DNA from: Candidatus Eiseniibacteriota bacterium | Lineage (GTDB): Bacteria; Orphanbacterota; Orphanbacteria; Orphanbacterales; Orphanbacteraceae | Direction: 5' to 3' | Assembly: GCA_043809585.1 (NCBI GenBank) | Contig: JBDROZ010000070.1 | Span: 15,122-79,121 of the forward strand | DNA: 64,000 nucleotides | Shown: positions 1 through 64,000 of the stretch, piece after piece | Position numbering within the stretch: the stretch's first letter is position 1 | How the letters are laid out: every line of letters starts with the position of its first letter | Program-made: the position numbers and the translations under genes | Notes under the pieces: model-generated | What the model saw: the letters and a program-made list of their open reading frames with translations, nothing else | The model's database searches: none | What the model was told of the DNA's origin: nothing

Positions 1-149
1 CCCTCGTGACCGCCGGGGGAAAAGGAAAAGCCCCCGGCCGTGGACGAGACGCGGTGCTTCAGCGAGGAAAGGAGGTGGTGCCCTGCCGGAGCGGTAGAAA
101 ACCGAAGTGGGAAATCAAACCGTGGTCAGCCGCGGGAGGCGGCCGCCAA

Positions 150-1229
150 TCAGCCTCCACCCGAGGCGCGAGCCCCATCGCCTCCCGCGGACCCCCTTTC
201 CCTCTTCTCCCCGCGGGAAATCGATCCGCCCGGATTCAGAGCGTTCCGCCGCACCGCGACGATCTCGGCCGCGATGCTCACGGCGATCTCGGCGGGAGTC
301 TGGGCCTCGATCTCCAACCCGATCGGCCCGTAGATCCGTTCCATCTCCGTCTCGTCGAAGCCTTCCTTCGCGAGAATCCGCTTCACCGTTTCCACGCGCC
401 TCCGGGAACCGATCATACCGACGTATCGGTGCTTCCGGCGGAGAAGGACGCGAAGGGCGGAAACGTCGGCCGGATAGCCGTGCCCGAGGAGCACGTAGTA
501 TCCTTCCGGGTCCTCTCCCAGTTCTTCGAGCACTTTGCCCGGATCTCCGGCGATGACGCGGGAGGCGCGGGGGAAACGCTCGGGCCGGGCGAACTCCTCA
601 CGCTCGTCGACGACCGTGATCTCGAAACCGAGGGTGGAGAGGACCTCGCAAGCGGCGCTTCCCACGTGGCCGGCGCCGACGATCACGAGCCGCTCCGGCG
701 GCGAGACCCGCTCGATCATCCGGCCCTCTTCCTCGCCCACGGGGGACAAGAAGTGAATCGCCCCCCGCCCGGGGAGCGGCGGGTTCTCTTTCTCCGAAGC
801 GGTTCGGGACCAGAGGGGGTCCCCTTTTTCATCCATGAGGAGGAGCGCTTCGCACTCGGCGGGATCCCCCTCCCGTAGGCGCCGGACGATGCAGACTTCC
901 CGCCCCGCGCGGCGCCGCTCCGTCACGACCTCGACCCATTCGAGGTCCTTTGCCGCGGAGAGGGGCTCCACGAGAACGTCCATGAAGCCCCCGCAGACCA
1001 TGGCGGGTCCCTCGCTCTCGCTCCCCCACATCTCCAGATGGACCACGGCGGGCCGGCCGCTCCCCATCACGACGATGGCGGCGTCGATCACGTCCTTTTC
1101 GCCGCCCCCGCCCCCGACGGTCTCCACGGTCCGCCCACCCCGGGTCACCGCCATCCGGGCCCCGGGAATGCGGGGGGTCGAGCCGCCGCTTCTAATCACC
1201 GTGGCGAGCCCCACCGATTCGCCGTCCAT
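150..1229 (-). CDS. XdhC/CoxI-family accessory protein (xanthine dehydrogenase maturation-like, Rossmann C-terminal domain)
   Basis: N-terminal LATVIRSGGSTPRIPGARMAV...GSVSGGC-like XdhC_CoxI motif region and C-terminal ERLVIVGAGHVGSAACEVLSTLGFEITVVD Rossmann-type segment; the true start may be an internal Met. Confidence 0.6.
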   Translation of the reverse strand: MDGESVGLATVIRSGGSTPRIPGARMAVTRGGRTVETVGGGGGEKDVIDAAIVVMGSGRPAVVHLEMWGSESEGPAMVCGGFMDVLVEPLSAAKDLEWVEVVTERRRAGREVCIVRRLREGDPAECEALLLMDEKGDPLWSRTASEKENPPLPGRGAIHFLSPVGEEEGRMIERVSPPERLVIVGAGHVGSAACEVLSTLGFEITVVDEREEFARPERFPRASRVIAGDPGKVLEELGEDPEGYYVLLGHGYPADVSALRVLLRRKHRYVGMIGSRRRVETVKRILAKEGFDETEMERIYGPIGLEIEAQTPAEIAVSIAAEIVAVRRNALNPGGSISRGEKRERGSAGGDGARASGGG

Positions 1230-1327
1230 CAGGGATTTCCGGATCGCGGAAAAAGCGTCGATCGTTCACCTCCCGCTTCTGTTCCCGGGGATCGAAATCC
1301 TATGGTACTATAAGATAACTTCGGACC

Positions 1328-2416
1328 ATGGGAGTTCTTTCTTTGCGTGTTCTCTTCCTCTCCCACAATCGCTCCGACTCGGACGACGCCTATAACCACC
1401 GGCTCCGTGCTCTCCGTGATGCTCTCGAAGAGGAGGGGATGGACGCCCGGATGGCTTACCTCGGCGACGACCCCCTCGGGAAGCCGACCCTGCTTCACGC
1501 CTTCAAGATCGGCCGGACGCCCGGTATCGACGAAGCGGACGTTCTCCATGGGGGGAGCGCGGCCGTGGCGTTCGCCTGCGCCTTTCTCCGCCGCGCTCCG
1601 GGCCGCCGGCTGATCTTCGACATGCACGGCGACACGGTGGCCGAGGCCGCTCTTCACGCGCGCGGGCTCGCCCCCGCCGCCCGTCTCCGGACCCTCCAGG
1701 AGCGGTGGAAGGAGCGGATCGGACTCCGGCGGGCGGACCGGGTGCTCGTCGTTTCCGAGCCCCTCCGGGAGCACGTGCTCGCCCTCGGCGTGCCCGGGGA
1801 GAGGATCGTCCTCGTCCGGAACGGAGTCGATCTCGACCGGTTCCCCGCCGCGCCCCCCCCGCCGGCGCGCCCCGAACCTCTCGTGATCTACGCGGGCCGG
1901 TTCGAGGCGTGGCAGGGGGTCGAAAGCCTGCTCGGCGTGGCCGCCCGCGCGGCGTCCGGGAGGTTTCGCCTTCGCGTGATCGGATTCGGGGATGAGGATC
2001 GGGCGTTGAAGGACCGGTTCCGTGGGATCGGGGGGGAGGGGGTGGATCTGATCGACCGGGTCCCCCAGGAGCGCCTGTCCTCGATGCTCGCCGAGGCGGA
2101 TCTGCTCCTTCTTCCCCGGGAGCCCGGCCCGGCGGCCGAGGTCGCCTTGCCGACGAAGTTCGGCGAGTATCTGGCCCTCGGCCGGCCGGTGATCCTCACC
2201 CGCGTCGGCGAACCGGCGCTCCTCGTCGAAGAGGGAAGGTGCGGGATCGTGACGGAGCCGGGGGCGGAGTCGATCGCGTCGGGGATCGCCCGTTTCGCCT
2301 CTCTCGGCGCCGGCGAAAGGCGGGCGATGGAAGGCCGTGCGAGGGCCCTCGCCGAGAGGCTCTTCGACTGGCGGTCGATCGGAAGAGAGTACGCCGCGTA
2401 TCTTCGGACCCTCTGA
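1328..2416 (+). CDS. Glycosyltransferase family 1 (GT4-type)
   Basis: C-terminal GT1 core (LVIYAGRFEAWQGVESLL...LLLLP...PTKFGEYLALGRPVILTRVGE) typical of GT-B group-1 glycosyltransferases. Confidence 0.65.
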   Translation: MGVLSLRVLFLSHNRSDSDDAYNHRLRALRDALEEEGMDARMAYLGDDPLGKPTLLHAFKIGRTPGIDEADVLHGGSAAVAFACAFLRRAPGRRLIFDMHGDTVAEAALHARGLAPAARLRTLQERWKERIGLRRADRVLVVSEPLREHVLALGVPGERIVLVRNGVDLDRFPAAPPPPARPEPLVIYAGRFEAWQGVESLLGVAARAASGRFRLRVIGFGDEDRALKDRFRGIGGEGVDLIDRVPQERLSSMLAEADLLLLPREPGPAAEVALPTKFGEYLALGRPVILTRVGEPALLVEEGRCGIVTEPGAESIASGIARFASLGAGERRAMEGRARALAERLFDWRSIGREYAAYLRTL

Positions 2417-2437
2417 GGGGGGGGGAGACGGATCGGA

Positions 2438-3322
2438 GTGAGAGAGGAACACCCCCCGGAGGAGAGAGGTTTGCCGGAAGAGATCATGGAGTACGATTCC
2501 CGCCGGGGGGAGTACGTGGTCTCCCGGCAGGCGCGCCCCTTCCCGAGGGCCCAGGTCGTTCTCTTCCTGCTCACCCTCGTCTCGACCACCGTAGTCGGCG
2601 GCCTGGCCTACGCCGTTTCCCTGCTCGCCATTCTCCTCGCCCACGAGATGGGACACTACCTGACCGCCCGCGTTCACGGCATTCCGGCGACGCTCCCCTA
2701 CTTCCTGCCCATGCCCTTCACGATCTTCGGGACCTTCGGCGCCGTGATCCGCATGGACGGCCGGACGGCGACCCGGAAGGAGCTTTTCGACGTGGGGGTT
2801 GCGGGACCGCTGGCGGGAACCTTGGTGGCGATCCCGGTCAGTCTCTACGGGATCCGGTTGTCGAGCGTGGTGGAGGGGACGGGTATGGAGGGGATGCTCG
2901 CCCTCGGAGACTCGGTCCTATTCACCGGTCTCGGGAGGCTGATCCACGGACCGCTCCCCGAGGGGAGCACGCTCCTGCTCCACCCGATCGCCTTCGCCGG
3001 CTGGGTGGGCCTCTTCGTGACGGCGCTGAACCTCCTGCCCATCGGGCAGCTCGACGGGGGGCACGTGCTTTACGGGCTGCTGGGGCGGGCCGCGGCGCCT
3101 ATCTCCTTCGCGGTCTTCCTCTCCTTCGGCCTTCTCGCGCTCTTCGTCTCTCCGGGCTGGCTGCTCCTCGTCTTCCTGCTTCTCTACTTCGGGTACCGAC
3201 ACCCGCCGACCCTGGAGGAGGATGTCGGCCTGGACGGGAAAAGGAAGTGGATCGGGTTCCTCACCCTCGCCCTCTTCCTTCTCGCGTTCACGCCGGTGCC
3301 GATTTCGTATGGCGTCCCCTGA
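2438..3322 (+). CDS. Site-2 protease family (M50) intramembrane zinc metalloprotease
   Basis: Polytopic membrane protein with HEMGH (HExxH) in a TM helix followed by LPxxxLDGG-like motif (LLPIGQLDGGHVL), the diagnostic S2P arrangement. Confidence 0.6.
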   Translation: MREEHPPEERGLPEEIMEYDSRRGEYVVSRQARPFPRAQVVLFLLTLVSTTVVGGLAYAVSLLAILLAHEMGHYLTARVHGIPATLPYFLPMPFTIFGTFGAVIRMDGRTATRKELFDVGVAGPLAGTLVAIPVSLYGIRLSSVVEGTGMEGMLALGDSVLFTGLGRLIHGPLPEGSTLLLHPIAFAGWVGLFVTALNLLPIGQLDGGHVLYGLLGRAAAPISFAVFLSFGLLALFVSPGWLLLVFLLLYFGYRHPPTLEEDVGLDGKRKWIGFLTLALFLLAFTPVPISYGVP

Positions 3323-3335
3323 CGGGGGGAAGCTC

Positions 3336-4217
3336 CTACCGCCCGATCTTGCCGCACTCCCCGGCGTTTCGGAGAGGCGATCCCTCCGAGAGACGGTATT
3401 CGGGCCCATCCTCGAAGGCGGGATCGACGGTCTTCTTGCTCCCGTCCGCGGGCGCTTCGATCCCTTCCGCGGCGCCGACATCGGCCCCCTTGTTCTGCCA
3501 GAATCCGTTGCATTGCAGCGTGGGCAGCTGTTGGTCGTTCAGCACGCCGACCACCGACAGGCCGAGCTGGTAGGCGAAGAGGTTCCCTTCCAGGAGCGCG
3601 GCGGAGCCGAAGAGGCCGACGGCGCTCCCCAGTTTCTCGGCGTTGTTCCCGATGAACGTGTTGTTCCGGATCGTGGGGCTGTTGTTCTGGGCGTAGATGC
3701 CGCCCCCGCTTGCGGTGGCGATGCAGTTCTTGAACAAGTTCCCCTCGATCGTCGCCTTCGACTTGGGCGCGAGGTAGATGCCACCCCCCCACGGAGACCG
3801 GCACTCCTCGAGGATGTTGTTCCGGATCACCGGATCCGCGCCACTGCCGATCCGGATTCCGCCGCCGAATTGGGTGTCGTAACCGTTCCGAACCGTGAAG
3901 CCCTCGAAAACGGTGCTCTCGTTGCAGAGGCGGAGCCAAACGACCAGGATTCCCGACTGGCCGCCGTCGAGGATCGTCTTTTCCGGACCCTCGACGCTCT
4001 TGATCACCAGGTTCTTCTTGGTGACGTAGACGAGGGCGCGCTCGTAGACGCCCGGATGCACCAGCACCGTATCCCCGTCTTTGGCGAGATTCTCCACTGT
4101 CTGTTTCAGTTGCTCCGAGTCGGCGGATCCCCCTTCGCCGACGTGCCACGTCTTCGCGAAGCCGGCCGCGGGAATCATCAATGCCAAGGTCCAAGCGATC
4201 ACGACGAACCGTCTCAT
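3336..4217 (-). CDS. Secreted right-handed parallel beta-helix repeat protein (pectin-lyase fold)
   Basis: Signal peptide (MRRFVVIAWTLALMIPAAGFA), repeated GGGI / NN-xG-N beta-helix repeat units (IRNNILEE, IEGNLFKNC, IRNNTFIGN); start chosen at ATG 4217 with a GGAGGG SD. Confidence 0.5.
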   Translation of the reverse strand: MRRFVVIAWTLALMIPAAGFAKTWHVGEGGSADSEQLKQTVENLAKDGDTVLVHPGVYERALVYVTKKNLVIKSVEGPEKTILDGGQSGILVVWLRLCNESTVFEGFTVRNGYDTQFGGGIRIGSGADPVIRNNILEECRSPWGGGIYLAPKSKATIEGNLFKNCIATASGGGIYAQNNSPTIRNNTFIGNNAEKLGSAVGLFGSAALLEGNLFAYQLGLSVVGVLNDQQLPTLQCNGFWQNKGADVGAAEGIEAPADGSKKTVDPAFEDGPEYRLSEGSPLRNAGECGKIGR

Positions 4218-4474
4218 GAAACCCTCCTGATCGTTACCGGGGCGGCCGGGCCGCCCCACCGCCGACCGTGTCTCTCGAGAAACGAAGTATCGACTTTCGT
4301 CCCCATCTGTTCAAGAGATGCGCAGATTCTCGCGGTCCGCGAGAGGTCCGTGCATCTCGCCCGGCCCATCGCTCCCCAAGGGGCGACGGGGCGGGATCGT
4401 TCCGGAAGGAAAGGCATATCATTCAATATAACAATAGGTTGTGGGCAGTTCAAATCTTGAACTTCTTCCGCTCT

Positions 4475-4492
4475 TGGCACCTCCCATGCGTA
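4475..4492 (+). promoter_or_regulatory. Candidate sigma-54 (-24/-12) promoter TGGCAC-ctccc-ATGCG upstream of the secreted metalloprotease
   Basis: TGGCAC at 4475-4480 and GC at 4488-4489 give exact GG-N10-GC spacing; predicted TSS ~4501, GGAGGG SD at 4508-4513 and ATG at 4518. Confidence 0.4.
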
Positions 4493-4517
4493 TCCGTTCC
4501 GGCACGCGGAGGGTGCC

Positions 4518-6350
4518 ATGGGACATCGGACAACCGGATTTCACATCCGGGCGCTCGCCGTGTCGTTTCTGCTCCTCCTCGGCTCCGGGAACGGCGCGGT
4601 CGCATCGATCGTCATAATCACCCCCGAGGGGGGAAAAGGCTCCCTCGAGGAGGCGGAAACGGCGCTCCGGGAAGCGGGGGGCGAGGTGTGCCACCGATTC
4701 CCGGGAGAAGGCCTGATCGCCGACCTCTTCCCGGGAGAGATCGACGCCCTCGCCGGGCGCCTCTCCGGCGAATGGCGCGTGGACGACGGCCTTTCCGTGC
4801 CCGAGTCTCCGCTCCGGCGCCGGGCGGAATCCCTCTACGGCCCTCCCCGGAAGGGAAGGGGCCCGGCGTCGGGGCGGCCTCTTTCCGGGGACGCCTTCGA
4901 GCCCCCCCGGCGGTCCGGGAAGGGGGGGGAGGAGCCGGGTTTCTGGGACGGCAGCGAGTACCTTCTCGGCGACGTGGGCGTCGCCGTCTTTTTCCTCGAG
5001 TCGAACGGCGCGATCGACCCCTCGATCGAGGATTGGACCGGCGCGGAACGTCTTCACGTGCAGGCGAGGATGGTGGAAGCGACGGAGTGGTGGCGGAGCC
5101 GGGCGCCCGAGGGTTTTCTCCGGTTCACCTACGAGTTCCGCGATTCCGTGCCCGTCCCGTACGAGCCGATCGCGAGGCCCCAGGGGGACGAGGAGCTCTG
5201 GATCCGCGAGGCCCTCGCCTCTTTCGGCTTCTCGAGCGGGGACCGGTTCAGCCGGACCCAGAGTTATCTGAACGACATGAAGGCGCGCCTCGGCCTGGAC
5301 TGGGCGTTCGCCGTGTACGTCATCGACTCGTCGGAAGACGAGGACGGCATGTTCTCCGACGGTTACTTCGCCTACGCCTACGTGGGGGGACCCTTCGCCG
5401 TGCTCACCCTCGACAACGATGGCTGGGGGACGGAGAACTTCGCGTCCGTCTTCGCCCACGAGATGGGCCACGTCTTTTACGCCCTCGATCAGTACGCCGC
5501 CGCCCGGGTCCCCTGCGACCGCGCGTCGGGTTATCTCGGCGCGCCGACGGCGAACAGCCAGTACGGCGGCTGTCCCGAGAGCGAGCCGAATTGCCTCATG
5601 AGGAGCACGCACCTGGACGTGGCCGTGCTCAGCGAGACCGCCCGCGCCCAGGTGGGGTGGCTCGACGACGACGGGAACGGCGTTCCCGACGCCGTCGATC
5701 ACGATCCGTCCCTGTCGGCGGACGCCGTCACCCGGGGGGACACGGTGGAGGTGACGGGGGAGGCGGCGGTGGTCCCCGCGCCGAACCGGAATCCCCTCGG
5801 CTACGGCAACGACCTGTCGGTGTCGACCCTCGTCGCCGTCGAATACCGGACCCCGGGGGCCGAGTGGCGGGACGTCCCCGGCGCGGTCTCGGGGAAACCT
5901 TCCGCATCGGCCCGGTTCGTCCTCCCGATCCCCGCGGGCGAAGCGGAGGAGGGCAGGGTCGAACTCCGCGCCCGGGACTCGGCGGGACTCTACTCCCCGT
6001 CGTCGTCGGTCGCCTTCTCCGGCGGCGGGGAGAAAGACCCGGCCGCCGGCGGCACGGCGGAGACTCCGCCGGGTCCGGTCCGGATTCTCGGCAACCGCCC
6101 GAACCCGTTCAACCCGTCGACGGAGTTCCACCTGAGCCTGGAGGAAGCGGTCCGGGTCCGTCTCGAGATCTACGACACGCGGGGCGTTCTCGTGTGCCGG
6201 CTCGTCGACGACATCCTGACACCGGGAGAGACGGCGGTCTCGTGGGACGGGCGGGACTCGCGGGGGAGGACCGCGCCGAGCGGGCGGTACTTCTTCCGGG
6301 TCCTCGCCGGCGGCGAGTCCCGGGCCCTCCCGATCACGCTCCTCCGCTGA
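4518..6350 (+). CDS. Secreted zinc metallopeptidase (HExxH) with C-terminal T9SS-type / FlgD-Ig-like sorting domain
   Basis: N-terminal signal peptide and AHEMGHVFYALDQY zinc-binding motif. The C-terminal ~85 aa (NRPNPFNPSTEFHLSL...RLEIYDTRGVLV...VSWDGRDSRGRTAPSGRYFFRVLAGG) matches the Por_Secre_tail/FlgD-Ig consensus. Confidence 0.6.
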   Translation: MGHRTTGFHIRALAVSFLLLLGSGNGAVASIVIITPEGGKGSLEEAETALREAGGEVCHRFPGEGLIADLFPGEIDALAGRLSGEWRVDDGLSVPESPLRRRAESLYGPPRKGRGPASGRPLSGDAFEPPRRSGKGGEEPGFWDGSEYLLGDVGVAVFFLESNGAIDPSIEDWTGAERLHVQARMVEATEWWRSRAPEGFLRFTYEFRDSVPVPYEPIARPQGDEELWIREALASFGFSSGDRFSRTQSYLNDMKARLGLDWAFAVYVIDSSEDEDGMFSDGYFAYAYVGGPFAVLTLDNDGWGTENFASVFAHEMGHVFYALDQYAAARVPCDRASGYLGAPTANSQYGGCPESEPNCLMRSTHLDVAVLSETARAQVGWLDDDGNGVPDAVDHDPSLSADAVTRGDTVEVTGEAAVVPAPNRNPLGYGNDLSVSTLVAVEYRTPGAEWRDVPGAVSGKPSASARFVLPIPAGEAEEGRVELRARDSAGLYSPSSSVAFSGGGEKDPAAGGTAETPPGPVRILGNRPNPFNPSTEFHLSLEEAVRVRLEIYDTRGVLVCRLVDDILTPGETAVSWDGRDSRGRTAPSGRYFFRVLAGGESRALPITLLR

Positions 6351-6482
6351 CCTTGAACCTGTTGTCTCGCAGCCGGTTGTCTGCTGTCGCTCCTTCCGGG
6401 ATCTTGGTTGACACCGGGCGGAACGAGTGGTAGTCTGCAAACCCGGATCGACCGTGGAACCAGACACCCCGGGGGGACTCTC

Positions 6483-7364
6483 ATGCGCATTTCCGCGCCA
6501 TCCATCGCGCTTGTCATGGCCGCTCTCACCCTCTCCTGCGGTGTGCTCGGTGGGGGTGAGAAGTACGAGGACGCGACACTCGCCGACGCCATGAGCGGTG
6601 CGGCCCCGAGCAAGACGGACACCTACCGGCTCGCTTCGCCGGAGGTGATCGCCGTGAAAGGGGGCTTCGCCCTCCTGAAGGACGGGCGGACGATCCAGAT
6701 CCTCGCGGCGGACCGGCTCTACCGGTACTGGCCCGACCTGGAGGGCCGGGAATTCCACCTCCTCGTCAAGAAGTGGCCGAATCCGTTTCCCCATCTCCGG
6801 CTGGACGGCTACGAGCTGAACGGGGAGCGGATCGACACGCAGTGGGTGATCGCCGAGTCCGAGCTTCCGCTCCTGGTCGACCACCGCCTGTACGACACGT
6901 CGTTCTACGAGAAGAGCGACGTGACGGGTTGGGCGAAGACCGTCCCCCGGGACGTGGTGGACAAGAAGATCTGGGTGAACGGGGGTGTCGAGTCGATCCC
7001 CGGGATCGAGGTCGCCGAGAAGGAAGAGGCGGCGCCGGCGGGGGCGATCGACATGGCCGAAGGGGAGGAGGCGGTGGAGGACACCGAGGTGGCCCGCGGA
7101 GTGTCCGCCTACGACGCGGACCGGGGACCAAGCGACGTCTACTTCATCCTCGTGGGAGGGAAGAAGCTCGAGTTGCTTCCCATGGAGGAGGACGGCGTCA
7201 TGCTCCTTCTCGAAGGGCACGAGGCGGAGGGGCGCGCATTCGGCATCGGCGGATACATCACGGAGCTCTACCCGAAGCGCGAGGCGGAAAAGAGCGGAGT
7301 GACCGGCCGGTTTCAACTCGAAGTGTTCGACTTCGGCGGCAAGTACGTGCTGCTCCGAAATTAG
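6483..7364 (+). CDS. Hypothetical lipoprotein
   Basis: MRISAPSIALVMAALTLSCG signal peptide with lipobox-like LSCG; no recognisable catalytic motif; start placed at internal ATG 6483. Confidence 0.45.
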   Translation: MRISAPSIALVMAALTLSCGVLGGGEKYEDATLADAMSGAAPSKTDTYRLASPEVIAVKGGFALLKDGRTIQILAADRLYRYWPDLEGREFHLLVKKWPNPFPHLRLDGYELNGERIDTQWVIAESELPLLVDHRLYDTSFYEKSDVTGWAKTVPRDVVDKKIWVNGGVESIPGIEVAEKEEAAPAGAIDMAEGEEAVEDTEVARGVSAYDADRGPSDVYFILVGGKKLELLPMEEDGVMLLLEGHEAEGRAFGIGGYITELYPKREAEKSGVTGRFQLEVFDFGGKYVLLRN

Positions 7365-7699
7365 TTTCGATCTTTCAAGAGCCTCACACGTAGTGGGCCA
7401 ACTCGGGGAGCCGGGGGGTTAGGGTTCCGCGGCGAGTTCCGCAGCGCGCCGGCCTCACCTCGTGTGCCGGGACCCCTCGATGCCCGGGCCGGCGCGCGAG
7501 GACTGTTCGAGCAGGCCAGCCCTGATCCTCTGGCTCCCGCCCACCGAATTCAGGGACGCAGTTTCTGCAAGATCGAGGTTAGTTTCGGTATCGCCGAATA
7601 GATCCGGGCGCCCTTTTTCTCGGGGATCGTTGCCGCTCTCACCCCCGCGGCCGGCAACCCGATTGACACGTCCGGGCCCCCTGGTTATGGTGAGGCATC

Positions 7700-8662
7700 A
7701 TGAAGAGATTCCTCCCGCCCTTCACCCTTTTCACGATCATCTTCGCCGCACCGGCCGCCGCTTTCGAAGCGGGGCTTCTTCCGCTGGGGTCCTATTCGGC
7801 CTCCGGTTACGCCATGGGGAACGCGGTCGTCGCCCTCCCCGCCCGGGAGAGCAATGTCTGGACGAACCCGGCCGGACTCGCCTACCAAGAAGGGTATCTC
7901 TTCTACGCCGCGCCCCACGACGAGGTGACCGGCGTGACCGACGACTGGCGGGAGCGGGTCTTCGCGGCGAACGGCCTTCGGGGTCTCGGCGGCGTCTTCG
8001 GCGCGGCCCTCGTCCTCCGGCAGCAACAGAACGCCGCTGTCGGCGATCCGATTGTGCCGGCGGACATCGACGAGCCGACCCTTCTTGTCGGATACGGGCG
8101 GCGGATCGGCGCGAAGTACGCCGTGGGCGCGACGGTGCTGGGCTATCGGCACCGGTCGGACCTGGACACCCTGGATGGCGACATCACGGGCGGCGTCACC
8201 CTCGGCATGCTCCGCGTGTGGGACCATGTCCACCGGAACGACCTTCCCCTGCAGTGGCGCTGGGCACTCGCGCTCCAAAACTTCGGGCCTTCTTTCGACG
8301 TGGGGACCACGAAGACCGATCTCCCCCTCGCCCTCCGTTCGGGACTCTCGACGCGGTGGGAGAAGGAGCCGGGGACGTCGATCGTTTTCTCGGGCGACAT
8401 GCACTGGCTCCCCCGGGAGGAAGGGAACGAGAATCCCCGCATCGGCGGCGGCGTCGGCGGCGAGTTGAAGCTGAGCGGCGTGGTCGCCGTTCGGCTCGGA
8501 TACCTCTGGGACGCCGATTCGGAGCGGGCCGACGTCACCTACGGTTTCGGGATCGGCAACGAAGTGTACGGCAACATCGGCGGCATGCTCGAGTACGCCC
8601 ACGCCCCCGGACCGGTCGATTTCGCCGACCACATCGGCCTCAAGGTCTACTGGATTCCGTAG
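7700..8662 (+). CDS. Outer-membrane beta-barrel protein, PorV/FadL/TraF-like
   Basis: Signal peptide MKRFLPPFTLFTIIFAAPAAA. The N-terminal GYAMGNAVVALPARESNVWTNPAGLA resembles the GMGGAF..AD.AIYWNPAGLA motif of the PorV/FadL-like barrel family. Alternating amphipathic strands run to the C-terminus. A TTGACA-N17-TATGGT sigma-70-like promoter lies at 7655-7684. Confidence 0.45.
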   Translation: MKRFLPPFTLFTIIFAAPAAAFEAGLLPLGSYSASGYAMGNAVVALPARESNVWTNPAGLAYQEGYLFYAAPHDEVTGVTDDWRERVFAANGLRGLGGVFGAALVLRQQQNAAVGDPIVPADIDEPTLLVGYGRRIGAKYAVGATVLGYRHRSDLDTLDGDITGGVTLGMLRVWDHVHRNDLPLQWRWALALQNFGPSFDVGTTKTDLPLALRSGLSTRWEKEPGTSIVFSGDMHWLPREEGNENPRIGGGVGGELKLSGVVAVRLGYLWDADSERADVTYGFGIGNEVYGNIGGMLEYAHAPGPVDFADHIGLKVYWIP

Positions 8663-8839
8663 GCGATAGCAGACGGGGCGGACCCCGCTCGCTCCGAAGA
8701 TCCCGGCCTTGGATCGGCCACTCGCCGAGAGTCTGTCTTGGAATGGCCCGTTCATCCCTCTCTCCCCCCTTGCCCCTCGCCCCGTTCACGGTTATGCTCG
8801 CGGCGAACCCCGATTTCCGATCCCCGAACGAGGCGCGCC

Positions 8840-9694
8840 ATGCGGATCCCCTTCACCAAAGTCCAGGCCCTCCGGAACGACTTCGTCCTCGTCGACGGCC
8901 GCCGCGTACCCGTGCCCGATCCCGCCCGCCTCGCCAAAATCCTCTGCGACCGGAAGAGCGGCGTCGGCGCCGACACCCTTCTCGTCCTTCATCATTCCGA
9001 CCACGCCAACGTTCTCGTCCGCATCTTCAATCCCGACGGAAGCGAAGGGGAGATGTCCGGGAACGGCACCCGTTGCGTCGCCATGTACATCCTGGATCGC
9101 GGAGAAGGGGGGGGCGGATCGGCCTCCGTCGAAACCGTCGCGGGCGTCTCCCGTCACGATGTCGAAGAGCGCGCGGGCCGCCGCCTCCGGATCGTCTCGC
9201 GGATTCTCGCGCCCCGCTTCCAGCCGGACCTCGTCCCCGTCCGGTGGGAGGGGGACGAGGCGATCGACATCGACATCCCCCTTCGGGATCGCTCCGTCCG
9301 TGTGTCGTGCGTGAACATCGGCAACCCCCAAGCGGTCGTCCTCGACGGATGGGACGAGAAGAACTGGCGCGAACTGGGCCCCCAGATCGAGCGGCACCCG
9401 ATTTTCCCCGAGCGGGCGAACGTCGACTTCGCGCGCGTCGTGGCCGAGGGCCGGATCGAGGTTAGGCTCTGGGAACGGGGCGTGGGCCCCGTCGAAGCCT
9501 CGGGGACCGGCGCGTCGGGCGCGTTCACCGTGGCCCGCCGGAAAGGCCTGGTCGGTCCCCGGGTGCGGGTCGCCATGGAGGGGGGCGATCTCGACCTGGA
9601 GGAGCGGCATGACGGTCTTCTCCTCCGGGGTTGGTGCGAAGAGGTGTTCGAAGGGACCGCGTCGATCGAGTATCCCCTCATGGAGAAGAAGTGA
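8840..9694 (+). CDS. dapF: Diaminopimelate epimerase
   Basis: MRIPFTKVQALRNDFVLVD N-terminus and GNGTRC active-site Cys motif (SGNGTRCVAMY) characteristic of DapF; start at ATG 8840 inside the longer ORF. Confidence 0.8.
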   Translation: MRIPFTKVQALRNDFVLVDGRRVPVPDPARLAKILCDRKSGVGADTLLVLHHSDHANVLVRIFNPDGSEGEMSGNGTRCVAMYILDRGEGGGGSASVETVAGVSRHDVEERAGRRLRIVSRILAPRFQPDLVPVRWEGDEAIDIDIPLRDRSVRVSCVNIGNPQAVVLDGWDEKNWRELGPQIERHPIFPERANVDFARVVAEGRIEVRLWERGVGPVEASGTGASGAFTVARRKGLVGPRVRVAMEGGDLDLEERHDGLLLRGWCEEVFEGTASIEYPLMEKK

Positions 9695-9705
9695 AACACC
9701 GCGCC

Positions 9706-11247
9706 ATGCTTCTCGCGTGGGCCCTCGCGCTCCTCCTCGCCATCCCCGCGGGGGCGGACGAGGGGGGGCGCTTCTCGATCGACCTCGCCGAGAGGCACGA
9801 TATCCGGTTCCTCGGCGAGGATGAGGAGGACGAGATGGGTGTCCAGGTCCGCTTCGGGGACCTCGACGGCGATGGGTACGACGACGTGATCCTCGGCGCC
9901 TGGCTCGCCGACGGTCCGCGCAACCAGAGGGCCCGGTGCGGCGAGGTGTATGTCTACTTCGGCGGGGTCGTGGAGAAGAAGGGAGCGGCCTCCCTCGGCG
10001 CTTCGGTGATCTACGGCGCCGAGGCGAAAAGCCGGATCGGCTCCGCGGCGGACACGGGAGACTACGACGGAGACGGTGTCACCGACCTCCTGATCGGCGC
10101 CCGTTACTCCGACGGACCCGCCGACTCCCTCCGCCTCCGCTCCGGCGAGGCCTTCCTCCTGCTCGGCGGCTCCGACGGCTCGGCGAAACGCGTCGTCGAC
10201 CTTCGCCGCCATCCCGACGCGGTCATCGTGGGGCGCTTCGAGGGGGACCGGCTCGGGCGCCGCATCGTCGTGGAGGATCTCGACCGGGACGGCAAGGACG
10301 ACCTCCTCGTCGCCGCCGTGGGATCGGCCGGACGGGACACGGAGCGCCGCGACGCGGGGGCGGTCTACGTGATCTACGGCTCCCGCCGGGCCGACCTCGA
10401 GGGCCGCTTGGACCTTTCCCTCGCCGAGACTCCGGCCCTCCACGGCGCGGACGAATCGGACGCCCTCGGGAACGCCATGACCGTCGGCGATTGGAACGGC
10501 GACGACCTTCCCGATCTCTTCCTCGGATGCGGTTTCGCCGACGGGCCCGCCAACGGCCGGACCAACGGGGGGGAGGTCTTCGTCCTCTTCGGCGACGGCC
10601 TCCGCTTCCAAGGGGAACGGGTGGTCGAGGAGGGAACGGACTTCACCATCTACGGGGCCGAGCCGTACGACGGCGCGGGCATCGCGATCGCCGCCGGCGA
10701 CTTCGACGGCGACGGCTTGGACGACATCGCCGTGGGCGCGAGCCTCGGCGACGGTCCGGACAACTCCCGGGACAACTGCGGCGAAGTGTATCTCCTCTTC
10801 GGAGGCACGGGGACCCGCCCCGGCGACTCGATCGACCTCGCCGCGGGGGCGGACATCACATTCTTCGGCGTCGCCCCGGGGGACCAGCTCGGATCGGTTC
10901 TCCATCTCTTCGACTGGAACGGGGACGGCTACCAAGACCTGATCGTCTCCTCCCTCCTCCACGACGGACCAGGCGGCCGGCGCGTGGACGCCGGCATGGT
11001 GTACGCCACCCTCGGCGGGCGACAGTCGGCGCTCCGGCCCTTCATCGATTATGCCGGGGAGGAGGCGAATCTAATGCTCCTCGGGCCCACCCGGGGGGAC
11101 AAGATCGCGACTCTCCTCGAGGACGGGCTCATCGACGGAGCGGCGCGGCTGATCGCGGGCACCATGCTCGGCGACGGTCCGAACGACGAGCGGCGGGACT
11201 CGGGGGAGATCTACCTTCTCCCGTGGAAGCCGGGGGCGGAAGATTGA
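9706..11247 (+). CDS. Secreted FG-GAP (integrin-alpha beta-propeller) repeat protein
   Basis: Signal peptide MLLAWALALLLAIPAGA followed by ~7 repeats of the D-x-D/N-G-DG-x-DD...G-A..DG motif (DLDGDGYDDVILGAWLADGP, DYDGDGVTDLLIGARYSDGP, DFDGDGLDDIAVGASLGDGP etc.). Confidence 0.6.
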   Translation: MLLAWALALLLAIPAGADEGGRFSIDLAERHDIRFLGEDEEDEMGVQVRFGDLDGDGYDDVILGAWLADGPRNQRARCGEVYVYFGGVVEKKGAASLGASVIYGAEAKSRIGSAADTGDYDGDGVTDLLIGARYSDGPADSLRLRSGEAFLLLGGSDGSAKRVVDLRRHPDAVIVGRFEGDRLGRRIVVEDLDRDGKDDLLVAAVGSAGRDTERRDAGAVYVIYGSRRADLEGRLDLSLAETPALHGADESDALGNAMTVGDWNGDDLPDLFLGCGFADGPANGRTNGGEVFVLFGDGLRFQGERVVEEGTDFTIYGAEPYDGAGIAIAAGDFDGDGLDDIAVGASLGDGPDNSRDNCGEVYLLFGGTGTRPGDSIDLAAGADITFFGVAPGDQLGSVLHLFDWNGDGYQDLIVSSLLHDGPGGRRVDAGMVYATLGGRQSALRPFIDYAGEEANLMLLGPTRGDKIATLLEDGLIDGAARLIAGTMLGDGPNDERRDSGEIYLLPWKPGAED

Positions 11248-13277
11248 GCCCGTCCCCCGCGAGCATCGATCCGGAATCTCCGGTCCACTTTCTCCCCGGC
11301 ATCGGCCCGGCCCGTTCCGAGGATCTCGCGACGAGGGGGATCGCCACGGTCGGAGACCTCCTCCGCCTCTTTCCGCGGGAGTACATCCTTCCGGGGGAGC
11401 GGCGAAAGGTCGCCGAGGTCTCCGAAGGGGAAACGGCGGTTCTCGACGTCCGCCTCGAATCGATCCGGCTGCTCCGGCGGGGCTGGCGGCGGTCGGTGGT
11501 CGATGCGCGCGTCGCGGACGAGACCGGTTCCGCCCGCTGCCTCTGGTTCCACGCCGCCTATCTCGCCAAGTCCTTGAAGCCCGGCGCCCGGCTCCTCCTC
11601 AAGGGATCCCTCGGCGGGAAGCCGCCCGCCTTCCTCCATCCCCGATTCGAGGTGGTGCGGGACGGGGAGGAGTCCGAGTTCGAGCGGATCGTCTCAAGGT
11701 ACCCCTCCATTCCCCGGCTCCCTCCGCGCACGCTCCGGCGGGCGATCCGGTACGCCCTCGAACGGCTGCCGGCCGGGGAGGACCCCCTCCCGGAGGACCT
11801 TCGTGCGAAGCACGGCCTGCCCGAGTGGACCGAGTCCCTCCGGTCCGTGCACCGTCCCGAGGGGCCGGAGGAAGCCGCCCGGGCGAGGCGCCGCTTCGTC
11901 TTCGAAGAGCTCTACCGCCTGCAGTCCGCATTCGCCGCCGCGACCCGGTCCCGCGCGGAGGCGCGCGCCCCCCACGCCCATCCGGAACCGGGCCGGTTCT
12001 ACGAGCCCTTCTTGAAAGGTCTCCCGTTTCGCCTCACCGGGGATCAGGAGAGGAGCCTCCGGGAGATCCGGGCCGATCTCGAGTCGGGCCGTCCCATGGA
12101 GAGGCTTCTCGTGGGCGACGTCGGATCGGGAAAGACCGTCGTCGCCGCCGCCGCCATGGCGTGGGCCGCCGGGCACGGCGGGCAGGCGGCGCTCCTCGCG
12201 CCGACGGAAGTGCTCGCGCGCCAGCACCACCGCGTGCTCGAGGCCGCCTTCGGCCCCCTCGGCGCGAGTCCGGCCCTCCTGACGGGCGACCTCCCCGCGG
12301 CGGAGGCGCGGCGGGTGCGTGAGAGGATCGCTTCGGGAGAGGAACTCCTCGTCGTCGGCACCCACGCGCTCCTCCAGGAAACGACACGCTTTCATGATCT
12401 CGCCCTCGCGGTCGTCGACGAGCAGCACCGCTTCGGGGTGAGGCAGCGGGGCATTCTCCCCGGGAAAGGGGACAAGGCCCACTTCCTTCTTCTCTCGGCG
12501 ACTCCCATCCCTCGTTCCCTCGCCCTCACCTTGTACGGCGATCTCGACCTCTCCGTCATCAAGACGCTCCCGCCGGGGCGAAAGCCGGTGGAGACGAAGC
12601 GGGTGGCGGACAAGGGGGCGAAGGAGGCGTACGAGCGGCTGCGGGAGCGGGTGGACGCCGGGGAGCAGGGGTTCGTTCTCTTCCCCCTCGTCGAGGAAGA
12701 CGAGGCGGAGGACGCGCCCGAGGGTCCGAAGGCGGCGGTGCAGGCGGCGGACAAGCTCGCGAGGGGGTTCTTCCGGGGCCGCTCCGTGGGACTCCTGCAC
12801 GGGCGTCTTCCCGCGCCGGAACGGATCGAAACGATCGACAGGCTGCGACGGGGAGAGATCGACGTTCTCGTCGCCACCACGGTGGTCGAAGTGGGCGTCG
12901 ATCTCCCCCGGGCGACGGTGATGATCATCGAGAACGCCGACCGGTTCGGTCTCTCCCAGCTTCACCAGATCCGCGGCCGCGTCGGGAGGAGCGATCTCCC
13001 TTCGTGGTGTTACCTCGTGACGCGCGGACCGTTCACGCCCCAGGCGGAGGAACGCCTCGCCGTCCTCGAATCGGAGCGGGACGGCTTCCGGATCGCCGAG
13101 GAGGACCTCCGGCTCCGGGGCACGGGGGACCTTCTCGGGGAGCGGCAGCACGGACCTCTCGGCCTCGGCGCGGCGGACCTGATCCGCGACGCCGATCTGC
13201 TCGAGATCGCGCGGGCCGAGGCTTTCGCCCGCGGCCCCTCGGAGGGCCCCCTTCCCCGCCCTCCCCGGGCCGGATGA
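11244..13277 (+). CDS. recG: ATP-dependent DNA helicase RecG
   Basis: Wedge-domain N-terminus (LPGIGPARSEDLATRGIATVGDLLRLFPREY), Walker A GDVGSGKTVVA, DExH (VVDEQHRFG) and helicase C-terminal motifs. Likely TTG start at 11244 overlapping the upstream stop; the upstream 430 aa of ORF 9936..13277 are an alternative frame of the FG-GAP gene. Confidence 0.8.
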   Translation: MSPSPASIDPESPVHFLPGIGPARSEDLATRGIATVGDLLRLFPREYILPGERRKVAEVSEGETAVLDVRLESIRLLRRGWRRSVVDARVADETGSARCLWFHAAYLAKSLKPGARLLLKGSLGGKPPAFLHPRFEVVRDGEESEFERIVSRYPSIPRLPPRTLRRAIRYALERLPAGEDPLPEDLRAKHGLPEWTESLRSVHRPEGPEEAARARRRFVFEELYRLQSAFAAATRSRAEARAPHAHPEPGRFYEPFLKGLPFRLTGDQERSLREIRADLESGRPMERLLVGDVGSGKTVVAAAAMAWAAGHGGQAALLAPTEVLARQHHRVLEAAFGPLGASPALLTGDLPAAEARRVRERIASGEELLVVGTHALLQETTRFHDLALAVVDEQHRFGVRQRGILPGKGDKAHFLLLSATPIPRSLALTLYGDLDLSVIKTLPPGRKPVETKRVADKGAKEAYERLRERVDAGEQGFVLFPLVEEDEAEDAPEGPKAAVQAADKLARGFFRGRSVGLLHGRLPAPERIETIDRLRRGEIDVLVATTVVEVGVDLPRATVMIIENADRFGLSQLHQIRGRVGRSDLPSWCYLVTRGPFTPQAEERLAVLESERDGFRIAEEDLRLRGTGDLLGERQHGPLGLGAADLIRDADLLEIARAEAFARGPSEGPLPRPPRAG

Positions 13278-13406
13278 TCGAGTGGTTCTCCTTGACCGGT
13301 CGGTTCCGATCCCCTACGCTCCGAGGGTTGGCGGACGCTCCCACCGTCTCATCTCTCTGTCATCCATCCGTTCCCCGGTGGGATTCGCGGCCGGAAAGGC
13401 GGACCC

Positions 13407-13820
13407 ATGGCGACGGAGAAGATAGTCAAGTGCCGTGTCCGGCGACCCGACGTGTCGGACGCACCCTCCAGCCCGCGCTTCGTCCCCCTCGACATCTTCA
13501 ACCTCTGGAAGTTCCTGATGGAAGAGCGGCACCGGTTCGAGGTGTTCGGCCCGAAAGCGTCCCTCTGGTTCGAGCGGGGGGCGGCGACCGAGTCGAGCTA
13601 TGTGGGCATCGAGTACGAGCCGGTGACGCAGGTGGAGCTCTTCTACTTCGCCGAAGAGGACGACATGCTCCACCAGGAGGTCCGCTACTTCCCCTCCGGC
13701 GACGAGGAAGAGTACGACCACATCAAACACGCCTTCACCGCCCACTACCGCAACCACAAGACCCGCGGCGACGGCGATCCGAAGCTGAACGAAAACCCCG
13801 GCGTCTTCATAAAACGATAA
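13407..13820 (+). CDS. Hypothetical acidic protein (137 aa)
   Basis: Clean ORF with ATG, no recognisable motif; somewhat lower GC than its surroundings; convergent with the S8 protease gene. Confidence 0.35.
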   Translation: MATEKIVKCRVRRPDVSDAPSSPRFVPLDIFNLWKFLMEERHRFEVFGPKASLWFERGAATESSYVGIEYEPVTQVELFYFAEEDDMLHQEVRYFPSGDEEEYDHIKHAFTAHYRNHKTRGDGDPKLNENPGVFIKR

Positions 13821-13823
13821 AGG

Positions 13824-16442
13824 CTATCGCAGCAGAGTCAACCTCTGGGTGAGTACCTCCGTCCCCTTCGTGAGGCGGGCGAAGTAAACGCCGGAGGCGA
13901 CCTCTTCCCCCCCGGGCCCCGTGCCGTCCCAGATCTCTTCGTACGAACCGGCGGAGAGGGTCTCGTTCAGGAGAACCCGGACCCGGCGGCCTTGGAGCGA
14001 GTAGATCTCGAGGGTCACCGGCGACGGTTCGGGGAGGTCGAACCGGAGGTGGGTGATCGGATTGAACGGGTTCGGCCGCGCCGGGTGGAGCCGGAAGAGT
14101 GCCGGGACGTCCCCTCCGATCGGCACGGCGGTGGCCCCGCCGCCGGTCGCGGCGCTCGAGGCGGCGCCGGGCGAGTAGTTGTGGAAGCGGTCGTAGGCGA
14201 ACGCGGCGTAGTGATAGCGCGTGCCGGGGAAAAGCCCCCGGTCCGTGAGCGTCGATCCGCCCGACGTGTCGACGACGACGAGATCGCCCGGGAGCGGATC
14301 GCCCGCCGCATAGGTCTCGCCGTCGTCCGGCCCCCACATGACGGCGGCCGAGCTCCGGACGAGAAGGACGCCCGCCCCGTCCGCCTCGTCCGGCGGCGCC
14401 CAGAGGAGGCCGATGGTCGTGTCGTCCACCGTAGTCGCCTCGAGAGAGTCGGGCGGGTCCGGAGCCCGTGTGTCGATGCCGACGAGGGAGAAGGTCTGAC
14501 TCGTCCCGACAGGCACGTTTCCGCCCGTGACCCGGGCGGTCCATGTCCCTTCCTGGGGAGAGAGGGCCACGACCTGTTCCACGTTGTTCAGGTGATCGAC
14601 GCCGGTCACGGCCGACGCCGCCGGGTTGGACGGGTCGAGCACGGATGGGTACGCGGGGGGGGCCGTCGGCGGTAGGAGCAAGAGGTCGAGATCGTTCACG
14701 AGGGCCGGATTCGCGAGGGGGGTTCCGGCCGGGTCGTCCCAAACCAGGGTGACCTTCAGCTCCGGGAATCCGGCGGGTACCGGGAACGTCCACTCCCGGA
14801 CGCCGCCGTCGGAGACGCTGTCCTCGATCACCGTGGCGAACCGGACGCGATCGGCCGCACGCTTCACGTTCATCCGCCCGTAGCCGAACCGGTAGTCCGG
14901 TCCCGGGTTGCCGAGGTCGTCCGCCGTCCCGAGGAGCAGGGCCTTCAGCGTCGAGGGCCACGGCGGACTCCCGACGGCCCCCCACGTCTCGAGGAGGAGG
15001 GCCACGGCCCCCGAGACGGCCGGAGTCGCCATCGACGTCCCGCAGTAGTAGGCCGAACCGTAGGTGTCGCCGGACCAGGTCGACCAGATCGAGTAGTTGT
15101 AGTTCGACTGGCAGCCGCCGGCGACGATGTCCGGCTTCACCCGGCCGTCGTCCACGGGGCCGTATCCGGAGAACGTGGTCATGGACGAGTTGTTCGTGTT
15201 GACGGCGCCGACGGTGATCACGTTCTTCGCCGTCCCCGGCGGGGGAACGCAGGCGTATCCGCTCCGGGCGGCGATCCCGCAGTCGCCGTCGTTCCGCTCG
15301 TTCCCCGCGGCGACGACGATGGGGATCCGCTTTCCGAAGTAGCCCGCCACCACGGCGTCGAACTCGGGGGCGTAGCCGTCGTAGTCGCCGTAGAAGTAGC
15401 AGTTGTTCCACGCCGTCTGATCGACGTCGAGCACCCACGAGTTGGACGTGAGGTCCACGTCGTAAGCGGTGATGGCCGACCCGTACTCGCCGGGGATGTC
15501 GCCGTAGTAGTCGTACGAGAGCATCGAGCAGTCCGGCGCGACCCCGCGCCACTGGTTCGGCAGCGCGCCGAACAGGGCGGACCGCGCCCCCGACCCCCCG
15601 AGGGTCCCGGCCACATGGGTGGCGTGATCGGACGTCGGCGCGCCGGTGTCCACCACGAGCAGACGGCCGCCGAAGTCGGAGTGGGCGGCGATGGGGCCGC
15701 CGTCCCAGATGCCCGCCGTCACACCCGATCCGAGGATCGACAGGGGCGCGGCATGGACCGAATCGACGTTGCCGTTCTCCCGGATGCCGTCGTTCGCCGG
15801 CACCGGGGGGGGAAGGGGGGCCCCGATCCAGAGGACCTCGTCTTTCGCGGCGAGTGAGTCGAGGGCCGTCACCGGGAGGTTCGCGTCGAACCCGTGGAAG
15901 ACGGTCCTCCCGAGAACCGGAGTCCCCCCGGCCCGGGAGATGATGGTCGCCCCCTCGTAGAGGTCCACGTCCTCGTGAAACCGGACCCGGAGGGGAATGG
16001 CCCCCGCTTTCTTCCCGAGCGCCTCTTCCGCGACGGCCGGCGCGATCTTCGCCTTCACCGGGATCGTTCCGACCCAGCGGATCTCCTCGGGAGGGAGGGC
16101 GGCCCAGTCCGCCCCGCCATCCACGGAGACGATCCACGTGTCCCGGGGGAGATAGGCGAGCAGCGAGAACCCGGCCCGCCGGAGGCGGTCCCGGTCCGGT
16201 TTCGTGTGGAACTGGAAGAGCAGCCGCCGGTTCCCCTCCGAAGCGAGCCTCCGCCCCTCGGCGGCGGCTTCGGGCAGGCTCGCCGGGGTCATCGTCCCCG
16301 CCCCCTTCCATTGGATCCGGTAACTGGGCGGGGGGGAGGCGCTTCCGGGGGGCGTGGGGTCCTCCGGGTTCCTCCCCACGGCGGCGGCCGCGAGGAGGAC
16401 GAGAAAGACCACGGAAAACCCGGCGAGCCTCGCAGAATGCAC
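13824..16442 (-). CDS. Secreted subtilisin-like serine protease (S8) with C-terminal T9SS-type / FlgD-Ig-like sorting domain
   Basis: Subtilase catalytic motifs (VVDTG... Asp, HATHVAGT... His, GTSMATPAVSGA... Ser) and a C-terminal PNPFNPITHLRFDLP...LEIYSLQGRRV...GSYEEIWDG...SGVYFARL sorting domain. GTG start at 16442 precedes the signal peptide VHSARLAGFSVVFLVLLAAAAVG. Confidence 0.75.
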   Translation of the reverse strand: MHSARLAGFSVVFLVLLAAAAVGRNPEDPTPPGSASPPPSYRIQWKGAGTMTPASLPEAAAEGRRLASEGNRRLLFQFHTKPDRDRLRRAGFSLLAYLPRDTWIVSVDGGADWAALPPEEIRWVGTIPVKAKIAPAVAEEALGKKAGAIPLRVRFHEDVDLYEGATIISRAGGTPVLGRTVFHGFDANLPVTALDSLAAKDEVLWIGAPLPPPVPANDGIRENGNVDSVHAAPLSILGSGVTAGIWDGGPIAAHSDFGGRLLVVDTGAPTSDHATHVAGTLGGSGARSALFGALPNQWRGVAPDCSMLSYDYYGDIPGEYGSAITAYDVDLTSNSWVLDVDQTAWNNCYFYGDYDGYAPEFDAVVAGYFGKRIPIVVAAGNERNDGDCGIAARSGYACVPPPGTAKNVITVGAVNTNNSSMTTFSGYGPVDDGRVKPDIVAGGCQSNYNYSIWSTWSGDTYGSAYYCGTSMATPAVSGAVALLLETWGAVGSPPWPSTLKALLLGTADDLGNPGPDYRFGYGRMNVKRAADRVRFATVIEDSVSDGGVREWTFPVPAGFPELKVTLVWDDPAGTPLANPALVNDLDLLLLPPTAPPAYPSVLDPSNPAASAVTGVDHLNNVEQVVALSPQEGTWTARVTGGNVPVGTSQTFSLVGIDTRAPDPPDSLEATTVDDTTIGLLWAPPDEADGAGVLLVRSSAAVMWGPDDGETYAAGDPLPGDLVVVDTSGGSTLTDRGLFPGTRYHYAAFAYDRFHNYSPGAASSAATGGGATAVPIGGDVPALFRLHPARPNPFNPITHLRFDLPEPSPVTLEIYSLQGRRVRVLLNETLSAGSYEEIWDGTGPGGEEVASGVYFARLTKGTEVLTQRLTLLR

Positions 16443-16576
16443 GGCCGAGGAGTGCGATTCGCCCCCTCGCCGGAACCGCCGCGGGCGTACCCGGGCCCTC
16501 CCCGAGAGACCTCTGCTAAAGCCTCGGTATCTCAACAAGTTCCGATCGTCCTCCGGGCCCGGAGACGGGCCCTTCC

Positions 16577-16591
16577 TGGCATGAGACTTGC
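16577..16591 (+). promoter_or_regulatory. Candidate sigma-54 promoter TGGCAT-gagac-TTGCC upstream of mglA-like gene
   Basis: TGGCAT at 16577-16582, TTGC at 16588-16591, exact GG-N10-GC spacing; predicted TSS ~16603, ATG at 16651. Confidence 0.45.
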
Positions 16592-16650
16592 CCTGATTTT
16601 GAACTCCCAACTTGCAAGGTTTGCGCCGAACGCGATCGGAGGCTTTGAAC

Positions 16651-17892
16651 ATGGTGGTTTTCAACTACAGCGGCAAAGAGATCAACGCGAAGATCGTTTA
16701 CTACGGGCCGGGGCTTTCGGGAAAGACCACGAACCTCGAGCGGATCTACGGTCACGTGCCGGAGCAGCGCCGGGGGAAGATGGTCTCCATGAAGACCCGG
16801 AGCGACCGGACCCTATTCTTCGACTTCCTCCCCGTGAACGCCGGGGAGATCCGCGGGTTCCGAACCCGATTCCTCCTCTACACCGTTCCGGGTCAGGTCC
16901 ACTACAACGCGACCCGGAAGCTGGTCCTGAAGGGGACGGACGCGATCATCTTCGTCGCCGATTCCGATCCCGCCCTCCGGCAGGCGAACATCGAGAGTAT
17001 GCAGAACCTCGAACAGAATCTCGCCGAATACCAGCTCTCGGTCGAGAAGATCCCCGTGATCCTCCAGTTCAACAAGCGGGACCTGCCGAACGCCCTCACG
17101 CCGGAGGAACTGAACGGGGACCTGAACCGTCACGGGTGGCCCTGGTTCCAGGCGGTGGCCGTGAGCAACGAGGGCGTGTGGGAGACGTTCCGGGCCGCCA
17201 CGCGGGCGCTCTTCGAGAGCCTGGAGCGCACCCTCGGCGGCGAAGAGAAGGGGAAGAAGAGAGCGGGGGGGACCCCGGCCCCCGCCGAACCGGAAACCGC
17301 GAAGAAAGAGAAAGCCCCGGCGGATCCGCGGTTCCAGCCGAGCGCGCCGGTCTACGACGTGGGGGGCACGGTGGACGACGTGGTTCGCCTCTCCGACTCG
17401 CTGAAGTCGTGGAGCGCGGACGTCGCCGCCGGGCCCGAAAAGACGGACGATGCGGTCCCGGCCGCCGGGCCCGCCGAACGGGGGGAGGCGAGGGATGGCC
17501 GCTGGGAAGACCCGCTTGCGGGCGAGGGGCGCGCTCTGGGGGGAATCGACGATGGCGGGGGCAACGATCTTCCGGCGAAGCCGGCCCCACCCGCGGAGCT
17601 CGTCCCTTCCGACGATCCTGTTCCGCTGGCCGAGGGGACTTCCCCGGGGGATGGGGAGCGGAGCTCGACCCCGGGGGTCGAGGTAGCGGCCGCTCCCGAG
17701 CCGCGGCCCGCCGCGCCGGCCCGAGCGCCGGACGGCGTGGTTCGGGTCCCGGTCGAGATCGACGCGGGGAGCGGCCGGGTTCGGCTGGAAATCGCCCTCG
17801 AGATCCGTTTTGTCTCCTCCGACGCCCCGAAAGCGGCGGAACCGGAGGGGGAGCCGGCGGGCTCCCTTGACCACGAACCGGCCTGGTCGTAG
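16651..17892 (+). CDS. mglA: MglA-like Ras-family small GTPase with ~215-aa low-complexity C-terminal extension
   Basis: MVVFNYSGKEINAKIVYYGPGLSGKTTNLERIY...TRSDRTLFFDFLPVNAGEIRGFRTRFLLYTVPGQVHYNATRKLVLKGTDAIIFVADS...ILQFNKRDLPNA aligns almost position-by-position with Myxococcus MglA (P-loop, switch regions, NKxD). After ~residue 200 comes a Pro/Ala/Glu/Gly-rich tail that continues to the stop at 17892. Confidence 0.75.
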   Translation: MVVFNYSGKEINAKIVYYGPGLSGKTTNLERIYGHVPEQRRGKMVSMKTRSDRTLFFDFLPVNAGEIRGFRTRFLLYTVPGQVHYNATRKLVLKGTDAIIFVADSDPALRQANIESMQNLEQNLAEYQLSVEKIPVILQFNKRDLPNALTPEELNGDLNRHGWPWFQAVAVSNEGVWETFRAATRALFESLERTLGGEEKGKKRAGGTPAPAEPETAKKEKAPADPRFQPSAPVYDVGGTVDDVVRLSDSLKSWSADVAAGPEKTDDAVPAAGPAERGEARDGRWEDPLAGEGRALGGIDDGGGNDLPAKPAPPAELVPSDDPVPLAEGTSPGDGERSSTPGVEVAAAPEPRPAAPARAPDGVVRVPVEIDAGSGRVRLEIALEIRFVSSDAPKAAEPEGEPAGSLDHEPAWS

Positions 17893-17938
17893 AATCGAAC
17901 CGTCCGACATCGCCGGGGTGTCATGCCCCGGAAGGAGG

Positions 17939-18418
17939 ATGCTCGTGCGGTCGATTCCGGTCCTGATCGCTCTTTTCGCGACGTTCTCTCCCGGCTTCGC
18001 CGGCGAACTCCCCTACGGGGGGGTGGGCGGCTCGGGAGAGAGCGTTTTTCAATATCCGAGCCGGGGGATGCTCGGCATCCTCGACCCGGCGAAGCTCTCC
18101 GTGTCCCACGAGATGTCTTATTTCTACTCGACCGGCTCGGGAAGCGTGCCGGGGGGCGGCCTCGGTCTCTACCAGAACCGTCTCACCTATCAGGTGGCCG
18201 ACCCCCTCCGGATCACCCTGCACCTCGGGTACCAGTTCGCCTCGCCCGTCGGGTCCACGTACGGGGGCGATCAGTCGGCGAACGCATTCCTTCCCGGTCT
18301 CTCGATCTCTTACCGGCCGACGGAAAACACGCTGGTCCGGTTCGACTACCGGCAACTCCCCGGCGCCTACTCCGCCTACCGGCCCTGGTCTCTCCGGGAG
18401 CCGTACCCCGTCGACTGA
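17939..18418 (+). CDS. Small secreted beta-strand-rich protein (possible small outer-membrane barrel)
   Basis: Strong SD GGAAGGAGG before ATG 17939, signal peptide MLVRSIPVLIALFATFSPGFAG, Gly/Tyr-rich alternating hydrophobic pattern. Confidence 0.45.
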   Translation: MLVRSIPVLIALFATFSPGFAGELPYGGVGGSGESVFQYPSRGMLGILDPAKLSVSHEMSYFYSTGSGSVPGGGLGLYQNRLTYQVADPLRITLHLGYQFASPVGSTYGGDQSANAFLPGLSISYRPTENTLVRFDYRQLPGAYSAYRPWSLREPYPVD

Positions 18419-18539
18419 CCCATCCCCCCCCGATTACCGATCCCGGCTTGACTTGGCCCGGCTCCGTGGGCTAAACCAGGAACAGGGTGTCGCGGGGACG
18501 GCGCGGTCGGAAGGGCCGTCCCGAACGGAGGTGAATGCC

Positions 18540-19649
18540 TTGACCATTCGGTTTTGGGGTCGTGGTTCGGGTGAGAAGGAGAGGGGCGGGATCCTGAAGC
18601 GCCTGCAGCAGGACCCGAACAACCGGGATCTCCTCCACGAGGCGGTGGTCTATCTGGAGGGGGAGCGGCTCTATCCGGAGGCGATCGACCATCTGGAGAA
18701 GCTGCTCGCGATGGAGCCGGACAACCTCGAGCTCCTCAACACGGCCGGGCGTCTTCTCCGGAAGACGGGCCGTCACGAGGAATCCCTCGCCCGGCTGGAA
18801 CACGGTGTCCATGTCGCCTCGGACGATTTGGAAACTCAGGTCAACTTCGCGAAGACGCTGATGGCCCTCGACCGGTGGGGCGAGGCGGAAAAGAACGTCC
18901 TCCGTCTCCTCTCCCGGAACCCGGGCGTGCCGATCTGCCACTACGCCCTCGGCGTTCTACGGACCCGTCAGGATCGCTTCGACGAAGCGATTCAGGCGTA
19001 CGAGCGGGCCCTCGAGCTGGATCCGAAGTTCGCGCGGGCCCACTCGAATCTCGGCCTTCTCTACGATCAGACGGGTCGGATCGACGAGGCCCTCTCCCAC
19101 TTCCGGCGGGCCATTCGCCTCGAGCCGGAAAAGCCGGAGTGGCATCTGAACCTGGGCGCCGTCTACGGCGAGAAGGGGATGAGCCAGGAAGCGGTGGCCG
19201 AGTTCCAGGAGGCCCTCGGGCTCGACCCGAAGAATGTGGAGGCCCACTTCAATCTCGGCATGATCTTCCACGATCAAGGCGCGTTCGAGGACGCGATCCG
19301 GGAGTTCAAGATCGCCGTGGAGTCGGAGCCGGACAACATCAAGGCCCACTATCTCCTCGGCCGGGCCTACATTCGCCGGGGTATCTACGACCGGGCCCGG
19401 AAGCAGATGAACCGGGTTCTCTCTCTCGACCCGGACAACGCGAAGGCCTACTACTATCTCGGCGTGGCGGAGAACAAGAGGGAGAAGATCGACGAAGCCA
19501 TCGCCGCCCTCGAGAGGGCGATCTCCATCAATCCGGACGACGGGAAGCCGTACTACGTGCTCGGCATCGCTTACGACAAGAAGGGGGCCGGCGACAAGGC
19601 GCGGGAGGCGTACCGCACCGCGGACCGGCTGATCCAGGCGAGCCGTTGA
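18540..19649 (+). CDS. TPR-repeat protein
   Basis: At least 8 consecutive 34-aa TPR units (AHSNLGLLYDQTGRIDEALSHFRRAIRLEP etc.). The start is uncertain: TTG 18540 follows a GGAGGTG SD, GTG 18531 is an alternative, and the ORF is open from 18453. The stop overlaps the trpA ATG (ATGA). Confidence 0.6.
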   Translation: MTIRFWGRGSGEKERGGILKRLQQDPNNRDLLHEAVVYLEGERLYPEAIDHLEKLLAMEPDNLELLNTAGRLLRKTGRHEESLARLEHGVHVASDDLETQVNFAKTLMALDRWGEAEKNVLRLLSRNPGVPICHYALGVLRTRQDRFDEAIQAYERALELDPKFARAHSNLGLLYDQTGRIDEALSHFRRAIRLEPEKPEWHLNLGAVYGEKGMSQEAVAEFQEALGLDPKNVEAHFNLGMIFHDQGAFEDAIREFKIAVESEPDNIKAHYLLGRAYIRRGIYDRARKQMNRVLSLDPDNAKAYYYLGVAENKREKIDEAIAALERAISINPDDGKPYYVLGIAYDKKGAGDKAREAYRTADRLIQASR

Positions 19650-20464
19650 TGAAGACCGTTTCGCGGATCGCCGCTCGGTTCGGCGCCCTCCGGCGTGAGG
19701 GGCGGACGGGGCTGATTCCCTTCCTCACGGCGGGCGATCCTTCGCTCCGCTTCACGGAGAAGGCGATTCATCTTCTCGATCGGCCGGAAACGGCGGCAAT
19801 CGAGATCGGCGTGCCTTTCTCCGATCCCCTCGCCGACGGGCCGGCCATCCAGCGCTCTTCGGAGCGGGCCCTCGCCCGGGGCGTCACCCTGGTGCGGGTG
19901 CTGGACATGGTGGAACGTCTCCGCCCCTCCGTGGCGGCCCCCCTGGTGCTCATGTCGTACATGAACCCTCTGCTCCGGCTCGGTCTCGAACGGTTCGCCG
20001 CGCGGGCGGCCCGGGCGGGGGTGGACGCCGTGATCGCCACGGACCTTCCGGCGGAGGAATCCGCCGAGTACGGGCGGATCCTCGCCTCACACGGGATCGG
20101 CACGGTCTTTCTCGCGGCGCCGACGAGCCCGCCGGAGCGGATTCGGAGGATCGCCGCAGCATCGACCGCTTTCATCTATTATGTAAGTCTGACCGGCGTG
20201 ACCGGTGCCCGGAGCGCCCTCCCCGCCGACCTCGCCGCGCGGCTCGGGGGGGTGAGGAAGATCACGAAGAGGCCCCTCGCCGTCGGGTTCGGCGTCTCGT
20301 CCGCCGCCGAGGTGCGCCGTCTCGTGGGCCGGTGCGACGCGGTCGTGGTCGGGAGCGCCCTCGTGCGCGCGGTGGAGGGGGAGAAGAACGACCGGGACCG
20401 GCTCGCGGCCCTCGAGAAGAAGGTCGCGGCCCTCACGGTCCCCCTCGGGAGGAGAGGCAGGTGA
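19649..20464 (+). CDS. trpA: Tryptophan synthase alpha chain
   Basis: IPFLTAGDP, IEIGVPFSDPLADGPAIQ, GFIYYVSLTGVTG, VGFGVS motifs diagnostic of TrpA. No trpB is adjacent; its stop overlaps the GTG of the downstream gene (GTGA). Confidence 0.8.
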   Translation: MKTVSRIAARFGALRREGRTGLIPFLTAGDPSLRFTEKAIHLLDRPETAAIEIGVPFSDPLADGPAIQRSSERALARGVTLVRVLDMVERLRPSVAAPLVLMSYMNPLLRLGLERFAARAARAGVDAVIATDLPAEESAEYGRILASHGIGTVFLAAPTSPPERIRRIAAASTAFIYYVSLTGVTGARSALPADLAARLGGVRKITKRPLAVGFGVSSAAEVRRLVGRCDAVVVGSALVRAVEGEKNDRDRLAALEKKVAALTVPLGRRGR

Positions 20465-21288
20465 GGGCGTGGCTCCGTCTCCTCCGCGCCGGGAATCTCG
20501 TCATCCTCGGGGGGGCGATCCTGCTTGGCCACGCCCTCGCCGGGGGGGGGAGCCCCACGCATCTGATGCCCGCGCTCTTCGCGGCGGCCTTTCTCGTCGG
20601 CGCATTCTATCTCTGGAACGACGTCGCCGATCTTGCGGTGGACCGGATCAACCGCCCCGACCGGCCGCTCCCGTCGGGGGCGATCGCCGAGAAGACCGCC
20701 CGCCGCGTGGGGACGGTCCTTCTCCCCCTCGCTTTCTGCTGCGCCCTCGGGGCGGGGGTGTTCGCCCTCGGCACCATCGCCCTCTGGTCGCTGCTTCTTC
20801 TCCTTTACGAGCGATACCTGAAGAGGGCCGGGTTCGCGGGGAACCTGCTCGTCAGCGCCGTCGCCTCCTCCGCCCTCCTCTACGGCGCCCGCCTCGGCGG
20901 GGCGATCGAGGCGGGCATCGCCCCCGCCCTCTTCGCCTTCTTTCTGCATCTGGCGCGGGAGATCGTGAAGGACATCCAGGACATGCCCGGCGACCCGCGC
21001 GGGGCCCGCCGGACATTGCCCCTCTCGGTGGGGGGAAAGCGGGCGCTTCTCTGGTGCGCGTTCCCCCTGGCCCTCCTCGTCCTCTTCTCGCCGGTCCCCT
21101 TCCTGATCGGGATGTACAACGTCTTCTACCTCGCGATCGTGATCGTCGGCATCGATCTCCTTCTCGCCGTCGCCCTCTTCCTCTGCTACGCCCGCCCCGA
21201 CCGGGCCCGGCTCGGCATGTTGGCGAGGCTTCTCAAAGGCCAGATGGTGGTCGGCATGGCCGCCATTCTGGTCGGAAGCGCCTTCTGA
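20461..21288 (+). CDS. UbiA-family aromatic/isoprenoid prenyltransferase
   Basis: Polytopic membrane protein with the Asp-rich NDVADLAVDRINRPDRPLPSG motif (NDxxDxxxD) and a second basic loop typical of the UbiA superfamily. Confidence 0.7.
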   Translation: MRAWLRLLRAGNLVILGGAILLGHALAGGGSPTHLMPALFAAAFLVGAFYLWNDVADLAVDRINRPDRPLPSGAIAEKTARRVGTVLLPLAFCCALGAGVFALGTIALWSLLLLLYERYLKRAGFAGNLLVSAVASSALLYGARLGGAIEAGIAPALFAFFLHLAREIVKDIQDMPGDPRGARRTLPLSVGGKRALLWCAFPLALLVLFSPVPFLIGMYNVFYLAIVIVGIDLLLAVALFLCYARPDRARLGMLARLLKGQMVVGMAAILVGSAF

Positions 21289-21289
21289 G

Positions 21290-22072
21290 ATGGGCGTCGC
21301 GGCGGCGATTTTCCTCGGGCTGGTTCAGGGGCTGACGGAGTTCCTCCCCGTCTCGAGTTCGGGGCACCTCGTCCTCGCCCAGGCCCTTCTCGGCATCCGG
21401 TCCGAGGGGATCTTGATGGAGGTGCTCCTCCACGTGGCGACGGCCTTCGTGGTCCTCGGCTTTTACCGGGAGAGAGCGGTCGACCTCCTCCGCCCCCGGT
21501 TCGACGGGGAGCGGAACCGGTACCGCCTCGCGATCGTCATCGGCCTCCTGCCGACCGCCGTCGTCGGTCTCTTCTTGAGAGATCGGATCGAGGCGCTTTT
21601 CGAGCGGCCCGGGCCGACCCTGGCCGCCCTCGCCTTCACCGGGGTCTTCCTTCTCCTCACCCGGCTCGCCCCCCCCCGGGAGCGTCGAATCACCCTCGGA
21701 ATCGCCTTCCTGATCGGGATCGCCCAGGCCGTGGCGATTCTTCCCGGGATCTCCCGGTCCAGCGCGACCATCGCCTGTGCCCTTTTCCTCGGCGTCCGGC
21801 GGAGGGAGGGGGCGGAGTTCTCGTTCCTCCTCTCCGTGCCCGCCATTTTGGGCGCCGCCCTCCTGACGGCGAAGGACATCACCGGGGAGGCCGCGTCGGG
21901 GACGGCCCTCGCTCCCGCCCTTCTCGGAGCCGCCGTCGCCGCCGTATCGGGCTACTGGGCGCTCCGCCTCCTGGTCCGTCTCGTAACCCGCGGAGGATTC
22001 CACCGTTTCGGCTATTATTGCCTCACTCTGGCGGCGGTCGGCGCGGCGTCGGTCTTCCTCCTTTCCGGTTGA
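21290..22072 (+). CDS. uppP: Undecaprenyl-diphosphatase
   Basis: LGLVQGLTEFLPVSSSGHL and PGISRSSATI motifs of the BacA/UppP family. Confidence 0.85.
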   Translation: MGVAAAIFLGLVQGLTEFLPVSSSGHLVLAQALLGIRSEGILMEVLLHVATAFVVLGFYRERAVDLLRPRFDGERNRYRLAIVIGLLPTAVVGLFLRDRIEALFERPGPTLAALAFTGVFLLLTRLAPPRERRITLGIAFLIGIAQAVAILPGISRSSATIACALFLGVRRREGAEFSFLLSVPAILGAALLTAKDITGEAASGTALAPALLGAAVAAVSGYWALRLLVRLVTRGGFHRFGYYCLTLAAVGAASVFLLSG

Positions 22073-22245
22073 CAGAAAGCCCGAGGGGCGGTACTCTATA
22101 AGTTCTTATCCCTAGGCCTCTTGGCTTCGGGAGGACCGATCGGAACGAATCCCGAATCGACCTATTCCCGCCCGAGCAATCCGCGGAGACCGGGAGCGCC
22201 CCTGCTCCCGGATCCGTGAGTTTCCCGGGCGGCGGGAACGAAAGG

Positions 22246-22887
22246 ATGAATCGAGAGATGACGGCACCTTGGCGAATCATCGGACTCGCGGCTTTCGCGG
22301 CCCTCATTCCGGGAGCGGCCGCGGCGGTGGATTACGATAAGATCGAATCCCGTCCCCCCATGGGGCGGATCGAGGCGTACGAGAAGCTGCTCGGTGTGGA
22401 GAAGGACTCGGTGGAGCTCCTCTTCAAGCTGGGCAACGCCTACTATGACGCCGAGATGGGTGAGATGGCGGCCTCTTTCTATCGGCGTTCCGTCGTCGCA
22501 GGAGGTGATTCGAAGGTCGTCATCAACCTCGCGTTCGTGCTCGACGAGCTCGGGAAACGAGACGAAGCGGGCGAGGCGTACCGGGACGGTCTCCGTCGTA
22601 TGCCGAAGGACGCGGCGCTCCAGTCTTTTTACGGCGACTTCCTCGCCGCAGACCCCGATTCGGCCGCGGGATTGCCCGCCGCCGTGGAGGCGTACCGGCG
22701 CGCTCTCGATCTGGACGAGAATTGCGTCGAGGCGCACTTCGGCCTCGGAAATCTCTTCGCCGAGACGGGCATATACAAGGAGGCGATCCGGGAGTGGGAG
22801 CGGGTCCTTGCCATCGACGAAAAGCACCGTCTCGCCACCCGGGCGCGAAGCAACATCGAAAAGGCGCGGACCGAGAGGGGGCGTTGA
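22246..22887 (+). CDS. Secreted TPR-repeat protein
   Basis: Signal peptide, then TPR units (LLFKLGNAYYDAEMGEMAASFYRRSV, AHFGLGNLFAETGIYKEAIREWERVLAID). Confidence 0.55.
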   Translation: MNREMTAPWRIIGLAAFAALIPGAAAAVDYDKIESRPPMGRIEAYEKLLGVEKDSVELLFKLGNAYYDAEMGEMAASFYRRSVVAGGDSKVVINLAFVLDELGKRDEAGEAYRDGLRRMPKDAALQSFYGDFLAADPDSAAGLPAAVEAYRRALDLDENCVEAHFGLGNLFAETGIYKEAIREWERVLAIDEKHRLATRARSNIEKARTERGR

Positions 22888-22957
22888 CGCCATCCGGCTT
22901 CGTCGGTAGAGTCTCCAAGTCCGGTTCGGTGGAAGATCTCTCGAACCCGTCGGTTCC

Positions 22958-24130
22958 GTGGAGGAGATGAGAGCGATGATCGTGCGAAACCGTAAGACCT
23001 GGGCGCTCGCGGCGCTCGCGACCGTACTGCTGATCGGAGGGATCGCCTGCGAGGTCCAGGATGATGTCATCACCCGGGAGCGGGTCGAATCGGACCCGGA
23101 GACGAAGGCGAATCGCCTCATGGCGAGCGCCCGCCAGTACCTCGACAGCGAGCTCTATCCCCAGGCGGAGCTTGCGTACCGGGAGGTCATCGATCTCCAG
23201 CCGGACAACCGGACCGCCCTCTCGAACCTCGCCTTCGCCGTTCGCGCCCAAGATCGCGGGGATGAGGCCTTCGAGTTGTACAAGCTCTATGCCGAGCGCT
23301 TCCCCGATGATGCCGACGGTTTCGCCCGCCTGGCCGCCGCCTACAACGACCGGGAGAATTACGCCGCCGCCGCCCAGCAGGTGGAGAAGGCGGTCGGGCT
23401 CAGCCCGGAGGACGCGACGCTCCGCAGCGATCTCGGGCACTATTACGTGCAGCTCGGGATGTGGGAGGAGGCGCAGGCCTCCTACGAGAAGGCGGTCGAG
23501 CTGGATCCCGAGAACGAGGAGTATCCGGGGATCCTCGCGACGGTCTACAAGGAGCTCGGAAAGACCGACGAACTTCTCGCCACCCAGGAGGCCCTCCTCG
23601 CGAAAGACCCGGAGAACAAGCGTCTCGTCAAGAACGTGGCCCAATTGAATGTCGACGTGGAGAACTACCCCCGGGCGACGGAGCTGTACGACCAGCTCGC
23701 CGAGATGGAACCGGAGAACACGGCGATCTTGAAGAACGTGGCGGTGCTCCAGCTCCGGATGGCGGACACCACGGCGGCGGTCGCGACCTATGAGCGGGTG
23801 GTAAGGCAGGATCCGAAAGATTCGGACGCCCGGGTTCGCCTCGCCGATCATATGCTGACCCTCGGCCGGTTTGACGAGTCGATCCGGACGGTTCAGATCG
23901 CCCTCGACCAGGCCCCGAACAACGCCCAGGGATGGTGCGTGTGGGGGAGGGCCCTCGAGAAGAAGAAGCTGTACGAGCAGGCCAAGGCGAAGTACGAGAA
24001 AGCCGCCACCCTCGGCGATCCCTTCTGGTCCGAGTACGCGAGCAAGGAAGTGATCCGGCAGCAACAGCTGATTCTCCGAGAAGAGGCGAAGAAGAAACAG
24101 GAAGAATACCAGAAGCTCGAAGAACTCTGA
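22958..24130 (+). CDS. TPR-repeat (lipo)protein
   Basis: Signal peptide with a Cys after LIGGIAC; multiple TPR units; coiled-coil Lys/Glu-rich C-terminus. Confidence 0.6.
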   Translation: MEEMRAMIVRNRKTWALAALATVLLIGGIACEVQDDVITRERVESDPETKANRLMASARQYLDSELYPQAELAYREVIDLQPDNRTALSNLAFAVRAQDRGDEAFELYKLYAERFPDDADGFARLAAAYNDRENYAAAAQQVEKAVGLSPEDATLRSDLGHYYVQLGMWEEAQASYEKAVELDPENEEYPGILATVYKELGKTDELLATQEALLAKDPENKRLVKNVAQLNVDVENYPRATELYDQLAEMEPENTAILKNVAVLQLRMADTTAAVATYERVVRQDPKDSDARVRLADHMLTLGRFDESIRTVQIALDQAPNNAQGWCVWGRALEKKKLYEQAKAKYEKAATLGDPFWSEYASKEVIRQQQLILREEAKKKQEEYQKLEEL

Positions 24131-24165
24131 GTTCTCTCTTCTTTTCTACTGTGGCCCAGGCGCGC

Positions 24166-24446
24166 TGCCTGCGAAACCGATTCTCCATCGGCGCCGTCCT
24201 CGGCGTGGCTCGGGCCACGCCTACGGGCGGCGCCTCGTCCGAACCGGCTTCTCGGCGAGCGCGCCTGGGCCTCGCTACGAAAAGAACCGAGACCTCAGAG
24301 TTATCACTTCGCACCACCGGGGCCTCGCTACGCAAATCGTCGGAATCCTAGAGCTCTTCTCGCTTGTGCTCAGCGGAATGCGCCTGGGCCTCGCTACGCA
24401 AATCGTCGAAATCCTAGAGCTCTTCTCGCCAAACGTCCGAGGAAAG
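24166..24446. repeat. Degenerate tandem repeats (~60-66 bp unit, 3-4 copies) in an intergenic region
   Basis: gcgcctgggcctcgctacg occurs at 24261 and 24380. ggcctcgctacgcaaatcgtcgRaatcctagagctcttctcgc occurs at 24321 and 24387 (44 bp, 1 mismatch). Weaker copies lie at 24166 and 24268. Confidence 0.5.
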
Positions 24447-24452
24447 CGCCGC

Positions 24453-24545
24453 GGGGGGGGGACACAACCGCGGGGGGGGGACACAATACCTAATTCGGAA
24501 TTAGGTATTGTGTCCCCAGAATTTCTATTAGGTATTGTGTCCCCA
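24453..24545. promoter_or_regulatory. Palindromic multi-half-site element: 41-bp near-perfect inverted repeat plus direct repeats of the half-site GGGGACACAATACCTAAT, flanked by G9-G10 runs
   Basis: ggggacacaatacctaattc (24477-24496), a single g, then gaattaggtattgtgtcccc (24498-24517). A third right-arm copy attaggtattgtgtcccc lies at 24527-24544. ggggggggacacaa occurs at 24453 and 24472. Lies ~80 bp upstream of the desulfurase start. Confidence 0.5.
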
Positions 24546-24622
24546 GTTACCGTCCTACCCGTTCCTCGTGCGCTTCCAGGCCCCTTCGACTAGACTGATC
24601 AATAGACGAAAGGAGTCCGACC

Positions 24623-25774
24623 GTGCCCGAGCCGCGCCGCGTCTACCTCGATCATAACGCGACGACCCCCGTCCGCCCCGAAGTGGCGGAGGTGATGACC
24701 GAGGCTTTTCGCCGATGGTGGGGCAACCCATCGAGCCCCTACCGGAGCGGCCGGGAAGCCAGGGCGAAGCTGGGCGAGGCGCGGGAGACCGTGGCCGGGC
24801 TCCTCGGCGCCGAATCGGAGGGAGTCGTCTTCACGGGAAGCGGTACCGAGGCGGACAACCTCGCGATCCTCGGAATCGCCGCGCCGGCCGGGGCCGGTTC
24901 CGTCGTGATCTCCGAAGTGGAGCATCCCGCCGTCGACGCCCCCGCCGCACTTCTCGCGGCGAGGGGGTTCGAGGTGACGCGCATTCCCGTCGGCCCTCTC
25001 GGCGCCGTCGATCCCGGCGCGTTCTCCCGGGCCCTCCGCGAGAGGACGCGCATCGTCTCCCTCATCCACGGCCAGAACGAGACGGGCGTTCTCCAACCCG
25101 TGCGTGAAGTGGGCGCCCTCTGCCGGGAGCGGCACATTCCGTTCCACACCGACGCCGCCCAGACCGCGGGCAAATTCCCCCTCGATCTTCGCGAAGACCC
25201 GATCGACCTGGTCACCGTCGTGGGCCACAAGATCTACGGACCGAAAGGCGCCGGCGCCCTCGTGATGGGCCGCGGCCTCCCCCCCCTCGGGCCGGTCACG
25301 GTCGGCGGCGGACAGGAAGGGGGGCGCCGGCCGGGCACCGAAAGCGTTCCCCTCGCCCTCGGGCTCGCCACCGCCCTCCGGCTCGCTGTTCAGGAGAGGG
25401 ATGAGGAGCAGCCCCGTCTCCGCCGGATCCGGGACCGCTTCGAGAAGCGCCTCGTCGAGCTTCTCGACGGAGTCACGGTCGTCGGAGCCGGCCGGGAACG
25501 GATCCCGGGCACGAGTTACGTTCTCCTCGCCGGAGTCTCGGGGGGGGCGGTCTCCGAAGAGCTCGACCGGCGGGGCCTCGAAATCTCCACCGGGTCGGCA
25601 TGCCACTCCGGTTCGCCCGAGCCCTCGGCCACCCTTCTCGCCATGGGCATTCCCCGGGAGGCGGCCCTCGGCGGGATCCGGATCGGCTTCGGCAAGAGCA
25701 ACGCCGAAGCGGATGGGGACCTTCTCGCCGACACCCTCGCCGAGGTGGTCCCCGGGCTCCGCCGGAAAGGATGA
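24623..25774 (+). CDS. Cysteine desulfurase, NifS/IscS family (class V aminotransferase)
   Basis: [11 protein letters not shown]-terminus, PLP-lysine region ([11 protein letters not shown]) and SGSACHS active-site Cys loop; GTG start after an AAAGGAG SD. Confidence 0.8.
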
Positions 25775-25781
25775 TCCCCCG

Positions 25782-26876
25782 TTGATCGAGAACGTATCGC
25801 CCCCGAAGGGGTCGCGGATCGCGGTCGCCATGAGCGGCGGAGTGGATAGTGCGGCGGCGGCCCTTCTCCTCAGGGAGGCGGGATACGACGTGGCGGGAGT
25901 CACGCTGAAGCTCTTCTGCCTCGGCGAAGCCCCCGACCTCGAGAGGGACCGTTCCTGCTGCTCCGCCGAGGCGATCGAGGACGCCGCGTCCACCGCCGCC
26001 CGCCTCGGAATCCCCCACTTCGTCTGGGACTTCAGCGAGCCCTTCCGGGAGTGGGTCATCGATCCGTTCCGGGACGAGTACCTCCGGGGCCGCACGCCGA
26101 ACCCGTGCGTGGCGTGCAACCGGAACGTCCGCTTCCGCCTCCTCCTCGACAAGGTGCGCCGCTCCGGGTACACCTACCTCGCGACCGGCCACTACGCGCG
26201 GCTCGCCGACGCCGGCGGGGCCACCGCGATCCTCCGCGGCCGGGACCCGGGGAAAGACCAGTCCTACGTGCTTTGGGGCATCCGCCGGGAGGATCTCCCG
26301 GGGCTCGTCTTTCCGGTCGGAAGCCTCGCGAAGGAAGAGGTCCGGGCCCTTCTCTCCCGGGCCGGCCACCCTGTGGTGGACAAGCGGGAGAGCCAGGACA
26401 TCTGCTTCCTTCCCGGCCGGGACCTCCGGGGTTTTCTCGCCGTTTCCGAGGAGGGGGAAATCGTCGACCGGGAGGGAAGAGTGATCGGCCGCCACGACGG
26501 AGCGGCCCGGTACACCATCGGCCAGAGGCGCGGCCTCGGAGTCGCCGCCGGCGAAGTCCTCTACGTGACCGGCGTCGATATCGCGGAGAATCGGGTTCGC
26601 CTCGGTCCGGAGGGGGATCTTTACGCGGCGGGGCTCGTCGCCGAGGACGCCAACTTCCTCGTTCCTCTCGAGTCGCTCCGGGAGGGGCCGGTGGAGGCGA
26701 AGATCCGCTACCGGCACGAGCCGGCGCCCGCCTCGATCGCCCCCCTTTCCGGGGGCCTCCTGGAAATCCGCTTCCGAAACCCCCAAAGGGCGATCACCCC
26801 CGGACAGTCCGTCGTTCTCTACCGGGGGGAGCGCCTTCTCGGCGGCGCCGTCATCGCCCGGATCCTCGAAGACTGA
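25782..26876 (+). CDS. mnmA: tRNA-specific 2-thiouridylase
   Basis: PP-loop SGGVDS ([14 protein letters not shown]), catalytic Cys motifs (NPCVACN, CFL). Probable TTG start at 25782, 8 nt after the desulfurase stop. Confidence 0.8.
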
Positions 26877-27133
26877 GTCCTTTCCCAATCACTAGAACCG
26901 GTTTCACAACCTCCATTCTGCTGCGATCGGCTGCAAGGCCCGGCGGCTGCGTACTCGGGTAAAAACGTCCTCAATGGCCTTCTTAGGCCACCTCCGGGCG
27001 TTTTCCCCCTTGATCCTTGCCGCCGGACCTTTCGCTCGATCTCGCGACGAAGGAGGTTGTGAGACCGATTCTAATGTCCCGGGGTCCGCTCGAGACTTCG
27101 CGGCCCCGACCGGCGCGCCGCATCATTCCGTCT

Positions 27134-27787
27134 TCAGTGGCTCCCCGCGCTCGTGCGGCTCAGCATCCCCCTCACGAAAACGGGAATGTTGTTCGCGATC
27201 AGTTTTTCCTTGTCGAACTTGCCGTACCCGTACGAATCCCAGAAGGTGCAAGAGAGCACGCAGTCGTTGACGAGGCCGACGAAAGCGCGGGCGGTGATCT
27301 GCGGGTTCAGATCCCGGATCTCCCCCCGCTCGATTCCGATGCGAATCCGGCGTTCCAGGAATTCGATGAAAGGGAGCCTCCAACTGAGATAGAAGCGTTT
27401 CGCCTCCGGGCTTCCCGCGAGCGTGGCGGCGAGAAACAGCTTTTGAATCAGCGGGTCCGCCAATCCGATGTCCAGAATTTTCCTCGCCACGGTTTCCAGG
27501 GTCTCCGGCAGGCCGAGTTCCTGAGGAAGCCCCGAGAGGAAGTGCTCGAAGTCGAAGGAGCCGATCTTGCGCTGAAGGACGTTTTCGAAGATCGCCTCTT
27601 TGGACGGGAAGTGCTTGTAGAGGGCCGACTCGCTCACGCCGCACGCCTTGGCCAGATCCTTGGTCGTGGTCCCCTCGAAACCCTTCCGCGCGAAAATCCG
27701 AGTGGCCGTCTCGAGGATCTGTTCCCGCCGTTCCGAGGCGGGAAGGCGGGGGGTCGAGCTTCGAGTGTCAGCGGTCATCGTTCCCAT
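27134..27787 (-). CDS. TetR/AcrR-family transcriptional regulator
   Basis: N-terminal HTH (REQILETATRIFARKGFEGTTTKDLAKACGVSESALYKHFPSKEAIF) typical of TetR_N. Confidence 0.75.
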   Translation of the reverse strand: MGTMTADTRSSTPRLPASERREQILETATRIFARKGFEGTTTKDLAKACGVSESALYKHFPSKEAIFENVLQRKIGSFDFEHFLSGLPQELGLPETLETVARKILDIGLADPLIQKLFLAATLAGSPEAKRFYLSWRLPFIEFLERRIRIGIERGEIRDLNPQITARAFVGLVNDCVLSCTFWDSYGYGKFDKEKLIANNIPVFVRGMLSRTSAGSH

Positions 27788-27791
27788 CACC

Positions 27792-27813
27792 GGTTAGTGA
27801 ATGCTTACTGACC
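27792..27813. promoter_or_regulatory. Imperfect palindrome GGTTAGTGAatgCTTACTGACC abutting the TetR start codon (candidate autoregulatory operator)
   Basis: Half-sites ggttagtgaa / ggtcagtaag (revcomp) match 7/10; positioned 5 nt upstream of the TetR start, in the divergent region shared with the DUF4230 gene. Confidence 0.25.
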
Positions 27814-28164
27814 GAGTATCGCCCGAGTCTATGTGCCACGCAAACAACGAATTATGCATACTATTATTAGTTGACCGGAGACGGTCCCGGGGGCCGAGCC
27901 CGGACGACGCTTTCATTAGCCAGACTAACAAGTTGCGGGGGCCGGCACCACCGTAACGATTCTCTTCGGGGAAAAGGGAGCAAGAAAAAGTTAAGAAAAG
28001 CCGGGGCCCCCCTTGACCGCGGCCGCCTCCTCCATTGACGGCAGTCGGCGAATCGTTCCGTTCTCGTCCCTCCGCTTCACAGGAATGGGGGAATGGGCCG
28101 GGACGGGAGCGCGACCTTGACGCCCCGGCCCCGTGGCCGTACGCTCCCCCCCGGAGGTGCCGGG

Positions 28165-28881
28165 ATGGAAGCCTTTTTGATCGGTCTCGTGATCGGAGTC
28201 GGAGCGTCGGCGTTTTTCTGGCTTCGTACGCGGCGGAAGCGAACGCCCCGGGCGGCCGAGCCGGCCATGGTGGTCCAGTCCTTCGTGACCCAGGCCCGGG
28301 CGGTGGCCGAGCTGTCGGTCTACCGGATCCGGACCAAGGAGATCATCACCGCCTCCGACCACTGGCTCGGCGAGTTCGGGAAGAAGTACCTCACCTGGCT
28401 TTTCAGCAAGAAGCACATGACCATGATCTTCGAGTTCGTGGTCGATTTCCGGTACAGCCTGACGAGCCCCGACTTCGGCGTCGAGCTCGACGGCGGGGGG
28501 GAGTGCCGCATCACCGTCCCCGCGCCGAACCACGAAGTGCAGATCATGGACATGCTCGTCCACAGCGAGGGGAAGACCGAACTCCTCCCCTGGCTCATGC
28601 CGGACCTGCTCGAACGGGTCTTCACCGGCAACTCGTCGGTGGACGAGAAAAACCGCCTCATCGCCGAGGCGAAGCAGGAGGCCCACCGCCTCGCGGCGCG
28701 CCTCGTCCAGCAATACGAACGGGATGCCCAGCTCTCCGCCACCCGCACCCTCGAGACCATGGCCCGCGGCTTCGGCCTCGACCGCCTCTCCATTCACTTC
28801 CTCCCCGCCGGCGAGTTCCGCCCCCACGTGGACGCGTCGAACATCGAGAGAGCGTTGCCGGAACCGGATCCGGGAATCTGA
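28165..28881 (+). CDS. DUF4230-like membrane-anchored protein
   Basis: Single N-terminal TM helix (MEAFLIGLVIGVGASAFFWL) then soluble domain; family assignment from overall architecture only. Confidence 0.4.
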   Translation: MEAFLIGLVIGVGASAFFWLRTRRKRTPRAAEPAMVVQSFVTQARAVAELSVYRIRTKEIITASDHWLGEFGKKYLTWLFSKKHMTMIFEFVVDFRYSLTSPDFGVELDGGGECRITVPAPNHEVQIMDMLVHSEGKTELLPWLMPDLLERVFTGNSSVDEKNRLIAEAKQEAHRLAARLVQQYERDAQLSATRTLETMARGFGLDRLSIHFLPAGEFRPHVDASNIERALPEPDPGI

Positions 28882-29152
28882 AAGGTCGAGGACAAACCGA
28901 GAAGCCGACACGGTACGGCGCAGGTCTGCTCCCATTTTGTGAGCAAGCGGGGGTTTGGTAGGAACGGGCGGGCCGGGTGAAACGGGCCCCCGTCCGCGAG
29001 CTCCCGCACCCCGTCCGGATACTCCGCCCGAATGCCCGCCGCCATCTGCGCGAAGATCACCGCCCGCGCCGGCGCCGTGTTGATCGCCTCGAGAGGCAGC
29101 GCCACTTCGATCAGTTTCTTCTTCTTCCGATGTTCCAAGGTCACTCTCTCCA
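28794..29152 (-). pseudogene. Possible N-terminal remnant of a DUF1156-type (defence-associated) DNA methyltransferase
   Basis: The KKKKLIEVALPLEAIN...PARAVIFAQM segment resembles the conserved N-terminus of DUF1156 methylases, with the intervening [21 protein letters not shown]-like block missing. Only ~118 codons are open. It overlaps the 3' end of the DUF4230 gene on the opposite strand. Confidence 0.2.
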
Positions 29153-30298
29153 CCGGAGCTTCGTCAGCTCCGCGAGGGGCAGGGCCTCCACCTTCTCGTG
29201 AAGGCGGTAGCGGTCGGCGCCCGGATACACGACATAGAGCGCGGCGAGCCCGAGGTCCTCCAGCGCCACGTGCACGGACCGGGTCATCCCCGGCGCGTCG
29301 GCGCACTTGAACTCGAAGCCGTAACGCTTTCCCTTGCGAAGGAGGAGAAGATCCAGTTCCGCCCCCCGCTGGGTCGACCAGAAGTAGGCGTCCCGCTCCC
29401 CCGCGAGGGCCAGAACCTGCTCCAGCGCGAACCCCTCCCAGGAGGCGCCGTAGCGGGGGTGGGAGCGGAGCGCCCCCATGCTCTCGATGCCGAGCAGGTG
29501 ATGCAGGAGCCCCGAATCCCGGAGGTAGATCTTCGGTGCCTTCACCTGCCTCTTCCTCAGATTCTCGTGCCAGGGGGGGAGCACGCGGACGAGAAGTGCC
29601 CCGCTCAGAACATCCAGATAGTGGCGCGCAGTCTTCGGGGTGACGCTCATGGCCCGGGCGAGCTCCGACGCATTCCAGGTCTGGCCGTGGCAGTGGGCGA
29701 GCATCACCCAAAACCGGCGCAGGGCAGGCGCCGGAATCCGGATGCCCAGCTGCGGGATGTCCCGCTCCAGAAAGGTCGCGGCGAACCCCTCCCGCCATCG
29801 AATCGAAGCCGCCTCCCCGGGGGCCAGGAAAGAGCGCGGGAATCCCCCCCGGAGCCAGAGGCGGTTCATCCGCTCCGGTCCGACCTCGTCGATCGAGAAG
29901 CCGGGAACCTGCACGAAGAAGGCCCGCCCGGCGAGGGTCTCCGAAGCGCCCCGCACCAGGTCGGGGGAAGCGCTTCCCAGAATCAGGAACCTCGCCGGAC
30001 GAGGTCTCCGATCGGCCAAAGGCCTTAAGACTTCGTACAGACCGGGCATCCTCTGGATCTCGTCGATCACGACGAGGCCACGAAGGCCCCGGAGGGCGAT
30101 CTCCGGGGCTTCCAGGGCACGCCGGGCCGGGGCGCTTTCCAAGTCGAATACATGTAATCGTTTATGGTTTTTCGCCAGCATGCCCGCCAAGGTGGTCTTG
30201 CCCGTCTGGCGCGCCCCCAAGAGAACCGTTACCGGCGCCTCCCGGAGGCCGGTCCGGGCCGCTTTCATGATGCCTGGGCGTTCCAGTAATTGTTGCAT
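29141..30298 (-). CDS. AAA+ ATPase, COG1373 / DUF4143 family
   Basis: Walker A GARQTGKTT, Walker B VVIDEIQ, C-terminal DUF4143-like region; ~63% GC versus ~70% for the flanks. Confidence 0.65.
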   Translation of the reverse strand: MQQLLERPGIMKAARTGLREAPVTVLLGARQTGKTTLAGMLAKNHKRLHVFDLESAPARRALEAPEIALRGLRGLVVIDEIQRMPGLYEVLRPLADRRPRPARFLILGSASPDLVRGASETLAGRAFFVQVPGFSIDEVGPERMNRLWLRGGFPRSFLAPGEAASIRWREGFAATFLERDIPQLGIRIPAPALRRFWVMLAHCHGQTWNASELARAMSVTPKTARHYLDVLSGALLVRVLPPWHENLRKRQVKAPKIYLRDSGLLHHLLGIESMGALRSHPRYGASWEGFALEQVLALAGERDAYFWSTQRGAELDLLLLRKGKRYGFEFKCADAPGMTRSVHVALEDLGLAALYVVYPGADRYRLHEKVEALPLAELTKLRWRE

Positions 30299-30349
30299 AT
30301 TGGGAGTCTGTCTCCTAATTTTCAACAATGTCAAGGGGGTCTTTCCTTG

Positions 30350-30952
30350 TCATGTCGCATCGGTCTGCTGGTGCTGCCCCATGTATCCGATCACCACCTT
30401 CTTCTCTTCCGGATCCCTGGCGAAGGCGATCCGCATGGTGTGGCGCGGATCCTTGCTGCTCCCCGTTCCGACATGTTCCTCCAGAGCGTAGGCCTTGTTC
30501 CCCCGACGGGCGTGGTACCACTCCCGGTACTTCTCCACCGTCGCCTCTTTCTGGTGGGCCCGGTACCACCAATCACAGGTCGCGCGGAGGTCCATGTCGA
30601 GATTCGGACAGGACTGAACCCCCGTCTTCGAGTCGTGATAGACCGTGGCCAGCCACTCGATGACGGCCCAAACCTCCCCCTTCTCCTCGAAGAGATCCCG
30701 ATCCACCTCCAATTTGCTGTTCAGGGCGAAATCGAGGGGATCGCCATACCGATCGATGGCCCCCTCGACGACTTCGAGGGCGGGCTCGTCGCCGCGGTAA
30801 AGCATTCTATTGTCAAGTCTTCCGGAGGCCTCTTTGTAGGTGAGTTCGACGCCGACCGTTCCGTGCCACTTCGCATCTACGACCGTGACCGGTCCGGACG
30901 GATCGATGCCTTTGACGAGAGCGCCCCGAGTCAAGTCTTCCAGTCGAGCCAT
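30350..30952 (-). CDS. Hypothetical protein (200 aa), lower GC
   Basis: Clean ORF, ~60% GC, no confidently recognised domain; sits beside the COG1373 ATPase. Confidence 0.4.
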   Translation of the reverse strand: MARLEDLTRGALVKGIDPSGPVTVVDAKWHGTVGVELTYKEASGRLDNRMLYRGDEPALEVVEGAIDRYGDPLDFALNSKLEVDRDLFEEKGEVWAVIEWLATVYHDSKTGVQSCPNLDMDLRATCDWWYRAHQKEATVEKYREWYHARRGNKAYALEEHVGTGSSKDPRHTMRIAFARDPEEKKVVIGYMGQHQQTDAT

Positions 30953-31180
30953 CGGCGTCTCGGGCTCCTCTGGCCGGGAGGCCGGGTCGTGTTATGCTTT
31001 GTGAGTCATGATTCTAGCGGACAAGGACTCGTCCGCCAAGGGGATAGATCGACCGGGCCCATGGCTTTGCCCACCTGTTCCCTCGACGTGGGGGATCGGC
31101 GCGGAGTATCCTGTCGGATGGGATCGACGAACCCGAACGTGCCGGTCCCGACGAATCCCATTCAAGGAGGACGAGCTTTC

Positions 31181-31867
31181 ATGAGACGAACAGTCCTGTC
31201 TTTGACCGCCCTGACCCTCACGGTACTCGCGATCGTTCCGCCCGCCGCGGGAGGCGTCACTCCCTGGCTCGAGATCGGCGGGCGCTACGGCACGTACGCG
31301 ATGGACGACGTGAACGACGACATCGCGGCCATCGATGCGCTGATCTGGCCCACGAGGTTCGACGAGATCTCCGGCGGACTCGGATTCGGAACGGGCGCCG
31401 GACTCCGGGTCTCGCCGAACCTCGACATCGGTATCCGGTACGAGCGGTTCATGGCCAAGTCGGAGGCGTCCGATTTCAGCGGCTCCATTACCTACGACTT
31501 CGGGGCGAACGGCCTCTTCGGGTTCATGGAGTACCGCTTTCCCTCTTCCTCGAAGATCTCCGGCGGGATCGGCGCCGGAGGAGGATTGGTGGTTTCATCG
31601 GGCGAGGTGGGGCTCACGGTGACCGGTGTGGGCTCTGTCAGCGGCGACACCGAGGGATCGGGCCCCCTGCTCCAAGGCTACGGATTCATCGACCTTCCCC
31701 TCTCGCCGCGGGTGTCGATCATTCCGAGCGCCGGCTATCGGTACGCCAAGGTCTCGTCACTGGAGATCGACGGACTCCCGGTCTACAACGCCGACGGGTC
31801 AGATTACTCCGTCGACTACAGCGGCGTCTTCCTCTCCGCTTCGATCCGGTTTCTTCTGGGGGGATAG
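31181..31867 (+). CDS. Outer-membrane beta-barrel protein (OmpW/porin-like small barrel)
   Basis: AGGAGG SD, signal peptide MRRTVLSLTALTLTVLAIVPPAAG, alternating Gly/Tyr/hydrophobic strands. Confidence 0.45.
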   Translation: MRRTVLSLTALTLTVLAIVPPAAGGVTPWLEIGGRYGTYAMDDVNDDIAAIDALIWPTRFDEISGGLGFGTGAGLRVSPNLDIGIRYERFMAKSEASDFSGSITYDFGANGLFGFMEYRFPSSSKISGGIGAGGGLVVSSGEVGLTVTGVGSVSGDTEGSGPLLQGYGFIDLPLSPRVSIIPSAGYRYAKVSSLEIDGLPVYNADGSDYSVDYSGVFLSASIRFLLGG

Positions 31868-31908
31868 GGGCCCGCTACCTGCTTCATCCGACCCCCGGGC
31901 CGCCCCTC

Positions 31909-32922
31909 CTACCGCCCGAAGATCTTCCCGAGCGCCTTCTTCCCTTCCATCATTCCCCTCGCCGCGGGGGAGCGGTACCAGCGCGTTTCCATATAGGGGA
32001 CGAGCGCGCCGCCGAAGCCCGCCTTGAAGGCGGCGATGGTGGGCGTGTTGGCGCCCATCATGTCGAAGGAAGTGAACTCGCCCCGAAGGTCGGCGAGGAT
32101 GCGCCAGACGAGGTAGGGTGTCGCGCCCTGGCTTACGAGGTCGGGATCGGAGCCGGCGACCCAGTCGTACGCGTCCCCTTCGCCGAGGACGACCGCCCGG
32201 AAAGCGTGGACCTTGCCGTCCGCTCCCTCGGCGACGTACGCGCGCGCGATTCCCTCGGCGGCGAGCCCGCGGAACCAGGCGGCGAGCGTCTCGGGGGGGA
32301 GCGGAGGCGGTTCGTCGTGGCGCCCGTAGCTCGCGGCCCACATCCGGGCCACGTCGTCGATCCGCTCCGCCCGCTTCACGACGACACCCTCTTTCTCCGC
32401 TTTGCCGATCTGTTTGCGGAGGTTGTGGCGGAAGTCGCCCTGCATTTCATCGGGCGGGCCGATCTCCATGCGGAACGTATACCTCGGGATCGTCTCCCAG
32501 CCGTTCCACGGAAACGGGCGGAGGTCGGGCAGGCTCGGGTGGTGAACGAACCACGCCACGGCGCACGCCTTCCGCACCCCTTCTTCGAGGGCGGCGACGG
32601 AGCGGAGGATCTCGTCGGTCACGGCGCACCGCCGCGACGCCTCGGGGACGGTCACGTAGAAGCCCGGGTATCCGGTGAGGAGCGGGGGAAGAACCAAGTC
32701 CATGCCCAGTTTGCGCAGGGCGAAGCCGCCGCACCCGGCGACGAGATTGCCGTTCTTGCGGCAGCCGAAAAGCCGCCACTCCTTGTTGCCGAGGCTCTCG
32801 GCGGCGATCCGTTGCCAGGCGGCGGTCGCGAAGGGGGTGAACTGAGGCGTCCCGCGAACGAACCTGTCCCACTCTTCCGTCTCGCTCCCGGTCAGGACGT
32901 CCACTTCATACCGGTCGGCCAT
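31909..32922 (-). CDS. GNAT/FemAB-like acyltransferase (Acetyltransf_6-type)
   Basis: Two-lobed FemAB-like architecture with a C-terminal GNAT-like region (LVWRILADLRGEFTSFDMMGANTPTIAAFKAGFGG). Confidence 0.45.
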   Translation of the reverse strand: MADRYEVDVLTGSETEEWDRFVRGTPQFTPFATAAWQRIAAESLGNKEWRLFGCRKNGNLVAGCGGFALRKLGMDLVLPPLLTGYPGFYVTVPEASRRCAVTDEILRSVAALEEGVRKACAVAWFVHHPSLPDLRPFPWNGWETIPRYTFRMEIGPPDEMQGDFRHNLRKQIGKAEKEGVVVKRAERIDDVARMWAASYGRHDEPPPLPPETLAAWFRGLAAEGIARAYVAEGADGKVHAFRAVVLGEGDAYDWVAGSDPDLVSQGATPYLVWRILADLRGEFTSFDMMGANTPTIAAFKAGFGGALVPYMETRWYRSPAARGMMEGKKALGKIFGR

Positions 32923-33285
32923 GGCCCCCTCCGATCGACGGCATCATAGCAGATGAAAACCGATGGAAACACCCCCCCGATCCCTCCACGCCCCCTTTTG
33001 AATTCACGTTGAAAAGAAAGAAGATGGGCGTCCCCCTGGTCCCGGGCCGGGCAATGCGGCAGTTGCCCCGGCCGGCAAGGGCAATAATTGTACAGCATTA
33101 ATATTTGCTTGTAGGAAACGGTGTCTCTGGGTTACACTTGCTGTCGGCGGAGTGAAAGTGAAGTGCATATTGGGGGTGTGGTGCAACCGCGATGCCGCTC
33201 TTTCCCTTCGTCCGCCAAGACGTGCCACACCGAACCCGTCGGAGAATCTCACAAACGGAGAACGCCGCCGAGAGAGGAGAGATTC

Positions 33286-34074
33286 ATGAGAACAGGGAAA
33301 ACAACGCCACTGTTTCTATCCCTGGCCGTAATTGGGTTGTTGGTGGGCGCCGTCCCGAACGCTTCGGCTGTTGTGAACGGCGACTTCGAGGCGGGCGCCG
33401 CTCCTTGGAAGGGGAACGGCGCGAGGGTCAAAGGAATCAACCTCCCGATTCCCCCGGGAGTCGTTCCCATGGGCCCCCAGCACGCAGGCTGGATGCAGGC
33501 GGGCGGTGTACCAGAGCGCATCAGGCAGACGTTCGATTGTGTTCCTCCGGTACCTCCTCCGGAGGCGCATTGCACGGTGACGTTCGATTGGCTCTTTTGG
33601 AAGCGGAATCCCGGTGATGTGGCTCGCGTCGTGCTGCAAAGTGCCGGAGGGGTCTTCGTCGGCATTATCCCCGGAGCGAATCCGCCCTTGCAGGGGCATG
33701 ACTCGATCTCGATTCCGGGCTGTGTGAATCCGACCGAGATCGACTTCTACCTGTTCAATCCGGGGAACCCTCCAGGTTTTGGTGCGATCAAGTCTGTTCT
33801 GGTCGTCGACAATGTCGTTTGCGAGTGCCTGGAAGGGAACCACACCACATTGCAGCAGGGGAGTCTGGGAGAGATCCCGGAGACCGTACCCCCACCGGAC
33901 CAAGACATTCCGGACCGGGAGGATTTCGACTGCGACGAAGACGGTGTCTACGACTTCCAGGAACTGGTCGAAGGAACTCAGGTCGACGAGAATGAGAACT
34001 GGGTCCCGGACGATTGTGAAGCGACCGGTACCGAGAGCGGAAGCTGGGGTGGAGTGAAGACCCTCTTCCGTTAG
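33286..34074 (+). CDS. Secreted Cys-containing hypothetical protein
   Basis: GAGAGGAGAG SD, signal peptide MRTGKTTPLFLSLAVIGLLVGAVPNASA, 10 Cys residues, acidic D/E-rich C-terminal third. Confidence 0.45.
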   Translation: MRTGKTTPLFLSLAVIGLLVGAVPNASAVVNGDFEAGAAPWKGNGARVKGINLPIPPGVVPMGPQHAGWMQAGGVPERIRQTFDCVPPVPPPEAHCTVTFDWLFWKRNPGDVARVVLQSAGGVFVGIIPGANPPLQGHDSISIPGCVNPTEIDFYLFNPGNPPGFGAIKSVLVVDNVVCECLEGNHTTLQQGSLGEIPETVPPPDQDIPDREDFDCDEDGVYDFQELVEGTQVDENENWVPDDCEATGTESGSWGGVKTLFR

Positions 34075-34093
34075 CAGGAGAGAGAGAGAGGCG

Positions 34094-34121
34094 GCGGCGC
34101 GGAAGCCCGGGTGCCTATCCC
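34094..34121 (+). terminator. Rho-independent terminator hairpin
   Basis: agcccggg-tgcctatc-cccgggct followed by tttt, 20 nt after the stop at 34074. Confidence 0.55.
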
Positions 34122-34311
34122 CGGGCTTTTCTCGTGCATACGAGGACCGCCGCCCGGCCCCGAGCGGACCCTTCCCCTGCGAGGTACACCCCGACAGCGG
34201 CTGACGGCGAGGCCCTCGGGCCACGACAGGGCATCGAGAGGGATTGCACCCAGGCGATTGCGACGGCCCTCCTGATCCGAGCCTTCGGGGCCGACTTATC
34301 CTCCTCGGAGA

Positions 34312-34977
34312 CTAGCGTCGCCGGACCGTCAGCCGAAGAGCGGGCAGGTCGCCGATGGTCGCCACGACCTCGTCCCCCTCCACGAGGGGGCCGACGCCTT
34401 CGGGGGTGCCGGTGAGGAGAAGGTCCCCCTCTTCGAGGGTCATGTACCGGGAAGCGTGGGAGATGAGTTCGGCGGGGTCGAAGACCATTCGGGAGGTGCT
34501 CGCCTTCTGCCGCACCGCGCCGTTCACGGTGAGGGACATCACGAGGTCTCGCGGGTCCGGCACGGTCGAGGCCGGGGCGAAGTCGCCCACCGGCGCGGAC
34601 CCGTCGAATCCTTTCGACATCGTCCACGGCCGCCCCCCTCTCTTCGCTTCCGATTGAAGGTCCCGGAGCGTGAGGTCCAACGCGATGCCGTAGCCGGCGA
34701 CGAGATCGGGAGCGTCCGCGGGAGAGACGTCCTTCCCCCCCGCACCGAGAAGAACGGCGAGCTCGAGCTCGTGATGAAGAAGTCCGAAGGAGGCCGGTAC
34801 GAAGAGACCGCCGCCGTCCGGCCGGACGACGGCGGTTCGCGGTTTCAAGAAGAAGAAAGGTTCGTCGGGGACCGTCTCGCCCATTTCCCCGGCGTGGGCG
34901 GCGTAGTTTCTCCCGACACAGAGGACCTTGCGGATCGGGAAGTCTTCTCCGCCGAGACGGACCGAGCCGACGGTCAA
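34312..34977 (-). CDS. Fumarylacetoacetate hydrolase (FAH) family protein
   Basis: KVLCVGRNYAAHAGEMG...FFLKP...LDLTLRDLQ...TGTPEGVGPL motifs of FAH-fold hydrolases/isomerases. Confidence 0.75.
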   Translation of the reverse strand: MTVGSVRLGGEDFPIRKVLCVGRNYAAHAGEMGETVPDEPFFFLKPRTAVVRPDGGGLFVPASFGLLHHELELAVLLGAGGKDVSPADAPDLVAGYGIALDLTLRDLQSEAKRGGRPWTMSKGFDGSAPVGDFAPASTVPDPRDLVMSLTVNGAVRQKASTSRMVFDPAELISHASRYMTLEEGDLLLTGTPEGVGPLVEGDEVVATIGDLPALRLTVRRR

Positions 34978-36950
34978 GGGGCGTCGCTCCTGACGCGCAC
35001 GACCGCCTCGCCCGTCGCCGTCACGCCGTCGGCGGTGATCGCCGTCGCCCGGATCGTCCCCTCGCCCCCCGGCACGGTGCCGAGGAAAACCACCGGGGCG
35101 GGTCCGGAGCCGTCGTCCGGAATCGGAGGCACCGGGGTCGAGCCGCCGCTCGGGTCGCCCCCCGGGCGGGCGTCGAGGGAATCGTCGTAATCGGGAAAGT
35201 GCGGGCCTTCATAGGGGACGAGAGCCCCGATGTTCCCGACGAGCTCCCACTCCACGTCCACGCCCCACATGAGGTCGCCCCGGGTATCGAAAGCGTAGGC
35301 GAAAACGACCGCGCTGTCCCCGGCGGACGCCTCGACCGGGTTCGGCCGGATCTCGACCCTGCTGAGCGCCGGAGCCGGCTCGATTCTCACGGGAACGCTC
35401 TTCACGATGACATTGTTCGACAGGACGTCGGTGATCGTGACAGTCACGACCCCCTCCCCTACATTCTCGGCCCGGAGCCAGGCGCCCTCCGGCCCGGGGA
35501 GCGGCGATCCGTCCGGCGGCCTCGGCATGTCGGGATCCCCGCCACCCCCCTGCCCCGGCTCGGGGCCGGTCGTCCCCCCTTCGCCGAAGCCGTCGTCGCC
35601 GAAGTCACCGTCCCCCCAATCGCCATCCGGCCCCATCCACGGAATCGCGAAGGGCTCGATCGTTCCGAGATCCGCCGGCGTGACCGACCACTCGTACTCG
35701 AGGTCCTCCATGGAGCGGTCCCACTCGTTCAGACCCCGCGCGAAGAAGTAGCCCCCTCCGCCCACGGTGAGCAGCGCGTCTTCCGGGCGAAGGTCCGCCG
35801 AGGTCAACTCGCCCCGGTCGTACACCGTGACATAGACGAAGGTCCGCCAATCCGCCCCCTCGGCCTGCACCGTAATGCTCCCCTCCGCCTCGGGGCTGAT
35901 GTCCGGGTTCGCCGTGAAGCGGGCGAGGCGCACCGCGTCCGGATCGACCGGAAACGGCGGGAACACCGGCCCCTCCGGCGGAACCGGGTCCGTCGGGTTG
36001 CCCGGTCCTTCATCGTCCGGGTCGCCGGCGAAGTCGCCCTCTACGGCGCCCCCGCCCCCGCCCATCGGGTACCCATGGTCGATCCACATTTCATTGAGGA
36101 GCCACTCGAGGATGTTCGCCCGCTCGTCGGCGGGGAGGTCGTCCGCCGCCACGATCGTTCCGATGCCGGAGGGAAATACCCCCCAGAGGAGGTTCGCATC
36201 GGCGTCGACGTGCCCCGCCCCGTTGACCGCCCACGCGGCGAGATATCGCTCGCCCCCCGCGGGGATTCTGAATCTCCACGACGGCCGGAGTTCGATCCGC
36301 ACCACGTCGCCGTCGGCGACCACTTCGATCGGCGCCTCCGCCCGGACGTCGTCCCGGAAAGACGCGACGATCGTCCCCCGCCCGACGGCGGTGCCGATGA
36401 AGATCCCCTCCCGGGAGATCACGCCGATCGGCCTTTCGGAGCGGATCGACCAGGTCGGCCGGTAGCCGATGGCCGGATAAGAGCCGTCCTCCATCGCGTA
36501 GAGGCCGCCCGCCCAGAAGTGCGCGCTTTCGAGAATGCCGACCCGCGCCCCGTCCGGGTAAATGCCGAACTCGCCCAGCACCGCGTCCCGCGGAAGGACC
36601 GTGATGTCCACGCGCACCGTGTCGCCGCCGTGGACGCTCACCTCGATCCGGTTGCTTTGATAGGAGGACCCGGCCCCGGCGTCGACCACGACCGTCACGT
36701 TCCCCGACTCGAGCCCGTCGAAAACGAAAGACCCGTCGGCGCCGGTCACCGTCGTCCGGTCGGTCCCTTCGATGCGGACCGTGACGCCGGCCAGGTTTTC
36801 GGGGGAATCGGAACCGTCGGTCACCTGGCCGCGAAGAACGCCCGGGCCGTCCTCCGGATCGACCGGACCGCTCTCGTTGCCGGAGCACGCGAGAAGAAGC
36901 ATCGAAAGAAGAACAACGGGAATCACCGGAAACAAACGCGGCAACCGCAT
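34974..36950 (-). CDS. Lipoprotein with carboxypeptidase-regulatory-like and bacterial Ig-like (Big) domains
   Basis: MRLPRLFPVIPVVLLSMLLLACSG lipobox, CarboxypepD_reg-like GVTVRIEGTDRTTVTGADGSFVF, repeated Big-like beta-sandwich segments; its stop overlaps the FAH start by 4 bp. Confidence 0.55.
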   Translation of the reverse strand: MRLPRLFPVIPVVLLSMLLLACSGNESGPVDPEDGPGVLRGQVTDGSDSPENLAGVTVRIEGTDRTTVTGADGSFVFDGLESGNVTVVVDAGAGSSYQSNRIEVSVHGGDTVRVDITVLPRDAVLGEFGIYPDGARVGILESAHFWAGGLYAMEDGSYPAIGYRPTWSIRSERPIGVISREGIFIGTAVGRGTIVASFRDDVRAEAPIEVVADGDVVRIELRPSWRFRIPAGGERYLAAWAVNGAGHVDADANLLWGVFPSGIGTIVAADDLPADERANILEWLLNEMWIDHGYPMGGGGGAVEGDFAGDPDDEGPGNPTDPVPPEGPVFPPFPVDPDAVRLARFTANPDISPEAEGSITVQAEGADWRTFVYVTVYDRGELTSADLRPEDALLTVGGGGYFFARGLNEWDRSMEDLEYEWSVTPADLGTIEPFAIPWMGPDGDWGDGDFGDDGFGEGGTTGPEPGQGGGGDPDMPRPPDGSPLPGPEGAWLRAENVGEGVVTVTITDVLSNNVIVKSVPVRIEPAPALSRVEIRPNPVEASAGDSAVVFAYAFDTRGDLMWGVDVEWELVGNIGALVPYEGPHFPDYDDSLDARPGGDPSGGSTPVPPIPDDGSGPAPVVFLGTVPGGEGTIRATAITADGVTATGEAVVRVRSDAP

Positions 36951-37132
36951 GATTGGCCCTCCTAGGGGGTTACAACTATTCAGTTTACCGCGCCGTTGCT
37001 CATCCGTCAATCGACGATTTGGTGCGTTTCGGCCCGATCTACCGTTCCGTTTCGTGCACCGGCGCCGATTTGGCGTCCTCGGCCTCTTTCTCGGGGTCGG
37101 TCCGACACTCGGACCGGAAGGCGCTACCTCAC

Positions 37133-37219
37133 GTGGGGACGCCGAGTTTCGGCAGCACCACCCGCGTGAGGAGGAAGTAGATCACCAGGGCGCCGACGAT
37201 GTAGAGTCCATTCATTCCG
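37133..37219 (-). CDS. Candidate 28-aa single-TM micro-protein (MNGLYIVGALVIYFLLTRVVLPKLGVPT)
   Basis: GGAGGAG SD 6 nt upstream of the ATG; hydrophobic helix; last ORF of the minus-strand operon; below the 60-aa cut-off of the ORF track. Confidence 0.3.
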
Positions 37220-37235
37220 GTTCTCCTCCATCCTC

Positions 37236-37457
37236 TCATCGCACGGAGGCCGCGGACCGCGCGTCCGGACATTCCGGCTTTCCGGTCGCCTTCAGGATTT
37301 TGTCCAGCGGGCAGAACAGGGTGAAGGCCGATTGGATCATGTTCAGGCCGATGAACACCGTGAAGAGCGGGGCGTAGGGCGTCACGAACCGACCGATCGC
37401 CAGGCTTCCGAGGATCATCAGGCCCACCACCACTCGAAACATCTCCTTCTGGGTCAT
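37236..37457 (-). CDS. DUF2892-family small membrane protein (YgaP-like)
   Basis: Two TM helices and the conserved IQSAFTLFCP motif (QSAFTGxCP) of DUF2892. Confidence 0.55.
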   Translation of the reverse strand: MTQKEMFRVVVGLMILGSLAIGRFVTPYAPLFTVFIGLNMIQSAFTLFCPLDKILKATGKPECPDARSAASVR

Positions 37458-37469
37458 CGCTCTCTCTCC

Positions 37470-38723
37470 TTAGAATGTATACCGGATTCGGGTGTACAGG
37501 TTGTCGTTCTTGTCGAATTGTCCGAACTGGGTCCGGTCGCTTTGCCCCTCGAAGAGGTTGCCGCCCGCGGCGATCTCCACCTCGTCAGTCACTTTGTAGC
37601 TCACCATGGGGCGAACGTAGACGTCCTCGTCCGTGGGCGAGTAGAACGTGAAAAGGGAGAGGCGGATCGTGTGATAGAGCGCCATCTTCTCGAGCCGGAG
37701 CGTCACGATCTGGCGCAGCTCGTCCTGCTCCCGCGCCCCCTCCGGCAGACCCGCGGCGTATTTGTCGTGGTCCCCCATGAACTCGCCGTACCACTGGACC
37801 GTCGCGTTCAGGTCGGTGGCGAGCTGCCGTTCGTACCCGGCGAGCATCCGGACCTCTGAGTTCGCCACCATCGGATCGCTCCCGTTCCTGTCCTCGTCCG
37901 AGTCGTAATACCCCGCCTCGAGCCAGTAGACGCCGCCGAAGCCCGTCGACCGGGCGCTCGCGCCGTACACCGCGAGGTTCGGATAGTAGGGAAGCCCGCC
38001 CCCGGTCATCCCCGCGGGGGTCTTCCAGAAGCCCCGGTACCCGTAGAGGGAGAAGTTGTAATCGCCGAAATACTTCGAGAGCCGGAGCGCGATCTCCCCC
38101 TCCTCGATCTCGTTCTCCGGGGCCGTGGGCGGTCCCATGACGCCCGGCGGCGAGTAGAAGGAGAGCCGAGAGCCGTCCGGAAGGCGGTCGGGCGTGAAGG
38201 CCGGCGTCGCCACGAGGTCCACCGTGAAGGGGAGGCCGAAGACGCCGAGCCGCACCGCGTCGGCAGGGGCTTTCAGATACTGGTCCTCCCGGCCGATGAA
38301 GAACGACACCCAGTCCTTCGGAAAGAGGTCGTTCACGAAGATCAGGTCGCCCGTCCCCCAGGTGAGGGCCTGGCGCCCCGCCTTCACCTCGAGCCGGTCG
38401 GCGAGGGTGTTGAACCGGAGAAAGCCCTCGCGGATTTCCCACCCCGCGCCGCCGCCGAGCACGTTGTCCTGCATGATGTCGAGCCGGAGGAACGCCTCCC
38501 CCCGGTCGCCGTAGCTCGAGAGCTTCAGCTGCGCCCTCGTCTCGTTCAGCGTGTAGTCGCGCACATCGTCGAACCTCGGGTCGTCGGCCGTGCGGAGACC
38601 GTAGCCCCCTTCCACGAAGCCGTGCCAATCCACGTCCGCGAATGAACGGCCCGGCAGGGCGGCCGCGACCAGGAGGACCGCCGCCGTCAACATTCGGTTC
38701 CTCGTCTTTCGTCGCCGATTCAT
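37470..38723 (-). CDS. Outer-membrane beta-barrel protein (porin/alginate-export-like) of the MMPL operon
   Basis: Signal peptide MNRRRKTRNRMLTAAVLLVAAALPGRSFA, long amphipathic beta-strands, C-terminal YTRIRYTF aromatic terminus typical of OMPs. Confidence 0.5.
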   Translation of the reverse strand: MNRRRKTRNRMLTAAVLLVAAALPGRSFADVDWHGFVEGGYGLRTADDPRFDDVRDYTLNETRAQLKLSSYGDRGEAFLRLDIMQDNVLGGGAGWEIREGFLRFNTLADRLEVKAGRQALTWGTGDLIFVNDLFPKDWVSFFIGREDQYLKAPADAVRLGVFGLPFTVDLVATPAFTPDRLPDGSRLSFYSPPGVMGPPTAPENEIEEGEIALRLSKYFGDYNFSLYGYRGFWKTPAGMTGGGLPYYPNLAVYGASARSTGFGGVYWLEAGYYDSDEDRNGSDPMVANSEVRMLAGYERQLATDLNATVQWYGEFMGDHDKYAAGLPEGAREQDELRQIVTLRLEKMALYHTIRLSLFTFYSPTDEDVYVRPMVSYKVTDEVEIAAGGNLFEGQSDRTQFGQFDKNDNLYTRIRYTF

Positions 38724-38746
38724 CGTCTCGTCTCCGTCTATCGTGA

Positions 38747-39556
38747 CTACTGGATGTACTCCGAGGGGGGAGCCTTCAGGTAGCGCTCGGTGAACAGGCC
38801 CTCGTCCACGCCGATGTCGTATCGGATGTCCTTGAACTCGACCAGCGTCGAGTGTTCTTTCTTCACGTTGGTCATGCGGCGCTTCGAGATGGTCGTGAAG
38901 CCGTCCACGTCCTTGATCTCTTCCGCCTCGAAGAGGCGCTCGAGCACACCCTTCGTGTCGTAGTACTCCTCGCGTTCCGGAAGCATGTTGTCCTTGCCGA
39001 TCCAGGTCAGCTTCCTCGCGAAGGAGTCCTTCTCCTTCGGCACGCTCTCGATCACGTAGAAGGAGCGGCCGTCTTTTTCCTCTTCCCGGAGAAGGGTGTG
39101 GTTGTCGTCGGTCCAGTGGCGGCCGGAGACGTCCTCGTAGGAGAAATCGCTCCCCACGAAGGACGAGCCCTTGTCGCTCGACGAGATTCGCCGGACCAGG
39201 TCGATCGCCGGAATGTAGATCCACCGCGAGTCGTCCTTCTCCGCTTCCTTCCACACCATGAAGGTGGTGCCGCGCACGTCGCCCGGCTCGAGGAAGTAGG
39301 TCCAGTACTTCTGGGCCCCGCCCTCCTCGAGGTCGAGGCGGAGCATCACGAACTCCCGGATCCGGACCTTCCCGTTCTTGTCCTTCAGCTCCATCGAGAC
39401 CTTCGCCTTGCCGTCGTTCCCCGTGTAGTAGAGGTTCAGGTGGGCGGTCTTCATGAGTTCCGCCGCGTCCTCCGCCGAGGCCGGGCCCGCGGCCAGGATC
39501 CCCGCGGCGAGCACCGCCGCCGTGATCAAGCCGAACAGGGTGTTTCCCTTTTTCAT
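38747..39556 (-). CDS. LolA-like outer-membrane lipoprotein-sorting protein family
   Basis: Signal peptide [28 protein letters not shown]; LolA_like fold signature (WIGKDNMLP..., DFSYEDV) of the type usually encoded beside MMPL transporters. Confidence 0.6.
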
Positions 39557-39578
39557 GGTTCTTGCTCCTTCCTGCTTC

Positions 39579-41936
39579 TTACGAACGGGCCCCGGAAGAC
39601 GCCGCCGAATCGGCCGCGGTTCCGGAGCGCTTCCATTGCTTCCGGCCGGCGAGAAACACCGGATTCATGAGCGAGAGAATCGCCGGGAAGGCGAAGAAGG
39701 TGGTGATGCCGCTCACCACCATGATCGCGAAAAAGAAGGCCCCCACCGTCACGTAGGGAACCAGGCTCGCGAAGAACATGGGGACGAATCCGATGGCGAT
39801 CACCAGGATGTTCCGCGTGATCGCCCGGGAGGGGGCCTCGAAGATCGCGGACATGGTCGCCTTGAAGTCGCCGGTCACCCGGTAGATCTCGCGGCTCCGC
39901 TGCAGGAAGTGGATCGCGAAGTCGATCGAGAGGCCGAGCGTGAGGGACGAGAGAACCGCCACGGGCATGTCGTACGGCTTCCCGATGAAACCGATGAGGC
40001 CGTACACCAGCGTGATCGTCGCGGTCAGCGGGATCACGGACAGAATGCCGAGCCGCACCGACCGGAAGAGGAAGATCATCATCACGAGCACCGTGAAGAA
40101 GCTGCCGAGCAGGGCCTTCATCATGCCGTTCACCATCCTCTGCTGCCAGATCACGTTGATGTACGACATGCCCGCCCACCGGGCGACGAGCCCGCCCGGC
40201 GGCGGGTTCCTCACGAGGAAGTCATCCGCCGACCGCACCACGCTGCTCACTTCCCTGTTCTCCCCCCGGTGCATCTGGACCCAGATGTTCGCCCGGTCCG
40301 ACTCGGGGGTGATGAACTTGAAGAGGTCGTCCGGCGAGCCCCCCGACATCTCGTACAGGAAGAGGTACTGGGCGATCTCCTCCCGCGAGTCGGGGACGAT
40401 CCCCTCCGCCGGGTCCCGTTTCAGCTCTTCCCGCACCTTCTTCACGATGTCCACGATCGACGTCGTGGCGCCCACGTTCGGGTGCTTGTCCAGGTGCTTC
40501 TGAAGGCGTTCCACGTACTTCATCGCCTCCGGGTCCTTCAGGCCCCCCTCCTCGCCCGACTGCACCGAGAGGTACGCGAGATAGGTGCCGGCCAGATGGC
40601 GGTTCATCACCTCGTCGGCGACCCGGAGAGGGTGCCCCGCCTTGAACCACTTCACGGGGTTGTCATTCACGACGATCTTGCTCACTCCGACCGCGGAGAG
40701 CAGGAAGACGAGCACGCCCACGACCACGATCGGCTTGTGGAATCGGAGCGCGAAGTCGCGGATGAAGTGCATCGATCGGCGCATCGCGGCGCCCCCCTCG
40801 CCGGTGGCCCCGAACTTCGCCAGGGTCTTCTTCGGCAGGAGCACCGCGTAGGCGATGTTGAACGTGACGGAGAGGAGCCACGCCGACGCGATGCCGAAGG
40901 CGACGAAGCCGCCGAAGACCTGTACCGGCGGGATCGGGGTCACGATCAAAGAAGCGAAGCCGACCACCGTGGTCAAAGATGTGAAGATCATCGGGATGAA
41001 AAGCTCGTCCATGGTCTCCACGATGGTCAGCTTCATGTCGAGGTGGCGCTGGTACCGTTCGTGAAACTCACTCAGGATGTGGATCGAGTTGAGCACCGCG
41101 ATCGGTATCAGGAAGATCGGAATCATCGAGGACATGATGTGGACCGTGTAGCCGAGGCCGATCAGAAGGCCCATGGTCCAGATCACGCTGATGACGGCGA
41201 CGATCATCGGGGCCGCGATGATGGCCGCGTTGCGGAAGAAGAAGAAGAGCAGGAGGAAGATCACCACGAACGCCGCCGGGGCGGAGACCACCATCTGCTT
41301 GAACATCTCGGCGCCGAAAGTGTCTTGGGCGAGGGGCATGCCGGCGAGGAAGTACTCCTCGTCGTCGCTGCCGAGCTCCGCGAGAACCCCCTCGATCTCG
41401 GTCGCCACCCGGTGGGAGACGTCTTTCGACTCGAGGGGCACGAAGATCGCCATGGCCTTGCCGTTGTCGGAGGCGAGCTTGCCCCGAAGCACCGGGTTCT
41501 TCTTGATCTGGGCGAGCACGCGGGCCGATCCTTCTTCGTCCCTCGGCGCCTCTTCCATGAGTGTCTCTACCCGGAGGATGCCCTCTTCGGTAGTGAAGAT
41601 GTCGTCCACGTCCGTGGGGGCGAGAAGGTCGTCATCGATAACGCCGTCCATCTCCCGGATCCGTTCGGTGATCTCGACGACCCGCGCGAGGGTGGCCGGG
41701 TTGAAGACGCCCTCTTCCTTCACGATGCCCACCACGAGGATGTCGTGAAGCCCGAAGACCTCCTTTACCTCATCGTGAAAGACGCGGACCTCCTCGTTCT
41801 CGGGGAGCATGTTCTCCGGGTCCGTGTCGATGTAGATCTTGGGGAGCTGAACGGCGAAGGCCACGGTCACGGCCAGAATCAGTGCGATGACCACCTTCGG
41901 ATGGTGCATGGAAAAGTCGACCAGGAACCTTTTCAC
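39579..41936 (-). CDS. MMPL-family RND superfamily exporter
   Basis: 785-aa 12-TM protein with two large periplasmic loops and duplicated 6-TM bundles; RND/MMPL motifs (GxSxDFxIHF, [24 protein letters not shown]); GTG start after a GGGAGGAAG SD. Confidence 0.8.
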
Positions 41937-41994
41937 TTTCCTGCTTCCTCCCGTGATAGAGCGGACGGTGTTTCGATTCGATACTCCACCCTAC

Positions 41995-42010
41995 TGCAAC
42001 CGGGGGGCCA
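41995..42010 (-). promoter_or_regulatory. Candidate sigma-54 promoter TGGCCC-cccgg-TTGCA driving the MMPL operon
   Basis: On the minus strand tggccccccggttgca gives GG-N10-GC with a perfect TTGCA -12 element; predicted TSS ~41984, GTG at 41936. Confidence 0.45.
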
Positions 42011-42103
42011 ATACACCGCCGATCCGTCCTCTAAACCACAAGCCATTGAAATCATTGCGAATAGTGTCTCGAAGACAGGTCGGGCCGGACTCCCTCGCTG
42101 CTG

Positions 42104-42160
42104 TTTTTGTTGCGCCGGCCCGGAATTGACGCAATATTCTGTTGCGCCGGGTCGCAACAA
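42104..42160. promoter_or_regulatory. Enhancer-like TGTTGCG dyads between the sigma-54 promoter and the activator gene
   Basis: Perfect inverted repeat TGTTGCG-N6-CGCAACA at 42140-42159 and TGTTGCG-N15-CGCAA at 42108-42134; ~100-170 bp upstream of the predicted TSS. Confidence 0.4.
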
Positions 42161-42221
42161 AGCGGAGACGTTTCCGGGGGGAACGAAACAGCGCGGACGG
42201 CCCGGAAGGAGGAAGGGATCG

Positions 42222-43616
42222 ATGAAGGCGGACGTCGGCAACCTGCAGGTTTGCATGGCCCAGAAGGCGAACATGGAGGCCATCTTTCACAGCGTGGCCG
42301 ACGGCATTCTCACGGTGGACGCCCACCTCGTGATCACGAACATCAATCATGCCGCCGCCCGGGTGATCGGCGTCGAACCGGCGGAGGCCGTCGGCAGGCC
42401 TCTCCGGGAGGTCCTGCTCTGCCGGCTCTGGCGACTCGGCCCGATGCTGAAGGAGACCATGGAGACCGGCGAGGGGGTGGCGGAGCGCGAGAACATCCTC
42501 GTCCGCCCCGACGGCAACGAGATCCGCGCCCTCCTGACGACGAACCGCCTCCTCGACAGCGACGACAAAGTGGCGGGGGCGGTGATCATCCTCCGCGACA
42601 TCACCCACCTCCGGGAACTCGAGGTCCGCCTCGAGGACCGCGCCGCCCTCCACTCCCTCGTCGGGAAGAGCCATCGGATGCAGGAGGTCTATACACTGAT
42701 CGAGCAGGTGGCGCCGACGGACTCGACGGTGTTCATCCAGGGGGAGAGCGGCACCGGGAAGGAGCTGATCGCCGACGCGATCCACCGGAGCAGCACCCGG
42801 CAGGGCGCCCCCTTCATCAAGGTCAACTGCTCCGCCCTCTCCGAGAGCCTCCTCGAGAGCGAGCTGTTCGGGCACGTGAAGGGCGCGTTCACGGGGGCCA
42901 CGTACGACCGGAAGGGGCGGTTCGAAATGGCCACGGGCGGGACGATCTTCCTCGACGAGATCGGCGACCTGACCGAGCGCATCCAGGTGAAGCTGCTCCG
43001 GGTGCTCCAGGAGCGGGAGATCGAACGGGTGGGGGACACGAAGGTCATGAAGATCGACGTCCGCGTTCTCGCCGCCACCCACCAGCCACTGAAAAAGCTC
43101 GTGGACGAGGGCCGCTTCCGCAAGGACCTCTTCTATCGGCTGAACGTGATTCCCATCCACGTCCCCCCCCTCCGGGACCGAAAAGAGGACATCCCGGCCC
43201 TCGCGTCGGTCTTCCTCAGGGAGCTGTCGGCGCGCATGAGGAAGAAGCTCGAGAAGATCTCCCACGACGCCTTGCGGGCGATGATGGATTACGGGTGGCC
43301 GGGCAATGTGCGGGAACTCCGGAACGCCTTGGAGCACGGGGCGGTGAAAACCCGGGGCCCGGCGATCCTCCTCGAGGACCTGCCGGGGGAAATCGTCTCG
43401 GAGACGGCGAAGATCGATTCCGCCTACAGCGCCGGCCCGACCGGGCGCGGCTGGGGAAGCGTCACCCCCTGGGGCGGCCCCCGGGACGAGGGGAAGGCGA
43501 TCCGCACCGCCCTCGAAAAGACCGGGTGGCACCGGGGCAAGGCGGCCCAGATCCTCGGCATCGACAGAACCACGCTCTGGCGGAAGATGAAGCGCCTCGG
43601 CATCGACATGAATTAG
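42222..43616 (+). CDS. Sigma-54-dependent transcriptional activator (PAS sensor - AAA+ sigma-54 interaction - Fis-type HTH)
   Basis: GESGTGKE Walker A, GAFTGA sigma-54 contact motif ([16 protein letters not shown]), DEIGDL Walker [11 protein letters not shown]-terminal HTH ([22 protein letters not shown]). Start at ATG 42222 after GGAAGGAGGAAGGG; the upstream 920 codons of ORF 39453..43616 are antisense to the MMPL operon. Confidence 0.85.
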
Positions 43617-43620
43617 CGTC

Positions 43621-43680
43621 TCCCGCGCAACAGCACGAATGTTGCATTCTGTTGCACCCGAAAGCCGCGCAACAACGCCG
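43621..43680. promoter_or_regulatory. Second array of TGTTGC dyads immediately downstream of the activator gene
   Basis: CGCAACA-N7-TGTTGCA (43626-43646) and TGTTGCA-N12-GCAACA (43652-43678); shares attctgttgcRcc with the upstream array. Confidence 0.35.
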
Positions 43681-43843
43681 CTGCCGGCGCCGCCCCTGCC
43701 AACTCTTTGTTTTACCTTCTATTACAAGAAAGACCGTGGTTTGTCATGGTTCCTGCAATTACCTCGGGGCGAACGGAAGAGAGCGGCGGGCCGAGCGCCG
43801 CGATGAGAGCGAAGAAGGAAACGAGTCCCAGGAGAAGGTAACC

Positions 43844-44185
43844 ATGTCGGAAGCGATCAACATCAGCGATACCCAGTTCGAAGCGGAAGTTCTCCAGTCG
43901 CCGACCCCCGTGGTCGTGGATTTCTGGGCTCCCTGGTGCGCCCCCTGCCGGATGGTCGCTCCGGCGATCGAGAGTCTGAGCCGGGAACTGAGCGGAAAGG
44001 TGCGTTTCGTGAAGATCAACGTGGACGACAACCCGATGCAGGCCTCCAAATACGGCGTGCAGGGCATCCCCACGCTCCTCTTCTTCCAGGGGGGGGAGCT
44101 CGTGGACAGCGCGGTCGGCGCCTACCCGGAGCCGATGCTCCGCGAGAAGGTGACCGAGACCTTCGGAATCGCGGAGACGAACTAA
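43844..44185 (+). CDS. trxA: Thioredoxin
   Basis: VVVDFWAPWCAPCRMVAP...YGVQGIPTLLFF, the thioredoxin fold with a WCAPC variant of the WCGPC active site. Confidence 0.8.
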   Translation: MSEAINISDTQFEAEVLQSPTPVVVDFWAPWCAPCRMVAPAIESLSRELSGKVRFVKINVDDNPMQASKYGVQGIPTLLFFQGGELVDSAVGAYPEPMLREKVTETFGIAETN

Positions 44186-44386
44186 CCCAAGACCGGCCGC
44201 GGGGGGACCGGTTCCCGTAGAGGCTCCCCCGCCAAGTTGATCGATAGATTGGGCGAGACCGAGAACAGAAGCACAAGCAACGTACTTCATGATCTCGAGC
44301 GGGCAAGCCCGCGATCCTCCCGAGAAGCCGGGCCGCGTCGTATGGGCGCGGCCCGCTTCTGTATTCCGCTCGAATCCGCGTGCTTT

Positions 44387-45775
44387 CTACCGCTCCCCGT
44401 CGGGCTCGTCCCCCTCCTCGAGCCTCTCCCCGAATGCCGGGGCCGCAAGGAAAAAGAAGATCAACCCGAGATAGTTGTGGTGGAAGATCCGGGAGAAGAA
44501 GAGGAAGAGAAACAGGAAGAGCGCGAAGGAGACGACCGCGGACGACGCCGTCCGCTTCTCGAAGTGCCGCCGGAGCAGCAGCCACCCCAGGGGCAGCACA
44601 ACGGTCAGGTGGAAGATCCAGAACGGAAAGTAATGATACCGGCTCGGGACCAGATGAAACACGTTCACCAGACTGGCGATCCCGTAGCCCGGCGTGCCGC
44701 CGAGCGGATAGCTCACCTCCGACAACCCCACGTTGAACGCGTACGTATCGTCGAAGAACGCCCCCGGGTCCCAGAGAAAGAAGGGAAGCGCGAGAATCAC
44801 GAGCGGCGCGAGACCCGGCAGGGCCTTCTTCCCTCCCCGCCGGAGAACCGCCCCCCATCCCCCGGAGCCCCTTCCCGCGAGCACCACGAAGAACGGCACG
44901 AACAAGAACGCGAACTGTTTCGTCGCGCAGGCGAGCCCGAGAAGCAGCGCCGCCCCCCGCCACCGCCCGGTGATCATCGCGTGAACCGCGGCCACGAGCA
45001 GCACCGCCACCACCACGTCGTTCCGGCCCTCCACGATGTGGGGCACCAAGAACGGGTTGAGGCCCCAGAGGGCCGCGAGGGCGAGCTGGCGGTCCGGGTC
45101 GGCGCTCCACCTCGTCACGAAAAAGAAGGGCGCGAGAAACAGAAGCAGATAGAGAACCCGCCCGTCGTACCCGCCGAATGCCGCCTCGCCCGCGGCGAGA
45201 AACGGTGCTTGGACGAGAAAAGAGAAGGGGAAGTACGGGTGGTGGATGATCGCCGGATTGCCCGGGCCCCAGTCGAGTTCCGCCATCGGCGTCGACCGGT
45301 AGTCCGCGGCGTACGGGTTCGTTCCCCGGAACAAGAACCGAACCGCCTCTTCCGTCTGGATCACGCCGCCGTCGTGGGCGTGCCCCCTCGGTCCGACGGC
45401 AAAACGGAGCCCGATTTCCGCGATCGCCGGCAGCACCACGATCCACGCGACCAGGAGGCCGAGGAGAACCGCCCGAACCCCCGTGCGGGTCTTGCGGAAG
45501 AGAACGCCGAGCGCGGTGAGAGAGTACAAGAGAAGCAGCCCGAGCCCGACGGCGACCCGAAGAGCGCCGATCGGATTCCGCACCAGGCTCGTGTCGAAGA
45601 ACCGGGCCCATCCCGAACCGGTCGCGCCGAGATCCGCGCTGTCCCGCCCGAACTCGAGCTGCCCCTCGGAGGGGAGGTTCAGCATGAGCAGGAGGAAGAG
45701 AAGGACGGCGTCGACCGGGAATCCTCGAACCCCCGTCCGCCCGGCGCCCCGCGCTTTCATCGCTCCGTCGTTCAC
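44387..45775 (-). CDS. Polytopic integral membrane protein, DUF2029/GT87-like (putative glycosyltransferase)
   Basis: 11+ TM helices, Phe/Leu-rich, loop motifs reminiscent of GT-C mannosyltransferase-like proteins; family call is tentative. Confidence 0.4.
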   Translation of the reverse strand: MNDGAMKARGAGRTGVRGFPVDAVLLFLLLMLNLPSEGQLEFGRDSADLGATGSGWARFFDTSLVRNPIGALRVAVGLGLLLLYSLTALGVLFRKTRTGVRAVLLGLLVAWIVVLPAIAEIGLRFAVGPRGHAHDGGVIQTEEAVRFLFRGTNPYAADYRSTPMAELDWGPGNPAIIHHPYFPFSFLVQAPFLAAGEAAFGGYDGRVLYLLLFLAPFFFVTRWSADPDRQLALAALWGLNPFLVPHIVEGRNDVVVAVLLVAAVHAMITGRWRGAALLLGLACATKQFAFLFVPFFVVLAGRGSGGWGAVLRRGGKKALPGLAPLVILALPFFLWDPGAFFDDTYAFNVGLSEVSYPLGGTPGYGIASLVNVFHLVPSRYHYFPFWIFHLTVVLPLGWLLLRRHFEKRTASSAVVSFALFLFLFLFFSRIFHHNYLGLIFFFLAAPAFGERLEEGDEPDGER

Positions 45776-45995
45776 GGCCCACTCCCTTCCGGCGGTCGGT
45801 CATTCAGAGTAGGCGACGGTCCGGTAGGAACGCCACACCTTTTCGAACCGGATCCGTGGCCCGGAGAACGAGGAATCGTCGAGGAGACCAAAACCACGAA
45901 GGAACGATCGAACCGATCGTCGGTTCCCTTCCGCTCATCGTGTTCTTCGCGGCTTCTCTTTCCGGGTCCGAGCGCGGCGGGCGGGCGGCAAGAAG

Positions 45996-47609
45996 CTACT
46001 CGGTCACCTTCATGACCACCATCGTGATGTCGTCCTTGACCTTGGCGCCGTCGATGAACGCCATGATGTCGTCGTAGAGACCGTCGGCGATCCGTTTCGC
46101 CCCGAACTCCGCCCGTTCGGCGAGCGCTTTCCCCAGGCGCTCCGTCCCGAACAACATCCCCGACGGCGAACGGGCCTCGACGATGCCGTCCGTGTAGAAG
46201 AGGACCACGTCGCCGGGCGCGAGGTCCCGCATGCCCACCTCGTACTCCACGTCTTCCTGGACGCCGAGGATGAGCCCTTCCGCGTCCAGGGTCTCCACGA
46301 GCCCCGTCTCCTTCCGGTAGAGGACGGGGGTATTGTGGCCGCCGTTGGCGAAGAGGAGGCGCCGGTTCCGAAGGCCGAGCCGCGCCGCGAATAGAGAGAT
46401 GAGCAGGCTCGACGCGGTGAGGTCCCGGTAGAGGAGGCGGTTCGCCCGCTCGAGAACGACGCCCGGGTTGTCCGAATCGCTCGCCGACGCGAGGAGCGTC
46501 GCCCGGGCGGTGGTCATGATCAGGGCCGCTCCGAGATTGTGCCCCGTCACGTCCCCGATGAGAACACTCACGGACCGGTCCTCCCGAACCACGTACCCGT
46601 AGTAGTCGCCTCCCACGTTGTCGGCGGTCGCGCACCGCCCCGCGAGATCGACCCCCTCCACGACCGGCGCCTCCTCCGGGAGCAGGGACGCCTGGATTTC
46701 CCGGGCGAGTTCGAGGTCCCGTTTCATTCGGGCCGCCTTTTTCAGTTCCTCCACGAGCCGGGCGTTGGCGATCGCCGTCGAAGCCTGGGAGGCGACGGCC
46801 GAGACGAGCTTCTCTTCGCCGCTCGTGAACGGCGCCCGATCCCGCTTCGTCAACACGATGGCTCCGACAACGCCGTCCGCTTCGACCGATGACGACCGGA
46901 GGAGGGGGACGGCCAGCACCGACTCGATCTTTTCCTCACCGGCGTCCCGGAGGAAGTTTTCCTCCGGCGGCTTCTCCTCCGTCACGATCATGGCCCGCCG
47001 GCTTCGGATCACCTCCGCGAGGAAACCTTCCTGGTCCGGATCTCCCGCGGAGTAGCGACAGCGATCGCAACAGCCTCCTTGGGGGGACTTGATGGCGAGG
47101 GGCGTGCAGCGCTTTCCGTCGTAGAGAAGAACGGAACCGCATCGGAACGTCAGGATCGATTCGAGCCGGTCGAGAAGGGTCTCGCCGATCTTCTTCTCGT
47201 CGAAAAGGGCGGCGAACTGATCGCTCAGATCATAGAGGAGGTTCACCTCCTCGTACTTTTCCGAGATTTCCTCGGCCAGGCTGCCGAACTGGTATTCGGA
47301 GTCGAGAATCCCTTCGGCCACCATCGCGACGAGCCGGGCCACGTCCCGCGCATCGGAGCGGCCCTTGCCGGCGCCCCGGACCCTCACGTATCCGACACCC
47401 CGATTCCACGTATGCAGGGGGAACTCGTGGTCCGTGAATTCCTTCCCCCCGGCGGGCGCTCCGTCGCCCCAACCGGCGACCTTCACGCCCTCCAAAGAGA
47501 GGACGTCGACGGCGACGGCGTGAAGTTCGCACATCTCCGTCACGAAGTGGGGGAAACGGCTGTCCGCCGCGAGGGATTCCACTCCCGCGATCGACTGGCG
47601 GTCGTCCAT
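45996..47609 (-). CDS. SpoIIE/RsbU-type PP2C serine phosphatase with N-terminal GAF domains
   Basis: C-terminal PP2C signature (DVTGHNLGAALIMTTARA...LFYTDGIVEA...DDITMVVMK) preceded by GAF-like segments. Confidence 0.7.
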   Translation of the reverse strand: MDDRQSIAGVESLAADSRFPHFVTEMCELHAVAVDVLSLEGVKVAGWGDGAPAGGKEFTDHEFPLHTWNRGVGYVRVRGAGKGRSDARDVARLVAMVAEGILDSEYQFGSLAEEISEKYEEVNLLYDLSDQFAALFDEKKIGETLLDRLESILTFRCGSVLLYDGKRCTPLAIKSPQGGCCDRCRYSAGDPDQEGFLAEVIRSRRAMIVTEEKPPEENFLRDAGEEKIESVLAVPLLRSSSVEADGVVGAIVLTKRDRAPFTSGEEKLVSAVASQASTAIANARLVEELKKAARMKRDLELAREIQASLLPEEAPVVEGVDLAGRCATADNVGGDYYGYVVREDRSVSVLIGDVTGHNLGAALIMTTARATLLASASDSDNPGVVLERANRLLYRDLTASSLLISLFAARLGLRNRRLLFANGGHNTPVLYRKETGLVETLDAEGLILGVQEDVEYEVGMRDLAPGDVVLFYTDGIVEARSPSGMLFGTERLGKALAERAEFGAKRIADGLYDDIMAFIDGAKVKDDITMVVMKVTE

Positions 47610-47761
47610 GGCTTTCGATGCTCCGGCCCCGGGGGGGCGTGACACATTCCAACTTCAATCGAATCATCGGCATAGAACACCAATCCCTTGACGGAAAAGG
47701 GAAGGCCGCTCGCTCCCCGGCGGACGGATGGAGACAAAATCGGATGAAAGAAGGCGGTTTG

Positions 47762-49132
47762 TCAGTCCGTTCCGGGGCCGGGCGGGGAAGGCTCCTCCTG
47801 GGCGACGAACCCGAGGCCCCGGAGCCGCTCGATCGCGGGGACCTCGAGCCGGACCCTGACCCGCACGCGGTCTTCGCGGTAGGAGCGCTCGAGCACCTCC
47901 CCCTCCCGGTAGACCCGTGCCGCCTCCGCGGAGGCGGAGGGGGGAAACTCGAGATCGACCACGCGCCGGAGGGACCGGGCCTCCCGGAGCATCTCTTCGA
48001 GAAGGCGGTCGACGCCCGACCCGGTGATGGCGCTCGTGATGAGCGCCGGCCCGTACCGGTTGGCGAGATGGTTCAACGAGAGGGGATCTTCGACGCGGTC
48101 CTCCTTGTTCAGCACCAGGATCGTCGGCTTGTGGGAAACGCCCAGCTCCTCGAGAACTTCGTGGACCGTCTCGATCTGCCCCTCCCCGTCGCCGCTCGAC
48201 GCGTCCACCACGTGAATCAGGAGGTCCGCCTCCCTCACCTCGGCGAGGGTCGCGCGGAAGGAGGCGATCAACGAGTGGGGAAGTTTTCGAATGAAGCCGA
48301 TCGTGTCGGAGAGAACGATCCGGTAGTCCCGGGAGAGCTCCACCACCCGGCTCGTGGTGTCGAGGGTGGAGAAGAGCTCGTCTTCCGCCTTCACCGTGGT
48401 CCCGGCGAGGCGGTTCAGGAGCGTCGACTTCCCGGCGTTCGTGTACCCGACGAGGGCGGCGGTCACCTGGCTCCGGCGGGCGCGCCGCTGCACGTCCCGG
48501 CTTATGTCGATCCGCTTGAGCGCCTTTTTCAGATTGTCGATCCGCTCCCGCACTCGCCGCCGGTCGACTTCGAGCTGGGTCTCGCCGGGACCCCGCGTGC
48601 CGATTCCGCCTCCGAGCCGGGAAAGGTGCTGCCAGAGCCTCCGGAGCCGGGGCAACGCGTATTCGAGTTGGGCCAGCTCGACCTGGAGCTTCGCCGTGTC
48701 CGTGCGTGCGTGAATCGCGAAGATATGGAGAATCAACTCGCTCCGGTCGATCACCTTCGCCCGGATCGCTTTTTCGAGGGTCCTGCCCTGGGCGGGGCTG
48801 AGATTGTTGTCGAAGATGAGGAGACGGGCGCCGTGCTCCCGCATGAACTCGCCGAGCTCTTCGACCTTGCCCTTGCCGATGTAGGTGGCGCCTTCAATGC
48901 GCGTGCGCCGCTGGCGGAATCGCCCCACCACCTCCGCGCCGGCGGTGCGCGCGAGCTCCGCCAGTTCCTCGAGGGAGCGCTCGATCGCGGCCGGCGGGTC
49001 GTCCGGGAGGCCGACGGCGACGAGGACCGCCGTCTCCATCCCCGGCTTCGAAAGGTCGACGCCCTCGTCCGTGTATTCGGGAGGGGTCTCTCTGCCGGGT
49101 TTCCGCCGGCGCCGCGGGTCCTGGCTCGTCAA
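47762..49132 (-). CDS. hflX: GTPase HflX
   Basis: HflX N-terminal domain, G1 GYTNAGKSTLLN, G3 DTIGF, G4 NKED. Confidence 0.8.
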   Translation of the reverse strand: MTSQDPRRRRKPGRETPPEYTDEGVDLSKPGMETAVLVAVGLPDDPPAAIERSLEELAELARTAGAEVVGRFRQRRTRIEGATYIGKGKVEELGEFMREHGARLLIFDNNLSPAQGRTLEKAIRAKVIDRSELILHIFAIHARTDTAKLQVELAQLEYALPRLRRLWQHLSRLGGGIGTRGPGETQLEVDRRRVRERIDNLKKALKRIDISRDVQRRARRSQVTAALVGYTNAGKSTLLNRLAGTTVKAEDELFSTLDTTSRVVELSRDYRIVLSDTIGFIRKLPHSLIASFRATLAEVREADLLIHVVDASSGDGEGQIETVHEVLEELGVSHKPTILVLNKEDRVEDPLSLNHLANRYGPALITSAITGSGVDRLLEEMLREARSLRRVVDLEFPPSASAEAARVYREGEVLERSYREDRVRVRVRLEVPAIERLRGLGFVAQEEPSPPGPGTD

Positions 49133-49139
49133 TCCCCGC

Positions 49140-51596
49140 CTACCCTTCCTCGTCCGGCCCGATATCCAGGTCCCCGTCCTCCTCGTTCACCACCCGGGCC
49201 ACGGCCATCACCACGTCCCCCTCGTCGAGGTTGATCATCTTCACGCCCTGCGTGTTCCGCCCCATCATAGAGACGCCGCTCACCGCGAGCCGCAGGATGA
49301 TCCCGTTCCGAGTGATGATCATGAGCTCGTCCGAATCGATGACCTCCCGGATGCCGACGAGCCGGCCGTTCCGCTCGCTCGCCTTGATGGTGATGATCCC
49401 CTTGCCGCCCCGTCTCGTTACGCGGTACTCCTCGATGGTGGTCCGTTTGCCGTAGCCGTTCTCGGTCACCACGATGACCGAGCCGTTCCGCTCGAGGGTG
49501 ACCATGCCGATCACTTCGTCCCCCGGATCGACGAAGGCGCCCCGAACGCCCCGGGCCGTGCGCCCCATGGGCCGCACTTCCTCTTCGTGGAAGCGGATCG
49601 CCTTGCCGAGGAGCTTCGCGAGAATGATCTCGCTCGACCCGTCGGTCACCTTCGCCTCGATCAGGCCATCCCCTTCTTCCATGGTGATCGCGTAGATGCC
49701 GACCCTCCGCGGGTTGCCGAAGGCGGAGAGGGGCGTCTTCTTGATGTAGCCCTTGCGGGTGGCGAGGACCAGGTACTTGTCGTCCGGGAAGTCCCGCACG
49801 GCGATGACCGCCGTGACCTTCTCGTCCTGCCGGAGCTGCACGAGGTTCACCACCGCCTTGCCCCGGGCGGTCCGACTCGCCTGCGGCACCTGGTGCGCCT
49901 TCAGCCAGTAGCATCGCCCCTGGTCGGTGAAGAACAACAGGTACGAGTGGGTCGAGGCGATGAAAAGCTGCTCCACGAAGTCCTCGTCCTTCGTCGTCGC
50001 CCCCATGATGCCCCGCCCGCCCCGGTGCTGCTTGCGGTAGGTGCCGACGGGGAGGCGCTTGATGTAGCCGGCGTGGGAGATAGTGACCACCATGTCCTCG
50101 TCCGCGATCAGATCCTCGAAATCGAAGCTGATCACGTCGTCGATGATGTCCGTCCGGCGCTCGTCGCCGTACAGGTCCTTCATCTCCTCGATCTCGTCCT
50201 TCAAGATCTGGCTGATCCGCGCCTCGCTCGCGAGAATGTTCCGGAGGTCCTCGATCGTCTTGATCAGCTCGAGGTACTCCTCCTCGATCTTCTTCCGCTC
50301 CATGCCGGTGAGCCGCTGGAGGCGCATGTCGAGGATCGCCTGGGCCTGCTTCTCGCTCAGATCGAACCGCGACATCAGGCCCTGCCGGGCGGTCTCCGTG
50401 TCGGCCGAGCCCCGGATGAGGGCGATGATCTCGTCGATGTGGTCGAGGGCGATCCGGAGCCCCTCGAGGATGTGGGCCCGGTCTTCCGCTTTGCGGAGAT
50501 CGAACTCGGTGCGGCGCCGCACCACCTCGCGGCGGTGCCGCACGTACTCGGTGAGCAGATCCTTCAGCGTGAGGACCTTCGGTTCCTGGTCGACCAGCGC
50601 GATGAGAGAGGCGCCGAAGGTGTCCTGCATCTGGGTGCGTTGAAAGAGCTGGTTCATGATGACCTGGGTCGGCGCGTCCTTCTTCAGCTCGACCACGATC
50701 CGCATTCCGTTACGGTCCGACTCGTCCCGGATATCCGAGATCCCGTCGACTTCGCCGTCCCGGACGAGCCCCGCGATCTTCTCGATCAGCGTGGTCTTGT
50801 TGACCTGGTAGGGGATCTCGTGGATGACGATCCGCTCCCGGTCGTTCTTGTACGTCTCCATGCTCGTTCGGGCGCGGACCGTGATGCGGCCGTGGCCGGT
50901 CAGGTAGGCGCGGCGGATGCCGTCCACCCCGTGGATCACGCCTCCCGTCGGAAAATCAGGTCCCTTCACGTAATCGAGCAGCGCCACGTCCGGGATGTCC
51001 GGGTTATCGATGACCGCCGTCAGGGCGTCCGCCACTTCCCGGATGTTGTGGGGCGGAATGTTCGTCGCCATGCCGACGGCGATTCCGGTGCAGCCGTTGA
51101 CGAGGAGGTTCGGGAACTTTCCGGGAAGAACGACCGGCTCGTCCTTCGTCTCGTCGTAGTTCGGCCGGAAGTCGACGGTCTCCTTGTCGAGATCTTCGAG
51201 AAGATGGGTCGCGGGCCGGGCCATCCGCGCCTCGGTGTATCGCATCGCCGCCGGCGGGTCGCCGTCGATGGACCCGAAGTTCCCCTGCCCGTCGATGACC
51301 GGGTAGCGCATGTTGAAGGGCTGGGCGAGGCGGACCAGGGTCGGGTAGATCACCTGCTCGCCGTGGGGGTGGTAGTTACCGGAGGTGTCGCCCGCGATCT
51401 TCGCGCACTTCCTGTGCTGGCTTCCCGGCGCGAGCCTGAGGTCGTTCATCGCCACGAGAATCCGGCGCTGCGACGGCTTCAGCCCGTCCCTCACGTCGGG
51501 AAGGGCGCGCTGGATGATCACGCTCATCGCGTACGTGAGGTACGACTCGGTCATCTCCTTTTCGAGTCGAACGGGAAGAATGGTCTCTTGGGTCAT
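49140..51596 (-). CDS. gyrA: DNA gyrase subunit A
   Basis: LKPSQRRILVAM, active-site Tyr region (AAMRYTEARM), GyrA box and C-terminal beta-pinwheel repeats. Confidence 0.9.
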   Translation of the reverse strand: MTQETILPVRLEKEMTESYLTYAMSVIIQRALPDVRDGLKPSQRRILVAMNDLRLAPGSQHRKCAKIAGDTSGNYHPHGEQVIYPTLVRLAQPFNMRYPVIDGQGNFGSIDGDPPAAMRYTEARMARPATHLLEDLDKETVDFRPNYDETKDEPVVLPGKFPNLLVNGCTGIAVGMATNIPPHNIREVADALTAVIDNPDIPDVALLDYVKGPDFPTGGVIHGVDGIRRAYLTGHGRITVRARTSMETYKNDRERIVIHEIPYQVNKTTLIEKIAGLVRDGEVDGISDIRDESDRNGMRIVVELKKDAPTQVIMNQLFQRTQMQDTFGASLIALVDQEPKVLTLKDLLTEYVRHRREVVRRRTEFDLRKAEDRAHILEGLRIALDHIDEIIALIRGSADTETARQGLMSRFDLSEKQAQAILDMRLQRLTGMERKKIEEEYLELIKTIEDLRNILASEARISQILKDEIEEMKDLYGDERRTDIIDDVISFDFEDLIADEDMVVTISHAGYIKRLPVGTYRKQHRGGRGIMGATTKDEDFVEQLFIASTHSYLLFFTDQGRCYWLKAHQVPQASRTARGKAVVNLVQLRQDEKVTAVIAVRDFPDDKYLVLATRKGYIKKTPLSAFGNPRRVGIYAITMEEGDGLIEAKVTDGSSEIILAKLLGKAIRFHEEEVRPMGRTARGVRGAFVDPGDEVIGMVTLERNGSVIVVTENGYGKRTTIEEYRVTRRGGKGIITIKASERNGRLVGIREVIDSDELMIITRNGIILRLAVSGVSMMGRNTQGVKMINLDEGDVVMAVARVVNEEDGDLDIGPDEEG

Positions 51597-51606
51597 GTCC
51601 TATCCT

Positions 51607-53876
<2,270 letters not shown>

Positions 53877-53887
<11 letters not shown>

Positions 53888-54980
53888 GAACCACCATCCC
53901 CTCTTCCGGCAGCGAGAAGCGGACCGCGTCCGGAAAGTACCTTTCCAGGTCGCTCCGGTCGGTGCCGGTGGCAAAGACCTGCCCTTCGCCGGCGAGTCTC
54001 TCGGCGAGGGCGAGCGAACGGCCCTCGTCGAGTTCGGTGAAGACGTCGTCGAGCAGGAGGAGGGGCGACTCCTTCGTGACCCGCCGCATCAACCTCCCGG
54101 CGGCGATCTTCAGGGCGAGCACCGCCGTGCGGTGTTGGCCCCGGGATCCGAAACTGCGGATCGTCTTCCCGCCGAGGAGGATCTCCACATCGTCCAGATG
54201 GGGTCCCACCGAGGTGCGCCCCGTCCGGAGATCCCGCTCCCGGTGCATTCGCAGCTTACGGACGAAAGCCTCTTCCGAAGCTCCGTCGTCGCCCCTCACG
54301 CCCGGCACGTACGCGACTTCCAGTCTCTCGCCCCCGCCGAGCTCGCCGTACACACCCTCCGCGATCGGTCCGAGCTCTTCCAGCGCCTCCCTCCTCATCT
54401 CGAGAAGGGGCGTCGCGAAGCGGGCGAGCTGGCGATCCCACGGATCGAGAAGAGCACCGCCGCCGCGGCCGAAGCCCTCCCGGAGGAGGCGGCCCCTGTG
54501 GCGGTGCACCCTTTGATACTCCTGCAGCGAGCGGAGGTAGACGCCGGACAAGGTGCAGAGCGTGAGATCGAGGAACTGGCGCCTGCGCTCCGGCTCTCCC
54601 CTCGTGATATCCACATCCTCGGGCGATACGAACACGACACCGCACCGTCCGACCATTTCGCTGAGCCTGGCGACCTCTTTCCGGTCAACGCTCCCCCGCT
54701 TGCCCGCGCCTTCCTCGTAAACGAGAGCGAGGGTCGTCCGCCCACCGCCCCCCTTCCGCAATTCTCCGGCCACCGAGAATGCGCGGCTTTCGAATCGGAC
54801 CAGCTCGGCGTCTCTGCGGGTGCGGTGGGATCGGGTCGCGCCGAGGAGGAAGATCGCCTCGAGGAGATTCGTCTTTCCCCTTCCGTTCGGTCCCCAGATC
54901 GCGGCGGAGCGTCCCTCGAAACCGATTTCGAGACTCCGAAAATTGCGGAAATCCGCGAGCCGCAGGGTTTCGAGAATCAC
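53877..54980 (-). CDS. recF: DNA replication and repair protein RecF
   Basis: Walker A GPNGRGKTNLLEAI, ABC signature and Walker B LLLDDV. Confidence 0.85.
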
Positions 54981-55004
54981 CTCCCGATCCCGTCCCGCTC
55001 CGGC

Positions 55005-56123
55005 CTACTCGGCCAGGCGCAGAGGCATGAGGAGACAGAAGTAATGCTCGTCCTTCTCCTGCTCCATCGGTTCGAGAATCGCCGCTTTGATCGGCGTGTC
55101 GAGACAGAGCTTCACCTTCTCCCCGTCCAGGTTCTTCAGAATGTCGGTGAGATACGACGAGTTGTAGCCGATGTCCATCTTTTCCTCGCCGTACTCCGCC
55201 TCGATCTGATCGGTCGCTTCCCCGAGATCGGGAGTGTTCGACCGGAAGACTATCGAATTCTTCTCGAGGGACACCTGGACCTGATGGGTCAAGGTGTCGG
55301 AAAGAATCGCCACTCGGCGGCACGCGGTCATCGCCTTGGTACGATCGATGACGGCGATCTTTTCGTTGCTCTTCGGAATCACCTGCTCATAACGCGGAAA
55401 GGGGCCCTCGAGAAGCCGCGAATAGATAATCGTCCGCCCGAAGGAAAAAACCAGGTAGTTGTTGTCCACCGTGATGTCCACGTCCTCGTTTGCCTGCTCG
55501 CCGCAGAGGTAGGCCATCTGGCCGAGCGCCTTCGGTGAGACGAGAAACTCCTTGCGTCCCTTTACGGGGAACTTGCCGTTCTTTTCTATCTTCGCGAGGC
55601 GGTAGCCGTCGGTGCAGACCATCTCCATGCGGAGAGGCTCGACGCGCCAGAAGACGCCGTTCAGGGCGGGCCTCGTCTCGTCCTTCGAAACGGCGAACGC
55701 GGTTTTGGAGATCATGCGCTGCAGCGTGCCGCCGGGAAGCGCGATCTTTTCTTTCGACTGGATTGCCGGAGTCTTGGGAAACTCCTCTTCCGCGATACCC
55801 ATGATCCCGTACTTGGTTTCGCCGCACTCGATGCGGATCTTAGTCTCTCCTTCGAGAGAGAAACGGATCTTGTCGTCCGGAAGAAGACGGACTATTTCTC
55901 CGAGCCGGCGGGCAGGAACGGTGATGACCCCCTCGGTCTTCACCTTGGCCGGGACCGTCGTGGAGATCGACGTGTCCAGATCGGTGCAAACGATGGTGAC
56001 CTCGTCCTTCTTCACCTCGAGCAGGAGGTTCGAAAGAACGGGGAGCGTCGTTTTCGGTGGAACGATGTGGAGGACCAGATCCAACGTCCGGGAGAGGTCC
56101 GCCTTTTCGATCACGAATTCCAT
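55005..56123 (-). CDS. dnaN: DNA polymerase III beta sliding clamp
   Basis: MEFVIEKADLSRTLDLV...TTLPVLSNLLLE three-domain clamp; start at ATG 56123 after an AGGAGG SD. Confidence 0.85.
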   Translation of the reverse strand: MEFVIEKADLSRTLDLVLHIVPPKTTLPVLSNLLLEVKKDEVTIVCTDLDTSISTTVPAKVKTEGVITVPARRLGEIVRLLPDDKIRFSLEGETKIRIECGETKYGIMGIAEEEFPKTPAIQSKEKIALPGGTLQRMISKTAFAVSKDETRPALNGVFWRVEPLRMEMVCTDGYRLAKIEKNGKFPVKGRKEFLVSPKALGQMAYLCGEQANEDVDITVDNNYLVFSFGRTIIYSRLLEGPFPRYEQVIPKSNEKIAVIDRTKAMTACRRVAILSDTLTHQVQVSLEKNSIVFRSNTPDLGEATDQIEAEYGEEKMDIGYNSSYLTDILKNLDGEKVKLCLDTPIKAAILEPMEQEKDEHYFCLLMPLRLAE

Positions 56124-56229
56124 GAATGTCCTCCTGGACACAGAAAGATAGGTCCCGTCGAGGAGCCCGCGGCTCGCGGCTTCCGTACGCGCATTATAGG
56201 AGACCGCCCCGGAACGGGCAAGGGAAAAC

Positions 56230-56700
56230 ACCCCGGTAGAAATTGCTATAACACAAACATTGTCATTTGATTACGGGATCGCATTTTGGACGAGCCTAAA
56301 ACGAATCGTTCACAATAATAGTCCCTTCTTCTTCTGAATAAGATCTCTAGTAGTAGTAGTAGGGGCTGCGGATATGTGGACAAAAGCACGGGAAGCCGTC
56401 TCTCTCTCGAATTCGAGGTCCTCCGTCGAGTGAGTCGTCCACGGGCTTGTGGACGACCTCCGGAGAAAGGGACGACTTGTCCACCGTCCCCCGGGGAGGA
56501 CCGATCCGTCCACCGATCGGGCCTCTTCTTCCACGAGTCATGCACCGGTTTGTCCACGGGCGATCTTCCTGTCCTCTTCCTTGGTGTTTTCCGTTACTTT
56601 CGTGGTCTTCCTCTCCGGAGAAGGAACCCTGAAGCATTATGTGAGCATTAGTGAATGCGAGCACTGCGGCAGATGACGTGCCATCGCGCGAGCGTCAGCG
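56230..56700. promoter_or_regulatory. Chromosomal replication origin (oriC): AT-rich unwinding element plus DnaA-box cluster between dnaN and dnaA
   Basis: AT-rich 56240-56360 (tgctataacacaaacattgtcatttg..., aataatag, tagtagtagtag). DnaA-box variants: TGTGGACAA 56375-83, TCGTCCACG 56445-53, TGTGGACGA 56458-66, TTGTCCACC 56487-95, CCGTCCACC 56516-24, TTGTCCACG 56560-68. Confidence 0.55.
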
Positions 56701-56893
56701 ATTCGCACCGGGATTTCTTGCCGGATTAACCTGGGTTATGCATGAATCTCCGTCACGAGGGCTCGGATCGCCTGACGAGCCGCCACCGGAGGCGTAGTTA
56801 TACACTACGCCGAGGAGGCGGCGATGGAAAGGAGGCTTCGCAGGCGGCGATCCGAGATCGCAGTAGGAGATTTGTGCATAATCCAGGTTAAGG

Positions 56894-58255
56894 CTAGGCC
56901 GCGATGTGGTCGACGATCTTGTCGACTTTCGCACGGAAGCCTTCGTCCGCGCCGGTCAGGCGTTCGATCTTCTGGCATGCGTGGAGCACCGTCGAGTGGT
57001 CCCGATTCCCGAAACGCGCGCCGATCTGGCTGAGCGAAAGCCCCGTGAGCTCCCGGGCGAGGTACATGGCGATCTGTCGCGCCAGGGCGAGATCGGCGGT
57101 ACGCCGCTTGGAGAGCATTGCTTCCAGCGGGAGATCGAACTGGTCCGCCACGACCCGCTGGATCGCCTCCACCGTAGCCGCCCGGGCCTTCTTGGAGAGG
57201 AAGTCCTTCAATATTTCCCGGGCCATCTCGATCTTGATGTCCTGCCCCGTGAGGGACGAGAAGGCCAGGAGGCGCACCAGGGAACCCTCGAGCTCTCGGA
57301 TGTTCGAGCGGATCGAGTTGGCGATGAAGAGAAGCACGTCGTCCGGAATGGAGAGGCTTTCCGATTCCGCCTTCTTCCTTAGAATCGCGATCCGCGTCTC
57401 GAGATCGGCCGGCTGGATGTCCGCCACCAATCCCCACTCGAAGCGGGAAACGAGACGCTCTTCGAGGTTCGTGATGTCCTTCGGCATGCGGTCGCTCGTC
57501 AGGACGATCTGCTTCCGGGCGTTGTAGAGCGCGTTGAAAGTGTGGAAGAACTCCTCCTGGGTGCTCTCCTTCCCCGCGAGGAACTGGACATCGTCGATCA
57601 GAAGAAGGTCCACATTCCGGTAGCGCTCCTTGAAGTGCAGGGTGGATCCGTTTTGGATCGACTGAATCATCTCGTTCATGAAGCTCTCGGCCGAGACGTA
57701 ATGGACCGTGTAGCCCCGGTTCTTCTCTTCCACTCGGTGGCCGATTGCCTGAATGATGTGGGTCTTACCGAGGCCCGTTCCGCCGTACACGAAGAGGGGG
57801 TTGTAGATCTGGGCGGGGTTCTCCGCGACCGCCTGGGCGGCGGCGTGGGCGAACTGGTTCGACCGGCCGACCACGAAGGAGGAGAACGTGAACCGGTCGT
57901 TCAGCCGCGGGTTTGGTCCCCCATTCCGGGGTGCCCGGGCCGGGACCGCCGGGTCGGGTGTCTTCCCGGCGTGATCCCGTGCCGCGGGCTTGGGCCTGCG
58001 GAGAGGCTCGTCGGAGACGGTAAAGTCGATCTCCGGCGGAGGTGAACCGAGCGCCTCACCGAGGCTCCTTCGGATGAGCGAAAGGTGATTGTCCTTCAGC
58101 CAATCCGCGAAAAACTGGTTCGGCACCTGGATCCGGACCCCCTCCGCCGAGCAAGAGACACAGCGGGTGGGGAGGAACCAGGCCTCGAAAGTCTGAGGGG
58201 GCACCGCTTTCCGGATGGCAGTCAGCGCTTCATTCCAGAGTTCGGAGGGAGACAT
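56894..58255 (-). CDS. dnaA: Chromosomal replication initiator DnaA
   Basis: Walker A GGTGLGKTHI, LLIDDVQFL, sensor and C-terminal DnaA-box-binding HTH (LSKRRTADLALARQIAMYLAREL). Confidence 0.9.
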   Translation of the reverse strand: MSPSELWNEALTAIRKAVPPQTFEAWFLPTRCVSCSAEGVRIQVPNQFFADWLKDNHLSLIRRSLGEALGSPPPEIDFTVSDEPLRRPKPAARDHAGKTPDPAVPARAPRNGGPNPRLNDRFTFSSFVVGRSNQFAHAAAQAVAENPAQIYNPLFVYGGTGLGKTHIIQAIGHRVEEKNRGYTVHYVSAESFMNEMIQSIQNGSTLHFKERYRNVDLLLIDDVQFLAGKESTQEEFFHTFNALYNARKQIVLTSDRMPKDITNLEERLVSRFEWGLVADIQPADLETRIAILRKKAESESLSIPDDVLLFIANSIRSNIRELEGSLVRLLAFSSLTGQDIKIEMAREILKDFLSKKARAATVEAIQRVVADQFDLPLEAMLSKRRTADLALARQIAMYLARELTGLSLSQIGARFGNRDHSTVLHACQKIERLTGADEGFRAKVDKIVDHIAA

Positions 58256-58282
58256 GAATGGTGACTCCTGGGTTATCCTCGC

Positions 58283-58377
58283 TTATCCACAGAGAAAACC
58301 TATCTTTTCCACAGGTCTCGGGGGTAACCCCGGGAGAAGAGACAAAAACCCCCCTGTTTATCCACATATGTGGACAA
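58283..58377. promoter_or_regulatory. DnaA boxes upstream of dnaA (dnaA-rpmH divergent region)
   Basis: Perfect TTATCCACA at 58283-58291. TTTTCCACA at 58305-13. Convergent pair TTATCCACA (58358-66) / TGTGGACAA (58369-77). Confidence 0.5.
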
Positions 58378-58835
58378 ATTAACAACTCCTTACACAGCAG
58401 TTAGTTGAATCCGGAAATCGGGCGGGCGCCGTCCGGTCGGACCCGAGAAGGGGCGCACGTGGGCGTGGAATCCGCGCGAAGATGTCGAAAACGGATGTCG
58501 GTATGAGGATTGTATCCACACCCCGGACGGGATCCGCGAGATCACCGTGAGCGATGAGCATCGTAGCACGCGAAAAAGGAAGCGATCAAGGTTTTTCTCC
58601 GTGCCCCCCCGGGATTTTTGCACAGGCTAACCGATTCAATGATAATAAGAAGCGCGAAGCGGCCTCTCCTGGGGATATCTTTTCCTCCGAAACCTCTTGT
58701 CCGAGGAACGAGGGGGGGGCGATTCCCCTTGACACAACCCCACCCCCCCCATAGACTTTCCCCCAAAGTGGGAGTGTTTCTCGAATGGTCCGGCGGCACG
58801 GTCGCCGGACTCGGCACTTGACGAGGGAAATCGAC

Positions 58836-58970
58836 TTGAAGAGAACGTTTCAACCAAGCAACAAGAGGAAAAAGAGAAACCACGGGTTCCGGGCCCGCAT
58901 GAGGACCCGGGGGGGGCGCGCCGTACTCGCGCGTCGCCGGGCTAAGGGGAGAAAACGGCTCACTCCGTAG
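58836..58970 (+). CDS. rpmH: 50S ribosomal protein L34
   Basis: [43 protein letters not shown] is near-consensus L34. TTG 58836 gives the canonical 44 aa; the in-frame ATG at 58785 would add an atypical 17-aa extension. Confidence 0.75.
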
Positions 58971-59387
58971 GTGAAGCTCTTGCAAGAGCGGAAGGTACGC
59001 CAAACGCTGCGCAGGTCGGAGAGGCTCCGCCAAAGGAAGGACTTCGATCGGCTGTTCCGCCAGAGCCGGGTCGCCCGAGGCGAGGACTTCCGAGTCCACT
59101 ATTTCCATCGAGACCCTGCGGGCCCGATTCCGGCGCGGGCGGCGTTTGTGGCGGGACGAAGAATCGGCAATTCGGTTACGCGAAACCGCATCAAGCGACT
59201 GCTCCGCGAGGCGTTTCGAAGGATCAAGAAGGACCTGAACCCCGCCCCTATCGACCTCGTCTTCGTGGCGAATCGCGATTTCTCGGGCCGGAGTTCGGGG
59301 GAAGTGACGGATCGGATGAGGGAACTCATGGCCAAGATCGGGGCCCTCGCCGAATCCGGGGCGTCCGGCGACGGCCCCGCGACATGA
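58971..59387 (+). CDS. rnpA: Ribonuclease P protein component
   Basis: Basic RNR motif region ([15 protein letters not shown]); GTG immediately after the rpmH stop. Confidence 0.75.
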
Positions 59388-59593
59388 GATCGTTCTTGAT
59401 CCTTCTGATTCGCGCCTATCGTTTCTGCGTATCCCCTCTCTTTCCCGCTTCCTGCCGGTTCGAACCCTCCTGTTCCGCCTACGCCCTCGAGGCCGTGGAA
59501 CGCCACGGGTCGGCTCGGGGCGCGTGGGTGGCCGCCCGGCGTCTCCTCCGCTGCCATCCCTTTCACGAGGGAGGCCACGACCCGGTCCCCTAG
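59384..59593 (+). CDS. yidD: Membrane protein insertion efficiency factor YidD
   Basis: [35 protein letters not shown] is the conserved YidD/haemolytic-domain motif. Confidence 0.8.
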
Positions 59594-59696
59594 GGCCCGC
59601 CCCTTGCCGGGGCTCCCCGGGGTGGTGTCATCCGGGCCGCGCCTTCCTCTCGGAAAGCAGAACCGGGGCGAACGCTCCGCGACGCGTGGTAAATAA

Positions 59697-61493
59697 ATGG
59701 ACCGAAAAGCCCTCTATGCCATCGTCCTCTCGACGCTGCTGATCATCACGTACCAGATCGTCTTCGTGAAGCCGCCGGAGAACCTCCCCTTGGACGAGGG
59801 GATGGTCCAGAAGGGGGCGAGCCGTCCCGAGGCCGGCGTGCCCAGACCGGACGCCGGTGCAACGATCTCGCCGACGCCCCCGCCCGGAGGCGAGCCGGTC
59901 CTCGGGGCGATCCCGGAGGTCGGCCTGGAAGAGGAGCCGGTGGAGTGGGCGACGATCCCCGTCGAGACGCCTCTCTACGCGCTCACCATCGACACCCGGG
60001 GGGCGACAATCCGGGACCTCCGCCTTGTCGAGTTCGAGGGGGAGGAGGATGGTCCGGTAGTGCTCGTCCCGAACGAGGGCCCCGGCGGACTCGGGCTGAT
60101 CCTCAAGGTCCGGGACGGCGAGATCGATCTCCGGGGGACGGTCTTCCGGGCCGACCGGGACCGCGTGAGACTCCGGGGACCCGAAGGGCCCGACGCCGAA
60201 TCGCGGGTCACCCTCGAGCGCACACTCGCCAACGGCCTCACCGTGAAACGGATCTTCAAGTTCCGGGCCGACTCGTATCGGATCGACGTGGACCAGGTGA
60301 TCTCCCGCGGGCCGTCGGCGCCCGAGGTCTACTCCTACCGCCTCCTGTGGGAGCCGGGGATCGCCTTTACCGAAGGGGACCCGGAAAACGAGAAGCGGGA
60401 GATGGGCGCCGTCACGTTCACTGCCGGCAAGGCGATCACCGACAAAGCGGGGAAGGTGAAAGAGGGCGAGCCGGTGGAGCGGACCGGCGCCCGCTGGGCG
60501 GCGGTGAAGAACAAGTACTTCGCCATCGCCCTCGCCCCCGACGAACGGGCCGACGCGGACGTGATGATCCACCGCATGGGCGAGGAAGAGCGGGTCTTTC
60601 TCGACATGAGGATCGCCATGCCCGATCCGGTGCGGAACGAGACCGGGATCGGCATCTATGCCGTGCCCCTCGAGATGGACCTGCTGAAGGGGGAGGGGAT
60701 CGGTCTCGAAGGACTCATCGACCTCGGGTGGGTCTACATTCGCCCGATCTCGGGCCTCACGCTCACGGCGATCAACTTCCTCTACAAGTACGTGCCGAAC
60801 TACGGCGTCGTGATCATCCTCATCTCGCTGATCACGAAGATCCTCTTCTACCGGCTCACGCACAAGAGCTTCAAGTCCATGAAGGACATGCAGAAGATCC
60901 AGGGACAGGTCAGCGCCCTCAAGGAGAAGTACAAGGGGGACGCGCAGCGGCTGAACAAGGAGACGATGGCGCTCTACAAGCGCGAAGGCGTAAACCCCCT
61001 CGGCGGATGCCTTCCCATGCTCCTGCAGATGCCGGTGTTCATCGCCCTCTACCAGGTCCTCCAGAGAACGATCGGGCTCCGCAGGGCGCCGTTCATGCTC
61101 TGGATGGACGACCTCTCCCGGCCGGACGTTCTGACCAACCTGCCCTTCGCCCTCCCCTTCCTGGGAACGCACCTGAGCCTTCTGCCGCTCCTCATGGGCG
61201 CGTCCATGATCCTGCAGCAGAAGATGACCACCGTAGACCCGCGGCAGAAAGCGCTGGTCTACATGATGCCCGTCTTCATGACGGTTCTCTTTTACCGGCT
61301 GCCGTCCGGCCTCGTGCTGTACTGGTTCGTGAACAACGTGCTCTCGATCGGCCAGCAGTACCTGATCCACAGAGGAGACGGCAAGGGGGACGAGCCGGCT
61401 ACCGACGCGAAGACGACCCGACAAAGCGGCAAGAGCACCAAGGGCCGGGGGCGCGGACGAAGCGGCGCCTCACCGGCGAAGGAGACATCATGA
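59697..61493 (+). CDS. yidC: Membrane protein insertase YidC
   Basis: N-terminal TM, large periplasmic domain, C-terminal 5-TM core (GVNPLGGCLPMLLQMPVFIALY...LPSGLVLYWFVNN). Confidence 0.85.
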   Translation: MDRKALYAIVLSTLLIITYQIVFVKPPENLPLDEGMVQKGASRPEAGVPRPDAGATISPTPPPGGEPVLGAIPEVGLEEEPVEWATIPVETPLYALTIDTRGATIRDLRLVEFEGEEDGPVVLVPNEGPGGLGLILKVRDGEIDLRGTVFRADRDRVRLRGPEGPDAESRVTLERTLANGLTVKRIFKFRADSYRIDVDQVISRGPSAPEVYSYRLLWEPGIAFTEGDPENEKREMGAVTFTAGKAITDKAGKVKEGEPVERTGARWAAVKNKYFAIALAPDERADADVMIHRMGEEERVFLDMRIAMPDPVRNETGIGIYAVPLEMDLLKGEGIGLEGLIDLGWVYIRPISGLTLTAINFLYKYVPNYGVVIILISLITKILFYRLTHKSFKSMKDMQKIQGQVSALKEKYKGDAQRLNKETMALYKREGVNPLGGCLPMLLQMPVFIALYQVLQRTIGLRRAPFMLWMDDLSRPDVLTNLPFALPFLGTHLSLLPLLMGASMILQQKMTTVDPRQKALVYMMPVFMTVLFYRLPSGLVLYWFVNNVLSIGQQYLIHRGDGKGDEPATDAKTTRQSGKSTKGRGRGRSGASPAKETS

Positions 61494-62266
61494 AAAGCGT
61501 GATCGGTGAGGGACGCACCGACGAGGAAGCGCTGGATCAGGCGCTGAAAAAACTGGGAGTGCGGATCGACGAGGTCCACGTCGAGGTTCTCGAGGAGAAA
61601 CGAGGACTGCTCTTCGGGCTTCTCGGCGGTCGGAAGATCCGCGTGAAGGTCACCCACCAGCAGGGGACGGAGGAGAAGATCGAGAAGGTCCTCTCGGGAA
61701 TCCTGAGGCGCCTCGACATCGGAGCGCGGGTGGAGGTCCGCAAGGACGAGGGAGACTATCACGTGGAAGTGATCACCCTCGAGGGGGACGGCCTTCTCAT
61801 CGGAAAACACGGTGAAACACTTCACGCGCTCGAGCATCTGTTGAATCGCATCGTCCACAAGGACCCGAACGAGCCGGGACGGGTGCGGGTCGACGTGGGG
61901 GGCTACCGGGAACGCCGGGACGACCAGCTCCGGTCGAGAGCGCTCCAGATGGCGGAGAGAGTGAAGGAGTCGGGACGCGAGGTCAGCACGGACCCGCTCT
62001 ACTCGCCGGACCGGAGGGTGATCCATCTCGCCCTGACCGGGGACCCGAAGATCCGCACGTACACGGTGGGGGACGGGCTCTACAAGAGCGTCGTCGTCGC
62101 ACCGAGCCAGGGGGGTCCGCGAGGGAGCAGCAGTCGCTCCGACGATGGACGCCCGGCGGCGAGCCGCTCCGGCGGAAACCGCGGCGGCGGGGGGCGTTCC
62201 CGCGCTGGCCGAAGCGGTGGAGGCGGACGGGGCCAGGGCGGAGACCGCCATCGAAGGAATGATTGA
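61490..62266 (+). CDS. jag: Jag/KhpB RNA-binding protein (Jag_N, KH, R3H) with RGG-rich tail
   Basis: Jag_N (TDEEALDQALKKLGV), KH-like GKHGETLHALEHLLN, R3H region, Arg/Gly-rich C-terminus; ATG overlaps the yidC stop (ATGA). Confidence 0.7.
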   Translation: MKSVIGEGRTDEEALDQALKKLGVRIDEVHVEVLEEKRGLLFGLLGGRKIRVKVTHQQGTEEKIEKVLSGILRRLDIGARVEVRKDEGDYHVEVITLEGDGLLIGKHGETLHALEHLLNRIVHKDPNEPGRVRVDVGGYRERRDDQLRSRALQMAERVKESGREVSTDPLYSPDRRVIHLALTGDPKIRTYTVGDGLYKSVVVAPSQGGPRGSSSRSDDGRPAASRSGGNRGGGGRSRAGRSGGGGRGQGGDRHRRND

Positions 62267-62514
62267 CCGGGCCGTGACCGATAAATCGACTCGGATTCGC
62301 GAAGGGCGGCCCGTGACGGCCGTCCTTTTCGTTTCGCTCTTCACGCTCTTCGTGGTCTTCTGCTCCCGGACGGACGGAGATTCACGGCGAAGGACACGGA
62401 GGGCGCGAAGAAAGTGGAAAGCGGGAGGCACAGAGCCGTTCGTCCTGAGTGCCGCTGAGCGGAGCGAGGCGGTGTATCGAAGGAGGAACCGGCGAAGCAG
62501 GGGAAGAACGGACC

Positions 62515-63984
62515 ATGCTTTACCGTGACGGAGACACGATCGTGGCGCAGGCAACGCCGCCGGGCACGGGGGCGCTCGCGGTGGTGCGCCTTTCGGGGCC
62601 GGAATCGGCGCGGATCGCCGACGAGATCTTCCGCGGGGGCGGGCGCCCCTCGGAGTCGGAGCCCCGCAAGATGCTCCATGGCGAGATCGTGGATACCGCC
62701 GACACCGCGATCGACGAAGTTCTCCTCGTCCGCTTCGCCGCACCCCGTTCCTATACGGGAGAGGACGCCGTCGAGATCTCCTGTCACGGCGGCCCTTACC
62801 TGGTGCGGCGAATCGTCGACCGGGCGGTCCTCGCCGGGGCCCGCCCCGCTGCGCCGGGGGAGTTCACCCGCAGGGCCTTCGTGAACGGCCGGATCGACCT
62901 CGCCCAGGCGGAGTCGGTGGCGGACCTGATCCGGGCGCGGACCGAAGGGGCGGCTCGAAGCGCCCTCCGGCAGCTCTCGGGCGATCTGTCGGAGCGCTTC
63001 CTCATCCTACGGGAGGGGCTCGTGGAGGTCCTCGCCGGAGTCGAGGGAGAGCTCGATTTCGCGGCGGAAGAGGAGGTGCCGGGCTACGACCGGCCGGGCG
63101 CGGCGCGCGTCGTCGAAAGCGTCGGGACCGAACTCGTCCGTCTCGGGGCGGAAGGGGAGAAGGGGCGGCTCGTGCGCGAAGGGGTTCGCGTCACGATCGT
63201 CGGCCGTCCGAACAGCGGAAAGTCGACCCTCTTCAATGCGCTGCTCGGCGAGGAGCGGGCGATCGTGTCGCCGGAGCCGGGCACGACCCGGGACCTTATC
63301 GAGGGGGAGGTGGAGATCGGCGGCCTTCTCTTTCACTTTTCCGATACGGCGGGCATGCGGGAGGCGACCGGCGCCGTCGAAGAAGAGGGAATTCGCCGCG
63401 CCCGGAGGCGTCGTGACGAGGCGGACCTCCTCCTCGTCGTCATCGACCGCTCGGAGGAGATGACCGGCGAAGACCGGGAAGTTCTCGCGTCGACGGAAGA
63501 GCGCAGGCGGATCGTCGTCCTTGCCAAGGACGACCTCCCGGAGGTTTCGGGGACACAAATCCTCATTCAGCCGAGAGGCCGGGTCGGACGGCGCGAAACA
63601 CGGGAAGAGAAGGAACGACCAGGAATCTCCGGCGATCATGGAATCGAGGATTGTGTCCCCGAAACTTCGGACGATACCTTGTTCGTCTCTCTCTCCGCCG
63701 TGACCGGCGAGGGAATGGACGGCCTCCGGGAGGCAATGCTCGCGGCGATGGGCGCGAAGGAAGTGGAGGCCCTCGGCGACGGGGTCGTGACGAGCGTGCG
63801 GCACCTCGAGGCGATCCGCGCAGCGAAGAGCGCGCTCGCGCGGGCCGAGGGCGTGATCGACGAAGGGGAACTCCTCGCCGAAGAGCTGCGGGAGGCGATC
63901 CGCCACATCGGCGAGATCACCGGCGAAGGGGCGCGGGAAGAAGTGCTCGACCGGATCTTCTCGCGCTTCTGTCTCGGCAAGTGA
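62515..63984 (+). CDS. mnmE: tRNA modification GTPase MnmE
   Basis: N-terminal THF-binding domain (IVAQATPPGTGALAVVRLSG), G domain GRPNSGKSTLFN / DTAG / KDD, C-terminal CLGK motif. Confidence 0.85.
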   Translation: MLYRDGDTIVAQATPPGTGALAVVRLSGPESARIADEIFRGGGRPSESEPRKMLHGEIVDTADTAIDEVLLVRFAAPRSYTGEDAVEISCHGGPYLVRRIVDRAVLAGARPAAPGEFTRRAFVNGRIDLAQAESVADLIRARTEGAARSALRQLSGDLSERFLILREGLVEVLAGVEGELDFAAEEEVPGYDRPGAARVVESVGTELVRLGAEGEKGRLVREGVRVTIVGRPNSGKSTLFNALLGEERAIVSPEPGTTRDLIEGEVEIGGLLFHFSDTAGMREATGAVEEEGIRRARRRRDEADLLLVVIDRSEEMTGEDREVLASTEERRRIVVLAKDDLPEVSGTQILIQPRGRVGRRETREEKERPGISGDHGIEDCVPETSDDTLFVSLSAVTGEGMDGLREAMLAAMGAKEVEALGDGVVTSVRHLEAIRAAKSALARAEGVIDEGELLAEELREAIRHIGEITGEGAREEVLDRIFSRFCLGK

Positions 63985-64000
63985 TCCCGCGGGTCGAGTG

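Follow-up and report, generated by a model that had tools for sequence, protein, structure and literature searches.

Gene content of the locus

On the minus strand of the window (the whole 64-kb stretch of DNA that was analyzed, from the genome of an uncultured member of the Eisenbacteria), five tightly packed genes code for an MMPL pump, a LolA-like protein, an outer-membrane barrel, a DUF2892 protein, and a 28-aa membrane peptide. Good ribosome-binding sites precede all five, the intergenic gaps are 12 to 23 nt, and an activator gene lies divergently on the plus strand. The five-gene operon of the original prediction was thus borne out, and HMM searches matched all of its domain families (MMPL PF03176, LolA_like PF17131, DUF2892 PF11127, and Sigma54_activat); its end coordinates needed a slight correction, as the peptide gene, stop codon included, extends to 37129 and the activator to 43616. 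The genes dnaA, dnaN, gyrB, and gyrA near the operon place the locus in the core chromosome, and no biosynthetic or catabolic genes hinting at a substrate were found near it. Directly 3' of the peptide stop codon, RNA folding revealed a GC-rich hairpin (GGUCCGAG-UGU-CGGACC; 37098 to 37116, minus strand), with a fold energy no better than that of shuffled sequence (z −0.8) and lacking a T-run downstream, making it a possible but weak candidate for the end of the operon. A sigma-70-like site (37010 to 36982) lies ahead of the next gene beyond.

The pump (39579 to 41936, minus strand; 785 aa, GTG start; PF03176, E 6e-33) is an MMPL/HAE3-type RND inner-membrane transporter. The HAE3 model TIGR00921 aligns over its full length (residues 11 to 756, E 9e-57) with a score of 192.6 bits, under the family cut-off of 351.9 bits, and TIGR03480 (HpnN) also matches (E 2e-20). 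Its start codon lines up with those of the orthologues. Across 29 aligned sequences, His286, Asp672, and His676 never vary, and position 283 is either N or D; the invariance of Asp672 and His676 is consistent with a proton relay. The LolA-like periplasmic carrier (38747 to 39556, minus strand; 269 aa) belongs to PF17131 (alias TP_0789-like; 196.8 bits), with a weak match to DUF1329, and its nearest solved structures are 9tp6 (Porphyromonas gingivalis LolA3, E 9e-45), 4z48, and 3bk5. Proteins of this LolA-fold family have a hydrophobic groove, and LolA3 has neither the LolA Arg nor the LolB Leu signature and fails to bind LolB (PMC13103446). The translation of our carrier begins with a plain cleavable signal peptide without a lipobox Cys. 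Given this signal peptide, an RND pump as partner in place of LolCDE, and a relative that does not bind LolB, the role in lipoprotein export or sorting suggested earlier found no support. The third component (37470 to 38723, minus strand; 417 aa) has no Pfam match of its own; its structure model is an 18-strand outer-membrane beta-barrel, a short and remote DUF1302 relative, resembling 18-strand substrate channels that include the exporter AlgE and the Occ/OprD uptake channels.

The two last genes encode a small YgaP-like_TM/DUF2892 inner-membrane protein (37236 to 37457, minus strand; 73 aa; PF11127, E 1.4e-9) and a single-helix micro-protein, MNGLYIVGALVIYFLLTRVVLPKLGVPT (37129 to 37215, minus strand; 28 aa), with the ribosome-binding site GGAGGAG. 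The C terminus of the latter, LP[KR]LGV[PS]T followed by the stop, is kept in six related loci (L001 to L006) and identifies a large unannotated family, new here, ending in LP(K/R)LGVPT. No fewer than 111 distinct members of this family occur in metagenomes; they share W/Y at −16 and L at −13, neither imposed by the search pattern, and usually have genes for ArsR, thioredoxin, DUF2892, DUF302, CoA-disulfide-reductase–rhodanese, and DUF6132 as neighbors. The original prediction had placed the DUF2892 protein and the peptide in the pump operon; they are not peculiar to this pump but belong to a separate widespread pair, mostly beside ArsR, thioredoxin, and rhodanese-type genes, and since they occur mostly outside MMPL contexts, they are perhaps not pump subunits.

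A synteny comparison of 83 loci from more than 12 phyla, Bacteroidota among them, showed that the cluster is conserved as a unit, with pump, carrier, and barrel adjacent in ca. 75. Each of the three is homologous to its counterpart in the Bacteroidota trio, and the proposed operon of inner-membrane RND pump, periplasmic LolA-fold protein, and outer-membrane barrel is supported. In ca. 44 of the 83, a DUF2892 homologue lies inside the pump cluster, its gene following that of the barrel, preceding that of the MMPL protein, or separating the latter from the LolA-like gene; the module recurrently has DUF2892 as a fourth partner, which is new here.

Promoters, repeats, and the divergent activator

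Upstream of the pump gene we located a −24/−12 element of exact sigma-54 spacing, TGGCCCCCCGGTTGCA (the reverse complement of 41995 to 42010), which ends 58 nt before the MMPL GTG start and predicts a transcription start near 41984. When the window was scanned on a weighted TGGCACG-N4-TTGCW scale, it was the sole site on either strand scoring ≥14.5, a threshold at which 0.27 sites were expected in Markov-simulated sequence. TGGCCC-N5-TTGC[AG] is kept 38 to 64 nt upstream of the MMPL start in nine loci (L001, L002, L003, L006, L007, L008, L012, L013, and L017), and degenerate −24/−12 forms occur in L005 and L010, so that the element is retained in all 11 related loci carrying or bordering the activator, with a spacer that varies among them.

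The activator (42222 to 43616, plus strand; 464 aa) is a full sigma-54 enhancer-binding protein, as predicted, with PAS, Sigma54_activat (243 bits), AAA_lid_14, and Fis-type HTH_8 domains and the GAFTGA motif at 42882. Orthologues with 56 to 76% identity occupy the same divergent position, and Cys11 in the PAS N-cap is present without exception in the nine aligned activators (that of the window and eight orthologues). Between the activator and the pump lies a putative activator binding region, UAS1 (42105 to 42161), composed of two copies of TGTTGCGC, GCAATATTCTGTTGC, and the perfect 9-nt inverted repeat CGCAACAAA. Clusters of at least four GCAAC/GTTGC pentamers are present in the same intergenic region of nine related loci, and when 10 orthologous intergenic regions were aligned, the GCAAC and TGC columns showed no variation. 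Promoter element and repeat clusters co-occur strictly with the divergent activator, the repeats at a typical enhancer distance. This conservation strongly supports the sigma-54 reading of the operon promoter and, with it, the predicted pairing with a divergent signal-sensing activator; among the pump–carrier–barrel loci, such wiring is specific to this clade.

Beyond the activator, a 113-aa thioredoxin with a WCAPC motif (43844 to 44185, plus strand; PF00085, E 5e-31) is syntenic in L001, L002, L005, and L006. A putative second binding region, UAS2 (43625 to 43674), contains GCGCAACA twice, TGTTGCA, and TGTTGCAC; the octamer GCGCAACA/TGTTGCGC occurs four times in the 64 kb, two in UAS1 and two in UAS2, and paired GTTGCA repeats lie at the equivalent place upstream of trx in the same four loci. 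Between UAS2 and the gene, a pattern match revealed a sigma-54-like element, TGTCATGGTTCCTGCA (43742 to 43757, plus strand), with GT replacing GG at −24. The pattern TG[GT][CT]A[CT]-N5-[CT]TGC[AT] has a single match in the window and a single match in each of these four loci, in every case at the orthologous position ahead of trx. The element may function as the trx promoter, although the lack of the near-invariant GG counts against it, and thioredoxin is probably a second target of the activator. Both the second putative site and the conserved GT-type element are new here.

Proposed route and alternative readings

We consider the operon to be, with somewhat better than even probability, an inducible, envelope-spanning RND/HAE3 export system under enhancer-dependent control. 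The activator would bind the GCAAC/GTTGC repeats ca. 100 to 165 bp upstream of the promoter and, on sensing its signal, would remodel the sigma-54 RNA polymerase held at TGGCCC-N5-TTGCA, which would then fire the five-gene operon in vivo. The invariant PAS N-cap Cys and the link to thioredoxin may indicate a redox- or thiol-related cue. The proton-driven pump would take its cargo, a lipid or small molecule of hydrophobic or amphiphilic character, from the inner membrane and hand it over to the soluble LolA-fold carrier; from the carrier it would reach the 18-strand barrel for insertion or release, with DUF2892 and the 28-aa peptide as putative inner-membrane accessory proteins. The adjacent thioredoxin gene would probably be co-activated from the second site, with its non-canonical −24 GT element.

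The same parts might work inward, the barrel admitting a very hydrophobic nutrient (a long-chain alkane, wax, or fatty ester), the LolA-like protein ferrying it, and the MMPL protein inserting or receiving it at the inner membrane. The induction of relatives by very hydrophobic substrates, or their need there, fits uptake equally well: TOL_3187 of Thalassolituus, in which MMPL and LolA-like domains are fused, and its porin neighbor TOL_3188 were induced 42-fold or exclusively on C28 alkane, and Pseudomonas putida DUF1302/DUF1329 and BNR/RND mutants are less fit on Tween 20 and butyl stearate. The likeness of the barrel to Occ/OprD channels points the same way. We nevertheless regard import as unlikely. 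To our knowledge, characterized RND and MMPL transporters move their substrates outward. Alkane or fatty-acid catabolic genes are absent around the operon here, in L001, and in L002, and deletion of ameABCD lowered monoterpene tolerance and raised the influx of the dye Nile Red (PMC6394551).

Another reading, which we find doubtful, is stress-response export or detoxification tied to iron, redox, or thiol chemistry, with a siderophore-like, heme-related, or sulfur-containing hydrophobic cargo and with thioredoxin, DUF2892, and the micro-peptide as the redox part of the regulon. The P. gingivalis operon PG1175–81, with the gene content of L084, was reported to be induced 13- to 136-fold by iron limitation, thioredoxin is apparently co-regulated, genes for FUR, catalase, and ferritin are found 5 kb off in L001, and both the neighbors of the micro-peptide family and the invariant PAS Cys would fit. 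However, all of this is guilt by association, the Porphyromonas operon has extra ABC and methyltransferase genes absent here, and no siderophore or sulfur-oxidation genes were found in the 64-kb window. This reading narrows the substrate of the proposed exporter, refining it without contradiction. It is, finally, very improbable that the TGGCCC-N5-TTGCA match is fortuitous, an unrecognized housekeeping-type promoter driving the operon while the activator regulates something else. No rpoN was found in the window or in the related loci examined, promoter types of the phylum are uncharacterized, and our simple sigma-70 scan was insensitive. Yet that scan gave no site in the operon–activator intergenic region, and neither the position, the orientation, nor the exact spacing of the element changes where the surrounding sequence no longer aligns, in step with the activator and its repeats, and the chance expectation is well below one per window.

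Comparison with known systems

The spread of the trio over more than 12 phyla, including the Porphyromonas operon, makes the module a sister of the published AmeABCD (Castellaniella defragrans) and DUF1302–DUF1329–HAE3 systems. AmeABCD and the DUF1302–DUF1329–YCF48/BNR–COG1033 clusters likewise combine an HAE3-type RND pump, a LolA-superfamily protein, and a DUF1302-type barrel; they are inducible and tied to hydrophobic compounds, and a tripartite envelope-spanning route has been proposed for them. Clusters of the latter kind are found in Pseudomonas, Shewanella, Delftia (the “nanopod” cluster), and Desulfobacterota ORM2a. Here, the fourth protein, YCF48/BNR (COG4447), is absent and the DUF2892 protein and micro-peptide stand instead, the carrier is of the short PF17131 type (269 versus 451 aa), the barrel is shorter (417 versus ca. 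605 aa) with only a remote DUF1302 match, and a PAS-type sigma-54 activator controls the operon. Of matching size (ca. 790, 260, and 411 to 420 aa) are the MMPL–LolA3–DUF1302 operons of Bacteroidota (P. gingivalis PG1175–81 with LolA3 PGN0947, Porphyromonas macacae L084, and Bacteroides zoogleoformans L085), with identities of 24% for the pump, 35 to 39% for the carrier, and 21 to 22% for the barrel. L084 reads TetR–MMPL–LolA3–DUF1302–ABC, its carrier sharing 82% identity with the query, a fragment of P. gingivalis LolA3. These operons have TetR, ABC half-transporters, and a methyltransferase in place of the sigma-54 activator, and neither a DUF2892 protein nor a micro-peptide was detected in them. 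The same barrel family and a YgaP-like gene occur in the gammaproteobacterial Halomonas loci L045 and L080.

In Thalassolituus oleivorans, MMPL and LolA-like domains are followed by a porin-like protein under strong induction by a hydrophobic substrate; pump and carrier are fused in TOL_3187 and separate here, and TOL_3188 is a putative counterpart of our barrel. HpnN, an HAE3 member of the same broad RND family, carries a hopanoid lipid from the inner toward the outer membrane without co-encoded periplasmic or outer-membrane partners (PMC6394551), and no hopanoid genes lie near our operon. The Lol pathway (LolCDE–LolA–LolB) moves hydrophobic cargo between two membranes with a soluble LolA-fold shuttle, as proposed here, but uses an ABC transporter and LolB where a proton-driven RND pump and an 18-strand barrel are predicted here. 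In Burkholderia sp. 383, AphR, a sigma-54 activator of the XylR/DmpR type, was predicted to control a DUF1302/PF07044/COG1033/COG4447 cluster; as proposed here, an enhancer-binding protein would govern a homologous exporter cluster. Its sensor is of the V4R/XylR aromatic type, in contrast to the single PAS domain here, and it is tied to phenol catabolism genes that our locus lacks. The arrangement is less unusual than the original prediction held: the trio is widespread, sigma-54 control of a related cluster had been predicted before, in Burkholderia, and sigma-54 is known to favor cell-exterior functions. The operon is a locally regulated version of a widespread transport module, in which only the sigma-54 wiring is clade specific.

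An RND pump, carrier, and barrel operon facing a divergent activator

All elements of the original prediction, a five-gene operon on the minus strand and a divergent activator (bEBP) carrying GAFTGA, proved correct when open reading frames (ORFs) and profile matches were examined. The operon encodes an MMPL-family RND transporter of 785 aa with a GTG start (39579-41936; PF03176), a LolA-like carrier of 269 aa with an ordinary signal peptide that lacks a lipobox (38747-39556; PF17131), an outer membrane barrel of 417 aa with a signal peptide and a C terminus reading ...RYTF (37470-38723), a YgaP-like_TM/DUF2892 protein of 73 aa (37236-37457; PF11127), and a hydrophobic peptide of 28 aa (37129-37215), separated by gaps of only 12 to 23 nt. 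The activator, a PAS-AAA+-HTH_8 protein of 464 aa with GAFTGA intact, is encoded divergently on the plus strand (42222-43616). The barrel is 100% identical to the NCBI record ABIK65_09260 from a Candidatus Eisenbacteria MAG.

The pump matched TIGR00921 (HAE3; TC 2.A.6.7) better than any other RND subfamily (residues 11 to 756 of 785, E 9e-57), with 192.6 bits versus a cut-off of 351.9, and passed the Pfam MMPL model. Among 29 aligned sequences, Asp672 and His676 (within the motif GxSxDFAIHF) and His286 were invariant, in keeping with proton coupling by an RND protein, and position 283 was N or D; by analogy with MmpL3, we infer that these conserved residues would lie in TM4 and TM10. The carrier spanned nearly all of PF17131 (LolA_like/TP_0789-like; profile positions 2 to 183 of 184, 196.8 bits, cut-off 30), with a weak and partial match to the sister family DUF1329 (PF07044; 27.6 bits, residues 82 to 143). 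Its closest solved relative was 9tp6, the Porphyromonas gingivalis LolA3 (E 9e-45), a protein with a hydrophobic groove in which both the LolA Arg and the LolB Leu signature are missing and for which no binding to LolB is seen; its authors assign it a separate function (PMC13103446). A role of the carrier in lipoprotein sorting is thus not supported, since its partners are an RND pump and a barrel instead of LolCDE and LolB, and the nearest relative does not bind LolB. The barrel matched DUF1302 (PF06980) below threshold (E 0.22, 10.9 bits versus a cut-off of 23.2); 19 of 21 members of its family matched it weakly (best 7e-9), and the Bacteroidota counterparts are called DUF1302. No sequence relative of the barrel was found among solved structures, and fold comparison alone was informative on its structure, with 18 strands. 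The DUF2892 protein matched PF11127 with 38.4 bits (cut-off 25.3).

The operon lies in the core chromosome, at about 13 kb from the minus-strand genes gyrA (49140-51596), gyrB (51607-53544), a recF-like gene (53877-54980), dnaN (55005-56231), and dnaA (56894-58255); the segment 49140-58255 is a replication-origin neighborhood. G+C content is ca. 66% across the window. Conserved neighbors of the operon include a CarboxypepD_reg lipoprotein, an FAA hydrolase, and a GT87 glycosyltransferase. The first of these, a protein of ca. 650 aa, is the next gene on the minus strand (34974-37010); its likely true N terminus, MRLPRLFPVIPVVLLSMLLLAC, has a lipobox, its own sigma-70-like site precedes it (37010-36982), and it is syntenic in four of the related loci (L001, L002, L004, and L186). 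The GT87 (MptA/B-like) membrane glycosyltransferase is at 44387-45775, and L001 and L002 likewise have a syntenic GT87 gene next to thioredoxin. A GAF-SpoIIE (PP2C) phosphatase is at 45996-47645. The genomic context around the operon gave no clue to a substrate. Searches of the window returned no Rfam family and no tRNA, so that the 58-nt 5' region has neither a riboswitch nor a leader RNA, and a hairpin after the peptide gene was no better than in shuffled sequence, making the end of the operon uncertain.

A putative sigma-54 regulon

The predicted promoter motif, TGGCCCCCCGGTTGCA, was located as the reverse complement of 41995-42010 (42010-41995 on the minus strand), 58 nt upstream of the MMPL GTG. 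Its -24 GG and -12 GC are exactly 10 nt apart, and it is close to TGGCAC-N5-TTGCW. Scanning both strands of the 64-kb window with a weighted TGGCACG-N4-TTGCW score confirmed it as the single top scorer and the only site reaching ≥14.5, where Markov-simulated sequence yielded 0.27 such sites. Three further matches scored 14.0, TGGCATGAGACTTGCC (16577-16592), TGGCTCGCGTCGTGCT (33620-33635), and TGGCACGTCATCTGCC (56668-56683), and were rejected as promoters, being poorly placed and at chance level in number (1.6 expected). A small-GTPase-like ORF begins 20 nt after the match at 16577, and the match at 56668-56683 falls between dnaA and dnaN. A simple scan of the intergenic region between the MMPL and activator genes detected no sigma-70-like site. 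No ORF with an RpoN box was found within the 64-kb window or the comparison loci, which are partial genome sequence, and among the papers listed by a literature search on Eisenbacteria and rpoN, none named Eisenbacteria.

The activator matched PF00158 (242.8 bits), PF25601, and PF02954, with GAFTGA at 42882. We mapped the proteins of the window by tblastn onto 83 loci encoding barrel relatives. An orthologous divergent activator (56 to 76% identity) was present, or cut by a contig end, in L001 to L003, L005 to L008, L010, L012, L013, and L017, which form the closest clade and are labeled Eisenbacteria, Gemmatimonadota, or unclassified. In each of these loci, TGGCCC-N5-TTGC[AG] appeared 38 to 64 nt before the MMPL start, in degenerate form in L005 (GGGTCC) and L010 (CGGCCC), and the element was kept while its five spacer bases and the flanks varied between loci.

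Upstream activator sequences would be expected ca. 80 to 200 bp from the promoter. Alignment of the orthologous intergenic regions revealed conserved GCAAC/GTTGC half-sites 100 to 165 nt upstream of the promoter, represented in the window (putative UAS1, 42105-42161) by two copies of TGTTGCGC, one of GCAATATTCTGTTGC, and the perfect 9-nt inverted repeat TTTGTTGCG/CGCAACAAA. Clusters of four or more such pentamers, each cluster spanning no more than 90 nt, were found between activator and MMPL genes in nine related loci. One of the nine is L019 (Krumholzibacteriota), in which an activator orthologue with 46% identity to that of the window (5187-6760) lies upstream of the MMPL gene on the same strand, with six pentamers at 6555-6600 and CGGTACGCACATTGCG 34 nt before the MMPL start; judged by these features, it is the same regulon with a rearranged gene order. 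A third GCAAC cluster in L005 was discarded as an unrelated (GCAACGG)4 tandem repeat (11700-11730), located downstream of the micro-peptide gene and resembling the activator half-site. Between repeats and promoter, an A/T-richer stretch, TTTCAATGGCTTG (42037-42049), resembles an IHF site (WATCAANNNNTTR), and the orthologues have an A/T-richer patch at the same position without a conserved motif.

Phylogenetic footprinting of promoter and repeats backs the regulatory reading, and the predicted control of the operon by sigma-54 and the divergent activator is well supported. It also fits a known theme, as sigma-54 is retained almost universally in LPS-bearing diderms and has a preference for controlling functions of the cell exterior (Francke et al.).

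As for the signal, comparison of the PAS domain with solved structures retrieved no relative close enough to point to a ligand; weak matches to the PAS domains of PA0861 and FixL ranked highest. The N-cap motif around Cys11 (42252-42254) is strongly conserved, and the cysteine itself was invariant in 9 of 9 aligned sequences, down to 46% identity. Cys11 could act as a thiol switch or bind a cofactor, and its invariance is compatible with, and hints at, a redox cue.

The thioredoxin gene (43844-44185, plus strand; PF00085) that follows the activator is a candidate second target. The octamer GCGCAACA/TGTTGCGC occurs four times in the 64-kb window, twice in UAS1 and twice, at 43625 and 43667, between the activator stop codon and this gene (putative UAS2, 43625-43674). 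Some 75 to 115 nt downstream of the UAS2 repeats is the element TGTCATGGTTCCTGCA (43742-43757), with counterparts before the syntenic thioredoxin gene in L001 (TGTCACGCTTCCTGCT), L002 (TGTCACGAATCCTGCA), L005 (TGTCACGATTATTGCT), and L006 (TGTCACACTTCCTGCA), preceded in all four by paired GTTGCA repeats. The degenerate pattern had exactly one match per locus, each upstream of the thioredoxin gene. The element (TGTCAY-N5-CTGCA) has the -24/-12 spacing, but its -24 position reads GT where GG would be expected. Since the -24 GG is reportedly almost invariant in sigma-54 promoters, we rated this conserved element as sigma-54-like, and we give about an even chance that through it the regulon extends to thioredoxin.

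Elsewhere in the comparison set, two Victivallales loci, L029 (ca. 5710-5725) and L053 (ca. 5730-5745), carry the canonical TGGCACGCCCGTTGCG and TGGCACGCTTGCTGCA, respectively, ca. 105 nt ahead of the MMPL gene, and tblastn detected no activator gene in the vicinity. Independent recruitment of sigma-54 to the same module is a possibility.

Distribution of the module and a family of micro-peptides

The barrel family has >4,000 detectable relatives and was found in at least 565 GTDB species genomes. The cluster is conserved as a unit: the MMPL, LolA-like, and barrel genes were adjacent and co-oriented in ca. 75 of the 83 loci, and the closest clade added the activator orthologues. The phyla represented include Eisenbacteria, Gemmatimonadota, Krumholzibacteriota, Zixibacteria, Planctomycetota, Verrucomicrobiota, Lentisphaerota, Desulfobacterota, Nitrospirota, Nitrospinota, Methylomirabilota, and Proteobacteria (Halomonas). 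Within the 83 loci the activator was limited to the closest clade, so that the trio is old and its regulation local. A YgaP-like gene was inside the cluster in ca. 44 of the 83 loci, at varying positions (after the barrel, before the pump, or in the gap between pump and carrier), which argues for a functional linkage.

The window's own peptide had no match in Pfam or NCBIfam, and its C terminus, LP[KR]LGV[PS]T followed by the stop, was conserved in L001 to L006. Searching JGI metagenomes with a back-translated DNA pattern retrieved at least 120 loci; 116 of the 120 listed matches were hydrophobic ORFs of 25 to 40 aa (mode 28 to 30) ending at the motif. At least 111 distinct sequences make up this family of single-helix peptides, typically ca. 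28 to 30 aa long and ending in [VI][LF]P[KR][LF]GVPT, with conserved W/Y at -16, L at -13, and Q/M at -12, none of them imposed by the search pattern. Only one of the 120 listed loci (L087) adjoins the pump-carrier-barrel trio, which weakens the idea of an AcrZ-like pump-specific subunit. Same-strand neighbors among these 120 loci included YgaP-like_TM proteins (23 to 26 loci), thioredoxin (ca. 17), an ArsR-type regulator immediately upstream (14), DUF302 (9), an upstream AcrB-type RND pump (9), a P-II-like protein upstream, between the AcrB-type pump and the peptide (4), a CoA-disulfide-reductase-rhodanese (3), and DUF6132 (3). Some peptide genes end operons with the order AcrB-type RND, YgaP-like, and P-II-like. 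With ArsR, thioredoxin, and YgaP-like neighbors recurring, thioredoxin, the peptide, and the DUF2892 protein appear to belong to a widespread membrane module associated with thiol, sulfur, or metal stress. Judged by its gene neighborhoods, in Eisenbacteria this module seems to have come together with the HAE3 trio under a single activator.

A proposed envelope shuttle and its known relatives

Using LolA3 as a query, we found two operons whose pump, carrier, and barrel are each homologous to their counterparts in the window. In Porphyromonas macacae (L084) the order is TetR, MMPL (801 aa), hypothetical protein, methyltransferase, LolA3, DUF1302 (411 aa), and two ABC half-transporters, whereas Bacteroides zoogleoformans (L085) has the bare MMPL-LolA3-DUF1302 (420 aa) trio. 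Directly upstream of the P. macacae operon are an AcrB-type RND gene and, after it, a small P-II-like gene (L084, 131-3564), a pair that echoes the RND, YgaP-like, P-II-like, and micro-peptide order of the metagenomic loci (e.g., L143).

Taken as a whole, the reading that we favor, with somewhat better than even confidence, is a sigma-54-gated and proton-driven shuttle accompanied by co-induced helpers. Signal-gated transcription from the sigma-54 promoter would produce the proton-driven pump, which would pass a hydrophobic or amphiphilic cargo to the soluble LolA-fold carrier, and the carrier would hand it to the 18-strand barrel to be released or inserted; thioredoxin, the DUF2892 protein, and the peptide would be the helpers.

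Among the alternatives, a chance match at the promoter is highly improbable for an element that recurs before the MMPL gene throughout the activator-bearing clade. Transport might also run inward, serving the uptake of very hydrophobic nutrients: the Thalassolituus genes TOL_3187/3188, encoding an MMPL-LolA-like fusion and a porin, are induced by C28 alkane. On the other side, deletion of ameABCD of Castellaniella (HAE3, DUF1302, DUF1329, and YCF48-like proteins) lowers monoterpene tolerance and increases Nile Red influx (PMC6394551), and we consider uptake quite unlikely. A more specific export linked to iron, redox, or sulfur would refine the shuttle reading without opposing it. In P. gingivalis, PG1175-81, with a gene content matching the P. 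macacae operon, is reported to rise 13- to 136-fold under iron limitation, and a Prevotella intermedia operon of matching gene content 40- to 220-fold; we hold this narrower version to be a minority possibility.

Returning to the sigma-54-gated shuttle, a broader formulation is speculative and, in its entirety, rather unlikely. The HAE3 pump, LolA3-type carrier, short DUF1302-like barrel, and DUF2892 protein would form a distinct pan-bacterial proton-driven trans-envelope shuttle, doing for a hydrophobic cargo what Lol, Lpt, and Mla do for theirs, which in Eisenbacteria would be united with thioredoxin and the ...LPxLGVPT peptides in one thiol/redox-responsive sigma-54 regulon, including a natural sigma-54 promoter working with GT at -24.

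Clusters of HAE3, LolA-like, and DUF1302-like genes occur in hundreds of species and turn up in work on how bacteria degrade hydrocarbons or tolerate solvents and on iron limitation of oral pathogens. The locus overturns no concept. What it adds is the unification of the short three-gene form across phyla, DUF2892 as the fourth partner that recurs with it, a large family of ca. 29-aa membrane peptides that is unannotated, and a putative regulon of two promoters, one of them a possible non-canonical sigma-54 promoter with GT at -24. The comparatively defined switch (activator, putative binding repeats, and predicted promoter) could be rebuilt as a heterologous reporter for the inducing signal.

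Among known systems, DUF1302, DUF1329, BNR, and RND genes are co-fit in Shewanella and Pseudomonas, a related "nanopod" cluster is found in Delftia and ORM2a, and for a homologous four-gene cluster of Burkholderia sp. 383, control by AphR, a sigma-54 activator of the XylR type, has already been predicted. No COG4447 (YCF48/BNR) propeller is present in the five-gene operon, and none was called in L001, L002, L084, or L085. Unlike AmeABCD, therefore, the system described here lacks the propeller and has a shorter PF17131 carrier and a barrel of ca. 415 aa, which makes it a sister variant of that cassette and not a member. It differs from canonical Lol in its partners, an RND pump and a barrel instead of the LolCDE ABC transporter and LolB; the absence of the LolA Arg and LolB Leu signatures is a feature described for LolA3. 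The transport module is thus not new in kind but a regulated variant of a widespread and enigmatic family.

Follow-up and report, generated by a model that had tools for sequence, protein, structure and literature searches.

The 64-kb stretch of DNA analysed here (the window) encodes a 464-aa sigma-54 activator (bEBP) flanked by an operon that runs divergently from it, beginning with an MMPL/HAE3 transporter gene, and by the thioredoxin gene trxA, the lone gene downstream of the activator, which is convergent with a GT87-like gene (Table 1). The activator is identical to an NCBI protein from a Candidatus Eisenbacteria MAG and has Pfam matches to the AAA+ sigma-54 interaction domain PF00158 (1.9e-72), to a PAS domain (1e-12) and to PF02954 (5e-14; residues 423-459, the C-terminal Fis-type HTH), with AAA_lid also part of its domain set, and it reaches no equivalog cut-off in the NCBIfam scan. 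Its GAFTGA loop is kept across 20 activator orthologues with the single exception of a GSFTGA (P0018). The gene order of the MMPL operon is shared with nine other loci (L001, L161, L162 and L164-L169). No RpoN box is encoded within the window, and covariance models from Rfam gave no matches at E ≤ 1 between positions 41800 and 44400.

Table 1. Genes and predicted regulatory elements at the activator locus (positions in the window)
Feature	Position	Strand	Remarks
FAA hydrolase	34312-34977	-	divergent operon
CarboxypepD_reg protein	34974-37010	-	divergent operon
Small TM peptide	37129-37215	-	divergent operon
YgaP-like TM protein	37236-37457	-	divergent operon
413-aa protein, no family	37470-38711	-	divergent operon
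LolA-like protein	38747-39556	-	divergent operon
MMPL/HAE3 transporter	39579-41936	-	divergent operon; Pfam
Divergent target operon, whole	34312-41936	-	putative extent
Predicted sigma-54 promoter of MMPL operon, TGGCCCCCCGGTTGCA	41995-42010	-	predicted TSS ~41984
Predicted upstream enhancer array	42108-42159	.	half-site blocks conserved in orthologous spacers
Upstream half-site 1, TGTTGCG	42108-42114		
Upstream half-site 2, CGCAAT, reverse orientation, imperfect	42130-42135		GCAAT 42131-42135
Perfect 20-bp dyad, TGTTGCG-N6-CGCAACA	42140-42159		arms 42140-42146 and 42153-42159
Putative sigma-70-type promoter of activator gene	42110-42138	+	from conserved arrangement in orthologues
Sigma-54 activator (bEBP), 464 aa	42222-43616	+	PAS, AAA+ with GAFTGA, HTH_8
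Predicted downstream enhancer array	43626-43674	.	conserved GTTGCA copies in orthologues
Downstream half-site, CGCAACA	43626-43632		
Downstream half-site, TGTTGCA	43640-43646		
Downstream half-site, TGTTGCA	43650-43656		
Downstream half-site, CGCAACA	43668-43674		
Predicted sigma-54-type promoter of trxA, TGTCATGGTTCCTGCA	43742-43757	+	predicted TSS ~43768
trxA, thioredoxin, 113 aa, active site WCAPC	43844-44185	+	PF00085 5e-31; TIGR01068 118 bits, cut-off 96.8 (NCBIfam)

The original prediction described arrays of TGTTGC(G/A) elements on both flanks of the activator gene, and every one of these elements was found at the coordinates it gave. Upstream, the array includes the perfect 20-bp dyad TGTTGCG-N6-CGCAACA exactly as proposed, while the looser dyad beside it is present in its predicted position with a right arm that reads GCAAT, not GCAAC. 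Behind the activator stop codon (43614-43616) lie the expected CGCAACA-N7-TGTTGCA and TGTTGCA-N12-GCAACA pairs (43626-43674), and the 13-mer attctgttgcRcc does recur in both arrays, at 42136-42148 and 43646-43658. The window holds nine copies of TGTTGCR against 4.9 expected, a total that is reached or exceeded in 8 of 100 shuffles, and the core GTTGC is rarer than composition predicts (62 copies versus ~133 expected). Seven of the nine TGTTGCR copies fall inside the two arrays of ~50 bp each, and two TGTTGC-N(4-20)-GCAACA dyads are found where 100 shuffles gave 0.00.

On the MMPL side, TGGCCCCCCGGTTGCA is the sole match to TGGCAC-N5-TTGCW with one mismatch in the window and fits the GG-N10-GC geometry, and equivalent elements (TGGCCC-N5-TTGCR) are found in five of the related loci (L161, L162, L165, L166 and L168). 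The -24 element of this predicted promoter is 103, 135 and 148 bp away from the upstream half-sites, and these distances repeat within 3 bp in L161, L162, L163 and L168. Measured from the predicted TSS the array spans ~-124 to -175, a small correction to the enhancer distance of -100 to -170 originally assigned to it. When the upstream spacers of seven orthologues are aligned their mean identity is 46%, and the only invariant blocks are GTTGC, GCAAT..T, a second GTTGC and the G..AC of the closing GCAAC. The proposal that the upstream array serves as an enhancer is therefore supported by its distances to the best sigma-54 promoter of the window and by their repetition in orthologues.

The same sites appear to overlap the promoter of the activator gene itself. 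The putative sigma-70-type promoter consists of a -35 hexamer (TTGCGC, 42110-42115), a 17-bp spacer and a -10 hexamer (AATATT, 42133-42138), so placed that it shares sequence with half-sites 1 and 2, while the perfect dyad is at ~+1. Orthologues keep TTGCAN, a spacing of 17-18 bp and AATATT, in most cases with a TG before the -10 hexamer, and the dyad follows directly; in L161-L164 the ribosome-binding site lies immediately behind the dyad. The hexamers of the window are weak (TTGCGC and AATATT), and a generic sigma-70 promoter scan of positions 41900-44300, which returned no sites, did not call this promoter. Because the predicted activator sites cover the activator's own probable promoter, they probably limit synthesis of the activator, and the overlap thus probably points to negative autoregulation. 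Autoregulation had been suggested earlier for the downstream array; it is plausible for the upstream array and is not for the downstream one.

The downstream array begins 10 bp past the activator stop codon. Its distance to the trxA ATG (43844) is 170-218 bp, a slight correction to the 170-220 bp first estimated, and relative to the predicted trxA TSS it occupies ~-94 to -142. Its four half-sites are 115, 101, 91 and 73 bp from a TGTCAT element, TGTCATGGTTCCTGCA, which we propose as the trxA promoter. The order activator-trxA is kept in nine other loci (L001, L161, L162, L163, L165-L168 and L170; 60-76% protein identity), and it survives replacement of the divergent MMPL operon in two of them (L163 and L170). 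At all ten trxA loci, the window included, GTTGCA sites are found 80-146 bp upstream of an element of the form TGTCAYG-N4-YTGCW. Most of the orthologous spacers have two such sites in direct orientation, ~10 bp apart, and beyond sites and element there is little conservation; in four genomes the two sites stand 100-101 and 90-91 bp before the element, and in three of these at exactly 101 and 91 bp. Where DNA has been inserted after the activator (456 bp in L162, a DUF2231 gene in L168) the array keeps its distance to the trxA promoter, so that in these two loci it lies 450-540 bp past the activator stop codon. In L002, L169 and L171, which have no trxA behind the activator, the array and the TGTCAYG-N4-YTGCW element are both absent. 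Additionally, in a distant relative, the Nitrospinaceae locus L024, a YgaP-like gene and trxA follow three GTTGCAAC sites and a -24/-12 element of the GG type. The joint presence of array and element at all ten loci, their movement with trxA and their absence where trxA is absent support the assignment of the downstream array to trxA, and with it the original suggestion that the thioredoxin belongs to the same regulon. Within the array itself we rejected the sigma-54-like match CAGCACGAATGTTGCA (43631-43646), which consists of two half-sites, carries AG at -24 and lacks conservation.

Compared with YTGGCACG-N4-TTGCW, TGTCATGGTTCCTGCA has the 16-bp -24/-12 geometry and matches the conserved positions, with T replacing the second G at -24. 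The window contains one instance of this pattern, where 0.02 would be expected. Across the ten aligned loci TGTCA.G..T..TGC is invariant, and the T at -24 is present in all of them. The GG dinucleotide at -24 is nearly invariant in sigma-54 promoters, and the trxA element falls outside the strict GG-N10-GC class, having GT and not GG; no canonical GG-N10-GC element is present between the downstream array and trxA (43680-43844). The polymerase specificity of the lineage seems ordinary, since the MMPL promoters in the same genomes are of the GG type. Other registers of the element did not hold: TTGTCA would make a sigma-70 -35 box, and the loci share no -10-like hexamer 16-18 bp beyond it, while the alternative register GG-N5-GC is absent from L001 and L161. 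A GT at -24 is also seen in a sigma-54 site from Salmonella Typhimurium, TGTCACGTATTTTGCATG, listed upstream of clpP (STM0448) in a ChIP-chip table (PMC3844500, Table 3). As a ChIP-chip entry this site is a precedent for sigma-54 binding at GT sites, and not for transcription from them. We take the trxA element to be, most likely, a sigma-54 promoter that functions but is probably weak; no other step of the model is less secure.

The motif appears to go with this family of activators. GTTGC arrays were compared across 171 loci with activator relatives, collected partly via the peptide TTLWRKMK, and the collection is therefore enriched for one type of recognition helix, with most members sharing the helix body. 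A scan of metagenome contigs gave relatives of at most 47% identity, and the close orthologues came from a protein database and contig look-ups. Clusters of at least three GTTGC half-sites adjoin activator relatives in many phyla; in nearly every case the cluster centre lies 88-187 bp from a strong GG-N10-GC promoter directed away from it, and 235 sites give the half-site consensus (T)GTTGC(A/G). The occurrence of arrays follows the two residues before TTLWRKMK, with which the recognition helix begins: arrays are found with D-R at 27 of 34 loci and with N-R at 5 of 10, and are rare with other residues (S-R 1/25, G-R 0/17, D-K 1/14, H-P 1/14). In place of a binding assay, this co-variation of array and helix is the best evidence available, and from it we infer that the activator binds the motif.

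The 203 distances between half-sites and -24 elements at 68 promoters peak at 80, 91, 102-103, 113-114, 124, 134 and 146 bp; the period is 10.75 bp (Rayleigh p ~4e-14, a value that overstates independence because neighbouring sites in one array are ~10 bp apart and the loci include related ones). The half-sites of the window stand at 91, 101 and 115 bp on the trxA side and at 103, 135 and 148 bp on the MMPL side. These peaks are helical phasing, as expected for activators that work by DNA looping. The trxA element stands at a phased distance from its GTTGC sites that is also seen for GG-type promoters in 58 other cases.

The N-terminal part of the window activator contains two cysteines, Cys11, which is near-invariant in orthologues, and Cys67, which is not conserved. 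The signal may be a thiol or redox one, perceived via Cys11 ahead of the PAS core. A similar N-terminal cysteine is present in L087, a relative whose contig was inspected for target genes but proved too short to be informative. Six more distant relatives (L020, L022, L028, L046, L060 and L071) have GTTGCA arrays together with an OrpR-like C-x8-C-x3-C PAS motif and orp-like targets.

We consider it likely that the TGTTGC(A/G) repeats are sites for the HTH domain of the activator and form two enhancers, one for the MMPL operon and one for trxA. In this model an activator oligomer on the upstream array (42108-42159) would contact sigma-54 RNA polymerase at TGGCCCCCCGGTTGCA by DNA looping and use ATP to open the promoter, which would switch on the operon for the MMPL, LolA-like and YgaP-like proteins. 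As the same sites also cover the probable sigma-70-type promoter of the activator, its synthesis would probably be limited at the same time. The downstream enhancer (43626-43674) would act likewise on TGTCATGGTTCCTGCA, the GT-type promoter of trxA, and with trxA driven by an enhancer of the same activator the thioredoxin would be co-induced with the exporter.

The point at which this model could most readily be replaced by another is the trxA element. It is possible that the activator binds both arrays and that TGTCAYG-N4-YTGCW instead serves a different regulator as operator or a different sigma factor as promoter, in which case the downstream array would affect trxA in some other way (repression, roadblock) or not at all. 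Such a role would account for the GT where sigma-54 promoters have GG, and it fits the lack of a canonical GG-N10-GC element across 43680-43844. However, the other conserved positions are those of the sigma-54 consensus (YTG.CACG-N4-TGCW) in the same 16-bp geometry, the distance to the GTTGC sites is phased as it is for the GG-type promoters of the 58 other cases, and the element is followed by no conserved -10-like block, nor was a sigma-70-like promoter found. A sigma-54-bound TGTCACG-N4-TTGCA site is moreover among those listed for Salmonella (PMC3844500). We therefore regard a non-sigma-54 role of the element as unlikely, and retain its reading as a GT-type sigma-54 promoter.

A different explanation would leave trxA aside and let the downstream array serve the activator gene, as a terminator or attenuator of its mRNA, as a second operator for autoregulatory looping with the upstream array, or by enhancing the MMPL promoter from 1.6 kb away. 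The array does start only 10 bp after the activator stop codon, and a weak terminator-like hairpin can be drawn at 43627-43645. The stem of this hairpin, however, has 6 pairs, 3 of them G-C, and no clean T run; the RNA fold of 43610-43700 has a z of 0.0, terminator scan hits are at chance level (2 versus 2.6 in shuffles), and the direct repeats that most orthologues carry cannot form a hairpin, so that the terminator proposed originally finds no support here. The position of the array also argues against service to the activator gene, as in L162 and L168 it lies far past the stop codon with its distance to the trxA promoter kept, it stays with trxA where there is no MMPL operon (L163 and L170), and it is absent where there is no trxA. 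Together this makes a role for the array in the activator's own expression, or at a distance on the MMPL operon, very unlikely. That the repeats are without function, due to chance, composition or remnants of duplication, could be argued from the total of TGTTGCR, which is within shuffle range (nine versus 4.9, a total matched or surpassed in 8 of 100 shuffles), but not from its distribution: 7 of 9 copies occupy two 50-bp stretches, there are two dyads against none expected, and the sites are the sole conserved blocks in diverged spacers and recur across phyla with phasing. We attach almost no probability to this last explanation, which the comparative data already contradict.

The mechanism is thus most likely of the classical bEBP, enhancer and sigma-54 type, operating in an uncharacterised regulator family. 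Of interest are a newly defined motif for a widespread group of regulators, a regulon that would join thioredoxin and an exporter, and an unusual, conserved GT variant at -24. The PAS-type activator group is found in Candidatus Eisenbacteria, Gemmatimonadota, Nitrospinota, Desulfobacterota, Calditrichota, Zixibacteria and other phyla, and these widespread, unnamed PAS-type sigma-54 activators now have a testable DNA motif, target genes and promoter coordinates. That thioredoxin, the YgaP-like membrane protein and MMPL/LolA-like export would share a predicted sigma-54 regulon suggests a response of uncultured bacteria to envelope or thiol stress. The ten natural, enhancer-coupled -24/-12 elements with GT would help to define how far sigma-54 tolerates deviation, and should be useful to promoter-prediction tools, which now reject such sites.

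A more far-reaching proposal is that the invariant T at -24 has been selected and that the activator is a thiol switch in which Cys11 senses oxidation and is reset by the induced thioredoxin. A selected T would weaken the closed complex, and occupancy of the promoter would then need the enhancer-bound activator or a second form of sigma-54. We think this combination improbable as it stands. If true, it would constitute a sigma-54-based disulfide-stress feedback loop; circuits of this type have, to our knowledge, so far been described only with regulators of the sigma-70 family and of the LysR type.

Among characterised systems, the nearest counterpart is OrpR (DVU2106) of Desulfovibrio vulgaris Hildenborough, a PAS-AAA+-HTH activator of two orp operons with three conserved PAS cysteines, C52, C61 and C65 (C-x8-C-x3-C) (PMC8359166). 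Both are one-component PAS-AAA+-HTH proteins; OrpR has sites on both flanks of its gene and activates two flanking sigma-54 units, and the same layout is predicted here. The window activator nevertheless lacks the three-cysteine PAS motif and has only the near-invariant Cys11, its motif is (T)GTTGC(A/G) where the OrpR site is GGGCGYRTTTTGCGCCC, and it is predicted to control an MMPL exporter operon and trxA where OrpR controls orp genes. As no GGGCGYRTTTTGCGCCC site is found in the window even when 3 mismatches are allowed, the PAS cysteines are missing and the targets are others, we rejected the identification of the window activator as OrpR. A search of the literature found no description of a GTTGCA-motif regulator or of a bEBP-controlled thioredoxin.

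The predicted architecture is familiar from NtrC at glnAp2 and NifA at nifH, where activator sites ~100-150 bp upstream of a -24/-12 promoter act by DNA looping and depend on the helical face, and from glnAp1, where NtrC sites overlap a sigma-70 promoter and the activator also represses. Multiple phased upstream sites, looping and overlap with a sigma-70 promoter would be shared with the locus described here. The sites themselves differ, as NtrC recognises TGCACC-N5-GGTGCA and NifA TGT-N10-ACA, whereas the dyad here is TGT-N14-ACA and half-sites occur in both direct and inverted orientation; the sensor, too, is a PAS domain and not a receiver or GAF domain. The Salmonella clpP site, reported as sigma-54 enriched, resembles the trxA element: the second G of its -24 GG is likewise replaced by T, and the remainder fits the consensus. 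As listed, it is one site in one genome, a ChIP-chip entry, whereas here the variant is conserved in 10 genomes, phased with a predicted enhancer, before one orthologous gene. Finally, thioredoxin genes are under thiol-stress control in other bacteria, by SigR-RsrA for trxBA of Streptomyces and by OxyR for trxC of E. coli. The likeness lies in a thioredoxin gene that would be placed under a dedicated stress regulator and not be purely constitutive; the difference is that those systems use an ECF sigma factor (sigma-70 family) or a LysR-type activator, whereas the control predicted here employs sigma-54 and an AAA+ activator.

The YgaP-like gene and the thioredoxin gene trxA look like the most recurrent target of the clade of the sigma-54 activator (PAS/AAA+/HTH_8). 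In the window the YgaP-like transmembrane protein (PF11127, formerly DUF2892) is encoded within the divergent MMPL operon, and in three of the fetched loci that encode relatives of the activator (L010, L024 and L170) its homologue is the first gene after the GTTGC arrays, the predicted enhancers. The same operon carries a small ORF for a hydrophobic peptide, conserved with a 44-aa ORF of L163 (3018-3152, minus strand) that comes after the divergent sigma-54 promoter there; the peptide is possibly a membrane micro-protein belonging to the regulon that annotation has missed. The operon's 413-aa protein, with its signal-peptide-like N-terminus, has no Pfam or NCBIfam family match; it is conserved at the position after the LolA-like gene, where every syntenic locus has a product of 411-422 aa.

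On the trxA side, the thioredoxin active site reads WCAPC in the window (43844-44185), L161, L162, L163 and the Nitrospinaceae locus L024; L165-L168 and L170 have the usual WCGPC. The order of GT87-like glycosyltransferase and GAF-SpoIIE phosphatase genes downstream of trxA recurs in L167. In L001, L163, L165 and L168, too, trxA is followed by the GT87-like gene, and in L161 a GDPD gene stands between the two. Between the downstream array and the trxA promoter lies an A+T- and pyrimidine-rich tract, set in a genome of 66% G+C, whose minus strand at 43700-43712 (AAACAAAGAGTTG) is one base off the IHF consensus WATCAANNNNTTR. The tract possibly forms a bend or serves as a site for IHF; similar T-rich tracts are present in L161 and L165.

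Elsewhere in the window, none of three other 2-mismatch matches to the sigma-54 consensus has GTTGC arrays nearby, and the window total of matches at ≤3 mismatches is not above chance.

Features of the window
Feature	Position	Strand	Sequence or remark
Sigma-54 consensus match, 2 mismatches	4475-4490	+	TGGCACCTCCCATGCG
Sigma-54 consensus match, 2 mismatches	16577-16592	+	TGGCATGAGACTTGCC
Small ORF, hydrophobic peptide	37129-37215	-	…YIVGALVIYFLLTRVVLPKLGVPT
YgaP-like protein	37236-37457	-	
413-aa protein	37470-38711	-	
A+T- and pyrimidine-rich tract	43700-43735		caactctttgttttaccttctattacaagaaag
GT87-like glycosyltransferase and GAF-SpoIIE phosphatase	44387-47645	-	
Sigma-54 consensus match, 2 mismatches	56668-56683	-	TGGCACGTCATCTGCC

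Ahead of its PAS core the activator has a cysteine, Cys11, in the motif GNLxVC(M/L)… (codons within 42222-42260), which is kept in at least 90% of orthologues (n = 20) and is a candidate thiol sensor. A similar motif, xC(M/L)xxKENLEA, is carried by L024 and L087.

More distant relatives (identity ∼40%; L020, L022, L028, L039, L043, L044, L046, L060, L071 and L145) have a PAS domain with a C-x8-C-x3-C cysteine motif like that of OrpR, the activator of the orp operons in Desulfovibrio vulgaris Hildenborough. Some of their targets are orp-operon-like genes (NifX/orange-protein-like, MinD-like Fe-S ATPase), and alternative targets are HdrD/DsrK-like and multihaem cytochrome genes. The enhancers of these relatives are GTTGCA arrays and not the published OrpR site.

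What the first reader, a model, noticed from the sequence alone, without database searches (positions are those of the whole stretch)
56123..58377. Bipartite oriC flanking dnaA: DnaA-box cluster plus AT-rich element between dnaN and dnaA, and a second box set upstream of dnaA
The 770-bp dnaN-dnaA spacer holds an AT-rich stretch, unusual in a ~70% GC genome, next to dnaN. It is followed by at least six TTGTCCACA-type DnaA boxes in both orientations within 200 bp. The 580-bp dnaA-rpmH divergent spacer holds a perfect TTATCCACA and a convergent box pair. This matches the Bacillus-type split origin and fixes the window at the replication origin, which is useful for genome orientation of what looks like an uncultured lineage.
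Basis: partly seen in the sequence, partly recalled or inferred. Interest (0 to 1): 0.5.

Follow-up and report, generated by a model that had tools for sequence, protein, structure and literature searches.

The report
Chromosome replication origin around dnaA
This is the chromosomal replication origin of an uncultured Eisenbacteria bacterium, built almost exactly like the well-studied Bacillus subtilis origin, so it is useful for orienting the genome but is mechanistically ordinary.

Summary
The region reads gyrB-dciA-recF-dnaN-dnaA (minus strand), then rpmH-rnpA-yidD-yidC (plus strand), in a Candidatus Eisenbacteria MAG with 66% GC.

Both spacers flanking dnaA are the two densest DnaA-box spots in the 64-kb window. 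The 100 bp at 56247-56346 is the lowest-GC and least stable stretch of the window.

At 56348-56383 lies a textbook basal unwinding system (BUS), read here on the dnaA strand:
- box TTGTCCACA
- abutting degenerate box TATCCGCA
- GC cluster GCCC
- five perfect DnaA-trios (CTA x5, equal to 3'-GAT-5' on the other strand)

The box-to-trio spacer is 12 bp, the same as in B. subtilis. This module is unique in the window and absent from 100 simulated sequences. It is present with the same 12-bp spacing in all 10 related loci. GC skew changes sign near it in all 10.

The encoded DnaA keeps the trio-capture residues.

The upstream box cluster is conserved too, but it lies in the dnaA leader. Whether it is needed for initiation (a truly bipartite origin) or only autoregulates dnaA cannot be decided here.

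Verdict: a new member of a known kind, low interest.

Two side observations remain unexplained: a clade-specific (AAG)3-4 run beyond the trios, and a 170-nt hairpin after dnaA.

The parts
55005..56123 (-). dnaN (DNA polymerase III beta clamp)
   Evidence: TIGR00663, E = 1e-86.
56193..56221 (-). Predicted dnaN promoter: TTGCCC, 17-nt spacer, TATAAT
   Evidence: The promoter scan matches 10 of 12 consensus positions. The same TTGC(C/T)-N17-TATA(A/C)T is seen in the relatives' spacers.
56237..56347 (.). AT-rich DNA unwinding element (DUE), 36% GC
   Evidence: It is the lowest-GC and least stable 100-bp stretch in the 64-kb window. It lies directly distal to the trios, as in B. subtilis and C. difficile (PMC7561715).
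56325..56335 (-). (AAG)n run on the dnaA-sense strand (CTTCTTCTTCT on the + strand), inside the DUE; function unknown
   Evidence: (AAG)3 with at most 1 mismatch lies 11-21 nt after the fifth trio in 7 of 10 clade loci, always on the same strand. The expectation from shuffles is 0.37.
56348..56362 (+). Five DnaA-trios: 5'-TAG-3' x5 on the + strand, which is 3'-GAT-5' x5, the ssDNA strand bound by the DnaA AAA+ oligomer
   Evidence: Read directly from the sequence. The strict BUS scan finds it only here in the window and in 0 of 100 simulations. It is conserved in 10 of 10 clade loci.
56363..56366 (-). GC cluster (GCCC on the dnaA strand) between the boxes and the trios
   Evidence: Aligned with the B. 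subtilis GGCC cluster.
56367..56374 (-). Degenerate proximal DnaA box (TATCCGCA), equivalent to B. subtilis box #7 (AATCCACA)
   Evidence: TATCC is conserved in most clade loci.
56375..56383 (-). BUS anchor DnaA box TTGTCCACA (1 mismatch), equivalent to B. subtilis box #6, 12 bp from the first trio
   Evidence: The identical 13-mer ATATGTGGACAAA recurs at 58366-58378 (repeat D13).
56435..56558 (.). Distal cluster of six weaker DnaA boxes: 56435(+) TCGTCCACG, 56448(-) TCGTCCACA, 56477(+) TTGTCCACC, 56506(+) CCGTCCACC, 56527(+) TCTTCCACG, 56550(+) TTGTCCACG
   Evidence: Comparable clusters of 4-8 box-like words precede the BUS in the relatives.
56724..56893 (-). 170-nt long imperfect palindrome/hairpin starting 2 nt after the dnaA stop codon; lineage-variable, and it accounts for part of the unusually long spacer
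   Evidence: RNA fold -95 kcal/mol, z = -9.4. DNA fold z = -8.9. The left arm is homologous in L170/L211. It is absent from seven other relatives. No Rfam match.
56894..58255 (-). dnaA (initiator)
   Evidence: TIGR00362, E = 2.5e-169. It is 100% identical to a protein named DnaA of a Candidatus Eisenbacteria MAG. It aligns to B. subtilis DnaA (PDB 8btg) with the trio-capture residues kept.
58273..58377 (.). Upstream high-affinity DnaA-box cluster: TTATCCTCG 58273(+), TTATCCACA 58283(+), TTTTCCACA 58305(+), and the palindromic pair TTATCCACA 58358(+) / TTGTCCACA 58369(-)
   Evidence: The cluster and the palindromic pair are conserved in the relatives. It is the second least stable 100-bp stretch of the window.
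58512..58520 (+). Further DnaA box GTATCCACA in the dnaA leader
   Evidence: Equivalent GGTGTGGAT words occur in L083, L085 and L090.
58560..58589 (-). Inferred dnaA promoter: TTGATC, 18-nt spacer, TACGAT with a TG extension. It places the strong boxes in a roughly 300-nt leader.
   Evidence: Seen by eye in 9 of 9 spacers as cTTG..-N17/18-gTG(c/g)TA(c/g/t)(g/c/t)AT. It falls below the threshold of the promoter scan, so this is an inference.
58729..58757 (+). Predicted rpmH promoter: TTGACA, 17-nt spacer, TAGACT
   Evidence: conserved in the relatives.
58836..58970 (+). rpmH (ribosomal protein L34), divergent from dnaA
   Evidence: TIGR01030, E = 5.5e-22.

Best explanation
This is the chromosomal origin (oriC) of a Candidatus Eisenbacteria bacterium. 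Strand opening happens in the dnaA-dnaN spacer through a canonical basal unwinding system (BUS).

Proposed sequence of events:
1. DnaA domain IV docks on the co-oriented boxes TTGTCCACA and TATCCGCA (56367-56383).
2. ATP-DnaA then oligomerises across the 4-bp GC cluster onto the five 3'-GAT-5' trios of the window's + strand (56348-56362). It captures their bases and stretches that strand.
3. The adjacent 36%-GC stretch (56237-56347) melts.
4. DnaB is loaded there, presumably with the DciA encoded four genes away.

The six weaker boxes at 56435-56558 and the high-affinity cluster upstream of dnaA (58273-58520) recruit and concentrate DnaA. The upstream cluster lies in the dnaA leader, so it most likely also autoregulates dnaA.

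What is shown: the elements, their geometry, their conservation, the skew switch and the DnaA residues. What is inferred from B. subtilis, C. difficile and H. pylori: the binding, melting, looping and loading steps.
For: - **Gene context.** gyrB-dciA-recF-dnaN-dnaA / rpmH-rnpA-yidD-yidC.
- **Box enrichment.** 10 hits against 2.2 expected, reached by 0 of 100 shuffles. The two spacers are the top two 200-bp windows for the box core.
- **BUS geometry.** It matches the B. subtilis scaffold TTATCCACA-AATCCACA-GGCC-CTACTATTACTTCTACTA, with a 12-bp spacer (PMC8287927 supplements, compared).
- **Uniqueness.** The strict BUS pattern is unique in 64 kb on both strands and absent from 100 Markov simulations.
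- **Conservation.** The same module with the same 12-bp spacer occurs in 10 of 10 clade loci, whose DnaA is 63-81% identical. Two of these have lost dnaN from the downstream position. Nucleotide-level BLAST links the module to sites just downstream of dnaA in Bacillota, and a strict scan finds a BUS there in 32 of 80 loci from other phyla.
- **Unwinding element.** The DUE is the least stable 100 bp in the window.
- **GC skew.** The cumulative minimum is at 55223. Skew is -0.036 over 35-55 kb and +0.052 over 55-64 kb. The sign change lies within 33-1159 bp of the BUS in all 10 loci.
- **Gene orientation.** All predicted genes from about 29 kb to 58.3 kb are on the minus strand, and all after 58.8 kb are on the plus strand.
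- **DnaA residues.** Window DnaA keeps N194, I197, I200, K229, E230, E235 and R271, equivalent to B. subtilis N187, I190, I193, K222, E223, E228 and R264. R202 is replaced by K (residue roles from PMC10721633).
Against: - No experiment exists for this lineage.
- GC skew could be examined only over 64 kb of a contig listed as 163 kb. It is flat over the first 28 kb, so a global minimum elsewhere is not formally excluded.
- The cumulative minimum in the window itself lies about 1.1 kb from the BUS, inside dnaN.
- The proximal box TATCCGCA is weak.
- The relaxed published BUS criterion (any three NAN triplets) is unspecific: 14 boxes in the window pass it. Only the strict form carries weight.
Confidence: 0.85

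Rival explanations
1. Functionally monopartite origin. oriC proper is confined to the dnaA-dnaN spacer, as in actinobacteria. The upstream boxes (58273-58520) serve only as the operator through which DnaA represses its own transcription.
For: All strong upstream boxes lie downstream of the conserved putative dnaA promoter (58560-58589), inside a roughly 300-nt leader. That is the geometry of a roadblock operator. The upstream spacer has no BUS and no trios. In B. subtilis the unwinding function itself needs only the dnaA-dnaN region in vitro (PMC6669920).
Against: The upstream cluster holds the best boxes of the locus: two perfect and three with one mismatch. This is more than an operator usually needs, and the cluster is conserved across the clade. 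An identical 13-mer ATATGTGGACAAA sits in both spacers in the same orientation. In B. subtilis, H. pylori and C. difficile the equivalent cluster contributes to origin function. The two roles are not mutually exclusive.
Confidence: 0.4
2. Unwinding takes place in the dnaA-rpmH spacer. The dnaA-dnaN boxes are accessory.
For: The upstream spacer has the highest-affinity boxes and the second least stable 100-bp stretch of the window, 58282-58381. The gene-orientation switch is located there.
Against: No trio array follows any upstream box in either orientation. The low stability there is produced by the AT-rich boxes themselves. The GC-skew sign change maps to the dnaA-dnaN side in 10 of 10 loci, with dnaA itself carrying the skew of the rpmH-side flank.
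Confidence: 0.04
3. The region is only a regulatory region for the dnaA-dnaN operon, and the true origin lies elsewhere on the chromosome, as in E. coli or Caulobacter.
For: Only 64 kb could be examined. Skew is weak and flat over 1-28 kb. dnaA-linked boxes exist even in species whose oriC has moved.
Against: A complete BUS with five perfect trios and an adjacent DUE is present and conserved. The skew sign change sits at this spot in 10 independent loci. The gene strand bias diverges here. E. coli-type features are absent: GATC is not enriched (10.4 per kb in the spacer and in the window alike) and there is no 13-mer array.
Confidence: 0.04

Closest known systems
Bacillus subtilis oriC: incC region between dnaA and dnaN with the basal unwinding system (boxes #6/#7, GC cluster, DnaA-trios, AT-rich 27-mer), plus the incA/incB box clusters upstream of dnaA
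   Same: - Same gene context (rpmH / dnaA / dnaN).
- Same order and orientation of the elements.
- Same lengths: 9-bp box, 8-bp box, 4-bp GC cluster, then the trios (12-bp spacer).
- GAT-type trios, with an AT-rich stretch on the dnaN side.
- Distal weaker boxes in the same spacer, and a second box cluster upstream of dnaA.
- The DnaA residues that capture trio bases are conserved.
   Different: - The genome is 66% GC, and the boxes in the unwinding spacer are of the TTGTCCACA type.
- There are five perfect GAT trios rather than a degenerate six.
- The DUE is only moderately AT-rich (36% GC) and carries a clade-specific (AAG)3-4 run.
- The spacer is much longer (770 bp) because of variable DNA that includes a 170-nt hairpin.
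- The locus encodes DciA next to the origin rather than the DnaD/DnaB/DnaI loading system, so the DnaD recognition element logic (PMC10201434) need not apply.
Clostridioides difficile and Helicobacter pylori bipartite origins (oriC1 upstream and oriC2 downstream of dnaA)
   Same: Two box clusters are separated by dnaA. The DUE and trios occur only in the dnaA-downstream part. The C. difficile trio string CACCTACTACTATTACTACTATGA resembles GCCCCTACTACTACTACTAGAG here.
   Different: In those species a requirement for both halves, or DnaA-mediated looping, was shown experimentally. Nothing of the kind is available here.
Actinobacterial oriC (Mycobacterium, Streptomyces) in the dnaA-dnaN spacer of high-GC genomes
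   Same: High-GC host, TTGTCCACA-type boxes and an origin between dnaA and dnaN. This comparison rests on my own knowledge and was not tested here.
   Different: Those origins are usually treated as continuous, with many more boxes. Here a strong, conserved second cluster sits upstream of dnaA.

Membership tests
Basal unwinding system (BUS; Richardson 2016/2019, Pelliciari 2021) | A DnaA box with at most 2 mismatches to TTATCCACA, oriented toward the trios | tested here: met
   TTGTCCACA at 56375-56383 (-), 1 mismatch. Its orientation is the same as B. subtilis box #6 relative to the trios.
Basal unwinding system (BUS; Richardson 2016/2019, Pelliciari 2021) | A spacer of 0-16 bp between the better box and the first trio (mode 10-13), often filled by a second degenerate co-oriented box plus a short GC cluster | tested here: met
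   The spacer is 12 bp: TATCCGCA plus GCCC. B. subtilis has AATCCACA plus GGCC, also 12 bp.
Basal unwinding system (BUS; Richardson 2016/2019, Pelliciari 2021) | At least three consecutive DnaA-trios 3'-NAN-5', preferably 3'-GAT-5' | tested here: met
   Five consecutive perfect 3'-GAT-5' trios at 56348-56362. The strict pattern is unique in the window and occurs in 0 of 100 simulations.
Basal unwinding system (BUS; Richardson 2016/2019, Pelliciari 2021) | [quoted passage not shown] | tested here: met
   56247-56346 is 36% GC and is the least stable 100 bp of the 64 kb.
Basal unwinding system (BUS; Richardson 2016/2019, Pelliciari 2021) | Located in the chromosome origin region (nucleotide-skew switch, dnaA neighbourhood) | tested here: met
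   The local cumulative GC-skew minimum is at 55223, and the sign change is near the BUS in 10 of 10 clade loci. The test is local only; the whole genome was not available.
Basal unwinding system (BUS; Richardson 2016/2019, Pelliciari 2021) | The cognate DnaA has the ssDNA/trio-capture residues and the arginine finger | tested here: met
   N194, I197, I200, K229, E230, E235 and R271 are identical to B. subtilis N187, I190, I193, K222, E223, E228 and R264. R202 is replaced by K209.
Basal unwinding system (BUS; Richardson 2016/2019, Pelliciari 2021) | Box- and trio-dependent strand separation by DnaA (ATP-dependent in the Gram-positive homologs tested) | not testable with these tools
   This needs purified protein and a strand-separation or P1 nuclease assay.
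Bipartite oriC (B. subtilis, H. pylori, C. difficile type) | Two DnaA-box clusters separated by the dnaA gene | tested here: met
   The clusters at 56367-56558 and 58273-58520 are the two densest in the window. Both are conserved in the relatives.
Bipartite oriC (B. subtilis, H. pylori, C. difficile type) | The DUE and trios are present in only one of the two sub-regions | tested here: met
   The strict BUS is found only in the dnaA-dnaN spacer.
Bipartite oriC (B. subtilis, H. pylori, C. difficile type) | Both sub-regions are required for origin activity in vivo, or are bridged by DnaA with dnaA looped out | not testable with these tools
   There is only indirect support: strong conserved upstream boxes, and an identical 13-mer in both spacers.
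E. coli-type oriC | Tandem AT-rich 13-mers (GATCTnTTnTTTT) and a dense GATC cluster, at a location away from dnaA | tested here: not met
   GATC occurs at 10.4 per kb in the spacer and 10.4 per kb in the window. Only scattered 13-mer-like words with 2-3 mismatches are present, and the locus is dnaA-linked.

The most novel reading that the evidence does not exclude
The clade-specific (AAG)3-4 run lies 11-21 nt beyond the trios, at window 56325-56335. Read 3'->5' it is GAA GAA GAA on the strand opposite the canonical trios. In some loci it is followed by a weak inverted DnaA box (window 56306-56314).

On this reading the run is a second, oppositely oriented single-strand recognition array. It would direct DnaA, or the DciA-DnaB loading machinery, to the other strand. 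A DciA-type bacterium would then carry a two-sided unwinding and loading module, playing the role that the DnaD recognition element plays in B. subtilis.
Probability: 0.1. Interest if true: 0.6.

Novelty: new member of a known kind. Interest (0 to 1): 0.2.

Why it matters
- **Genome orientation.** It fixes position zero and the replichore orientation for a MAG of an uncultured candidate phylum (Candidatus Eisenbacteria / Eiseniibacteriota).
- **A defined test substrate.** It gives coordinates (56340-56390) for testing DnaA from that phylum.
- **Reach of the BUS.** It adds a clean data point that the box-box-GC-trio unwinding module, with its exact 12-bp register, is kept in a 66%-GC lineage. 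That lineage encodes DciA next to the origin, whereas B. subtilis uses DnaD/DnaB/DnaI. This fits the published view that the BUS is ancestral.
- **No change to that view.** The finding does not alter it.
- **An open question.** The conserved (AAG)n run in the unwinding element is a small concrete lead on whether origins carry further strand-specific information for helicase loading, a question raised in PMC10201434.

Tried and rejected
- **Rfam.** Permissive thresholds over 54000-60000 found no known RNA family in either spacer, including the hairpin.
- **Spacer ORFs.** The ORFs of 66-188 aa that lie in or overlap the two spacers have no Pfam match. Conservation there is at the level of DNA motifs. 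I therefore treat them, and by inference the 182-aa gene called in the spacer of L081/L082 (not itself scanned), as non-coding.
- **Exact-product look-ups.** The window's DnaA and its 100%-identical database entry P0001 returned nothing. The rest of the contig could not be fetched, so a whole-contig GC skew was not possible.
- **Genome-contig scan with DnaA.** The close relatives came from the protein search plus contig look-ups.
- **Metagenome scan with the hairpin-arm 17-mer.** It gave at least 120 single-match loci, nearly all chance matches aligning over only 19-26 nt. One real homologue turned up, L170, a 1.5-kb contig that ends inside the hairpin.
- **Hairpin as a repeated mobile element.** There is no other copy in the window or in any fetched locus, so this is not supported.
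- **'Mirror BUS' on the opposite strand.** It appears in only 3 of 10 loci, with a 3-mismatch box in the window. That is too weak to claim.
- **E. coli-type features.** GATC clustering and a 13-mer array are absent.


Full report
**Observation**

NCBIfam assigns the following genes:
- gyrB, 51607-53544 (-)
- recF, 53877-54980 (-)
- dnaN, 55005-56123 (-)
- dnaA, 56894-58255 (-)
- rpmH, 58836-58970 (+, TTG start)
- rnpA, yidD and yidC (+)

Pfam adds a DciA gene at 53537 to about 53887 (-) between recF and gyrB.

The consensus box TTATCCACA with at most one mismatch occurs 10 times in the window against 2.2 expected, a count reached by 0 of 100 shuffles. Seven of the ten lie in the two spacers, which together make up 2% of the window.

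The box core [A/G/T]TCCAC gives its two highest 200-bp counts in the whole 64 kb at 56371-56570 (seven) and 58276-58475 (five). The Poisson P for the first cluster is 1e-7.

Only four of the seven downstream boxes are within one mismatch of TTGTCCACA. The upstream spacer has two perfect TTATCCACA rather than one.

The stretch 56247-56346 is 36% GC in a 66% GC window. It is the lowest-GC and least stable 100 bp of the window, about 4.7 sd from the mean.

Between the AT-rich stretch and the nearest box the + strand reads TAGTAGTAGTAGTAG-GGGC-TGCGGATA-TGTGGACAA (56348-56383). On the dnaA strand this is TTGTCCACA-TATCCGCA-GCCC-CTA CTA CTA CTA CTA.

The B. subtilis scaffold used to define the basal unwinding system (BUS) is TTATCCACA-AATCCACA-GGCC-CTA CTA TTA CTT CTA CTA. 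It is tabulated as box (0 mismatches), box (2 mismatches), CCGG, GATGATAATGAAGATGAT, spacer 12 (PMC8287927 supplements).

The window element has the same parts in the same order and orientation. Its 12-bp spacer falls in the published 10-13 bp mode.

A strict scan required a box with at most 2 mismatches, a 0-16 bp spacer, at least three NTN triplets and at least two CTA. It finds this site and nothing else on either strand of the window, and nothing in 100 first-order Markov simulations. The relaxed published criterion is unspecific here: 14 boxes pass it. Only the strict form carries weight.

**Lineage and relatives**

The DnaA is 100% identical to a protein that NCBI names as DnaA of a Candidatus Eisenbacteria MAG. 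The taxonomy is candidate phylum Eiseniibacteriota.

Contigs encoding DnaA proteins 63-81% identical were fetched. In all ten loci of this clade the same module sits downstream of dnaA with the same 12-bp spacing. The loci are the window, L081, L083, L085, L086, L087, L088, L089, L090 and L212.

In L087 and L088 dnaN is no longer downstream of dnaA, yet the module is still there. It travels with dnaA, not with dnaN.

BLASTN of the window spacer also hits the equivalent site just downstream of dnaA in several Bacillota. A strict scan finds a BUS downstream of dnaA in 32 of 80 loci from many phyla, nearly all with a 12-bp spacer. The element is thus an ordinary member of a very widespread kind.

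**Origin position**

In the window the cumulative G-C minimum is at 55223. Skew is -0.036 over 35-55 kb and +0.052 over 55-64 kb. By a GC3-filtered ORF call, every gene from about 29 kb to 58.3 kb is on the minus strand, and every gene after 58.8 kb is on the plus strand.

In all ten clade loci the skew is negative on the rpmH side and positive on the dnaN side of the BUS. The local cumulative minimum lies 33-1159 bp from the BUS. dnaA itself carries the skew of the rpmH-side flank, which points to the dnaA-dnaN spacer rather than the dnaA-rpmH spacer as the switch point.

This is local evidence only. The rest of the contig could not be retrieved, and skew is flat over the first 28 kb.

**Protein side**

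Aligned to B. subtilis DnaA from the BUS cryo-EM entry 8btg, the window protein keeps N194, I197, I200, K229, E230, E235 and the arginine finger R271. These correspond to B. subtilis N187, I190, I193, K222, E223, E228 and R264. B. subtilis R202 is K209 here.

The first six of these residues, together with R202, were reported to contact or flank the captured trio bases or the trio-strand backbone (PMC10721633). R264 is the arginine finger needed for scaffold unwinding (PMC8287927).

**Upstream cluster**

The dnaA-rpmH spacers of the relatives share several features:
- the palindromic pair TTATCCACA-N2-TGTGGAyAA, followed by GGGGG...TTGTCTCT
- one to three further TGTGGATAA boxes just before the dnaA start
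- a box pair nearer to rpmH
- a conserved rpmH promoter
- a conserved cTTG-N17/18-gTGcTAcgAT motif that I read as the dnaA promoter (window 58560-58589)

That promoter is an inference, because it falls below the scan threshold. If it is right, the strong boxes lie in a roughly 300-nt leader, which is the geometry of an autoregulatory operator.

The cluster also holds the best boxes of the locus. It shares an identical 13-mer, ATATGTGGACAAA, in the same orientation with the BUS anchor box. In B. subtilis, H. pylori and C. difficile the equivalent cluster contributes to origin function.

So the architecture is bipartite. Whether the function is bipartite cannot be decided computationally.

**Mechanism**

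The elements are shown; the steps are inferred from the model organisms.
1. DnaA binds the two co-oriented boxes.
2. ATP-DnaA oligomerises onto the 3'-GAT-5' trios of the window's + strand and captures their bases.
3. The adjacent 36%-GC stretch opens.
4. DnaB is loaded, presumably with DciA.
5. The distal and upstream boxes raise the local DnaA concentration, possibly by looping.
6. The upstream boxes also throttle dnaA transcription.

**Comparison and novelty**

All sequence-testable defining features of the BUS are met, and so are both testable features of a bipartite origin. E. coli-type features are absent: GATC is not enriched and there is no 13-mer array.

BUS elements were already predicted in 85% of 2070 species across phyla. 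This is therefore a new member of a known kind. It is useful for genome orientation and not surprising to a specialist.

**Unexplained residue**

1. *The (AAG)n run.* (AAG)3 with at most one mismatch lies 11-21 nt beyond the fifth trio, always on the dnaA-sense strand, in 7 of 10 clade loci. The expectation from composition-preserving shuffles is 0.37. Nothing comparable shows in the 60 nt printed after the BUS of the 32 other-phylum loci (by eye). Read 3'->5' it is GAA GAA GAA, which is trio-like but on the opposite strand. An inverted weak box follows it in 3 of 10 loci. The loci are related, so the count overstates independence.

2. *The hairpin.* The extra length of the window's spacer is variable DNA. 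It includes a 170-nt near-perfect hairpin starting 2 nt after the dnaA stop (RNA fold z = -9.4; DNA fold z = -8.9). Its left arm and apical stem are homologous in a lineage with 74% identical DnaA (L170/L211). By eye, the inner stem shows at least two compensatory changes. The hairpin is missing from closer relatives, and it has no Rfam match and no second copy. Both arms contain TTATGCA(C/T) box-like words.

I could not assign either feature a function.

Noticed in passing
window 56724-56893 (- strand, directly 3' of dnaA): A 170-nt long imperfect palindrome/hairpin starts 2 nt after the dnaA stop (RNA -95 kcal/mol, z = -9.4; DNA z = -8.9). Its left arm and apical stem are homologous in L170/L211, whose DnaA is 74% identical, with apparent compensatory changes. 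It is absent from L081, L083, L085, L086, L089, L090 and L212. There is no Rfam hit and no other copy in the window. Both arms carry TTATGCA(C/T) DnaA-box-like words. It could be a dnaA 3' RNA structure, a cruciform or a decaying insertion.
   Followed up: partly
window 56325-56335 (CTTCTTCTTCT on +); equivalent sites in L081, L083, L088, L089, L090, L212: A clade-specific (AAG)3-4 run sits inside the unwinding element, 11-21 nt beyond the last DnaA-trio. It is always on the dnaA-sense strand and occurs in 7 of 10 loci (expected 0.37). It is trio-like (3'-GAA-5') on the strand opposite the canonical trios. A weak inverted DnaA box follows it in 3 of 10 loci (window 56306-56314).
   Followed up: partly
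window 53537-53887 (-): A DciA gene (PF05258, E = 1.4e-19) lies between recF and gyrB, overlapping the recF end. The same recF-dciA-gyrB order is seen in the relatives. The lineage therefore encodes the DciA helicase operator right next to its origin. The other frame, 53523-53876, has no Pfam hit.
   Followed up: yes
L087 5362-6700 and L088 5452-6220: In two more distant clade members dnaN is not downstream of dnaA (other genes follow), yet the box-GC-trio module is still present 315 and 463 bp after the dnaA stop. The unwinding module stays with dnaA when the dnaA-dnaN linkage breaks.
   Followed up: partly
window 56372-56384 and 58366-58378: An identical 13-mer, ATATGTGGACAAA, occurs in the same orientation at the BUS anchor box and at the upstream palindromic box pair, 1994 bp apart on either side of dnaA.
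   Followed up: no
L081 11444-11992 and L082 4002-4550: A 182-aa gene with no Pfam family is called on the minus strand inside the dnaA-dnaN spacer of the closest relative. It overlaps that relative's DnaA-box cluster and the start of its BUS, so it is probably a false gene call. Window spacer ORFs likewise have no Pfam match.
   Followed up: partly
window 1-28000: GC skew is essentially zero and gene orientation is mixed over the first 28 kb. From about 29 kb to the origin, genes are uniformly on the minus strand and skew is clearly negative. The reason is unknown; it could be weak skew, a rearrangement or acquired DNA.
   Followed up: no
window 58785-58970: rpmH most likely starts at TTG 58836, which is preceded by GAGGGA, giving the usual 44-aa L34. 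An in-frame ATG at 58785 would add 17 residues, but it lacks a ribosome-binding site.
   Followed up: no
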